In this document: in pieces, positions 1-64,000 of the stretch
How the letters are laid out: every line of letters begins with the position of its first letter
Numbering within the stretch: position 1 is the first letter of the stretch
Source: Carcharhinus longimanus
Lineage: Eukaryota
DNA: 64,000 bases
Direction of reading: 5' to 3'
Assembly (NCBI GenBank): GCA_030264375.1
Contig: JASCQW010000043.1
Location: 40,296,284-40,360,283 of the forward strand
The notes under the pieces: model-generated
Told to the model about the DNA's origin: nothing
The model's database searches: none
What the model saw: the letters and a program-made list of their open reading frames with translations, nothing else
Program-made: the position numbers and the translations under genes

Positions 1-339
1 GAAATTTCTATTGTTCTTTTAAATGCTAAAATGGGATTTTGTACTTTCATCTGAATCAGCAGAAGAGGCAATCATGGCATTTTTTTTATCAAGTCATTTA
101 AAGAGCACTACCACCAACAATACAGAATTTCCAAAGTACTTATTTGAAATCTAAACCTGCTCAAGTCCTGAAGGAATCTTGAATCCACAACACCAGAGCC
201 AACATGATGCAAGGTATGTTGAAGATGAACATAAAGTATTGTTACTGAAATGTTGCTAAATAAGTACAGCTCCATTAACAAATGTAGTAGCATAGGAACA
301 TATGAAATGAGTTTTCCATTTAGTTTCCCAAGGCTGTTC

Positions 340-915
340 TGCTATTCATGACTGCTTTTCAACCTTTTCATTAATTCTCGAGCAATTTCCTAACAATAAA
401 TGTTAGGCTAACTGGTCTACAGTTCCAAGACTCCCTCTCTCATCTTTCCAAAATAATGGAGTGACCAGCACAATTTTCCAATGTATAGGAAGAGGTTAAA
501 TCAAAATAATTTTGGAATATTATAGTTAGGGCATTTGCATTGTCCTCACATTCTTTCTTGGGATGAAAACCATCTGGTTCTGAGGATCTGTCACAATTTA
601 GTGCCTCTATTTCCTTAGTCACTGTAATTTTGTTTCCATTAACTTTTGTTTGCCCATTTCTAATCTAATATTGGCTTCCTTGGATTGTTGGTCAATCCAT
701 ATTTTTGCATCAGCAGAGCAAAGTAACTATTCAACATTTTAACTATTCCTTTAATAGCACAGTTATCAGTTAATAAGAGAAGCCCAGGTTGCTCCTGAGC
801 ACCTTGATTTCTTAACATAATTGTAAACTTTTTTCTTAATGTTGATTTTAATATCACTTAGAAGTCTCTTCTCATACCGGTTTTTTTTGTAGCTCTTACT
901 ATCATTATCTAAATA
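340..915 (-). mobile_element. Decayed CR1-type LINE ORF2 fragment
   Basis: Minus strand AACTGTAGACCAGTTAGCCTAACA resembles the NYRPVSLT motif, and a PDGFHP segment resembles the GPDG motif. Contains stops and frameshifts. Confidence 0.6.
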
Positions 916-929
916 ATGAGAGAGGGAGT

Positions 930-1640
930 CTAAATATGCCAGTGAGCCTGGCTTCAGAGCGCTCAGGGGCCCCGATTTCACTGTGCACTGGGAGACCCCC
1001 CCCCAATGGATATCCCCTTTGCCCACTGGCGGCGGCATGTTTCCTTCCCTCCCCAACATGGGCTGTCGGCATCAGGACCCTCCCAGTGGAACCGCCAGTA
1101 TGACCCCCATCAGGACCCCTGACATCAAGTCCCACAACATGATCCACCACTGAATGCCCCCCCTCTGCTTCCCCTCCCCACATCATATACTCAACCAGCC
1201 CCACAAACTTGATGCTGCCCCAGCACACTGCCGGTGCCCAACTAGCACGACCAGGGTGCCAGACGGCCACTGCCCAATGGGCACTGCCAACATCCCCCCC
1301 CACACCCCTCCCTCCTGTGGGCATGGCCATTGGGCCGACTGTCTGCTAGTCTGCTAGTGGAGCCCAGTAGTGGCTCACGCTGGTGTAACTTTCTGACAGA
1401 AGAGATGAGAGCAATTCGGGGAATCACGTGCCAAACGCAGATGAGATTGAAATCTAGTCAATCTTGTGCAAATTGGCCTCGCACCCTACCAGTTCCTGCC
1501 ATTGAAAAGAGGCCAGAACAACTGCAAACTATTTGGTTTTGCACCCTGCACCAATCTTTAGGCTCAAACGCTATTGTCCGGGATCAGTATGATCTGTGTA
1601 GGGCACAGCGAGGTCAGAGTAAAACCAACCCCCCACCACC
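930..1640. mobile_element. GC-rich non-autonomous DNA-transposon-like repeat
   Basis: Abrupt GC-rich block with repeated GGCAC/TGCC motifs interrupting the CR1 fragment. It explains the spurious ORFs at 766-1668. Confidence 0.45.
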
Positions 1641-1884
1641 CCCCTTATCTCTCTGGGGTATAAACTAGTTCTGTAACATGTTACATTCTTTCTTAAACAC
1701 ATCCTACTTATCTTCTGACTTTTTATCCATTAACAGATTTTCCCGTTTTACTGCAGAGCTTCTGTCTCGTTGAATTTAAGTAGTCTTACCTAAAGAGACT
1801 GTTTTGTTTCTCCCCTTGAAACATAATGTGAACTATCATCATATTATGATCACTATTACATAAATATTTATGCAACAACAGTAT

Positions 1885-2910
1885 CCAAGGCTCATCCAAT
1901 TTCAGCTGCTTCATCAATTACCTTCTTTCCAACATAAAACCAGAGTGGGAATGTTTACTGAAGCAGGGCTACTAAAGTAGTCCCTGTCAACATGCAGCAA
2001 GATCAGAACAACATTAAGGCTTGGAATGATAAATAACACTCACACCATACAACTTCTAAGTGACAACTATCTCCAGCAAGAGAAAATCCAACCAACTTCC
2101 CTTAACCTTCAACAGTATCTTCATCACGAAATCATGCACCATCATGGGGTTAACCTTTGACCAAAAACTTAACTGGACTAGCCATGTAAATACTTTGGCT
2201 ACAAGAGCAGGTCAGAGGCTAGGAATTCTGCTAAAAGTAACTCTTCTCCTGACTCCCCAAAGCTTGTCCTCATCTACAAGGCATAAGAAATCGAAGTGGG
2301 AATAGGCCACTTTACCCCTCAAGCCCACTCTGCCATTGAATAAGATCATAACAGATATGACTGTGGCCTTATCTCCACTTTCCTGTTTGCCCCATATAAC
2401 CCTCGACTTCCCTGTAGAACAGCCACAAGTTAGAAGTGTGATGGAATACTCTTCACTTTTCTGGATGAGTGTGGGTTCAAACAACACTCAAGAGGCTTGA
2501 TAACATCCAGAACGAAGCTGCTTGCTTGATTGGCACCCCATCCACCACCTTAAGCAATCACTCAACCCATCACTGACCCATATATGTGGAGAGATTTGCA
2601 CTGCATCTACTCACCAAGGCTTCTTATGATAGTACCTTCTGAACCCATAACCTTTATCACCAAAAGGAAAAGGGCAGAAGACACCTGGGAACACCATCAC
2701 CTACAAGTTCCCCTCCAAATTACCACTATCCTAACTTGGAGCTATTTTGCCACTCCTTCACTGTTGCTGTGTCAAAAACCTGGAATTACCTCTCTAGTCG
2801 CAGTGTCGTTGAACCTAAACCATATGGATTACAGTAGTTCAAAACTACCATCTTCTCAAGCACATGTAGGAACGGACAAAAAGTACACTGGCCTTGTCAT
2901 AGCACTTCTA
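1885..2910 (+). mobile_element. Old CR1-like LINE 3' portion with a nested antisense CR1 tail (~2282-2420)
   Basis: Translation GLTFDQKLNWTSHVNTLATRAGQRLGIL is an RT C-terminal region. The same family recurs at 54930-55490 and 57594-58290. Confidence 0.7.
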
Positions 2911-2924
2911 CTAACAAAAAGCAA

Positions 2925-3145
2925 AAATGCTCCTGGAATTCCCTCTCTGAACTCCTACAATTCTTTGTCCGTCTTTACACCTGAAAGACACCCCTTAAAA
3001 CCTGCCTGGTCGGCCAAGCTTTCAATCATCCACCCTAATATCCTTATTTGGTTTGGAGTGAATAATTTTTATGACACCCCTATGAAGCGTGTTGGAACTT
3101 TTTAATATGTGAAAGATGCTGTATAAATGCAAGTTGTTGCTGTAG
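2925..3145 (+). mobile_element. L2-like 3' tail
   Basis: TGGAATTCCCT...CCTTAAAACC...TGAAGCG...GCTGTATAAATGCAAGTTGTTG end structure. Confidence 0.5.
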
Positions 3146-3679
3146 TAATCCAAACAAGTGACACTCTGATCAAGTATAGAAAACTGTCATGGTTTACACA
3201 TGGACTTTAAGACATTTGTTCGAACAAACCACATTTTGCAAAACACAAAAGGGACCCACAACTCGAATACTAAAAGGCTGTAGATATCTTGTGGAAAATC
3301 TGTACATAAATCAGATCAGCCCAAATCCTGTCATTACTCAGCACTACAGTGTCATGCAGCTGTTTGTAGTGGTTTGAGGAACCAGCAGGGGTTGGAAAGT
3401 CTTCTTACTTGACTCCAACATGATCACAGTTGAACCTCATCAAAGTAAGTGTTCATAATTTGTCACAGAAAGGAGCCAATTAACATATGCTCGGAAACGG
3501 CTCGAAAAGATAATATATGATTAAAGGCCAAACACAGCTGTTAAAAATCAAAACCTCTGCAGTTTGAAAGAAACCTCAGATTGGTTTATGTGATCATTAA
3601 TCTGATAAAGTTTGTTCTTAAGGGCAAAAAGACTACAAAAAGAGAAAAAAAAGACTTTCCAGCAGAATTTCAGGATGAT

Positions 3680-4050
3680 ACAAAAGCAAAGTAACTTGGA
3701 TACTGGAAATCAGAAATAAAAGCGGAAAATTCTGGAAATATACAGGGGGTCGAGTGGCATCTGTGGAGAGAGAAACAGAATTAACATCCAGATCAATTAC
3801 CTTTTGTCAAAACCAGAAAAGCTTAAGCAATGCAACAGGTTTTAGGCAAGTACGCAAGCAAATAAAGGAAAGAAGGGAAAATATAAAAGGCGAGGTCTAT
3901 GATAGGACAGAATGCAAGATAAAAGGGCCAGGTAATGCAAGAGGTAGAGACACAAAAAAAGGGTCCAGAGAAGGGATAAATATTAAAAACAGAACCATTA
4001 ACAACTGCTGCAGTCTGAAAAAAAAATGGGGCAATGGCTATGATCTGAAA
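3680..4050. mobile_element. Penelope-like element terminal fragment
   Basis: CTGGAAATCAGAAATAAAAGCGGAAAATTCTGGAAATA...GCATCTGTGGAGAGAGAAACAGA, a recurrent shark repeat. An inverse copy lies at 47535-47640. The family assignment is from memory. Confidence 0.45.
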
Positions 4051-4082
4051 TTGTTCCTGCAACTTATGTTAAACTTGGAATC

Positions 4083-4404
4083 ACTGAATCCCTACAGTGC
4101 AGACTGATGGGCTGAATGGTTTTCCTCTGCACAGAGCAACCCACCCCGGTCCTATCCCTGTATTTACCCCACTAATCCCCCTAATTTACACATCTTGGGA
4201 CAACAATAAGGGACTACTTAGTATGGCCAATCCATCTAACCAGTACATCTTTGGACTGTGGGAGGAAACTGCAGCACCCAGAAGAAACCCACGCAGACAT
4301 GAGGAGAATGTGTAAACCCTACACAGACAGTCAGCCAAGGCTAGGATTGAACCCAGGTCCTTGGTGCTGCGGGGCAGCAGTGCTAACCATTGTGCTACCG
4401 TGCA
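4083..4404 (-). mobile_element. HE1-type tRNA-derived SINE
   Basis: Minus-strand head GCACGGTAGCACAATGGTTAGCACTGCTG with B box GGTTCAATCC, V-SINE-like body and CR1-like tail. Confidence 0.85.
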
Positions 4405-5320
4405 CAAGGTTAATTTGGAGATTATCATTCCTATGGTTATGGCATAGCCAATGACGATGAAACTGCGGTGCCACCAACTTCATTGGAATAATGTAAGAGA
4501 CGAAGGGCAGAGAGGTCACAGTGGGAGTACAACAACGAATTAAGGAAACCAGAAGCTCAGGGTCACACATGCAAACTAAATATCACGGATCTCAATGCCC
4601 AATTCCTAAGTTTACTGCTGTCAACAACTTTTACATTGGGTTATAATTAGTCATCAGTGCACAAAATAAATTTTCTAAAAACCTAGTCATGCCCATTACA
4701 AACTGCTTTGGCCATGATGTTTCCTACAGAGGTGCTTAATACTTGCAGAGCAAAACATCTCCAAACATAATAACTCTGTTACCAAATGCAAATCAGCCTG
4801 ATTATTTTGTTCAGACAAGTGTTAGAAAAGTTTAAAAATATATTGAACACATTTTTCTCCTAGCTTGTAGGTTTTATAACTATTCCATAAAGACTGATAA
4901 CTGAAGATCCATTTTTTAAGATTAATACTGAAAAGAGTGACACAATATTTCATGTTTTAAAATTTTTACTGCAACAAATGACTAAAAGGCATTGGTGGGT
5001 AAACTTTATTTTCTTTCTGTAGCAATTTTTTTACTTTAAATGTTCACCTTGTATTTTTACTGTAAGAACTGTAGTTCCACGGAGAGTGCAAAGAGTCCAC
5101 AAATGCTCCTGACTTCCAATGGGTTCAGATTTTGTTGCTCAGTCCAGCGTTTCTCTTAAATTTTTGATGAGTTTCATAAATTCACTATCAATGGTAAAGC
5201 CTGTCCCAATGACTCTTCCCTCCTGGCCATGCCAAGATAAACATCCCAGAGTCCTTAGATGGCTGTGGGATATGTCATCCAACTAGGAATCATCTCTGTC
5301 TCACATCCAGCTGTTATAGC

Positions 5321-5531
5321 GGGCGGCATGGTGGCACTGTGGTTAGCGCTGCTGCTTTACAGTGCCAGTAACCCAGGTTCGATTCCCCAGATTGGGTGAC
5401 TGTGTGGAGTTTGCACATTCTCCCTGTGTCTGTGTGGGTTTCCTCCGGGTGCTCCGGTTTTCTCCCAGAGTCAAAAGATGTGCAGGTTAGATTGTTTGAC
5501 CATGCTAAATTGTCCTTAGTTTCAGGGGGAC
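5321..5531 (+). mobile_element. HE1-type SINE, 3' truncated
   Basis: GGGCGGCATGGTGGCACTGTGGTTAGC...GGTTCGATTCC...GTGTGGAGTTTGCACATTCTCCC. Confidence 0.85.
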
Positions 5532-5844
5532 ATGCTATTGGACATCAGAACAGGTCACATGACCCCCCTCTGTTCTATCTTAAAGAAACAGCTCCAATAC
5601 ATCTTTTAAACCTCAAAATTGCAACAATTTTCTTTTGTTCCAATGTTGTGTAAGTAAAAGATTACTTTTTATCCAAACAAATATCTGTTCATTGTAACTT
5701 TGTTTTTGTGGTAGTTTATCATGTTCAATCAGTTAATTACATATTACAAAACAATGTGTTTGCATTATGGACAGCTTTTCAAAAATTACTATTAGCAAAA
5801 TAGAACTTAATCAGGGCAGTACCATTCTTTTGAGGCTAAATCAT

Positions 5845-6122
5845 GGCTGGAATTTTCCAGCCATTCCTACCAGAAGAATATTACAGTTCTGTTGATGGCA
5901 AATCTCCACTGGGTGTTCCTCGGCAGTGGGAGTGGGGAGACAGAATGGGGGAGGATGTTGCACCGATCTCGGCGCTGACAGTGGCTTGCTTAGCACTACG
6001 CTGCCAGCCTCTCCAGCAGTGCACTCTACATTGCTCGGAGTATGGGAGCTGAAAAACACAGTGGGATTTATTCCATTTTTATGCAAATTTGGCATTTAGA
6101 ATTTTTTGGGAAAATCCCGTCC
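5845..6122. mobile_element. MITE with imperfect 14-bp TIRs
   Basis: GGCTGGAATTTTCC ... GGAAAATCCCGTCC. A related short copy lies at 6221-6345. Confidence 0.6.
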
Positions 6123-6439
6123 ATTGTGCTATCTAACTCCACCTATTTGCTTTGGCTCAAATCTCTCATTACCTTTGGTTGATACAAAACTTTAGTGCCA
6201 AAATGTCCAACCTCATCCATGGCTGGGATTCTCCAGTGCTGCTGCAGTGAATAGAGTTTTAGCTCTGCTTCAAATTCTTCATTCTCTCTGGCAGCAGGCA
6301 GGTATGGATAAGATTTGAAAAGAAGGTAAGATTGGAGAATCCCACATTAGATCTGTAATTGCTGGATAGGAATTGATCTAGGATCAATTACCATTGGCAG
6401 AAGAAAGTTTCAAACTTCCAGCACTGTGGTTGATTAGGG

Positions 6440-6526
6440 TTTATGCATGTTGCTGATGACACCAAGATTGGTGGAACGGCAAATTGTGCGGAGGGTGTGG
6501 AGAGTCTGCAGAAGGATCTAGATAGG
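6440..6526 (+). mobile_element. CR1 reverse-transcriptase fragment running into a gap
   Basis: VADDTKIGGTANCAEGVESLQKDLDR matches the CR1 FADDTKIGG...LQxDLD catalytic region. Confidence 0.85.
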
Positions 6527-8293
6527 NNNNNNNNNNNNNNNNNNNNNNNNNNNNNNNNNNNNNNNNNNNNNNNNNNNNNNNNNNNNNNNNNNNNNNNNNN
6601 NNNNNNNNNNNNNNNNNNNNNNNNNNNNNNNNNNNNNNNNNNNNNNNNNNNNNNNNNNNNNNNNNNNNNNNNNNNNNNNNNNNNNNNNNNNNNNNNNNNN
6701 NNNNNNNNNNNNNNNNNNNNNNNNNNNNNNNNNNNNNNNNNNNNNNNNNNNNNNNNNNNNNNNNNNNNNNNNNNNNNNNNNNNNNNNNNNNNNNNNNNNN
6801 NNNNNNNNNNNNNNNNNNNNNNNNNNNNNNNNNNNNNNNNNNNNNNNNNNNNNNNNNNNNNNNNNNNNNNNNNNNNNNNNNNNNNNNNNNNNNNNNNNNN
6901 NNNNNNNNNNNATTGCAATTTTTGAGTACCAATTTGTAGATTGTTCTCTGTACACATGCCACGGTTTGCCTAGCTAAAATTTCCTATGCAGCCAGAAACA
7001 TCACCGGAAGCTTTTCAAAGGCATTTTTGTGTGGCTGGAAGGAGCAATGAATTCTCCTCTTGGCTGACACCACAAAAAAATCTTCTGGAATTCTGCCAGC
7101 CCTTCTATGCCCCAAATAAATTTCCACACGACCCCTGGCTTGAATCCACGGAGGATCTGCCAGATTTCCCAGATTTCACATTCCACACCACAGCCCCTCA
7201 CCGAACCCCATTGTCAGATTTCCAAACGTTCTGGTTAGCTTACAACTAGCATTCAAATGAAGATTGACTATGAAATTGGTTTGGGTCTTGTACTATTATT
7301 TATGGAAGACGGTGTGATCACTTAAGTCAACATCCATCTGAGATCCACTAGATATGATATTGTCTATAGTATAAGGGAGACACCCCCAGGTTTGCCTGTC
7401 ATATAAGTGCATATATTGGTAGTATGAGTGAACTCGGGAATGCAGTAAGTATGATGGCATTCATGGAAGCAATTTAAACCACCTGTGAGAACATCTACAT
7501 AGGATCTGAAGTTTATAACAATCGATCACTCTGCCAACTTTCTAATATTACCGAGTTTAAAAAATAGAATACAATAATTATTTTTATACAATGCAGGCAT
7601 GTCCACAAAGAGGGGAAAGAAAATAACAAGACACAGGACAAAGATGTTCAATGAAACACAGAGGAAAAAATTAACAGAGCTGAACCAAATGCCCACAGCA
7701 GATTAAAAGACATAAAAGATTGCAAATTCAGGTTTCATTTTGGAATAGAATGTTGCTAAGACGAAAAAAAATCATCATTTATCATTTATTTAAGGTCACA
7801 TTCACAGGCTCTTTTAACATCAATACAATTCCTGATTAAGATCTCAATTCCAGTTTCCAAATCCACAGAGTCCTGCTGCATCTGGAATGTTCACATAACC
7901 TCAACTGTCCCCCACTAAGGAAAAGACATGTGACCTCGAGCACTACCAACTTTTTCCATTCAAAAATGACCAATCACAGACACACCAACTGTTGCTCGTT
8001 CTGTGGGACAATCATTCAAACTGCCTTCTTGTCTGTCAGCCGACATCACTTCTCCCTCCAGCTCAAGGAAACACATCTCATGGATATGATGCCAGCATGA
8101 ACTCTGATCTGAAGTTTTTCGTCCTGCACAGTCACACATTAATGTTGCATAGCCACAAACAATTACCTGGGTATTTGAAGAACAGCAGGAAAGCATTCAA
8201 AAGAATATATTATTTTAAAACCTTAGGTTAAGATTGTAAATGTTCAAATGTTTAATTATTTAGGCACACACACCAAACATACAGATAAACAAT

Positions 8294-8487
8294 GGCGGGG
8301 AATCTTTGGCCTCCCCAATGGTGGGAGGCAGCACATCATTCATCGGCAGCGGGATTGTCTGGTCCCACCGCTGTCAATGGGATTTCCCATTGACTGCACC
8401 CCAGGCCACTGGGAAACCCGCAGCAGAGTGGCGCCATCAGCAGGACCAGAAGATCCTGCTAGTGCGAACAGCTGGAGAATTTCAGTC
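8294..8487. mobile_element. MITE with AAT target-site duplication
   Basis: Imperfect TIRs with AAT on both flanks. The body is homologous to 16177-16382. Confidence 0.65.
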
Positions 8488-8845
8488 AATAAATGGCAAA
8501 CAAAATAAATGATTAAATTCACATTTATGTTGCAGCCCATGAGGCTTATTCCCCTTACTTCACAATTTTCCTGTAGCAAGCACAACGTATGCCCGAATTT
8601 AAAAAACAAATCAAATTTTAACTGGTAGTTCACTAATATTAACTAAAACAAATGCAAATGAGCATCATAAACATTAGGGGCAGAATTTTTCCAAAATTGC
8701 ACAGAGTGCAGGAGCAAGCAAAAAAAAGCTGTGTTAAACTTGCTGATTTCACAGCTGCCTTTTCTAGCCAGATCAATCAGCACTTTGAGCAACTTTAAAG
8801 TGCTGGCGAGGATTACACAGCCAGCTGGAGGAGGTGATTAAACAT

Positions 8846-9035
8846 GCCAGCACAGTGGCACAGTAGTTAGCGCTGCTGCCTCACAGCGCCAGGGACCTGG
8901 GTTGGGTTCCGACCTTGGGTGACTATCTGTGTGGAGTTTGCACGTTCCCTTCGTGCCTGCTGGGTTTTCTCCCACCAGGTTAGGGAAATTGGCCATGCTA
9001 AATTGCCCCTAGTGTCCAATGTTGCGTTAGCTAGG
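8846..9035 (+). mobile_element. HE1-type SINE
   Basis: CAGCACAGTGGCACAGTAGTTAGCGCTGCTGCCTCACAGCGCCAGGGACC head. Confidence 0.8.
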
Positions 9036-9059
9036 TAAAGTCACCATAATGAAATAACG

Positions 9060-10620
9060 GTTTCACAGTCATCAGTAGATTCTTAATTCCAGATTTTGAA
9101 AATTAAATTCAAATTCCACATCAGCCATAGTGGGATTCGAACCCAGATCCCCAAAACATTAGCTGAGTTTCTGGATTAATAATCTAGCAATAATACCACT
9201 AGGCCATCATCTCCCCATGCTGCAGTCCATGTGATGTAGGTACACCTGTAATGCTGTTATGGAGGAAGTTCAAGGCTTTTAATCCATAGACACTGAAGGA
9301 ACTGCAACATATTTTCAAGTCAGGATCGTGTGTGGCTTGGAGGGGAACTTAGAGATTATGGTGTTCCCATGTATTTGCCACCTTTATCCTTTGAGGTGCA
9401 GGCTTGGAAGATGCTGTCAAAGGAGCTTTGTGAGTTGCTGAGTACATCTTGACTGCATTTCTGGGAACCCTACTATAAAAACAAAATTAAAACTGTAAGG
9501 AGCAAACACCATAGATTAACCAGAATGATGCGAGGGATAGAAAACAATTAACATAATAAAGAGATTTTAGATGCTAAGATTATTACCATTGGAGCAGAGA
9601 AAGCTACAGGGATATTTATCTAACAGAGGTCTTTTAAATTATGGAGGAATTTTACAGACAAGGGAAAGGCAATCTCCTTAGGTAGGGGTCATCATTTTAA
9701 AAATTGGCATTAAGAGAGCAAAGGGAGAGGTGAGAAAAAAAAACACTGTTGCACAGAAAGTTAATGGAGCATTAAATGCTTTGCTGCTGGGAATGAGTGA
9801 GGAACCATTGCAACTTGAGGGGAGAAATTGGATGAAAGCAAACAACAGCAGGTTAGAGAACAAGATAACAGGATTAGTTCTGGATTGTTGTTATGGCATA
9901 GAAGGTAGCCATTTGGCCTATCATGACACCTCTCAGCTAGTCCCACTCCCCTGCCTTTTGCCTGTAGTCTGATTTTTTTTTTCTCTCTTCAGGTAGACAA
10001 TTCTCTTTTGAAAGCTGAATCTGCCTCCACCACTCTCCGTGGCAGTGCATTCCAGAAGCTAACCACTCATGGCATCAAAAGTTTCCCTCATGTCACCTTT
10101 GGTCCTTTCTTCATTCGCCTTAAATTGGTGTTTAGCCCTTTCGCAAATGGGAACAGATCCTCCCTATCTGCTTTATCCTGGCCCCTAATAATTTTGAACA
10201 CCTCTATCAAATCTCCTCTTAACTTTCTCTTCTATGAGGAACAGACAAGTCCCTCATCATTGGAATGATCTTTGTACATCTTTTCTGCATCCTCTCTCAC
10301 ACTTCAGGAGCACACGCCTCTTTAAGTGTGGTGCCCAGAGTTGAGGCCAACTAGTGTTTCATAAAGGTTCAAAGTAACTTCCTTGCTTTATACTCTTCTT
10401 CTATTTAAAAAGTGCAGATCCCAACTGCTAAACATGCCCTTCTACCTTCAGTAATTGATGCACATATATAACTATGCTGCATCTCCAGTCCTTCTGCTCC
10501 TGTACCTCCTTCAGATTTGTATCATCTCTCTTCATTTTTTCTATGAAAATCTATCACTTCACACTCCACTGCCTTAAACGTCATCTGACAAAAGTGTCCA
10601 CCTGTTCTACCAACCAGAAG
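9060..10620. mobile_element. Cluster of a tRNA-SINE head (minus, ~9075-9216) and decayed CR1 3' ends on both strands
   Basis: Minus-strand head with B box GGTTCGAATCCC. 9220-9440 is the reverse of the old LINE tail at 2620-2720. CR1-like 3' ends at 9500-9930 (+) and 9900-10620 (-). Confidence 0.6.
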
Positions 10621-10976
10621 AACACAGATGATGGGCTGAGCAGCCTCTTTAATGCTGTGATAAATATTATGAAGTAAGCTATTGGAGATCTTTTGGCATC
10701 TGCAAGAGAGGAGAGAGTTGCAAAAAAAAAATTTGCTGTTATGGAAGGAAATCTTCCTGATAATAGATTTTATCTCAAAATGTTACTGGGTCTCTCACCA
10801 AAGTATTGATATTCTTGGAATTACTTCACTGAGTGGGGAACAAAATTAGGCTGACAGAAAGAAGGAAAATTGCCTTAAACATCAAATGTTGTATCATAAT
10901 TGTCCATGATTAGTTCTGAATAGAAAATATTGATAGGTAGTGTGTTCGCATGGTCACTGGCCCTTTGTGCTACTTT

Positions 10977-11088
10977 GGGTGGGATTCTCCTGTCTCGTCC
11001 ATGGCTGTCCGGCTGTAAGTGATAATAGAGAATTTGATGTTCCAGCCAAATTTCCATACATTTTCAGTGGCACCAGAGAATCCCAGTC
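10977..11088. mobile_element. Short MITE
   Basis: GGGTGGGATTCTCC ... AGAGAATCCCAGTC inverted ends. Confidence 0.55.
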
Positions 11089-14000
11089 ACAAACAAGGAT
11101 GGTGGTTTTTGGCCATGGCCAAAGAATAGGAAGAGCATCATCATAGATATGTCTGCATTGTAGAGCCACAGCAGAACTCAAAGCAAAGCACATATATAGC
11201 CAGTCACTAAATGGTATTTAAAAATAACAGTTGTATTGAACTGAGTCACAGATTAGTGCAAACCTCATATCAAAGTAATATTCACAAACTACATTCATTT
11301 TATTAACAGAGTATGCTGGAATATTGGCCCAGCATACCAGTGCAAACCCAGCAACGTCACAGCTGCTGTGACTACACTGATGCACGAGACAGCACTGAAC
11401 TTACCATCAGAACACAACAGCCTGCTATCAGAATTCAAAGGCCTGGATCCTGTTATCAGAACTATGATGACCGCTGAAATTTGTGCTGTTATTGAGGGCC
11501 ACAATGATACTGCAACTTCTGGCGAGCCAACTTAGGGTTGAATGGGCTCCAGAGGAATGGTGGTCCCACCAGGAATGTCAGCATGAAAGCCTGGGTTGAT
11601 TACCCCAGTATGCCCCAGTATTTAAGCCCCAGCATAAATCAACAGCAGTTGAAAACACTCCTGCAACACCCCTCTCCCCACATAACACACCCATACCCGA
11701 TATCCCCAGCAAACCTCAAGTCGGCTAGGGGTGACATTAGTATTGGGCTCAAAGTCAGTGCAGATGGGAGATGATTCGGGAAGAGGTTGGTGAGGACAGA
11801 AGGGGGATTGCCAGGGGATGACCATTACCCATCGTGGGTCAGAGTGTTGCTCCATTTTACATAATTCCAGTTCCAAAAATGGTGCAAAAATTGAACCCAA
11901 TGTTTCATGTAGATGATCTGTTGAAAGCTCATCGGCCTAAAACATTGCACTGAATTTTACCACAAGCTTTGGGGTCTTGATTTTGAGTGAAAAGTGGGCA
12001 GACAGTAACAGGACTGTATGACCACAGGAAGCCTTCAAACTGTCTGTCTGCATACCAACCTCCAGTTAGAGAGATGAGATGGGTGGGCTCCTGATTCTGC
12101 TGGCCCAACTTCTGAAGTATCTCTGAAGTCTCTGTAGCCCCATCAGGGCAACTGGGCACTGGTGAGGCAGATCAGGGATTGACACCATGCCTCAAAATGG
12201 AGGTGATTTTGGACAGGTATTTAAAAATTAAAATTTAGGATGACTGAGGGCAGTCAGCTCCTCAGAATGGAGAACAAACTCCTCTGGGGGAAACACAGAG
12301 GTTGTTGGGGCTGTATTTCCTACCTGTGACCCTCTCTTTAGGCCATGAAGCCTCTCACTTGGATGCTATCCTACCTACCCCTAAACCCAGGACTGACACA
12401 GGGAGACTACTTCTGTGAAGCTGGTAGCCTCTCCACGCATTAAGAAGATGCTCAGCCATCATCAAAATTTTGGTGGTTCTGTTAAAAGGCTGGTGAATGG
12501 GCTCGTAATTATGAACATCAGCTGTCTGCCTCCACGGAGCAGGCCCAAGTCTACATTTTGTGAAGTACCCTTCCAAAGTCTCAACAGTACCCTCCAATAT
12601 GAGGGGAAAGAATGACCATGGTATTTTAACTGAAGCCTAACCAAGGTTTTGTATAAAGATAAAGAGGTATGCGTTGTTTTATAATGATTGTCCAAAATGC
12701 AATCTATGTGCTTTGGTTACAGATTCACAGAGATGGCCATGAAGCAATGTTCGGTCTCCTAGCCTCCATCAAGAGTATGATTATACTTGTGGTTCTGCAA
12801 TTTCCACTTTAGAGTGATACATAAATGACAATTTAACTTCAGAGCTGCACTGAATCTGACCCAATCTCTCAAAACTAGGATTTGACAATGCATAAAGTGT
12901 ATCTCCATTGCTATGTCAAACCTTGTTTAAAAAGTGCTTAGGGACCTTGGAATTTTTTAAACTTAGAGTTGCTCCAAATGTTCTCAAAGCCGACACCCCC
13001 AGCATGCACTCAATACATTCAAAATGTAATAGCTGGAAGCAGAGCGCTGTGCATCTACATAAGCATGCATGCATGCATGCATGCACGCACAACACCCTCA
13101 ATTGAAAACTGAAATTGGAGTCTGCTAGTATCTACAGGGCACTGACTGGTTGCAACTAATTCTATAACTATTGGTTTCAAACTAATAGCTGCAGTGTAAA
13201 TAAATTGGAATGAATATTGGGAAATTAACTTAGAGTGATGTTCTCCATTTATCTCAGCCTTGAGGTACAATTCAATATTTTGAATATAGTGTTTGGCAAA
13301 TTTGTAGTAATAGTATGCTCACCATTTGCTCCTTTTACAAATTCATGGATCGAAAATGTAGATAAAACTTTAACCTGAATTTAGTTTTTCATTTTTTTAA
13401 AAACTTGTACTATTTTAAGCAGTCTACAATGCATAGACTTAGCATTACATCGCAATTTTTAAAGAATTTAAAATGTTTTTTCATTTCCTAAACTAAAGAG
13501 CATAGTGGTGTTTCATAACAATTTTGTTTTGGATGACAGTACAGTATGTTTTCTTCTAAATTTTCCCTGCCTGTTTTATAGTATTGTTCTTTTGACAACC
13601 ATTTCAAGGACAAATTTTTTTTCAAGGATAGCTGTTGCAAAACAGCTGCCAAAGACTGCTTGAAGTAGATCTACTGAGGTTTACAGCTAGTGATAAGACT
13701 TTTTTAATATCAACACATAATTAATAACTTGCATGTTTCCAACATTGCAAGATATGCCATAACACCTGACCAAGCGTTACTGATAAGGGGGCTTTTAACC
13801 AGATTTCCTAAAGTCCACAGTTGTTAAGTGATCTAGCCTTTGTTTTGAATTTGAGGCTTTGGTTCAACAAAGTATATTGTGATAAAAAAAATTGGTCCTT
13901 ATTCCTCCCTTGATTTTTCAGCACAAATTGTACCAAAACCAGTTTTAGAAATTTGCAAATTAAATTTAAAATTAATAATACAGGACATATACAAGACAAA

Positions 14001-16176
14001 ATCATTTTTTTAATGGTGGTGAGCATTCTCTCCTCATAGCTGGGCGATATAAGTGCAGCTCCAAACAATTAATAACTCAATCTTCCTACCAAATTTTAGT
14101 CAATTATTTTTTGAATGAATCATTGGGAAGAGGTTTCCACAACAGCATTTTTGGGGATGACCTAAATATTTGTAGATCTATTGTAAAATTACCACACAGA
14201 ATTCTTTTGTTTCATAAAAACCTTATAAGCTAACCTCTTACATTTCTAAAGCAACCTGTCTTAAGTTAGCACAAGCGCTAAACAGCTGACATATTAGCTT
14301 TCTGTAGTAACTTGCAAAGACGGCGATTACCAAGTAGATTAATGAATGAAAAGTTATACAGGTAAGTAACTATGTACAAAGAGTGATACAAAGTCTATCA
14401 AACTTCATGACTCCAGACTCCAAGCTGACAAGGAAAGCCTGCGCTTAACCCCAAGATTCGAGTGCTCTGGCCCGATTAGCCACATAGGTCACATGATGCT
14501 CAGAGCTAGCATACTTTCTAATACTGAATAAAGTAGGAAGAAAAGCAGAACTCTTTGGAATGCTACCATATACTATGAAAGACTGTATAGAATTGTCTCC
14601 TAATACAATATCATTTTGAACACACAAGAGTTACGAAGATGACCAACAAGATCCTCGGTTTAATTGAACAATATCTAGGTTCATACCTCGTTAAGATGCC
14701 ACATGGCTGGCACTAACATTATGGCACCAGTCTTAAGCAAGCATGTCACTGGTTTAAGAAGAGAAAATGGGAGAAAATATTTATTATTTGCATAGTGGAA
14801 GTTGCAACTTTTCAAACTCCAAAGTGCCTGTTTTTGTAAAATTTTCAGCCTATTTAAGTTGCAGTGCCAAATAGTTCCTACGTCTGAGTTGCCCATACGG
14901 AATATCTTTTAATATTTCTGTAGGCCTGTTGACAAAGTGTATGACTAGCATTATAGAAACTAATGGAAATGAAAAACAGGTCATTTCTGTAATGGACAGC
15001 CAAACCACAATGAGAACATAAGCCTGGTGCAAGTTTTAGAAATGATAAAAGATACTCCAGCTAGCCACGTTAGATGTAAGAATTATTTAATGTAATAAGA
15101 ACAGGCATTTTGAAAAGTTTAGGAAGTTTGAAATGTTACCTGACCTCACCTCCTTAAACTAGCGACATGTGCTTATGGCTGGTTCCTACAGTTGGTGCCA
15201 GAACTGTGGCCTCTTGACCAAGTATGAGCCTAAATTGTGATTGTGGCTAAGCTGTTTGATTAAACCTGAGATCTTGTTGGTTTGAGTAGCTCAATACCAA
15301 AAAAGGCTTTGCTTTGACATTAAATCATCAGGATACTCTGTAGATATAATAGAACTGACACCATTAATATAAAAAGTTGTATTCTAATTTGCATAATTGA
15401 ATGCTGCTATAGGATAACCTCTCTGTGCTGAATAAAATGCCAGTCATTTGTACTGACAATCTACCAACAGTAAATAACTCTTTATTAACAGAGTGCATAT
15501 TAACTTGTGTATATAGCATCTAACACCAAAGTTACCGTGACAAGACAAATATTTTTATGATATACTGTAATCAATAAACAGAAAAGCATCCTGCAAGATA
15601 GTTCACACCAAATATCTCCTCTGCATGCACAAATTTTTTTAAACAACTTTAATGCTCTATATAATGCAGATTCATTTCCAGTCATCTGGTGCATCATAGT
15701 CACTTTCAAACAGATTTTAACAATGCATAATATTCTAGTTCTTTCATTGCACTCACTGTTGTGCCATGATTTACCATTGCAAGTTTGTGCTTTGAAATAT
15801 TGATTGAACGTTTTACAAAATTTTTTTTGAGAATTAATTTAATTTCAGCCCTCAGAAATAAGACCCACTTATCGAAGTAATATGATTCATCATGGGAACA
15901 TTAACATTGCAGTTTAAGAGAGCGGTTACATGTTCAAGACCTGTGGCTTACGAGTCAGTTAACTTTTGCTTAAGTTTAATTTCTAGCAAGCTGTTAATTG
16001 AAAAAATGCTTAGTAACCAGTGTTCTACCTCACAAAAGAGGAAAAAGGTTCTGGTAGTTACTTCTCTGTGCCAAATATAATAGTTTCTTTATCCAGTCAG
16101 CCCTACTGTCTAATCTACAAATAGCAATTGTTTTCTTCAGGTAATACCATTGCTATCTTTCCCTTTTTCTTACACT

Positions 16177-16382
16177 GGGTGAGATCTCTGGCCTCCCCTC
16201 AGCATTTCTCTCAGTGGGAGGAGGTGATGCACCCATTTGCTGGTGGCGGAATCTTTTGGTCCCGCCACTATCAATGGAAATTTCCATTGAAGCCACCCCA
16301 TGCCACCAGGAAACCCACAGCAGAGGGTGCACTGCCAGCAGGACCAGAGAATCCCACCAGCACTCGCCAGAGAATTCCAGCA
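16177..16382. mobile_element. MITE with ACT target-site duplication
   Basis: Same body as 8294-8487, with ACT on both flanks. Confidence 0.65.
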
Positions 16383-16389
16383 ACTATTT

Positions 16390-17900
16390 TTAACATGACA
16401 AAAATCCCCAGGAGCTTTCTGGAAGGTGGAGGAAATTAAATAAAATAGATGAAAAGTAGGAAGAAGTGGAGCCAAGATTGAAGAGGTGAGTAAAGTGACT
16501 GAAAATTTGGTTAAAAAGGTGAGCTTTTAAAATGTTTGTAAAATAGAGAAGGTAGTGAAGAGTTAGTGATTTAAAGATGGAAATTTGGAAAATAAGGTCA
16601 AGATGAGATGGGGTCAGAGAGAGAAAGAACATACAAAAGCTCAATCAAAGTAAAGTAAAATCAAAGTAGGAGGGGATATAAAGCTGGAGAATATTTCAGA
16701 GACAGGTCAAGATATGACAGTGGAGAGACTTGAAGACAAGTGAAAGGATTTTAAATTCAATGCAATGAAGGTCGGGGAACTGATGTAAGTCTGTAAGGCA
16801 GATTGCTGTTCATGCAGGATTTATGGCAGAGGAGGATATTGGGCAGCTGAATTTTGAACATTGAAGTTTACAGAACATTGAGAGAATGGAGAGGAAAATA
16901 TTCCACGAGTTAGGAGGTGACAAGTTTGAATAAGGATTAAGCAACTGTGGACTGAGATAGGGATGAGGTGCATAATATTGCATTATTGAAGTAAAGTAGG
17001 TTGAAAAAATGTGGGATCCTGTCTCAAGTGGGATGCTGTGGGTTTGGCCTAATCAAGCTGCCAAAAGGCGGAAGTGGAGTCAGTGATAAAAGAAAAGACA
17101 TGGTAAGTACCAAAAGCAATTACAATGATATTTACAAGTTTATTTGGAGAAAATGTTGCCCTGCTGTCAGATTGTCAGTTGAATAGCACGGAGGAAGCCA
17201 GGATTGAGGGAAGTTGTGATGAGCTACAGCTGAACTGACCTCCTGCCTGCAACCATTGTTACCAAGAGCAGCATGTAAACAAGGAAGGAGAAGAGACCAA
17301 GGATAATTATTTGCAGGTATATGCAACTGATACTGAGGGGCGAAATAAGAAGCCATTTCTTTGGCTGACCTACTTGCTACCAGCCACACTGGCTGGAATT
17401 TTACTGCCCCGCCCACCAAGGGAATCGGAACAGGCAAGAGGACAATAAGAAGCTCTGTTGACCTCGGGTGGGATTTTATAGTTTTGGGACGAGTAAGGCC
17501 ATAAAATCCTATCCACTGGAATGGAACTACACTGGACAGTGCAACAAAGTTGGACTATGGAAGAAAGAAAAGAGAAGCATGATATAGTCAAATAATAGAG
17601 AGATGCAGGAGGGCAAGGAAAGAAAATGCATCACAGTCACAAATAATGCCAACTGGTGAATTTGATTTGCAGTCAGCAGGGCAGAAACAAAACTGAAGGG
17701 ATCGAATATGAGTTTTGAGATGGTGCCAACAATTTGCAGGAAACTATACATTTGAGGATTGTACAGTAGAAAGGAAGATTAGGGATGCAATGATGTTGAA
17801 GAGATTGAATGGGTCTGGGTGGGCTTTGTGAGAATTGGCACTTTGAATAGTAATAGAACAGTTCCTGAGTACACAGAGTCATTAACAATGTCAACAAGAT
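16390..17900 (-). mobile_element. Decayed L2-like LINE with a nested MITE at 17391-17514
   Basis: The minus-strand translation ends FTNILKAHLFNQIF, resembling the L2 terminal LKTHLF motif. The + strand is purine-rich. The nested MITE has an ACT TSD. Confidence 0.5.
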
Positions 17901-17943
17901 GGGGAGCCAAAATGGATAATTTAATTCTTTAGTTTTGAGTATT

Positions 17944-17965
17944 TGGGGGGGGGGGGGGGGGGGGG
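17944..17965 (+). repeat. Poly-G tract
   Basis: About 22 consecutive G. Confidence 0.9.
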
Positions 17966-20149
17966 TGGAAAAAAATGTTTAGGTGGGCACAGAGACTGTG
18001 ATAGCCTTGAACAGCTATCTTCCTGGCAGTAAAATGACATGTAATGCATGCCAAATTATGGTAAGGATATCAAGGTAAAAGAAAGGAAAAACTACCTTTA
18101 AGTGTCATCAATTATTCTACAATATGAAGAAACTGAAAGTAGGCCACCTCGTACTCAACTTCGGCCATCATTTTAAAAGCTTCTAAGAGCAAACACAACG
18201 GCATGTTCTGACATGTTCTTTTCACAAAATAAGCCCTGTTAATGACAGCAGAGCAGATTGCATACATCTGCTGGGAAAGAGCCTGATGACAGTGGAAATA
18301 TTGTCTTGCCTTTTCTGGCTGAACATATTAATAGATATATGCTCAGCATTTCTATTAAATTTATTTTTTAATCTATTGCTTTATTGTGATTGTTCAAAAA
18401 ACTTAGTTAATGCTACATACAATGCCAATGTTTTATGCCACAAAATTCTGAGCAAATATGCAAATCATTTGCTAATGTTTCACTTCAATTGTGAAATGAA
18501 AATGTATTCATGTTTTAAATATTTAAAAAGTTGTACATTTGGAATATAGTGAGATCTTACAAACATCCCAGAGTTGAAATAGTGTATTAAATGAAACAGT
18601 AGGCAAAATCCAAATTATGAAATACAATTCTGCTTATATAGAATGTTTTTAATTGGTTAAAAATACTGTTCAGGCAACCAGATTCACTACAATTACAAAG
18701 ATAAACAATGAAGAATATGGTTTTGATTTACAAGTGTCTAGCAAAGCTATAAAATTCATATAGAAACCACATTAGCACAGCAATATCCACCTCATTACTT
18801 CTACATGGGTCATATTACTACCACAAGTGTTGCATAACTGAATTATATAATAAATCTATTTGATAAAATCATCCACATAAGTGAACTGTTCTAGGATCAG
18901 AAGAAGTTAAAATTGTTATGGAATTTGATAGAAAATCGGAGCGTTAATCTTTGCGATGATCAAAGATCGCAGACCATTTTGCTTTGAAAAAAATATTTTT
19001 TGGGGGGAAATCTTACCAGTGAAACTTTATTAATAAACACCAAAAGCCAAAACTCCGATACATTTTGACATACTTAGTGCAATAATTTTACTGATGAAAC
19101 TATACATGTCTTGTTAAGACACCATTAAGAGATTGAAAGGACAACAATTTTCAATACACTATTTGAAAATGAAACCTGGCTTTATACTTGTGTCTACAAT
19201 AAGGTGGAAGAGTTACATATTGGAGCAGAATAGAGACATTTTTTAAAATGTTAAACATGGAGTACATTTACATTTAATCATTGTATCATACAGAGGTTAA
19301 TACGCAATGTATTCGCTGATTGTAACATAGATTACAATGTTTAATATAACTTCAAAACAAGGATTGCAAAAGCCTATCTTCCAAACAGTGAGATCTGTGC
19401 GACCACTTCATTGACAACAATAATAATACTAGTGAACGGAGCGCAGAATAAAGTTCTTGTATGACAAAATACATTAGCCACTAGCATTTATGGAAGCCAG
19501 ATAAATTCTGTTGACACTTCTGGATTTATTATGATATTATGAATGTATTACCTCTGTGGTTTGCATAGAAATAAAAATGAAAGCAATGGAGGATAACTGA
19601 TAGAAAACAGCTCAGAATCCAATCTAATTTAATTTATTGTATTTAACTGTAAATCTCTTTTTCAAGTGAAAGGTAATTATGTTTTCATATCATTTTTAAA
19701 TCACCGACAAATGAAATCCCTAAAAAACTCCCTTGTTATTAGTGGCTTCATTCCATCTCACTCACCAAGAGATGTTAATGACCAGAAGCAGTTAGAAGAT
19801 CCAACTTCTTCCAAGATTATTGTGGTTACTACATGGAAAGATCCCCTCTTCATACTGGTATACAGTACGTCTTGACTGACTGATTATAATATAATGAACC
19901 AGGCCTCAGGAGTCGCCACTGACATATCTGTAAAGTACATATTTTAAGTATTTTTAACATACCAATTAAAAAAAAATTGTAGAGCAAATTTCTGAAATTA
20001 GTACCAGCACTTACTACCACCCTTGTATTAAGCAACAAAGCAAAAACAAAAAGAAAATGTCAGTGAATGAAGCTGTTCTAACCTCGATTCACTTGATTCA
20101 GCAACATACCAATAGATGAAACAATTTTCTTGAGCTGCCTTTGTTGATT

Positions 20150-21230
20150 TCTCTGCAGCTTTTAATACTCTACAACCTTTCAAGCTTATTGAGAAATTGA
20201 GAAACGTTGATGTCAATCCTACTCTTTGGATCAATGATTTCCTTTACAACAGGACCCAATGGGTGTCACTATTCGGAGCCCATGTTAATGAATACTAGCT
20301 CTCTTCAGGGCTGTGTACTTTCACCTTTACTTTTTGTCCTTTATTTGAATGATTATCAATCAGAGTACAATGACATAACAATCCTGAAGTATGCAGATAA
20401 TACGGTAGGTACTTATGGGTTTCGTAAGGAATAACAAAGGAAACTGTAGGAACTCAGTGGGGAAGTCTGTAAATGGTGCGATAATAATTCTCTTAAAACA
20501 AAAGAAAACAAAAAAATTAGTTATAGACTTTAGGAAAAGACCATTTAATGAAATTATTCCCATAAAGGTCAATGATATGAACACTGAAATAGTTACAATC
20601 TACAAGTGTTTACGTAGCAAATTAGGTGATAAATTGAATTGGAGAGGATAATGTACAGATGTGAGGACCAAGATCATACACAATTATACTTCATCAGAAA
20701 ATTAAAATCCTTTTGAATGGATTCCACAATCATGAAACTCTTTTATGTGGCTGTAGTTCAGAGTTCTATATCCTCATGCAGTTGTCTTAGGAAAGTAGAC
20801 TCTTCATGGGTACAAAGATTATGGAACAGGCAGGAAGAGTATTTGATGAACAGATCTTTCTGAATGAAATCTGCTCTCAAAGAATTTTGACGAATGGAAA
20901 TAATGTCATGAACAATGAAAATGACTGCTTGCCTCAGTGTTACTATTGGATACATTCAGGGAAATGGCTACAATCCCTCAGATGCAGGACAATTTGGTTA
21001 CTGAACTCGTTTGTACCATTCCCTCTAAGAACTTTCAGAAGAGGTTTGATGTATGGATGAGGATGTGCATTTATGTTGTGGCTCACTGACTTATTTTAAT
21101 GCATTGGTATAGTTTTTAAATATATATTTTAATTAAAGGGAGGGTTTTATTTTTATTGTTAATTTATATGTAATTTTTTAACAAATGAGAATGAACATTA
21201 AATGAATTTTTGTATGGACAATAAAGTGAA
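20150..21230 (+). mobile_element. Pseudogenised Rex1/Babar-like non-LTR retrotransposon 3' part
   Basis: LQGCVLSPLLFVLYLND...ILKYADNTV, KTKKLVIDFRK, LGDKLNW and NSFVP motifs across frameshifts. Ends GACAATAAAG at a gap. Confidence 0.75.
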
Positions 21231-22157
21231 NNNNNNNNNNATTGAAAGATAAACTGCAAAGGGCCAAGCTTATTTGTTTTAAACTTCTTCAACAATATAA
21301 TCTGAAGCTGTTGATAGCCTCTTCTAAATTTGAGTTATTCTTCCCTAATCCTTTAATAAGATCTGTTCTTGTGCTTGCTTCATTATGTCTAACACCAGGA
21401 CCTCGCTTCACCTGCGGATGTTCAGGATACAGATGCTACTCAGCACAATAGTAAATGAGCTGTCCATCCCCAAAGCTACTCCAAAAACCCATCTAAAGGG
21501 CAGAATTTAATATATTTTCCATTGGTGAGTTTGGTAGTGGGTGGGGTGGGGGGAGGGCGCTGTCTGGGCTTTTGGATGGTCTTTCCACCCCCCCACCCCC
21601 ACCCCATCACCAATCAAAGTCCTCAAATGGGCAATTAGCCCAGTGGCAGGCAAGGGACATGCCATGCCAAGAGCCTGAAAAGTAAATCCTGGCACGTTTG
21701 CTTGTGTTTGCATGCCTTCAAGAGGTTGGGGGCGGGGAGCAGGGGTGGGCTCTGTTCTAGAGCAGCACTCAGTGCCTGATCAAGGAACCAAGGTTGCAGA
21801 TCGTGGACCTACTGAGTGCCACTCCCCTGCTTCGCTGTGCTCCCCCCTCCTGCCATCACTCACCTGTGGCCTCAGTGCTAGGCCTCAGATGCCTTAACTG
21901 GAACAGCCACCAGCTCACTGGTTGCAGTGCTGATCAATAAAGCGCTGCAAACCCTTGGTTGGACAGCAGCTGTCTTTCCTGATTGCAGGAATGTCCCACT
22001 ATTGTCCAGTTAAATGCCTGCTTAGCATTTATTCCAGCAGGCCTTCTCAAGAAGTGGCAAGATGGGACTCACGCTGTCTCACAAGACCACCCCTCCCCCA
22101 AGAGTCTCCATTCAGTACTGTCCAATATGTCCATAGTTCTTATGGGAGCTAATTGAA

Positions 22158-22437
22158 AGTAGCCAATGTGTTAACACTGCTGCGTCATAGGGCGAGGGAC
22201 CCAGATTCAATTCCTGGCTTGGGTCGCTGTCTGTACAGAGTATGCACATTCTCCCCATATCAGGGTTTCCTCAAGTGCTCCTGTTTCCTCCCACAATCTG
22301 AAAGTGCTGATCAGGTACATTGGCTATGCTAAATTCTCCCTCTGTCTATCCAAACAGGGTTTGGCGACTAGGGGATTTTCACAGTAACTTCAGTGCAGTG
22401 TTAATGTAAGCCCACTTGTGACACTAATGAAATAAAA
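22158..22437 (+). mobile_element. tRNA-derived SINE, HE1-like head with alternative tail
   Basis: Tail GGCGACTAGGGGATTTTCACAGTAACTTCA...GTGACACTAAT, shared with 59680-59982. Confidence 0.8.
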
Positions 22438-25342
22438 AGAACTTCCATCCTTTTTCATCACATAGAGAGTTAAGGCCTCCACCAAAAGTGCTAAAACTTG
22501 TTTCAATAAACTTCTCTCATTTATTTCCATCTGACAAAGTACAATGAGGGATTTTGTTGACTGGCAGTTCAGTTTGGTGTTTGACTTTAAATATATTCAC
22601 AAAGAATTTATTCATACCAAGTTCTAAATAAACAGATTCAGGAGCTGGAATGTCTTTCTGTAATATAACAGATGCTACAAAACATTACCATGCAGTGTTA
22701 TTAAACTAGTCCATAAGCATATCTTTGACTTGCTTTGAAAAGTTGCTACAAAAGTTGACAAAAATCTTAAAACCTAGAATGTGTTGTACTAATAAGCAGC
22801 TTTTTAGAGTAACTCTTTCAAAGCACGTGAAACATTTATTTGTAGAATATTTTATTTTTTGCAACAGTGTTACCAAAGTAATGTACTTGCCTTACAAATC
22901 TATTTGTTTGAAATATAGGGTGATTATATGCTTTTGTGAACATACATGACCAAACAAAAGTGACGAACCAATGATATTTTTAAGATCAAAATGGCTGTTG
23001 AAGCTTTATCTCATCTGTTACACTATTCTGTTAATTGAAGATAAATTGCTTTCAATTTCCCAAAGGGTTAATCTCTTGATACAGCTCCATCATTACATAT
23101 GACAGTAAATATATTCATTAGTGTTGAAAGTCAATCTTGCAAAGAGCCACAGCTTTGCAAGATCACCTCAATCATAACGGTTTTAAAGCTGAATTAAATT
23201 CAAACTCTGATAAATGCTCTAATATAGATTATCATGGCTTAAACCATTGACCCTAAGAAACCAAAGATCCTTGTAGCATTCAAAAGCATCAATTGCCCAA
23301 GTGCATCAGAGAAATGCATGTGCCTGGAGGATTGGTTGAAGGTCAACTGTGGGTTTACAGTGTAACCCATACATAAAATGTGATTACCAGAATCTGTAAA
23401 TGTATCACATATGTAAACTGCACATACAATACTGTCATATTGTCTGTAGTGACAATTAAATGGGGATAATTCATGGTTTGACTTCATCTGAATCTGGTTT
23501 AATAGAGTTAAGCTTCACTCATGTTGGACGTTTTGCCGCAAGAAAAAATTTGGTCACTACTTGGTAACCAAATGGATAGGAAATAGCAATGTTGCAGTTT
23601 GGATATAGTTCAGATTCAAGACGAAGGTCATGTGCTCATCACTAATTTAAATGAAAAATGAAAAAAATGATATTTTGTTTGAATGAGAGATTGACGGAAA
23701 ACATTTCTTACTGAATGATATGTGTATGACAAGCACAACGGTTAATGTTTGTCCTAGAAATCTCCTTTTACCCCGATAAAAAGTCCTATTTTTCAAAATT
23801 AAATACATTATTTTTCAATGTGAAGTTTATTTTAAGTGGTGAAATGGAAGCACTTAGCAGGTTAGGAAATATCTCTGGTGAGAACTAAGGTTAACAGGTG
23901 GGTTTTTCATCCTATAGGAGGGTAATGAGAGTTAGGAAATTTCCTAGCTTGGCTTGCTCACCTCAGGAGAAAGTGCCAGCAAAGTTGGGATTTTCACTGC
24001 GGGGTTGGGATAAGGATGGTACTAACTGGAATCGGGCTCGTCATCATCAAAAGGAGTTCAGAGGCAGCCACAGGAGCTGACAAGTTGTTGCGTGTCAAGG
24101 CAAGCTACTGAAAAGATCCACCTGAATGCTCTGGGACTTTGTTATGCTATCATCACCATAGCTGGAACAAAGAATAGCTCTCTAGTCCTCACCCCTCAAG
24201 TGCCCTCACCCCAACACACTCCCCATGCCCCATCCATGCCAACTCTTGCCACGTGTTCCACACTCATCCCGATGGCATCTTTATCTTGTGTTGATAGGCA
24301 CTGAGCAATTGACAGAATTGATCACAGAACAACAGCAGTCAAACAAGCAGTGTTTCCCCTGGGGTACAGCTCTTTCAACAATCTAATGGACGTCTGCATT
24401 CTCAGCGAGGAACGCATAACAAGATTTAGCTCAAACCTATATACACATTTTAAAAAGTAGCTAATATTTCACTCATGACTTTTTAGGTAAAATCTTTTTT
24501 TGATCTACTGTGCCCAATTTATCTATTCTAATTGAAAGTCCTCTTTAAAAACCAGTAAAATTGCAAGTATGCTTTAAAAATGTAATCAGGTATTACAAAT
24601 TCAATAGAAAAGTATATGACATACCCTTTTGTCAATGATATACACACTGTGAACTTTTCAAAAATTTTTAATGTAAGTGTATGCTGAATAAAAGTGTCCT
24701 GCACACAAAGTTACTGTACAATGCTTCACAAAATTGAGGCTTCAGATAAACTATGATCTAAAACTTGGACCATTTGTAATAATTTGAATAAAATATTGCC
24801 AGTCTATGTAATTTATACAAAGTTAACTACTTTTAAAAACCAGTGATGCTGACAGAAATGGTTTAACTCTGTGATTAAATAACCCTGATATAAGGAAATA
24901 CACACAAGATTTGTGACCTAGACAAACAGCATGGTACAATGTCATGTGCCTTAAAATTATATTGCACAAATATAACTTTTTATTTTGTTATCTGGATAAT
25001 TACAATATTTTGTGTGTTTTATGTATTTTAGTAATGATTATGTATAACCAACTAGAAAGATGAATGCATTTCATTCAATAGGGAATCAGTTCTAAAAATC
25101 AATTAGTTTGTGTTAATTGGCTACTTGATCTACTAACCTAAATACATGTGCAATATCCATGCTTTCTGCGTAATACTAACATGGCAGTAGAAATTTTGCT
25201 TACTGTGCAAAATAAAAGAATAGTTAAAAAGTAGTAACAAGAGCAACTTATTGACGTTTAATTCAGAACAGCCAAACAGTGAGAAGCTGCAGGCTAAAAG
25301 ATTTCATGTTGAACTAAATGCACAGGATCATAGTTCAGATAA

Positions 25343-25780
25343 GAGGTCTTGTGGCACAGTGGGTAGCGTCCCTGCCTTTTGAGCCAGAAGCTCTGGATTC
25401 AAGCCCCATTCCAGGACTTGATGGCCAAGGAAAGAACATTCATAATGCAGCCAGACCTGTTTCGTATCAAACTTACAAAAGCCAATGGCAGGTGATAGGA
25501 ATGGGAGAAATGTGATGGAAAGTTATTGAAGCCTGACCATTACTATCCATAGCTCCACGCTACAACATGGAAGCAAAAGTGCCTGTTGCCTCAACAACAT
25601 GGACTCCTTGAGGGCCAGCTGGCTAAATAGACCGTGTGGATCAGGTTGGTGCTAACAGTACATGATTCAATCCCCATTCCAGCTGGAGTGGGTTCAGAAT
25701 CTGCTCCTTGCCCTAGCCATGGTAAATATTAGGGCAATATGGATCGAACCTGCCTTTGAGTAGAGGATGCAAGAAGATGA
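25343..25780 (+). mobile_element. One or two older tRNA-derived SINEs
   Basis: A box TGGCACAGTGG and B-box-like GATTCAAGCC. A second head-like segment starts near 25612. Confidence 0.5.
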
Positions 25781-25899
25781 TCATTATACAAGCAACTTAA
25801 GTAGCTAATAGGGAAACCACTTAAAATAACACACAAAAATACTGCAGTTGCTAGAAATTTGAAATAAAAACAAAAACATTTGCCATTCAGGCAAAATTT

Positions 25900-26635
25900 T
25901 TCTTTATTCTTTCATGGGATGTGGGTCTCACTGGCAAGGCCAGCATTTGTTGCCCATCCTTAACTGCCCTTGAACTGAGGGGCTTGCTATGCCACTTCAG
26001 AGGACAGTTAAGAGTCAACCATATTACTGTTGGTCTTGAGTCACATGTAGGTCAGACCAGATAAAGATGGCAGATATCCTTCCCTGAAGGACATTAATGA
26101 ATCAGATGGGTTTTTACAACAGTCAGTGGTAGTTTCATCATCACCTTACTAAGACTAGCTTCATACTCCAGGTTATTACTTATATATTGTGCAGTTTGGG
26201 ACAGCTGTTAATTTTAGATAACTTATTTTTGCTCTGTGTGCAATTTGTACATCAATATTATGTCACCATTTTAGGTAAGAGAATTGAATATAACAGGTTT
26301 GTCATTACAACATATTTATTCACTATTGTCACCATATTCTAGTTGCCTTGACAAGATGATGGTGGGCCTTCTTAAGTAATATTATTAGTGGGTCATTTGA
26401 GAGTCAACTGCCAGAGGCATGTGTAAACCGAAACCAGGTAGTGGTGGTTAATTCCCTTCTTGTTAGTAAATCAGCTGGATTTTTATGACAAACCAGCTGT
26501 TTTCAATGGTCACTTTTTTTCCTCTTTTTGGTGCAATACCAGATTTACCTAATTCAATTTCACACATGCCATGTGGGATTCCAACTCACAACTTTTATGT
26601 TAGTCTGGTACCTTAGCCACTATATCACTGTATCC
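25900..26635 (-). mobile_element. Two copies of a conserved-core SINE (possibly MetaSINE-like)
   Basis: Minus strand AAAAACCCATCTGATTCATTAATGTCCTTCAGGGAAGGA...GGTCTGACCTACATGTGACTC core with a CR1-like tail. A further copy lies at 50130-50420. The superfamily label is from memory. Confidence 0.6.
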
Positions 26636-28362
26636 GGTATATAATTACATACATCATTAATGGAAGGCAGCATGATGATACATCAAAATGAAGCTTCAGT
26701 TTACACAAGAGGAAATCTCAATCTCTCTAGGTTGGACTCTTCCATGAGGAGAGAAGGAGGAATAATCAGAAATAAAACTGTCCAACACCATTCCCTCATA
26801 CTTTGCAGTCAGTTTAAGAGCAGAATTGGCAGAGGCTTATGGCCATGTCACATGCTTGATCTCTTGACCATAAATGGAAAAGACCTTTGAAGAAGGAAAG
26901 CAACTGACCAAAAATAAGGGAGAGGAAATGCATAGAAAGACACTTGTATAAACTATCCCATAGCATTCAGTAACTGGTCAACAGTCAAATAGTAAACTAA
27001 TCTATTTAAACAATTAGCATTAATCGTGGAAGAGACTAAAGAGAAGCAGCATTATCCTCCTGCTGAAGTTTGAATTGTGTATGGAATATATTATGTTTAT
27101 TGTTAAAAACTTAATATAATTGTAGTAGTGAAAGAGACAAGGAAGGCATTTTGCTTCTGAAAAGTTAGTTAACTGGCATATTTTCATGTGCAATAATAGC
27201 CAAGAAAAACAAATCATAAGGCTTAGCTCACCAACCATTTGATATATTCAACACAGCCAAAGTCAGCTTTTGTAATCTCAGGCTCGGTGGGTCTAAGATA
27301 GTGAAATTGGCCATTGTAGGAACGAGCCAAAACCAAATAAAAAGATTTTCTTTAAAAAACACCGAAGACAAATTTTAACTTGGAACTAAGTTAGTACTTA
27401 TACAATTGATTTTGATACCTGTTTTAGTAATTTCAGGAGTTGCTAGCTGTTCAATGGCTTTGTGTCAATTAGGCATTAGTCAAATTGGATAGTGGAACTG
27501 AAGACAATTTACCTTGCTCCTAACAGGCTATATCATATTAGTAAATTGAGATTAGGGGTGAGATTTTAACCCATTCAAAATCCATCACTTACTAGTTAAA
27601 AATCAGGCCCTCTTAGGATTTTAACTTTTGATATAATGGGAAGGGCGCAATTCAATAAAGCAATAGTGTGTTTCAAAACTGTTACAAAACTATTTTAGGA
27701 ATATGGTGTACAATGGATTCTTTGCTTACAGTGTACTGAAGTGAGTACTTCAAAATTGTGCTCTTCTACACTTTACACAGTAAGTCGAATGCACTGCCTG
27801 ACTATATGGTGGAGGCAGATTCAAATGTGGTTTTCAAAAGTGAATTGGGTAAACACCTGAAGAAAACAAGATGCAAAGCCATAAGGAAAGGGCAGAAACA
27901 TGGTGCTACCTGAGTTGCCGGGAACTGACACCAACACAATAGGCCAAATGGCCTCCTTCTCTATTCTGCGATTCTCACACATGGCACTGCATTCCTGCAT
28001 GGGGATTTATCATATAATATCAATAATCAGAACATGCCTAAAAATCTAATACATGAAAAATAACTATGTGACGATGAGGTCTGAAAATATATTGCAAGAT
28101 AGAAAATCTGTATTCTTTGAATTTGGCATTACTATCATTGATGAGCGGCTGTGCAGTGGTGGAGCATGTGCTGTGCTGAGAACAAATCAGTCATGCACAT
28201 GAAACATTCCCTTTAAGAAACATGCTTATGCTTTAAATCTTAAAGGGACCAAACAATGCAACAAACTGGCCACACACTGTAAAACAAAGTCAGAGGGAAT
28301 ATTCACTACTAAACTAGTCAAAATGCTCATCAGTACAAAAAAACAATTGATCATACACATAT

Positions 28363-28684
28363 GCGGCAGGGTGGCATAGCAGCACCTGCTGCCTCATGGT
28401 GCCAGGGACCTGAGTTCAATTCCCACCTTGGTTCACTTTCTGTGTGGAGTTTGCACATTCTCCCCGTGTCTGCGTGGGTTTCCTCTGGGTGATCCAGTTT
28501 CTTCCCATATTCCAATGATGTGCAGGTTAGATGAATTGGCCATGCCAAATTGCCCCTTAGTGTCAGGGGAGCTAGCTAGGGTAAATGCATGAGGTTAACG
28601 GGAATGGGGCCTGGGTGGGACTGTGGTCGGTGAGACTCGATAGGCCAAATGGCCACCTCCTGCACTGTAGGATTCTATGACTCT
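28363..28684 (+). mobile_element. Near full-length HE1-type SINE
   Basis: tRNA-like head, GTGTGGAGTTTGCACATTCTCCCCGTGTCTGCGTGGG body and ATTCTATGA tail. Confidence 0.85.
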
Positions 28685-29399
28685 ACATGCAGCAATGTTC
28701 TAAATATGTAGTTTGCTTCAAAAGCACTTGCTAACAATAGCTCCAGATAACGTTAAAGTGCTGGGCACAACTTCAATGAATAATTCCTTCTCTTTATTAT
28801 GTGCACCAATTGTCAAAACAGTGAATTAAAAAATAATTTACATAAAGCAGTTATTCTATCTCCCTTGCTATTCGTCTCTAATCCAGGTGGCCACAATTTA
28901 CACATTTTTGCCAGACACGCACATATCCAACAAGTGCTACTGGGTAGCAATCAGGAGCTGAAACCTGAAACTCTGACTGACTTTTGTTCTTTCTAATCTG
29001 AGACCAAGAGCAATTTTAGTAACCTCCATGCTGCCAACATCAGCCAACTCAGCACAGACCACCTTGCAAACCTGAGGCCTTTGTGATCTAAACAGTACAA
29101 CTACTTCCTCAATGAACTGGCTGAGCTATCAAGGGCCGTGATAATTATTCCATTCAAAACGGAGGAAGGCTGATGGATCAGAATTCTTTTTGTGTCCATC
29201 ATTGTTCATATATTCAGTGCCAAAAAGAATCTATACACGCTTGATGCCTTATCACTTCCTTGGGTCACCCAACCAATGTTTTGTTAAACGAAATGACTTA
29301 TTATCCAGTAGCTAATCAGGACCCAGATCTATGATTTGTTTTAAACAAATTATTTTTTCTATGATTTGTCTTCACAAAACTAAACTGGAATGTTTATAA

Positions 29400-29835
29400 A
29401 GAAATAAAAAACTTGCACTAATATAGCCCACTTTACACCCTCAGGATATCTCAAAACATTCACATTTAATGAATTACTTCTAAACTATAGTTGCTTTTGT
29501 TATTAGGCAAACAAGGCAACCATACAGATAGGTCTGACAAACAGCAATGAGATTATTTACCAGTTAACCTGTTTAGGTGGTGTTGAGGAAAGTTGGTTAG
29601 AATACTGGGAAAATTCGCTGTGATTATTCAAAGGAGTGCTGCAGGACGTTTACATCAAAAACAGCCAGACAGAACTTTGGTTTAACAACTATAATAGCAG
29701 ATGGCATCTCCAACAGTGCAGCATTCTTAAAGTGCTGCACTGAGGCATCATCCTACATTCAAATCCTGGATGGGGTTTAAAAACACAAACTTCTGACTTG
29801 AAAAACAAAGTGCCAGCACTGAGCCAAGCTGACAC
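29400..29835 (-). mobile_element. Deu-domain SINE (SacSINE1/AmnSINE1-related), decayed
   Basis: The reverse complement contains a tRNA-like head and GCTGCACTGTTGGAGATGCCATC...GTTAAACC, the Deu core. Confidence 0.6.
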
Positions 29836-29871
29836 AAAACCAAAACATTATACACTATGAAATGTTAACAG

Positions 29872-30120
29872 CAGGCACTGTACTGTAGAAATGCCGCTTT
29901 TCAGATGAGATGTTAAACTCTGGCCCCATCTCCCTGCTTGTGTGGATCTAAAAGGTCCCATGGCACTATCTTGAAGGTGAGCAGGAGAGTTATCCTCAGT
30001 GTTCAGGCCAATATTTACTCATCAAAAACAGATTTATCTGGTCATTATCAGCCATTGCTGTAATGTGCTTTGAGATGTTTGGTGGTCATGAAAAGTGCTT
30101 TATGAATGCAAATCCTTCTC
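29872..30120 (+). mobile_element. Deu-domain SINE, 5' truncated
   Basis: TGCCGCTTTTCAGATGAGATGTTAAAC...AGGTCCCATGGCACTATCTTGAAG...GGCCAATATTTA matches the Deu core as recalled. Confidence 0.7.
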
Positions 30121-33100
30121 TCTTTAGGGTATGCTTTGTAATTTTAAAACTTTAGAATCATGCCCATAAAAATAAATTCCTCATGTCAGTCATTTTCTAA
30201 TTTGAATCTTCAGTAATACACAGTCTCCTGCATCTTTTTGCAATTGGTTACTGACCTAATGGAACATGGGTGATAGATTCCAGTTAGCTATCATCCAACT
30301 ATGGCATGAATAGGACAAGGAGGCCTAAATGGAGGGAGAAAAAGCCATCAAACTTACACAATGAAAAACAGTAATTCACCTCAAGAGGCTGGGTTGAGTG
30401 TTTAAAAGTCACAGAATTTGCTATCCCTTGACACAAAGGACTCCAATATGTCCAATATTTGAAGAATAAAGTTAAAAATACTTGATTCAACATACATTTC
30501 AAATTAATTTTTATACATGTTTTCATAGCTTAAAAAATGAATAATTCTCTTCAATTGTAAATATCGAAGATAACAAAAATGAAGGCTATAGATATATCTT
30601 TATTGCTAAATTCTGTTTCTCTTATCAGCACTGCATTGCTCAAGAATAAAATAGAAGCTATAGAACCATCATAGTATGTATCTAAAATGTAGCAGTGAAG
30701 TTTTCCAAGTGCAATCAGGGAACTAAAATATCATTGTATAAACGATTACAGCTTGTCAGACAATAGTAAGACCACATTAAGCATAACATATTTACAACTG
30801 AAGTAAACACTCATCAAAATAAGAGTCAAATTAGGTAGTAATTATGTGTTTCAGCTCAAATTTAAATTCTGCAGGTTAGTCATGCACAATAAAATTAATC
30901 ATTGGAAAAAAGCTAATCATAAAAAAGCCATTCAGTTCCATCAGGTATAACTTTTGCGAAGAAATTCTGTGTAAGATTTAACCGCCTACATTAACATTTT
31001 GTATAAATTTTTCATCAGTGTTAATGATTTTTGGTATCTTATACCAACAGGAGACATATAGTATTTCAAACATTAAAATATGATTTCAACTGACAACTGC
31101 ATACTTACAAATACCCCATCATAATATAATCTCAGTAAACTGTAATCATCTGAGAAAGTTTTCAGAATTGTATCACAGAATGAACACAATACTATTATAA
31201 CATATAAACTTAAAATATCTTTTGAAATATTTTGTACAACATGAAGCTTAACAAATTTAAAGCACTACCTGTTTTTCTTGGTTGCATAGTACAACATAAT
31301 ATTTAAAAACAAATGTTAGAAAAATTTACAAATGTATAGCATATTCTCTGAATAAGACATTTCTGATTTGTCTAGATCTTCTTGCATTTGTTCTACATGC
31401 TTCCTGGGGTGCTACTTATAATTTTGACTTTAAGAAGCACTAAAACCCTAATTTAGTCTCTATGCACCATATAATAGAGCAGTTTAATTTATCTGTCTAT
31501 TAATGCAAAATAGTGTATTTACCATGTAGACAGAATGAAATGATATGTAATTCTACTTCCCGTCATTTCCTTTACATTTAAATAGATAGTGTGGCTCAAA
31601 TGTAATGTTGTACAAATGTATCTGTCATAAATCTTTAATGGAAGTATATCTGGCAATCACACTAGCATTCTTCTTCACTCAGCTCTATCTTGATTTTAAA
31701 ACCAATAGTCTAGTTTTAAATGTTTTTAATACTTATTAGAAAATAACATGAAATTCAAATGTTTAAATATATATTGCATAATAATTTTGCAATTGGGGAT
31801 CTTGTGCTATGTGTGTCCAAAAGGCTCACATATATCAATTCAGTTTTTCACAACAATTAAAAATAATACGGCATAAGAAAATTCTGTAACCATTAGCTTA
31901 GTAATTACGCATCAAGTTCAGAGAAATAGCTGCAGTAAACTGAAGGAGGTACAGTATAGATTTGATTTTAACAGTTTTAGATTACAACCTATGTAGGCCA
32001 ACCAGCAGGGATACTGTCTCCTCACATGATAATCAATTGAAACTGGAGTGTGCCTTGCCATGCCCCAGCAATCGGCTCCGGTCTCTGGCCAATCAGGATG
32101 ACACGTGAACCGCCTAATCCTTCCTTTGTACGATACATAAGACTCTGTTGTCACTGCTGGTTTTTCATGAATTGCCTGTGAAAGCCTGTCTGATTTCTTG
32201 AAGATGACAGGCCACACTGAATGTTTGCCATTCATTGTGCAAATGCCGGTGTGACAACAAGATTAAAGTACTAATGAATATATCTCTAATCACATGTCCA
32301 CATGCTATGAATTTGTCTTGAACAAGAACAGATTATGGAGTAATCCTACAGAAACAATAAGCAATTATTAACAGTATTATATCATGTTTGATTCAACAAA
32401 AAAATTGATAGTCTAGATATAACTCTTGCCTCAAAACCTAAATAGTTCATGCTAAATGCTCCTGAGATTATGCTGTGCAGCAATATGCATCTTTTTTTTA
32501 AATTATGATTATGTGTCCACAGTTAACTATTAATTCAAAACTTGAACTAGAACATTCGGAAATATTGTCATCTTTTGATATTATTTTCTAAACACTTAAA
32601 GTTCTTGAACAATGCAATAAACATCTGAACAATAATTATATGTCAGCTTTGAAATAGTGCCCTACAAGCCTTGACACTAAGCTACAATGTCACATCATGC
32701 CATCAATAGCATCCTCTTATCTAGTCATCTTTTCTGGGTATCCAGTGACACATTTTGTACTGTCCAAACATCAAAACTGTACTCAAGGGTACTACCATTA
32801 TTCTACACACTGCAACATTTTTAAAAATGCACGCAACCCCATTTCTTTCACTAATTTCATTGTAGATTTTGATCAAAATAACTGCTTATTTTAATATAAC
32901 TATTTTAAAATACCTGGTAATGCTGCATTCCCATAGAATAAAACATCCTTACATATATAAAATTCAAGTCCACATAACTGCATCATGCTAATATCAAAAA
33001 GGTTGTGGGCGTATGTACATTGCCTTTATATGGTTTAGCGAATGCCTTTTTCAATTAACTAAATTCCAACAAAACATAAGGTTTGTATGCTGGATACAGA

Positions 33101-36100
33101 TGCTAAATGTGTTTTATTTTGGCCTTGAATGAAACAAAGGAGTTTTTTTTACGAGTCAAAACAGCCGTGGGGAAGTTGTTTTCTCCCATATGTTTTTTTT
33201 ATGTAACCACCTGAACTCCACTTTATTATAAACCCAGAAGTAAGTTTAATGTACAAGTACAAGTTGGAGCAGGGAAGAATGGGGTGTGTGGTTAGGAAGG
33301 GGAGAGGCAAAAGTTATCGATTTGCTGCAAACTAAATAGGCAAAGAGAGGCCACATCATACAAAAGAGCATCAAAAAGTTGTTTATCTAAGAAGCATCTG
33401 AAAGTAACTAGTAAAATATGGAAATACAAAGTAAGAGCTACAAAAAAATTGGGTTGCAAGAATGTACACTGATGATCTTGAAGGTCTATCACTAAACCAA
33501 CACAAATTGCGTTTACTATAGTCCACATTAACATCTTCCCTGTGCAACACTTCCATACCCACTGCCAGCAAAAACAAACTGTAGTAGTCATTTCCCAGGC
33601 TGGCACGCCAGGGCTCCTGCCTACCTATGTACTCACACAGAGACACCAGGAAATAGAAGTAACCTCAAAACCAAAATCAGCGCCAAGGAATCGTTCTTCA
33701 AGTTTGTGATGACAAAATGCTCATTCCACCTAGTCAAAATTCCCAAAGGTTGGCTTTGCGCCAATGCTCTGACCTCTGACAAGTCTGATCCTTTAATCAT
33801 TTCGATTTCACCCACTTTTTTTTAGAAGATTTTTCTAATATATGTGTTCCACTCAAATAGTACAATGATTTGCGGTGGGCGTTTCAAAACTACGTGGAAG
33901 CTCACGCATACTACACGGACAATTACCTTTGAAATAAAGGGTCAGAGGGTTTGGAAAAAAAAGATACCTTTAAAGGTGTAGTTTACGGTAGGCAATATGC
34001 TAATGTCAGACTCCCCAGAAGAAGAAATAGCGTGTACAAAGGGTCAATATCTTGTTCATTTGTGTTAACGTCAAATAAGGAACACGGAGCACACGTTGCA
34101 AGGTCAAAACATTTGGGTGTAATCAACAACACTACACATCAGACATCCCAAAGTAACAGGTTTCATCTTACAAACAACGCGACCTCAACAACTCCTAAAC
34201 GCAGAACAAAAAACCCGACTTTTGACAGCTGGTCGCAGTAGTTTGCAATGCCTCTATTGAGGTAGTGGAGTGAAGTTTACAACCAACTCGCAAGTGGCAA
34301 TCATAAAGTACTGCAGAAAGTCAAATGCAACATTAAATATTTGGACGCGAAATTGAGCCTAATTGATGCCGGAATTTCACTCACTTTCAAATTTTCCTCT
34401 GAAAGAGGTCTTTTCCCAAACGGAAGGTCTGCATATGATTGATCCTTGGCTACATTTATTATCTCCCTGCTCTGGAGCTGATTAGCGTGCTGCACTCAAG
34501 CGAGAGGAGGTCTAAACTTATTTGATCGACCACACTCGGTGGACTCCGCTGGTTAAAAATCTGAACTCTGATCTATTCACTGCTGATATTTGTTTTTAAA
34601 AAATCACTAGGTATCACTTGAAACAAACTCTGCGGCAGGGAAGAAGAGGCGAAACGTCCAGTCAGTGTTCTCCCACAATCCTAAACCAGTTTTATGGATT
34701 ATCAGTTTCATTCTTGAAAGGGGGCGGGATCAAATCTTCAGCATTTTCCTAAAACAAATACCGTGCCACCAGACAAGACAGAAAACATATTAACTCCTTT
34801 AGAACGCATGATTAACCAATACTGATTCTCATCGCAGGATCAACAAGCTGACTACATTCCTTTTCACCTTGATATAACATACCAACTTTAATTTACTCTG
34901 TATAATAGGTATTCATCGCCCCCATGTCTATATTGTGAGAGATTTGTCATATTTTGTTTTGATAATATAATGTTGAGCATGACCTTGTCTGACAGCACGT
35001 TGGCACTATTTCTGTAACTTGGCGTACAATGTAATGTATTACAGCCATTAGTCTGATTCTGTAAAAAAAATCTACAGGGACCGAAGAACACGGAGAATAA
35101 CTGGCCCCTTTCTACAACGTGATTCCCCTCGCCTTGTTACGCTTGTAAAAATGGCCTTTTCTTACTAAACTATGGGGAAACGTTGCCAAATTCATTGCAA
35201 TCTCGAGTTTTACCCCATTCAAATGAATGTAGGTTACTGTTCTAATGTTGTCATGGACCAAAACCAAGTCACTGTTAAACCACAGCTTCATTGCACTCGC
35301 AATTAATTGCCTGAAATTTTGAGTGAACACTTAGCATTGTACAGAAAGACTAGGAAACACGTTGAGATGATCTGGCAAAACAGACTTAATTTAAAAGTAT
35401 GCATCGATAAACCAAATGAATGGAAAGGTAACAAAGTTTAAAAAATAAACTTAGATCGGGATGAAACCTGAAATTAAGGGATAGATGTGTGGGTCAAATA
35501 AGAATGAAATTAGCGGTAGCTTGAAAAAAGAGTTACAGAATGAAAGTAGGGTTGTCCATGATGATGAGTTAGATGTAGATGCACTGAGAAACACCGAGGC
35601 TTTGCATGGTTCAGTATATTGCGCAGCAGTGTGACTTGGAAAGGATCTCCACACATTCCACTGTCTAAGCGTTTCCTACTGCGCCAGGACTCCGGCCCCC
35701 TCTTACAACAATCCTGTTATATCAAACAGCTACTTGGAAATTAAAACAAGCAGCTTCTCCCAGGCGGCGTGGAATTCAAATTCTCTGGACAGCATCAACA
35801 CAGGAAGTGCAAATCACTACAGATAAAGATTGGTCGTAATGGCAAAGTTGAGGAAATCGCAAATAAACAACCTCTGCCACAGATCCAACATAATTCAAGT
35901 AACATGACTCTCCCCGCCTAAGATGAAATGCAGAATGGAAGTGACTCTTTGAGTGCATGGAAAAGTATGTACAGCATCGTATGTTCACTTTCAGAGTGAA
36001 CTGCCAACGACCCATCACTACAAACTATTAAATATAAAACTATAACAATCAGTAAAGCCAGATATGGTGTAAATTACGCTGTCATTGCAACTGCATTAGT

Positions 36101-36508
36101 CAGTAACGTGTAACTGTAAGCAGCAATGCTTGATATATTCAATGATCAAATGTACTGTATCAGAGCTTCTCTACAATATTACTTCACACAGAATTAAATC
36201 ATTTCTAATAAATTATATTTACTGGCGCTCTGATTGCCATAGAGAGGAATGCCACCCGAAAATGTTAATCGCATCGTCTGACAATACTACTGAAAGCACC
36301 AAATGTAAAAGCTGTAAATTAAAAGTGAGAAAGAGCCATTGTCCATTCTGGCTTGGCATCTGTAGATACAGTATATTGCACACTAACTCCATTTTAGTCA
36401 TTGTGTGATTTCTGTAGTTTCACACGGACCGCACATGTCAAAACACAATCTAGAAACAAGAGAAAAGTCTACGCACAGCAGAATGGGGAGCAAAAGAAAA
36501 TCACTTAC

Positions 36509-37175
36509 CGCACAAACCTCGACGATGCTGCTTCCCCGACCTCAATTTTCCCCCTCTTGAAGACGGATTAAAGTTACTTTAAAAGCTCCAACTTCTTTTG
36601 ACACCTTGGATTAAAAGCAGAACGAGAGAGAATCGACCATGTTACAAAACACATCAGCCGGAGCAAAGCTCGTCATCATTCACCACCACAACAACACGTT
36701 TACGGGCCATGTGAACATTAAAGATTAAACAAAACCACGGCTGAAACAATGACAGAGAGAGTATTAACATTTAATTCCCTCCTCGGATTTGCACAGGGTA
36801 AGTTTTAAAGGGGAGGGGGGGAGGAAGCCAATTTAAAACACAGCAACATGCACAGGCCGTAATTTGCTTGCCATATAGCTTGAAGCATTAAACAATTACT
36901 GATGTAAGTCCAGTCATTAAAAACTGCGCTACAATGTTGGTTTTTTTTGAGAGCAAACAAGTTTATATTTTTTTTACTGACCAGTGAGCTGAAGACAAAT
37001 CGACTGTGAGGGCTGAGATTTGTATACATTAATTGTTTTTTTCTTTAAAAAGACAATACTTTAAAAAGCTGACATATAGAGAGCTATAGATAGAGCCATT
37101 TCTGAGAGAGGGAGAGAGAGAGAAAGCCCTGCTCGCTTTAGTCAGTCTCCCTGTCTGTGTGTATCTGCTTCTATA
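36509..37175 (-). other. 5'UTR first exon(s) from the CpG-island promoter
   Basis: Strong donor TGCG|GTAAGT (intron starts 36508) just downstream of the island on the minus strand. A second possible donor is CTG|GTCAGT at 36981. A CT-rich tract lies near the 5' end. Whether this is one exon or two is unresolved. Confidence 0.55.
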
Positions 37176-38120
37176 TTTAGCGGAGGAGCAGCTCCAGCGA
37201 GAGGGGGCGGGGCCGGCGCTGTGCTCGTTCGCGTGGTGAACGCAACGTCACAAACGCGCGCCCGCGCCCGCGGGGAGGGGGCGGGAGCGAGCGGAGCGAT
37301 GGCGTGGGCGAGCGTGGGCCCGCCTGCCTGCGCATGGATACCCCTCCGCTAACGCCGTTGTTTGCAGCGTTTCCGCCCTCATCGCCCACCTCAGAGGTAA
37401 CCATCCGCTGCCAAAAAATGAGTTCCAGGGCAGGTTTCATGTTACTGGTGTGGGGGCGGCTTGGGAGTGGCCAGGTAGCATTTATGCCCCGTTATGGAAT
37501 TGCTGCTATTATTAATGATGCTCACATATATTAAAACAAAACAACTGGCAGACTTTGGTTGTTGTTGTCGAGCTTTGAAATAATAAACTCGAGCTTCGCT
37601 TTTAATAGGATAGTGGGTTATTTGGGGATAAGAATAAAATGTCAGCCAGCCCTCTCCCTCCAGGACAACGCCGAACCCATTAAGAGGCAGGGTGAACTTT
37701 TAGGAAAGTGCCTTTTTTTGACGGGTAAACAGGATTGCCGCCGCCCGATCGGGCAACAACCACCCCTTAATCCCGGCCCTCTCCACCCACCCTGCTTCAG
37801 TGCCTGGATTCGCTCCCCCACCCCATTGACGTCAGTGCCCAGGCTGTCAGTGCGCGCGGAGCTGTCAATCAAAGCCAAGTTGAGCGGCACGCGGAGCTGG
37901 AGCTGCACCGCCACTGCCGCAGATCCAGCACTCTGTCACAGCAGCAGCATGTCACAGGCGATCAATCACTACACACTGTTACTTTTAATATCAGTGCAGC
38001 ACAGATTAAATTTAAATGCAAGCAGAGTCTCTCGCTGTCTCCCCCCACCCCGCCCAAGTTCACCAAAAGAACCTGCCAAATGACGTACAGGGGGAGGTAG
38101 GCGTAATAAGTTACTGTCAA
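37150..38120. promoter_or_regulatory. CpG-island promoter of the MEF2-family gene
   Basis: Strong local CpG/GC enrichment in an AT-rich, CpG-poor window. MEF2 site CTATATTTAG 37171-37180, GC box GGGGCGGGGC 37204-37213, half-CRE 37245-37250, NRF1-like CCTGCCTGCGCA 37323-37334, CRE TGACGTCA 37827-37834, PBX-MEIS decamer 37862-37871. Confidence 0.8.
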
Positions 38121-39429
38121 AAAATAACCATTTTATTTATTTTAGTCCTTAGCAACTTTAGATGAGTCAGAGAACATCTCACCAATAGTTATCAATGGAG
38201 CAATTCAAAATGAAATTCGGATTTAACACTTGACAGGGTCCTGGGAATCTTCTCCACTTACTATTTTAATCAGCCTTTGATCTGCATACTAAAGTACAAT
38301 ATTGTTTTTGCTAGGAACATGGTATGCCCACTGACTTCCATTATCCAACATTACAATCATTTAGTTTCGTGCAGTTTTCGGAAGACCTATAGTCACAAGA
38401 GCCCCACATCAATCACATTATCTGATAGTCTATGATAAATTCAGTGCTGTAGTGTAAAACACACTCGCCGTTTCTTTCAACCTCCCTCAACTCAACATGA
38501 TTTACTCGTTTTGTTTTATGTGAACTGCATTCCCACAATACGCAAGATGCAGTGATCGCCCACTTGCTTGTATGTGTTAGCGAGCACGTCAGGTTTATAA
38601 ATAGGGGTAAACAGAATAGTACGATAATGGCAAGAAAGCAGATAAAGTCTTCCTCTTAAAGCTCCACAAACCTAATTTAAAACAATAATAGTCACGATCA
38701 AATAACACATTTTTAAATGTCATGCAGTATTTAGTTGTATATTAAATATAAATGTGGAGAGAAAGGAAACGATTTGGCCTACAGCCGTTCGGAGTCAGTA
38801 AACATGTCTTATCACTTAGAAGGTGCAATGTCAGACGAGTAAATCAAAGATACATTTTACATTTCGGGCCTAAGCTTGGAATTAACTTGCAGGACTGTTA
38901 ATTGCGCCATAGCATTTGACATGAATACAGAAGCAATAAATAATACTGAAGTTGTAATCCTGATATAAGGTTTATCAGTTGTATAACCTTCGGGGTGGGG
39001 GGGGGGTGTTTGGGGGAAGAAGTCTACCACACATCCTGACAAACAGGATCTCATTTCTCTACAGTTCTTTGTAAATCAGATGGCCAAACTAGGGAAGCTG
39101 GAAACACATGGAAGGACAGATGACACACATATTGACACTGGCTGCTGTGAACATAAAATCAGACCTAGAGAAATCATATTGAGGAAAAAAATGGAAATGC
39201 AACATGAAACACTGCATTCTTGAAGCATAACCAAGTACAGGAGGGTCAATGGTCAGAGGGAAAAAATAAACTTCACCAAAACTGAAGATTGTTCTCCAGT
39301 TTGACCTAACATTCTAAGTCACATTTTATAATATTTTTGGAGCTGTTTCACCACACCAAGCACTATTGTGGTGTAGTGATTGAATAAGTAAAATCTAGCT
39401 AAAGATTTAGAGAACTTCACTAGAATTTT

Positions 39430-39625
39430 TGTCAATGTGTTTCAGAGGGTTTTGGATGCTCCGTTGTTAAATACATTTAAGGCAGACAGCTTTTTTGTCT
39501 TTCAGGTATTCAAAGGATACAGGGAGACGGCAGAAAAGTAGTCTTGAAACCCAAGATCAGACACAATCATTTTGAATGGTGGAGCAGGCTCCACAGGCCA
39601 TGTGGTCTACTTCTGATTCTATGTC
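39430..39625 (+). mobile_element. CR1 3' tail
   Basis: AATACATTTAAGGCAGA...GATCAG...TGAATGGTGGAGCAGGCTC...TGGTCTACTTCTG. Confidence 0.7.
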
Positions 39626-41679
39626 TTGTGTATCCCTTTTCCATGACCATTGAACCCAATAGCTTGGCAGCTAAGATACAATTTATGGTGATGGAGTCTA
39701 ATCCAAAATTTATAAAATGGATTTTAAACATATTTTGCAAATCACACTTTGCAACTCTAATCATTTTTGCAAGGAAGCTAAAAGAGCAGACTCTCTGGAA
39801 CATGTTTGTACTCTGTTTTCTGATTCTGACATGCAAAGAAACACAAATAAAAAAGCCCTACATTTATAATGGTATTGTATAATCCTGTATAAAATATATG
39901 TGTGTGTGTGGGAGGTCAAATGAGTTTGCAAACCTGTCTTTGGCATTGCTTATTTCTACTTATGTTATTGCTATTATTAATTTTATTAGTCATAGCATTA
40001 TATAATGATTTGGCTACTTTGTAATCAAACTCAAAATCGCATGATAAATTCAGACCATCTCATAAAACTGTTTCAGAAGTGGCCTGCCCAAAGGGAACAC
40101 GTAGAAAATATCTCAAAGAATAATTAAATGCCAATTGAAATAATAAAACCTCGTCACATTTATGATTACCCTAAGGTACAATTTTTGTAAAAGATTAAAT
40201 ATGAAGCCAGAAATCAGTCTCAGATTTGTAACACCAGCTTATGATTTGAAGCATTTTAAGAGTTCATAGATTTGAACTCAGCTTATAGAAATCAGTGAGG
40301 TAGATTGGAATACTTTTCTCCTTCATGTGATTTCACAATCAAGTTGATTGGCAGAAAGGGGGAAAATCCAGTCTGATATAAGTTTGTTCAATTTAAAGAA
40401 GATTGGGTCTCAAGCTCATGTGCACCATCCAGTCATTACAATATACCCCACACAATTATTGACCTTGCAAGCAATGTTAACGTCCATGTAAGATGCAAGT
40501 TTTTGCATTCTATTCTCAATGACGGTTAAATTCCAATGACAGAATTGTAATGTTCCTTCCACATCTGTCCTAAATTTCATCTATAAAGTAGTTGTTAGTC
40601 GATGTTGCACTGTAATTCAATGAAGTATCAATTTCTTATTTGCAGTGAGTCTACAGAGCCTGGTGCTGCTGAAGTCTACATTAGTAGCATGACCTAGAGG
40701 ACAGCTGTAAATTATGTATGTCAAAGTCAAGATTATGTCAACTGGTTTTTGGAATTTGGACTATATCTGATTGATTTAAACAAAATCACTGGTGATATCT
40801 TAACTGTTTCCATTTAATGAAATTAATCTTTGATACTAATAAATGAAAAGGGAATTTGAGAAAAACAGCAAAACACAAGTTTTGAATGTACTGCAATGGC
40901 ATCTACATATGATAACCAGCTGTTGGACTTACTCAGATCACAGATTAATATCACTATCTAGGCATATTGGCTTGGTGCATCTGTTAGAACTGATTTAACT
41001 ATGAAAATGAAAGTTTATATTTACAGTAATTATATTCAATATAAATATGTGATATCAAATGCTTGTTTGTGACTTCAAAGCTGGCTATACATAACACTTG
41101 TCTTATTTTAGGAACAGGTTAACAAAGTTGAAGGTCCGTGGCAGCAGTATAAAAGAGTTATGGTTTTATAAAGCATTTAAACTCTTTTTATTGAGTAAAT
41201 ACTAAAACTAATTCCACCTATAGTTTCACTGAGTAAGCTGATAACTACAAAAAGATTTACCTAGATGCTTCAAAAGGAAGCATGATCGATAATAACTAGT
41301 ACAGCATACTTGACTCTTAAAATACAAGTATAAAAAAAAGATTGTTTTTACTGGAAGTCAAATTTAAACATATTGTCACTTAATTAAAAACATAAATATT
41401 ATCAGTTTTTTCTTAAACATAGTTCACTTGTTTAACATAGAAGCATTTTATTTGCAAATTCTCCTTTGCTCACCATGCACAATAAAACCCTCAAACTTTT
41501 AAGTATTTGTACTTTGCCATAGCCACTTACACCATATTACTTTAAAAAAACACTACTTAAGAATATTTCACTTATTATATAGGCTATAACTGTTTTCTTT
41601 GCTTTTAGGTCATTTCTACACAATGGAGTCTAAATGTGGTAATTTTGATGTTTTGTCATTTTTTGGTCCAAAAACTCAC

Positions 41680-41810
41680 CAGTGTTCTCTTTCCTTCTTT
41701 CTATGCTCTGCAGCACCTGCTGCAGGCTCGGATGATCAAACACTGCAGGTAAAAAAGGAATCCTGAAGAAAAAGCCAGACCAGCTGGCTTTGAAGAGAAA
41801 CCCCCCCTCT
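41680..41810 (-). other. mef2c: Non-coding first exon of a MEF2-family gene, Mef2c skeletal-muscle exon-1 type
   Basis: Minus strand reads GGGGGGTTTCTCTTCAAAGCCAGCTGGTCTGGCTTTTTCTTCAGGATTCCTTTTTTACCTGCAGTGTTTG...CAGCAGGTGCTG...CACTG|GTGAGT. This is near-identical to the 5' end of human MEF2C muscle-type transcripts as I recall it. Canonical donor with the intron starting at 41679. The TSS is approximate and the paralogue identity is not proven. Confidence 0.65.
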
Positions 41811-41899
41811 TCGGGATGAGTTTGCTTCGGACTGTTTCTACACTGAAGACAGAGTCTTTTTCCCCTTTCGATGTTGACCTATAGTTGCATGATGCTTTG

Positions 41900-41970
41900 C
41901 ACAAGTGGCTGGTTGCCCTGCATCCACCTGCTTCTGTCACTCTGGGGTAAATTTAGCCCTGGAAGGTATC
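41900..41970 (-). promoter_or_regulatory. Myogenic promoter/enhancer core: MEF2-like site plus E-box
   Basis: Minus strand ACCTTCCAGGGCTAAATTTACCCCAGAGTGACAGAAGCAGGTGG. MEF2-like CTAAATTTAC at 41947-41956 and E-box CAGGTG at 41925-41930, in the order and with the flanks I recall for the mouse Mef2c skeletal-muscle enhancer. Confidence 0.75.
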
Positions 41971-44479
41971 ACTAACAGGCAGACCTTTGTCAGTTCTGGC
42001 AAGAGAAATAGGAGTACTGCCCAAGTAAGCATGAACAGGGTTCAGATGGAAAAATGAAATCAGGAGTCTTGTCCAAAAATCATTNNNNNNNNNNNNNNNN
42101 NNNNNNNNNNNNNNNNNNNNNNNNNNNNNNNNNNNNNNNNNNNNNNNNNNNNNNNNNNNNNNNNNNNNNNNNNNNNNNNNNNNNAATCAGGAGTCTTGTC
42201 CAAAAATCATTTTTTTGCCAATTAAATTACTTTCATATGCTAGAAAGTAATGTTTTACTTCTAACTGAACATTATTCTTACGGCAGTACACTATATTTAG
42301 TAGCTAATACATTGCAACTTGTAGGTTGACATTGCTTCCTAAGTTAGATTAGTTGCACAAGGAAGTTTTTCTCTGTCACAGTTTTTCCATTTTTAAAAAA
42401 CATGGAAAGTTTTGTCTTCAGAGTATTAATTGTTAAACTGTTGTTGGGAACAAGTTGAAGTTCATACTGTAATCTTCTATCACCAGCAGGTAAAGAGTTA
42501 AAATATTAATGTGAACCAAGCAGAAAATAATATACCAAATTGATTGTAAGTATATTTCATAATGTTTCAATATTTGAACTGTACAGTTTATGACGTTTGT
42601 ATTTTGTAAAAAGGTAGATTAAGGAGTAACCACTCAATAGTGATGCAAATATATTACAGCTGTGAAACTTGAATAAAACCTGAGTTACATTATTTACGAT
42701 ACCAATCAACAAGCCATGCCAAATCTTCTACTATAAATTCTAAAGAAAAAATGTTTGGTTTATGAAAGAGACTAATGTCAAAGAAGAAAAAGAAAAGATG
42801 TGGTTTAACATTTTCCCTTTTGTTTAAGTTGTCCTAAACGCAGTAATGTTTCTTGTTTTGTATTTCCACAACAGGAAGAAAATGTTTCTACGATACTATT
42901 ACACTTAATGCCATAATAATGTTTAACAATAAAGCATGTATCATTTATGAATAGTAACAATAAGGCTACCTGCAAGGTGCAAAATAACAATAGATAATAC
43001 AATGAATGGTGTTATGAATTATCACCTAGTGCTTTTAGCTCTCAAACTGGAAAACACTAAAGCAAACTTTGAACCAGATTACTCACATGTCTCTGTTTGT
43101 AAATTTGTCTACTTTTGAAGGCACTGTAACACCAGTGCAATTTCAGAGTTGATCCATACAGTTGAGTGCACTATTATTAAACTGTGAGTCAAGAGCAGTT
43201 TTGTGTTCCATAGTCATGTTCACTAGGAACCAATCTATTATCGGACAAGCCCATTTCTACGTGACATTAAAATCAAACCCCATAATCTGTGGAACTGCAA
43301 TGATGATACTTTGGTCCAGAAGTAACAATTATACTGTAGCAAACCTCACATCAGTATAGCAATAACATCATTCTGGCAAGCACAGTGGCCATTACTAGCT
43401 CTGAGGTGCTCATGTCCAGCCAGTGCAAACACAATGATCTCATCAGTGCCTTAACCATTCAGAAGTTTTATTTTGAAGACTGTTACTCGTAACAATGTCT
43501 CCTTTGTAGTTTTAAATGTGTAAACAATATTGTTTTTGAAATTGCCAACTTCTTGCTTTGTGTTCAATCCTGGGTCACAAAAATCCAGACACCTACGTTA
43601 ATGCAGCCTTAAATGAGAATTATTTGACACGGTTAGTTACTTTTGTCAAAATATTATTTGGTAACAGATGCTGATAATATTGACTCTTAACATTTCACTG
43701 TCATTTATTTCAACATTGATTGAAATTAATATTAATTTTTGAATAATGATACAGATTTTGTGTTCAAATCATATACACTATATGGCAAGGTGAAACCAAA
43801 TTAAGATTTTTATGTAGACACAAGAATATTTTTACCAAGTTATGTTGCCAGAGCTAAGATATGGAAATTATTATTAGCATTCTGTCATTAGATTAACAAG
43901 TAACCCAAGCAATATTATTTGTGGCCTCAAAAGAACAAGCAATACAAGTGTTATGTTTCCCTTAATAAGTAATTCAAATGGATGGTATTCAAAACTGCCT
44001 GACTGAGCAAACATGCTTCATACGACACTCAAAAAAAAGTCCCACTTCATTAGAGTTTATGATCTTCTGTTCCAGCATGACCATATTAGCAAAAACAGTG
44101 AACAATGTATGTAAGACATTGACCTGTTAAGCCAAATTCAGCTGGCAAGATTTTACAAGCACATTGTCTTTCTGTTTAACCCAGAGCTGATATTCAACCA
44201 CCATGTGTTTGATGGAGGTGACAAGGGTCTCGCCTGCTGGCTGGAGAGCCAGTGAGACTCCTGCTTCACCTTATTTTGAGAAAACCCACTACATTAAATG
44301 TCACTCAGACAGTTACCTGGACATTGGCAGGCCATCTCCAGGATCAAGGACCATGGGGGCAAATTACCTGTTGAGGGATGCCAGCCAGTCAGCGGCCAGT
44401 AAATCTATTGAATGGCAGTGGTTGATATCAGTATGAAAGCTACCTAAGGCTTTGGATCTAAGGCTTACCTAAGGCTTTT

Positions 44480-44733
44480 ATTAATTACGTGGCGAAAAAC
44501 TGCAGCAGGCGACGGTGCAGAGGGACCTCGGGGTCCTTGTGCATGAGTCGCAAAANNNNNNNNNNNNNNNNNNNNNNNNNNNNNNNNNNNNNNNNNNNNN
44601 NNNNNNNNNNNNNNNNNNNNNNNNNNNNNNNNNNNNNNNNNNNNNNNNNNNNNNNGATCTTATTGAATGGCGGGGCAGGCTCGAAGGGCTATATGGCCTA
44701 CTCCTGCTCCTATTTCTTATGTTCTTATGTTCT
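44480..44733 (+). mobile_element. CR1 fragment spanning a gap
   Basis: QRDLGVLVHESQ before the gap and the tail TTCTTATGTTCTTATGTTCT after it. Confidence 0.8.
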
Positions 44734-45719
44734 ATCACAGAGGATATGTGAATAAAGGGAGAAGTTTCACAGGGTGGAGGTCATGGGAGTGGGGGAGGAG
44801 GATTAGCATCAAGGGCCATTATTTATCTCTTAACACATCTGCAAAGTGCATTTTGTTATCTGCATAAGAACATAAGAACAGCAACTTTAAAAGTCAGACT
44901 TTGATAACATCACAACTCCGGATGAATTTTGAATTCCCAACTCAAGTGCAATGGGTCTTGGAGAAAAAAAGCTAAATGGTTACTATTGTGGTCATTGCAT
45001 CATGTCACTCTCCACTTCATTTTGCCAAAGAATTTCAGGGGCTTTCCAAAGAAGGCAAGCCTAGTGCACAAGGACAATAAGAATGGAAATGAATAAGGAA
45101 GGTGTGTTCATAGCTTACCACCTCAGTTGTTTCTGCCTTCATAAGAAAGGTAGAAGAAGGGGTACCAAGATGGCTGTTGTCAGTGCCGGACCTGGCTCAC
45201 TCAGACTGAACAATCTGAGGGGGGGCACGCAATAAGGCAAGACAGAGTTTTGAAAAAGTAATATTCCTTTGAAGTTGGCCAAATCACCTTCATGCATGGA
45301 TGTCTTCAAATTGATGTTTTCCGACAAGCCTGCAGTTCACACGTATTCCCATTCTAGTATCGAGGCCTAGAATCCAGCTGAGAGATAATCTTGCACTGGA
45401 TATGTAGTCGGACAAAAGGCCCTGCCCCCTGAGTTTCGGCATATTGCGAAAAAGAGCTGGAGGGCATTGCATCTGTCTTCTAGGAAAGCAGGAAGGGAAG
45501 AAATTGGGTTTAAATGTGAATGTCATAATTCAACCAACTTTGCTGACCACTTTTCAGAACACTTCTGTGCAGTCTGCAATTCTGACCCCAAGCTTCCAGC
45601 CACTGTCATTTTAATTCATCACCTTGCTGTCACATTGACCTCTCTGTCTTCAGCCTTCTTCAATGTTTCAGTGAAGCTCAAGGTAAGTTTGAGGAAGAGC
45701 ACCTCATAGTCATCAAAGA

Positions 45720-46375
45720 GTTAACACAACACAAAAGGAGACCATTGAGTCTATGTCAGTTCTCTGGAGAGCGTCCTCCAGTCAGTTACATTTCCCCACT
45801 CCATCTCTGCAGTCCTTCAAGTTTATTCCCTTCATAGTGCCCATCCAATTTCCTTTTGAAGTCATTCATTGTCTCCACTTCTGCCACCCTCATAGGCAGC
45901 AAGTTCCAAGTCATAACCAATGGCTACGTAAAAAATATCTTCCACTCCAACTGTTGCCAACATCTCAGATCTGTATCCCTTAGTTCTGTACCATCGGATA
46001 GTGTGACATTATCTACCTTATTTCAATCTTTCTTAATCTTCTACACCTCTATTAGATCTCGTCTCAATATCCTTTGCCCAAAGAACAACCCCAGCATGTC
46101 CCACCTAACCTTGTAGTTAAAATCCTCATCCCTGGAACGGTTCTGATAAATCGTCTCTTCACCCAGTAAATGACACTGACATTCTACCTAAAGGTTGGTG
46201 ACTGGAACTGAACATGGTATTCCAATTATGGCTTAACCAGAGCTTTACAAATGTTCGGCATAATCTCCCTGCTTTTGTACCCAATGTCTTTACTCATGAA
46301 ATGGAAGAACTCATGCTCTTTTCTAATGTCTCACTCTCTTATGTCCTACCACCTTTAAAGATCTTACAATTAGAA
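45720..46375 (-). mobile_element. Decayed CR1 3' end
   Basis: Homologous to 9900-10620; typical CR1 ORF2 C-terminus and UTR in reverse. Confidence 0.6.
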
Positions 46376-49300
46376 GTCTTGTGAACTCAACATTGACTTC
46401 AACAGTTTAATATTGCAATCTCTATCTCCAATTTGTTTCAATTCTCTTTGCAGGCTTCGGCTTTACTCTTGTTTTTGATTTTGAACAGCAACTAATCATC
46501 ATTTTGCTTTCAATATCTCATAGAAACACATCAACCATTTCTTTACTTGTCCTATTGTCACTCCCTTTGGGATCACTGCTTTTGCCATTAAAGATCTCCT
46601 GATTTTCATCCTGTCTCAGACCTTTGTTTCTATTTCTTTTTCACTTCCCTCTTATGCTTGCTTAAACCTATTACGTTTCTAACCTTTTCCAATTCTGATG
46701 AGATCATTTAAAAAAATTTTAAACTCCATCCCTTAAGTCACAAAGCTAATGCTCAGAGTGGACCAGGCAAACCCAAATCCATTCCTTGCTTGCTCCAAAA
46801 ACTAAATTCAAATTCCAATTGAATCCAATTCATGGTCCCCACAAAACAGACAAGCAAAATCAAAGCTAACAAGATAATCTATCACACCATCTTGGGTTTG
46901 ATCTGATGCTTGATCTTTGCCAAAAGGTTGAGAAGTGATTAGAGATCATTAAAATGAAACATTAGGCGTAATCCTTTGAAGGCAATTAGGATCTCGGACC
47001 CCATCTGGAGATTGAGCAAGAGCTGCACCTCTTTTCAGGAAGCCAACTGTATCCTGTTCCTCAAATAACTTGACAAGCCAGTGACAGTTCTTTATCACAG
47101 ACCCTGGGGCTGGAAGACCTGCTGGCATTGGATCAAGAAATGTCCCAGGCATAGGTGGGAAGGGGTTCACATTAATGGGGGAGGGGAGTATCGCAGGGGT
47201 GTATGGATCTCTGATACTTCCTGATTCTGGGTCCAAACTTAGGCACTGAGTACCTTTGAAAGAGTACCCCACCTCCATGCCCCAATCACCCCCAGGAACC
47301 TATGAGCTTGCTTGCGTAAAGAGTCCCCTCCTCCACCACTGTTAATACCAGAGCTAGTAATATATGAGGCCCTTAAATGGGCATTAATTGCCTCAATTGG
47401 TCAGGATGTGAAGGCCTTGCTGTGATGGACTTCATAGGGCTGGGGGCAGGATGGTGGTGGAGTCCCTACCTGCTACACTCCCACCTGAATAAGAGCCCCA
47501 CCACAATACTCATCACAGGGAACGGCACAAGATTCCACCTGTTAACTCTGTTTCCCTCTTCACAAATCCTGGCTGTGTATTTCCAGCATTCCTGTTTTTG
47601 GTTTGGATTTCCAGCATCAGCAGTATTTTACTTTTGATTCAATCTTTTTTTGTGAAAAGAACTCTGAATGTAAGGAATAACCTCTGCTCTTGGTTTCTGA
47701 CTGCAGATAGTTTTCTCTCAGTCCAGCTACAATAATGAGCTCTATGTCATTGTAGATTGGCTTCTTTGTTATATAACAGACTAGTTGGGCAACACACCTT
47801 ACACCTCCTGCGCAGCCCTTGATTTTCACAGGAATCCACTGCATTTGGACAGGAAACCAATGTAACGATATATTGGAATCAATGACAGAATAACAAATGA
47901 GAAAAATAACTGGTTGAAGTGAAACTTTTCTACAATGTGAATCAAATACTGGAATGCATCTGGAAAACATTTAACGATAGGATTATTTAAATCCTTCCAT
48001 AACTGGTGAACACACATTTGGCATGTTTTACATTTTCTGCTGCTCTGCTTTCAAAAGGTTGTGGTGGGGAGGTGTTTCCACAAACAAGATATTCAAGGAT
48101 TTAAAACTAATTTGGTTAGACCGACTTACCAAACTGAAATTGTTTTACTGGCAGAGAGAAGATTTAGAGGACAATAACCTCAGGTCTTTAACATACTGAA
48201 TATTTCTTACACTACCGTACTAGAGTGCCCACACTTCCAAAGTACTTTGAAACGCCCTGCCATCATAAAAGTCCCTATATAAGTGTAAATGCCTTTTTAA
48301 AGAACGTGGATAATGAAGAAATAAAAATGTTGCATCATTTCTTAAATGATTATGGAAACTAGAAGATACATATAAAATTGCTAAGCCTCATGTGAGCCTC
48401 AGGATTTGAATCTTTATGGTTGCCAAGTGAAAAGGAATTCAGATTCCAGTTGGATCCAGATCTAAATGATCATGGAACTGAAAACTATGACATTGTGATA
48501 TTCTTTAAAAAGTACTCTCATTTGTGCGCTTCTAAAACTATAAAAATATTACCTGGTGAACAATATCGGTTTAAATATGACACTTTTATGCTATAATTCT
48601 TATTCTTCAGGAGACGGAAAATATACACAGTTTTATCTTCTTGAAATTCTTCTCTATATTCATCCACTTCCCTCACAGGCAACTAAATCCATGTGGTGCA
48701 AATTGAGTCTGAGGAAGGAATGGGTTAAATGGGCTGGATGACTTTTGCTTCTGTATTTTCTATGTTGATGAAACTAAAGCAGCCTTGGATCAGGAGACAG
48801 TCTTCCAAATATGAATAACAGCAATATCAGATTACTTAAAAAGTACTATGCTCCAAAATGAAATAGATTGGATACTAAGTATGTTTGATTAATTTTATTT
48901 TCCTCACATTGCTTTTCACTTTTATAGTACCTTTAACTAATGCAATAAGATGCACTGAAGCATTTCATAGGGCTGATAATAACTAACTAATACATACTGA
49001 GCCATGTAGAAGAAAAGTTGAGATGTTGATTAAAGAAAAGTTCAGGGAGGCAAAGCTTTAAGAAAGTTTTTGAAGTGAGAAATAGCAAGTTGAGATCTTG
49101 AGGGAGAGTATTCCAGAATATACAGGCAATGTCACTGAAAGAATAGAAGGTAGACTGGTATAAACTGAGCCAGTACCAGAAGAATGGAGGGCATGTGCTA
49201 GAACATTAGTATGAATGATTTGAGGAGGTATGGGGAGGATTGTCATTGAGAGGCTTGTATATGTAGATGATGATAATTTTTAGATCAATATTTTTCAATC

Positions 49301-52029
49301 TCCGAATTTACAGTTGGCATGATCAAGGTATGTGTCCATTAACATGCAGGCAATGGATTTTTAGTTGAGTTATAACTTGTGAAAAGTGGCACTCAAGAAA
49401 CTGGCAAGGAAATCATTGGTGTAATTCAGCATTGAGATGACAAAGATGTTGCAACAGCAGTAAAGGTGTGGATTTCAGTAATAAAGTGCAGCATTCTGAT
49501 TTATAAAATGCTCTGACATTCAAATCTTTGCACGATGTATAAGTCCAAATAAATAACAGGTTGCATTAAGTATAAGTCACTGGAAATCCACATGCTTCAT
49601 CCGCATGTATGAAAGATATTACAACTTCAACACAAGGGGTTTAGTTATCTTGTTGGTTTAACTGATTGACTTTAGTTGAATCAGAATCAGAAATCTTTGG
49701 TGGAGTCTTACACTTTCAAAAGTAAATAATCTTTCCATTCTTTTACTTGTATGTAAACAGGTACTCACTAAGACATTCATCTCCACAGGAGCATCACTTT
49801 TAGATTAAACATAAACCAAATATGCATCACCAAATCACCATGGCAACAAAGTAAGCACCTCACTTATTACAACATTCAGTTAGTCCTTTTTTCAGAACTG
49901 TGATACTGCGTATTAAGTCAGTGACAGCCTTTATTCAATAATTCTATAGAAGAAATTGGTTTTTTTGGAAGCTGCTAAGAACAAAGTAGATTCTTGATTA
50001 TGCATCACAGTGAAACTTGTGTTTTTAGCGTATAAAACAATTAAATTGCACAGATCTTTGTGTAATTTTCAGCAGTTTAAAAAAAAAACAATCTTCGTTT
50101 GCTTTTAATGAATGAATTAGCAAACATTTTTATTGTGCAATCTGGGTGTTGCCCATCCCTAATTGCCCTTGAACTGAAAGGCTTGCTAGACCATCACTGG
50201 ATCTGAAGGCATCTGGCCAGACCAAGTAAGGTTGGCAAATTTCCTTCCCTAAAGGAAATTAGTGCACCAAATGGATTTTCACATGGTCACCATTACTAAA
50301 ATGATCCTTATATTCCAGATTTATTAATTGATTTTAAATCCCATTAGCTGGCATGGTAGGATTTGAGATCATGTCCCCAGATTATTAGTCCCATGAGATT
50401 ACCATAATATCGCCATTACTTGCAATTGTAAGGGTTTTCTTTCACAACCACCATTTTAAAGACCATGCTGGGTTTTAATAGCAAGTGACCAGGACTTACT
50501 TTATGTAATCCATTTTTATCACTAACTAGAGACTTCTCCAGTAACCCTCAGTAGTTTTTAGAAAGTGTTCTATAGACTGAAGTATTTTCAGATCTAACCA
50601 AATATAATCAGTGTACTACTAGATTTTTGACAATTATCAATTATGTATTGCACCTTGAAAAACAGGATAGTTTGCATGGCCAACTTCTCAATCACCAACT
50701 CAATAGCACATGACTACAGAAAGTCAGATGTGTCAACCAGACTGGTTACATTTTAAAGCACCAAACATCCACCTTTTCATACCAAATAAAAGATACAAGC
50801 ATCCCATTTCCTAGATACATGCATACTTGCATGCACAATCCTGTGTGATGGTGCGTAACCAATGTTACCCATTATACACCCTCTGTTCATACAGAAGTGG
50901 AGAAAAATAGATTTTTGATGCAGGAACAGAGAACAGTTCAATTCTGCAAAAAAGTTGCTGAAAAGAACAAAGGAAAGTAGAAGCTGCAAATGAGACACAG
51001 ATTTAATCACCATTGTGAAGTAAATGCGAACTGCACTCATCCAGGCTTTTTTGAAGGCTGTTAAAATTAAGCTGGTTCATTTGGACATTAATACATACAT
51101 TTTAAAAGACTGAATATAATTTTTAGTTTGCCGACATACTGACGACTGCACATCACTATAATCAGCAAATCAGTAAATTTTAAAAGTCATTTTCAGTTAT
51201 TTAACATTGGGTTATTCACAAGTGTGAATTAGACACTTGTTAAAAATGCTTTTTTTTTTGTGATAATCCTATTTGCAGTTCCTTTAGTAAAACTGCACTA
51301 GATTACTATTATATCAAGGAATATTTCCTGAAGCAAAACATTTTTAAAATTGCGTTCTAAAATGCTGCCTGATTGTGCTGGTTCTTGGCAGATTTTACAT
51401 TTGGCATTAGGCAAAACCATACTGCAAACCTGGGTGTGACTTGCAGAAACTACCCCTGAATTACTTCCCTGAGAAATTTATGATCGATTGGTGAATTTAT
51501 TTTTGTTGGCAAATAGCTTATTTCAAGATTAATGTATCAAATGTGAAAATTGGCTGCTCTTGTTTATAACATTTGCATTACAAAGACAATATTAAACAGT
51601 TGAATTGTGTATATCTGTAACTCACAACTTATTTCATGATTGCATTTAATCTTGTGTTGAAGGAATGAGGACATAATTACGTAAAACATTAGTCATTAAT
51701 AATGATTACTTTGCAGTACTGTGTTGCCTAATAATTGAACATTGGTTAGTTTGCTGGATTTTATTGACTCAAAATAGAATATTTGCTTGATGTACTCAGA
51801 CCCCTACAAAAATAGTATATTTTGCTAATTTATTGTAAAACATTTTGATCCTTTGCACAGTACTGATCATCTCATGTACATCTCAGTATACCCAATTTAT
51901 TTGTTTGCTGGAGCAGACAAGTGAAGGAGCAGAGAGAGAGATAAGAAATTACCTGTTTAAAAACCTGTTTAAATAAGTTTAAAGCACTTTGTACCTTGTA
52001 GAACTGTTTAAATCATTTAAAAGCATTTT

Positions 52030-52490
52030 TGCAGGCTTTTTGTATTTACCGCTTTAAGAACTCTGAGGGCGTGGTTAGAAGGGAGTTGTGGGCCAGCAAG
52101 CTTTAAATCAGCGCCAGGTTTAAAAGGAGGCCTGGTATAGATGGTGGGCAGCGGAGTGAGGGGGAAGCAGAGTGAGCTATTAGGGCTTAATATCAAAAGG
52201 GCTGGAGAGAAAAAGGGCCAGGTGAGTTCGTGTGGAAATTTTCAATACTACTACAGTGAATAATGGAGGGGCATGTGATGTGTNNNNNNNNNNNNNNNNN
52301 NNNNNNNNNNNNNNNNNNNNNNNNNNNNNNNNNNNNNNNNNNNNNNNNNNNNNNNNNNNNNNNNNNNNNNNNNNNNNNNNNNNGAATGTGGAACTGAGCC
52401 AAGACAGATCAGCCATGATCTTATTGAATGGCGGGGCAGGCTCGAAGGGCTAGATGGCCTGCTTCTGCTCCTATTTCTTATGTTCTTATT
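52030..52490 (+). mobile_element. Probable CR1 element with 5' end and 3' tail flanking a gap
   Basis: A GC-richer leader precedes the gap. After it is a tail nearly identical to 44656-44730. Confidence 0.5.
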
Positions 52491-54929
52491 TGAGACTTTT
52501 CATAGTGCTTTCATTAGAATGGATAATTTCACTGAATATTTAATATAATTCTCTAGCTACTTTGTCACAATTATTTTTAAGGGAGTATAAGTAGGGCCCA
52601 GCCTAAGGTGTTGTCTCAATTTGATATGTATAGGAAATAGTACGAGCTTTACTCAGGACAAGGGACAATAAAGGTGAAACCAAAAGAGACCAATAAAGGT
52701 GAAGATGAGAAATGATTGAATAAGTCACAAATGGTGGTCAAAAAACTTTAAAAGTTTTATGTTCTAGTTGTATTTTCCATAGGAGAGTTTACTGCAAGGG
52801 AAGACACAGAAAGTTGTTCAATTGAAGTGGATAGGAAAATGTGGGTTGGTAGGACTACAAGGGAGTGATTTGTGATTGACCCTGTTACACACTGCCAATG
52901 CTGCCAGATCTGCTGTTCATTAAGTTTAGAGTGATTATGAATAGGAACAAGCAACAATCAGGAGTGTAGGGCAGGATTTTTCCATCCTGCTGCCATGGTT
53001 TTTTAGGCAGAAACGGCAGGAGCAGAGAATCCAGCAGAGGCAAATAATCAGAAATTCACTGACATAAAAGTAGTTTGCAATTTTTCCGATGGTGGGTTAA
53101 TGGCAGGTTGGTTATCCCACTGCCTAGTGACATGAATGCTATCTATATGTTCATAAGTGCTCTTTGAAACTGTTTTTGCAGGAATCTTGTGACGGCTTAT
53201 AATCTTGCATTACACCAGCGGGAAATGCACACCAAAGAATTGGTGTGCATATGTCAGACCTCAATTCATCTGTGACTTTGAGGTGAGTGCGAAATTTAGA
53301 ACTTACCTGCCATGGCGCTGTGCTGGTCTTGTTGTAATGAATGTAATACTGCTAGGGTTATAGGGTTGGTCTCCTTCCATTCTTTACCTCCATTATCCAG
53401 ATGGATATTACTGTCCAGTGCTCCTCTATACAGACACTGATCAGTATAGTGCCCGGGTGTGGGGAGTACAAGGGTACTCTGCTCCTACTGACTATCATCA
53501 TTGTCCAGGACACCACTGTGCAATGGCACCAAGGCAGAATTCACTTTCACAAATGACCACTGAGACCATGGGTGGAATGTGGGGAGGATAGGGATGATGA
53601 ACACAAGGAGGGCAATGGGGGATGAAGACCATGCAAGGAGTGTGAAGGGGAGGAGGAACAATGGAAGGCAGAGGGTAATCTGAGGTGTGGGAAGCTGGAA
53701 CCTGACAACAATACATGAAACAAGGGAGTGAAAGAAATAACACATGTTTGAATGGATAGAGATTGCACTCAAATTCTAGGGGAATAGGAAAGGGGCATTG
53801 TTAATGTGGCAAAAAAAAAGGGTCACATGGCAATCAGAACAGGGGTGGTTTTGAAGGGGCCACAGTAGCCCTCAGACTTCTTGGCAATAGGGAATTCTGT
53901 AAATGTCAACGTCCTTGGTTTGGGCTTGCAGTGAGGAGACATAGAATACAGATACACCTGTGTTGATGTGGAAAGGGACCAGAGAATAGAGGTGGTTCAG
54001 GATCTATGTGGACATCATTGTGAGAAAGCAGAAATTGTCATCAGTCCTAGGATGGGCAGGGCAATGTGAAGCTTTCCTTGGGGGAAGAGGGGGGAGGTTT
54101 CCCAATGATGACCATGCACACAGCCTCTAGATGGAGTGGATAGAGGTCCATATGGGACATGGGCATGTCACATATTATGGGCTCGGGGGGAAGAGTAGGA
54201 ATGTCCACCAGAAGAACTATGGGATCCAATAATATTGGTTGAGACTGGGCAAGAGATTTCTCTGCCTTCATATTGTGAAGTTCCAAGTATATATTTAGTG
54301 TGAGAGAGGGAATGTCGAAGCTTGTTTCAGAGTAGTAGTGAAGAACCACCATCTTGCTATAGCATGGTTGAGGCGCAGTTGTATATCAGAAGTACTGGCG
54401 AATCTAAGTGGGAAAGGTCTGAGGCAGCATGTGGGAGCTTGCTGCTGCTCTAAGGGGGTGTCCTTTAACTTGTTGGTGCCACAAGAGTGAACAGGAGTCT
54501 GATTAGAAAGAAAGGAGGAAGATCGCCTTGCGGAAAAAGTCACTGAGAGCCAATGCCTTAATCAGTGCTGTTAAAGTGGTATTCAGACCTCGGCGGCCCC
54601 TGCATTTCAAGCATAACAAAAAGGAATAAAAATTTGGAAATGCAGGCAATAGTGAAGGAGGCACAGCTGCATCACATATGACATTCCATGGTGAATGCCA
54701 GTCACATGTTCACCAGAACTGGCATTCATAATGAGCCAAAGGGCATCCATTCATTAACCATGAAAAACTGATCATTTTATGGCCACATCAGAGATTGGAG
54801 CATTGCGCTAGATTGGGTCACATATCATTTAATCATATCATTCCACACAAGGCTCCAGATGTTACATATCTGGGGTGGCATATTAGTCACCTCATGTGCG
54901 AGTATTTTAGGAACCAGGCTTTTTCAGAC

Positions 54930-57900
54930 ACCATGCAAGTGGATGGGAGGGGAACTTTCTACTGGCTGAAGTCATACCTAACACAAAAGGTAGATGGTTG
55001 TAGTTGTTGGAGCTAAAACAGTTCAGCTACAGGACACCACTGTATGAGTTCCCAAGGCAGTGTCCTAGGTTCAACCATCTTCAGATGCTTCATTTATGGT
55101 CTTCCCTCCATCATGTTGCACACTGTTCAGTTTAATTCACAACTCCTCAGATAATAAAGGAATCTGCAACTGCTTGATTAAGGCCTGGACAATATTCAGG
55201 CTGTGGCTGATCTGTAACATTCACACCACCCAAAAGCCAGGCAATGACCATCTTCAATAAGAGAGAACCTAACCATCTCCCAACAATATTTCCATCACTA
55301 AATCCCCCACCATCAACATCCTGGGAGCTATCAATGGCCAGAAACTCAACTGGACCAGCCATGGAATACTATGGCAAGTAATTCACCAATTATACTCTCC
55401 AAAGCCTGTCCACCATCTACAAGGCATAAGTCAGCATGTCATGAAATACTCCCACTTGCCTAGATGGGTGCATCTTTAACAACATTCATAGATCATAAAT
55501 CATAGATCATAGAACCCTATGGTGCAGAAAGAGGCCCTTTGGCCCATCGAGTCTGCACCGACCACAATCCCACCCAGGCCCTACTCCCATATCCCTACAT
55601 ATTTTACTTGCTAATCCCTCTAACCTAAGCATCTTAGGACACTAAGGGGCAATTTTAGCATGGCCAATCAACCTAACTCACCCATCTTTGGGCTGTGGGA
55701 GGAAACCAGAGCACCCAGAGGAAACCCACACAGACTCGAGGAGAATGTGCAAACTCCACACAGACAGTGACCCAAGCCAGGAATCAAACCCAGGATGCTG
55801 GAGCTGTGAAGCAGCAGTGCTAACCACTGTGCTACCGTGCCGCCCAAGGGCCTCTTAAGGATCAACAAGGTCACTTAGGTGCGGATCCACAAGAGATGGG
55901 TGAGATCCTAAATGAATATTTCTCATCGGTATTTACTGTTGAGTAAAGCATTGATATTAGGGAACTTGGGGAAATAAATGGTGATGTCTTGAGGAGTGTA
56001 CATATTAAAGAGAAGGAGGTGCTGGAAGTCTTAAAGCGCATCAAGGTAGATAAATTCCCGGGATCAGATGAAGTGTATCTGGGACATTGTAGGAGGCTAG
56101 GGAGGAAATTGCAGGTCCCTCTAGCTGAGATATTTGAATCATTGATAGTCACGGGTGAGGTGCCTGAAGATTGAAGAGTGGCAAATGTTATGCCTTTGTT
56201 TAAAAAGGGCTGTAGGGAAAAGCCTGGGAACTACAGGCCAGTGTAGTGGGTAAATTGTTGGAAGGTATTTTGAGAGATAGGACCTTCAGGCATTTAGAGA
56301 TGCAAGTACTGATTTGGGACAGTCAGCATGGAAAATCATGTCTCACAAATTTGATTGAGTTTTTTGAAGGGGTAACAAAGAAGGTAGATGAGGGCAGTGC
56401 AGTTGNNNNNNNNNNNNNNNNNNNNNNNNNNNNNNNNNNNNNNNNNNNNNNNNNNNNNNNNNNNNNNNNNNNNNNNNNNNNNNNNNNNNNNNNNNNNNNN
56501 NNNNNNNNNNNNNNNNNNNNNNNNNNNNNNNNNNNNNNNNNNNNNNNNNNNNNNNNNNNNNNNNNNNNNNNNNNNNNNNNNNNNNNNNNNNNNNNNNNNN
56601 NNNNNNNNNNNNNNNNNNNNNNNNNNNNNNNNNNNNNNNNNNNNNNNNNNNNNNNNNNNNNNNNNNNNNNNNNNNNNNNNNNNNNNNNNNNNNNNNNNNN
56701 NNNNNNNNNNNNNNNNNNNNNNNNNNNNNNNNNNNNNNNNNNNNNNNNNNNNNNNNNNNNNNNNNNNNNNNNNNNNNNNNNNNNNNNNNNNNNNNNNNNN
56801 NNNNNNNNNNNNNNNNNNNNNNNNNNNNNNNNNNNNNNNNNNNNNNNNNNNNNNNNNNNNNNNNNNNNNNNNNNNNNNNNNNNNNNNNNNNNNNNNNNNN
56901 NNNNNNNNNNNNNNNNNNNNNNNNNNNNNNNNNNNNNNNNNNNNNNNNNNNNNNNNNNNNNNNNNNNNNNNNNNNNNNNNNNNNNNNNNNNNNNNNNNNN
57001 NNNNNNNNNNNNNNNNNNNNNNNNNNNNNNNNNNNNNNNNNNNNNNNNNNNNNNNNNNNNNNNNNNNNNNNNNNNNNNNNNNNNNNNNNNNNNNNNNNNN
57101 NNNNNNNNNNNNNNNNNNNNNNNNNNNNNNNNNNNNNNNNNNNNNNNNNNNNNNNNNNNNNNNNNNNNNNNNNNNNNNNNNNNNNNNNNNNNNNNNNNNN
57201 NNNNNNNNNNNNNNNNNNNNNNNNNNNNNNNNNNNNNNNNNNNNNNNNNNNNNNNNNNNNNNNNNNNNNNNNNNNNNNNNNNNNNNNNNNNNNNNNNNNN
57301 NNNNNNNNNNNNNNNNNNNNNNNNNNNNNNNNNNATATCCCTACATATTATACCCACTAATCCCTTTATCCTACGCATCCCTGGACACTAAGGGACAATT
57401 TCTTAGCATGGCCAATCAACCTAACCTGCACATCTTTGGACTATGGGAGGAAACCAGAGTACCCGGAGGAAATCCATGCAGACACGAGGAGAATGTGCAA
57501 ACTCCACACAGACAGTCACCCTAGCCGGGAATCGAAACCAGGACCCTAGAGCTGTGAAGCAGCAGTGCTAACCACTGTGCTACTGTGCCGCCCATTCTAG
57601 AACAAAACGGGACAAAACAGCCTGCTTAATTGGCATCACATGGACAAACATCCATTCCCTCCACCACTGACACTCAGTAGCAGCTGTATGTAATATTTAC
57701 AAGATGTACTACAGAAATTCAGAAAGATCCTTCGATAGCACCTTCCAAATGTATGACCACTTCAATCTAGAAGGACACGGGCAACAGATACATGGAAACA
57801 CCACCACTTGCAAGTTCCTCTCCAAACCACTCATCATCCTGACTTGGAAATATATCACCATTCCTTCACAGTCGCTGGGTCAAAATCATGGAATTCCCTC

Positions 57901-58290
57901 TGTAATGGCATTGTGAGTGCAGTCCAAATGCTGTGGGTGGACCAATAAATGCTGGCCAGCCAGTGAATCCCATGTCCCATGATTGAATAAAAAATTAAAT
58001 AAATGCTGTGGCTACAAAAGCAGGCTATAGGCTTGGAATTCTGGGATGAGCGACTCACATCCTAAATCCCCAAAGTCTTTCTCCGTCTGCAAGACACAAG
58101 TCAGGAGTGTGATGGTGTTCATCAATTTGCATAAATAAATACAACTTCAATAACACTCATGTTAAACAGCAACTAGCACAAAGCAACTCTTATTCCATTC
58201 ACTACTTTAAGCATTCACACACTCCGCTATAGGCACACAGTGACACAGGATGCCATCTACAAGGTGCACTGTCATAATTTACCATGGTTC
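54930..58290. mobile_element. Nested repeat cluster: old CR1-like LINE (+) interrupted by SINE(-), CR1(+), gap, SINE(-)
   Basis: Old LINE at 54930-55487 resumes at 57594. HE1 SINEs at 55488-55845 and 57335-57593. CR1 RT at 55846-56405 (TGEVPED, GKLLEGILRD, KSCLTNLIEFFEGVTKKVDEG). Confidence 0.8.
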
Positions 58291-58857
58291 CTAGCCTGCA
58301 CTATGTCAAGCAAACATGTACCTTTTAAAGGGAAGGTGCATTATGGCTGGAGTAGATGTTGGAAGTAATTGTAAAAGTTATGAGGAACACTCAATCATGG
58401 CACATGGCAGAGAGTGGACTCCAAAGTCTTTCTGCGCTGGAGCCTTTGGTGCAGAAGGTAGAGAATAGGAGAGTTGTCATTTATCCACAGGGGAGCAGGA
58501 GACCCTGCATAGAAATCTTTCGATGACAGAGGGGTCAAAAAGCCATGGCAATTAATGCTTGGCCTTTAGCTCTGAGGACTTAGATATTGTTCAACTGAAA
58601 ATTCAATGGTATGGGTGGTCAATGTATCCTACTGTACCATTAGCCTCAGACACTGCTCAATGTACCACTCCCCCAGCATTCACCTACTGGCAATCTCCAT
58701 CAGTCAAAACCCACAGCAACATTCAGTATCTTCCCACAGCATTTAGATGAATTATTCTCTGAATAATCTGGACAGATAGAGGTTCGTGCTGAGTGCTTTT
58801 CTTCCCCTTCTCCTTCTTCTGGAGATCATTTGTGTGATCACTTTCCCAGTTATGATT

Positions 58858-59198
58858 TAGAACAAAGAACTACACAGCACAGGGAACAGGCCCTTCAGCC
58901 CAACGAGCCTGCACCGCCATTTTAACATTGTGAGTTCCCTCTTCCACCCATGACCTTTCTCTATGCTTATGGCACTCCACATTGGAAACCAGATTGANNN
59001 NNNNNNNNNNNNNNNNNNNNNNNNNNNNNNNNNNNNNNNNNNNNNNNNNNNNNNNNNNNNNNNNNNNNNNNNNNNNNNNNNNNNNNNNNNNNNNNNNGAG
59101 TTACAGATAGTTCTATGGCCTGGTAGGTATGGATATGATCGGCACAACTTGTGGGCTGAAGGGCCTGTTTGTGCTGTAATGTTCTATGTTCTATGTTC
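58858..59198. mobile_element. Two CR1-type tails in opposite orientation across a gap
   Basis: ACAGGCCCTTCAGCCCA at the left and TGGGCTGAAGGGCCTGT...(GTTCTAT)n at the right. Confidence 0.65.
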
Positions 59199-59679
59199 AA
59201 ACCAAACAGTGGCGAATGTAATGGAATCTGTGGTTTAAAAATGTATTTTTTTTTTGTGTTCCACTCTACTGGGGAAGGAATCTGAAACTTCAGATATAGA
59301 TGTCTAGAAAACAAAAACCCCAGTAGAAATCCAAACAGAAACAGAACTTCAGTAGCTTGGGTAAACAACTGGTTTGAAAGCATATAAATGACACAGAGCC
59401 ATCTGAACTTACATTCCAGTTGTGCAGCACAGGTAGATTGAAGAAAATAGAGGCTGAATTCAGAAGCTGGAAATTTGCAACTACACGGTTGCTGCAGCTG
59501 CTTCTGTTCCCTGAAGATAACACTGGTGGAACCATGCCATCAAGACCTTTGTGATCTAAGTTCAGGAGATTTCTGCAGACATGTACCACGTTAGTAAAGA
59601 CTGTGCCAGCGTGATTCATAATTTATAGCTAGGGGCTATGTTTTACTGTGTTTTGCCTTTTAATTTACTTTGATTTTGA

Positions 59680-59982
59680 GGGGTGGCATGATGACATAGT
59701 GGTTTGCACTGCTGCTTCACACCTCCAGGGACTTGGGTTTGATTCCCAGTTGGGGTCACTGTCTGTATGGAGTCTCCCAGTGTCTGCATAGGTTTTCTCT
59801 GGGTGCTCCGGTTTTCTCCCACAATCTGAAAGGCATGTTGGTTAGGTGCATTGGCCATGCTAAATTCTCGCTCAGTGTACCCAAACAGGCACCAGAGTGT
59901 GGCAACTAGGGGATTTTTACAGTAACTTCATTTCAGTGTTAATCTAAGCTGACCAGTGACACCAATAAATAAACATTAAACT
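59680..59982 (+). mobile_element. tRNA-derived SINE, same subfamily as 22158-22437
   Basis: Head GGGGTGGCATGATGACATAGTGGTTTGCACTGCTGC and the shared tail. Confidence 0.8.
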
Positions 59983-62900
59983 TCCAAGTTATAAAATGTG
60001 AAACATTATCCACTGGTTTTTCTCATTGACGTGGTTCAGCAAAATTGGTTCTTCGGCTTTGTTGGTCACCACAAGAATCTGTGACTGAGACTTTACAGCT
60101 ATGCCTCTGCTATAGATTGTGGCTCTCAACTAGTGCTGGTATCAAATCAGTGTTGCACAGTGATTGGCATCATGATCTACATACCCTACATACTTTCAGC
60201 GGACAGTAAGTGCATATTCACTAACCCTTTTACCAGTATGACGTTTGGCATGTGTTGCCTCAGAAATGAACATGTGTGCTCCAGTCACTATTTTGGAACA
60301 TTAAGGGGCTAATGTAGCACTCAACACATGGGTGTTATTGAGCCCAATTTCACCCCCAAAGTATAAGAATTGGGTCAGCTAGTAAAGAAACAAATGTGAT
60401 AGTCTCCTTGGGAGATTTATACACGAAAAACCAGGAAATAAGAGGTTGTAAAAAAGCTATTAAAAAGTAGAAAACAGAGACAACGCAAATAGATACAAAT
60501 ACAGCAACTACAATGAGAAGAATGTCTAATTTCCATATTAAAAAAAAGAGGAAAAAAAGAGTTTGCCCAGGCAAACAAAACAGAGAGAGGGATGCTTAAA
60601 AGGTAATAGGCAGGAAAACAAGAACAACATATTAACAACAATATTCTTGTCCATGAGTGCACTTTACCCAGTAATGCATTGACCTTGACCTAGTTTACTT
60701 TCTTGGAGAAGAATTTTAGTGCAGGAATAAGTTGAAAATAAGCAAATGTGATAATCTGTGATTGTTTTTACTGTTGGAGTTAGAAGGTAATTAATGTGTT
60801 TTTAAAAATTTCTTACTTGTGTGACTTACAAAATTCCACATATTTCTATTTCTGATACCGATCAAGTTGGACACACAGGAGTGATGTAGACCAACTGGAT
60901 CTGTTCCGAGCCTACATAATATTATTGCTGTCAATGTGATCTGTATTTGCAGATTGGCCATAAGCCACTTTTTTAATTTCATTCAATTACTATTGAAAAT
61001 TCACCATGTTCAGAAACTATTTAGTAGCGATTGAAACAAAAGAAAGCCCATGATCACTTAATAAACAGATTGATCAGACTGACAGTGCACCTACAAAGCA
61101 GATTTCATGGGGAATCCTTTTACATGGCATCATCCCAGGTTGTTCAGTTCAGGATTTAGCAGCTAAAAATGTGTTTATTAGAGCAATGTACATAAGGATA
61201 CTTAAAAACAATTGGATTTCCTTCCAATAAGATGGATCAATAACAAGTCATCAAAACTATCTATTAGATAAATACAACTGCAATAATCACCACAAATTAC
61301 ATTTTCAGCATAAGAAATTTGTGAATGTTTTGAAACACCTGAAAGGTCAATGGTGTATAACAAAAAAGGAGAAAAATTTTGAAAATCCAGATTAATCTTT
61401 GGTCTCCATACAGATGTATGCTCTCTTTGGTGCTGACATTGCAGAAAGTTCTCTGGGAACAAAATTTCACTTCAGTGTACTAGGACTGATGATTCTTCTT
61501 CTGAATATTAACTGGTATTTTTGGGGCTATTATTATCAGAGAAAAAAAACATTTATTGTAAAGAGGACCATAACAGCAAACAACAGGGTGCACTGAATGT
61601 AACCACCTTGAAGTAACTTAGGCACTTTGGAAGAAAAGTCCCCACAGACCCATTGAACAATGACAAATTGTGTAATTGTCCTAGATTTATTGTTGCATTC
61701 AACTTTGCCTTAACTCAGCCCTTTTGGGATCATCAACTGAGGTTTCCAAGGGGAATTTTCTTGATCCTTAACCCTACTTAACTCAACAAGTTTAAGCTGT
61801 AATGATTTTTTAAGCATGACGCAGTAAATTCCAGCATATTGTCTTCTGGTAGTTTTTTTTTCTCATCGCATCACTAATAGCAGTCTGTGTGAATTATAGA
61901 AAGCTTGGACTTACACATCTTGATGATAGATAATCAATAGTTGAATATCAGGGGACTCTCTTTTGGTCTATTAGCAACAATTGGCTTTGCCTCAGCAAAT
62001 TCAAGGTCATTCATAGAACCTCCTTGATATCACTTAGGCTTCAAAGAATGGGTTTTGCCTTAGCTAACACTTGCTGGAATTGAGTCTGGAGGCTTTTACA
62101 TGCACTTGCCGTGGGAATGTCCGGTAATGAAACCCTTGTGGGACATCTTCTTTGCAGCTCGATTACATTTTTAATGATACCAAAGCCACAGAACACCTCT
62201 CATTTTTAAAGTGATAACTGTACATTGATTTTTTAAAAGTGACATTGCAGACTACAACAGAAATCACATGGCCACTACATACTGTGGAGTGCAAAATAGA
62301 TTTGCATGTTTATTTTAAGAAAATAAAAGATTTCTAACTTATATTTCCACTACTAAAACAACCAAAAATAGCAATCATACTTTTTGGAACAAAAAGTAAA
62401 AAGTGTAAAATCATGAAAGCAAATAGTTCTGTTTCACCTTGAAATTGCCAGTATGAGGAGATATACTGCTCATGCCATTGTGAAATCATGTGTTGATAAC
62501 TGATTTGAAATTTTCCTCTTGACTGATGTCAAAACTTGTTTGCAGCTGTACATATGATTTAATATCCTGCATGCAGCTCCCAAAGACATTCTAATTGGTT
62601 TCTTCTGGTGTAAAGTCACTGACTGCAACCATTTAACACACTGAGGCCGTGTCTCCAAGTCCACTGCATTTAATAAGGCACTGCAACAATTTCAGCTGTC
62701 TTCCATTTAGTCTTTTGCCATTTTCAATTATACCTTTCCACCCCACTATTTGTGTAATTTTCAAATCTGTCTGAGCTGACTTGTACTGCTGTTCACTACT
62801 GCACTGCATGACAGATTACCTGACAAGCCATATCTGTTCAGCCCAGAAATGTGCAATAACACAGGGTCATGACTCTATCACATGTTGTGTACTTTATTTC

Positions 62901-63419
62901 CTCACAGTTCACTGAAGACTGTCATCTGTTTTTTCAACTACCCTTTGCCATAATGTGCATTAACCATTTGCCTGCTGAAATGTTTCAGCAGCTGACAAGA
63001 AGCTGCCTGCAATGTTTAACAAAAGAGAGAGCTTTTCTGTGAGTAAGAAAATAAAACAAAAAAAAAGTTCAGGTACAGCTAAATAGGTGAGGGTATAATA
63101 TGGAAAAATAAATTCATTGACTACTGTGTGGATATAAAAAACACTTCTGAAAATAGTGACAAAATGAACAAAGTCTTATATTTTCACTTTTGTTTTTAAT
63201 GCATTTCTAAATAACCAGCCATAAATATGAACTGACAATGTGATATACTGACAAGTTTGCTATTAAATGAAAAAGATTCAGCTTCACGATTCAGGCTATT
63301 GAAAATCTATAAGAATACTAATTCCTCAATTCCATATCAAACAATTATATTTTAAAACCAAATTAAAAATGGGCTTGTCACACTTCTTTAACATAGTCCA
63401 CTGCATTTTTTAATTGAAC

Positions 63420-63740
63420 CATATATTTTTACAGCAATGATCAAGTCCATTCAGTCCATTGCGCTTGCACTGGCTAATTGAAAGAGCTGTCCAATTTGAT
63501 CTCACTCCCTGGCTTTTCCCTATATAATCCCACACAATTTTTGAGTGCCTGTTCAATTGTCTTTTGAAAATTCCTATGAAATATGATCTCACCACCTTTT
63601 CCTATATTTTACATTTTTCTTCCTCACTATGGCTTATTTTTGTATCATCTGCAAACTTCTTAATCATGACCCTTACATTTATGTTAATCTTAATGATATT
63701 TATAATAAACAGTAAAGGACCCAGCACTAAGTCTTTCAGT
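63420..63740 (-). mobile_element. Decayed CR1 fragments
   Basis: TCATCTGCAAACTT (reverse of KFADD) and GGACCCAGCACT (reverse of SVLGP). Confidence 0.6.
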
Positions 63741-64000
63741 GATAGGACAGTAGGGATTTTGAGCTCACAGCCTAGAAGGGTATTACAGACAAACAGTTAT
63801 TGTTCTTATTTCCCTACTAATCCTTTTGCAAACTCTTTTAAATTTATTCCCTCTAGTTATCAACATACTTACAGTAGAAAGCTGTTTCTCCCTAGTTGTT
63901 TTTTTAGAGCCTCTCATCTAGTGTTGAAAGTATAATGACTCAGGAAGTCCAGCTGGAAAGGAACATTTATTACCACAACCATGGTGTACACACACTAGTC

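Follow-up and report, generated by a model that had tools for sequence, protein, structure and literature searches.

The 64,000 nucleotides of shark DNA analysed here (the window) raise the question of whether the skeletal-muscle promoter of Mef2c, a well-studied element of the mouse, is present in a cartilaginous fish, and if so, which of its parts have been kept. The first-pass annotation had proposed such a promoter together with a non-coding exon, naming a MEF2-like site, three E-boxes and a GTGAGT splice donor. Reading both strands and scanning them, we found every one of these motifs on the minus strand; their positions and those of the further features discussed below are collected in Table 1.

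Table 1. Features of the likely muscle promoter, of the likely CpG-island promoter downstream of it and of their surroundings (positions in the window).
Feature	Position	Strand	Remarks
Strict MEF2 decamer (upstream)	42291..42300	either	on the upstream side of an assembly gap, ~335 bp from the MEF2-like site
MEF2-like A/T decamer CTAAATTTAC	41947..41956	minus	non-consensus last base; 10/10 bases as in the mouse probe core
Spacer, 16 bp	41931..41946	minus	same length as in mouse; 12/16 identical, 11 in a row (by eye)
TGACA core in the spacer	41935-41939	minus	common to the mouse probe
Promoter E-box CAGGTG	41925..41930	minus	6/6 bases match the core of the mouse MyoD/E12 probe; conserved purine at -1
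Likely non-coding first exon, ~210 nt	41680..41893	minus	strong donor at the 3' end; 5' end tentative, from mouse numbering
Palindromic E-box CAGCTG	41781..41786	either	lies within the likely exon; the -1 base is a pyrimidine on either strand
Second exonic E-box CAGGTG	41714..41719	minus	purine at -1; within a short inverted repeat
Splice donor	41674..41682	minus	GT at 41679-41678, GTGAGT at 41679-41674; last exon base 41680
Sole CpG island of the window	37001..38250	minus	CpG o/e 0.57-0.96 vs 0.26 overall; CpG-rich zone ~33-39 kb
Strict MEF2 decamer (downstream)	37171..37180	minus	in the CpG island, closely preceded by a GC box and a CRE-like word; putative role

With this in mind, we asked how much the grouping of the motifs can say. 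Among the 59 CASSTG boxes of the window, a span of 291 bp holds three of them at two places, and at least one such three-box cluster appears in 67% of 200 composition-matched shuffles and in 80% of 5000 random placements. The other cluster, at 25489-25685, is likewise at the level of chance. Motif clustering was thus dropped as evidence, and the suggestion that the exonic E-boxes may be functional finds no support beyond their presence. A pyrimidine at -1, as found at the palindromic box, is a poor context for MRFs. A decamer followed by an E-box at a distance of exactly 16 bp is seen once, compared with 0.02 expected in the 64-kb window for a pattern that was defined post hoc, and the core element (decamer, spacer and promoter E-box) is absent from the self-repeats of the window. 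Since the motifs alone are at chance level, the weight of the evidence lies in sequence identity.

Table 3 of PMC4970297, crediting Wang et al. 2001, gives the mouse probes to which MEF2C, MyoD and E12 bind, at mm10 chr13:83,504,087-83,504,139. Compared by eye with these printed probes, the shark sequence shares 28 of 32 bases with mouse, made up of 10/10 in the decamer, 12/16 in the spacer and 6/6 in the E-box, and both the order of the two sites and the 16-bp distance between them are the same in shark and mouse. The binomial expectation for such a match is 1.6e-7 per window with both strands counted. Furthermore, the MEF2-site probe aligned with 19 of 20 bases at 41957-41938 (score 35), a score reached by none of 100 shuffled windows (mean 23.9, maximum 32). 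On this comparison the MEF2-like site, the spacer and the E-box are homologous to the skeletal-muscle control region of mouse Mef2c, as had been supposed. The accompanying statement that the sequences align almost base for base applies to part of the region: outside the core, the ungapped flanks agree with mouse at 4 of 10 (5') and 5 of 11 (3') bases, giving 37 of 53 in all, and as identity falls away there, the statement holds for the 32 bases of the core only.

Could such a match arise by chance, or from mammalian DNA contaminating the assembly? The first-pass annotation compared the stretch with many known elements, and the motif clusters are of the kind that chance produces, which lends the idea some substance. 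Nevertheless, the shuffled windows and the binomial expectation speak clearly against chance, while contamination would have to account for a core with 4 of its 32 bases unlike mouse and for flanks that differ more. The surrounding 6-kb stretch is moreover present in 21 runs from 10 studies and seven organisms among the runs listed, 11 runs containing half or more of its words, so that it is real DNA and no stray contig; the best-matching run may be the source. No RNA run is among those listed, which speaks neither for nor against transcription, and two runs with small shares were set aside. We thus regard both origins as extremely improbable.

Apart from the core, seven mouse probes and primers were compared with the window, none of which matched significantly. 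The five further Mef2c probes or primers taken from PMC4970297 had no significant match in the window, their scores being reached by 93 (heart-field GATA site), 5 (site C), 55 (site D), 97 (SOX site) and 87 (ETS site) of 100 shuffles. A Mef2c primer given in PMC5062961 and a primer from the mouse muscle control region, given in PMC3349424, had no matches in the window at three mismatches; part of the latter agrees by eye at 9/10 bases with 41994-41985, which is near chance. For the downstream Mef2c enhancers (heart-field, SOX10 and ETS/FOX), 0 of 6 probes or primers were significant in the window, some of these elements possibly lying beyond it or having diverged. Short mouse primers would not be expected to last for more than 400 million years, and their absence says little.

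No MEF2 coding exon was found in the window, where 14 peptide motifs gave three unrelated short matches and a degenerate MEF2 start pattern gave 2 matches compared with 1.38 expected. The 41 kb downstream of the core hold no coding exon; one of the 30 ORFs tested (240 in the window) matches Pfam, namely a reverse transcriptase, and neither Rfam families nor tRNAs were found in the window. As the window is without a MEF2 coding exon, the name of the gene rests on non-coding similarity; Mef2c, and not a paralogue, is a plausible assignment. For the element itself, and for its identity alone, we consider it very probable that it is the orthologous Mef2c muscle promoter.

The wider arrangement of the locus was then compared with that of the mouse. 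In a window of vertebrate-like CpG depletion (overall CpG o/e 0.26), the sole CpG island lies ~4.5 kb from the muscle-type exon and likely marks a second, downstream promoter and first exon of the same gene; a strong donor is found at 36508 on the minus strand (rank 14 of 3539 minus-strand GT sites). The muscle exon comes first, the CpG-island promoter follows downstream and the coding exon is far away, an order that fits the mouse. There, the coordinates given in the tabulated part of PMC4970297 put the muscle probes at 83.504 Mb and further regulatory sites at 83.523-83.525 Mb, i.e. ~19-21 kb apart, and the heart-field enhancer is placed at +16.3 to +22.5 kb in the section of PMC7987942 that describes it. 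Both elements thus lie upstream of a CpG-rich second promoter and far from coding exons, but the distance to this promoter is ~4.5 kb in the shark as opposed to ~20 kb in the mouse, the shark flanks have diverged and the primer from the same region is unmatched.

This unlike spacing to the CpG island, along with the unmatched Mef2c probes and a window in which no coding exon names the gene, would suit a different origin, in which the locus is that of a different paralogue, Mef2a-like or Mef2d, with a pre-duplication copy of the muscle promoter that mammals kept at Mef2c only. The strict MEF2 decamer beside a GC box in the CpG island would also suit it, given that mammalian MEF2A is self-regulated via MEF2 sites in its own promoter, according to the pertinent passage of PMC10017154. 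Yet a core that is 88% identical, down to the odd base and the spacing, would be more typical of orthologues, the mouse primers are too short to be expected to survive, and relaxed MEF2 decamers are common in the window (22 sites). Also, we know of no such muscle element at the mammalian Mef2 paralogues. We therefore hold a paralogous locus to be improbable. In mammalian MEF2A the MEF2 site reportedly lies over the transcription start site. A strict MEF2 site near the likely start is present in the shark CpG island too, a likeness that bears on the second promoter and not on the core.

If the gene is taken to be Mef2c, the stretch downstream of the core should begin its muscle transcript. The donor that closes this stretch ranks fourth among the 3539 minus-strand GT sites of the window when scored with a textbook matrix, and lies ~250 bp downstream of the core. 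From the donor and its position, it is plausible that the stretch is a transcribed, spliced exon, which may resemble mammalian Mef2c exon 1; its 5' end was placed by what we assume to be the corresponding mouse numbering (-64/-38). Near the likely start, the ATG-started frames on the minus strand comprise 14 codons (41923) and 3 codons (41890). The 14-codon frame would sit upstream of the likely start site. Two alternative 5' UTRs each are described for zebrafish mef2ca and mef2cb in the relevant text of PMC4064114.

The donor also bears on the alternative that the core is homologous but acts as an enhancer for the CpG-island promoter, or acts outside skeletal muscle, the donor then being unused. 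The CpG island is only 4.5 kb away, the local CpG o/e at the core is 0.2 and hence at background level, and in Xenopus Mef2c is a marker of tendon and of the connective tissue of muscle, as stated in PMC8802780. Such a role is in our view quite unlikely, as it would leave idle a donor that is one of the top four among 3539 sites and stands at first-exon distance from the core, and as the mouse counterpart is a promoter located in the first exon or next to it according to the descriptions of it in PMC4970297 and PMC4364460. The same description in PMC4364460 has the mouse element drive tight skeletal-muscle expression, '73k' being the name of the mouse line driven by the Mef2c muscle promoter, and the corresponding lines of PMC5638774 report that the element responds to MyoD.

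What reads the decamer is a separate matter. The consensus for MEF2 has A or G as its last base, as worded in the motif descriptions of PMC5852603 and PMC4064114, and the shark decamer fails it by ending in C, as does the mouse one. The claim that this non-consensus final C is shared with mouse is borne out by the complete identity of the decamer with the probe. The last base thus breaks the MEF2 consensus, yet all ten bases equal those of mouse, including the four exchangeable A/T positions, and 11 consecutive spacer bases have been kept too, which selection for binding by MEF2 alone would not fix. These observations fit a reading in which the promoter is the same orthologous one while the decamer is no working MEF2 site: a homeodomain, forkhead or core-promoter factor would read decamer and spacer, the E-box alone would confer MRF control, and there would be no loop. 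Dodou et al. 2003 are said to have found that the E-box is essential and that no direct MEF2 autoregulation occurs via the mouse enhancer, contrary to Wang et al. 2001. An essential E-box and absent direct autoregulation, as reportedly seen by Dodou et al. 2003, are what a decamer without MEF2 function would lead one to expect. Conversely, MEF2C is given as binding the probe in the consulted Table 3 of PMC4970297, with reference to Wang et al. 2001, and weak sites would be conserved exactly if low affinity itself were selected. Altogether, we consider it unlikely, although by no means far-fetched, that the decamer lacks a MEF2 function.

For the orthologous Mef2c muscle promoter with its non-coding first exon, we thus propose a mechanism in which the decamer does have such a function; this combined reading appears to us fairly probable. 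The E-box is likely a site for myogenic bHLH/E-protein dimers. In differentiating myoblasts, a dimer of MyoD or myogenin with an E-protein on this E-box would start transcription 30-40 bp further on, at ~41890, a start that we presume from the mouse numbering. The non-consensus decamer would be a weak MEF2 site, held mainly via contact with the neighbouring MRF, and would maintain expression rather than start it. The conserved spacer with its TGACA core may add a third input of TALE or T-box type; by consensus, we take this core to be a TALE/Meis-type half-site. Finally, splicing would join the short exon to the first coding exon beyond the window start, skipping the CpG-island promoter that lies between them. 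In the mouse Mef2c muscle control region, Tbx1 occupies a site that had been predicted, as reported in PMC3349424. A second TGACA core is found on the minus strand at ~41992-41988. The further claim, that the MRF-MEF2 positive loop on this gene is older than the split of sharks and bony fish, overreaches, as conservation of the sequence is no proof of an old loop.

The upstream side of the promoter is interrupted by a gap of 100 N, which is flanked by 27 identical bases (42058-42084 and 42185-42211). Given these shared bases, the two sides of the gap probably overlap without having been merged, and the promoter sequence upstream may run on uninterrupted. With such an overlap, the distance from the MEF2-like site to the strict MEF2 site upstream of it would be ~210 bp. 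Only two of the 22 relaxed MEF2 decamers in the window are strict CTA(W)4TAG sites. The two are identical to each other, and one lies beside each likely promoter, an observation made post hoc.

Comparison with known systems helps to delimit what has been conserved. With the mouse Mef2c skeletal-muscle promoter/enhancer (Wang et al. 2001; Dodou et al. 2003; Mef2c-73k-Cre), the likeness consists of the decamer, the E-box, the 16-bp spacing and 12 of 16 spacer bases. In the modules of the myogenin promoter and the MCK enhancer, MEF2-type and MRF sites are adjacent as they are here; a TALE-type site stands beside the MEF2 and MRF sites of the myogenin promoter, as set out in the consulted section of PMC5852603, and possibly likewise in the shark core. 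Unlike these modules, the core shows homology to one specific element and not only shared motifs, and its MEF2 site is non-consensus. The core also resembles gnathostome conserved non-coding elements at developmental transcription factor genes such as GLI2, which are likewise short and of high identity between mammals and slowly evolving fish; here 32 bp were compared. Expression of the gene in the bamboo shark and the mouse is in keeping with this likeness: Mef2c goes up late in the fin buds of the former, as it does in the limb buds of the latter, according to the pertinent results in PMC7932699.

Our search, which had most subscription journals outside its reach, found no publication on a Mef2c-type muscle promoter in a cartilaginous fish. 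The match can probably be seen already in genome alignments and in automated annotation, and it likely represents the expected deep conservation of a well-studied element, with no new mechanism. New here are the conservation of the spacer itself, with its TGACA core, and the presence, only ~4.5 kb downstream, of a likely promoter in a CpG island that contains a strict MEF2 site. If the element is orthologous, the core of the Mef2c muscle promoter dates to the common ancestor of jawed vertebrates, as is expected for the gene of a developmental transcription factor. Read as a phylogenetic footprint, the comparison shows that every base of the non-consensus decamer is fixed, as are 11 spacer bases and the E-box, while the flanks are not. 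The footprint points to a candidate third site within the spacer and offers an exact means of re-examining MEF2 autoregulation via the decamer. The finding would matter much more if the gene were a paralogue: an MRF-driven Mef2 muscle promoter would then predate the vertebrate genome duplications, and mammals would have lost all copies but that of Mef2c.

Both likely promoters lie within the longest stretch of the window that is free of self-repeats (28685-44656, 16 kb). As evidence for promoters, this repeat-free zone was dropped (P = 0.125). Elsewhere, the window carries ~8 copies of a tRNA-type SINE (4153-4403, 5321-5528, 8850-9030, 22158-22447, 28363-28685, 55503-55846, 57335-57594 and 59681-59986) and decayed LINE fragments, among them 20201-20431 on the plus strand, with a Pfam RVT_1 match, and 55947-56171 on the plus strand, whose relatives carry RVT_1. 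The SINE copies and LINE fragments presumably resemble elasmobranch families.
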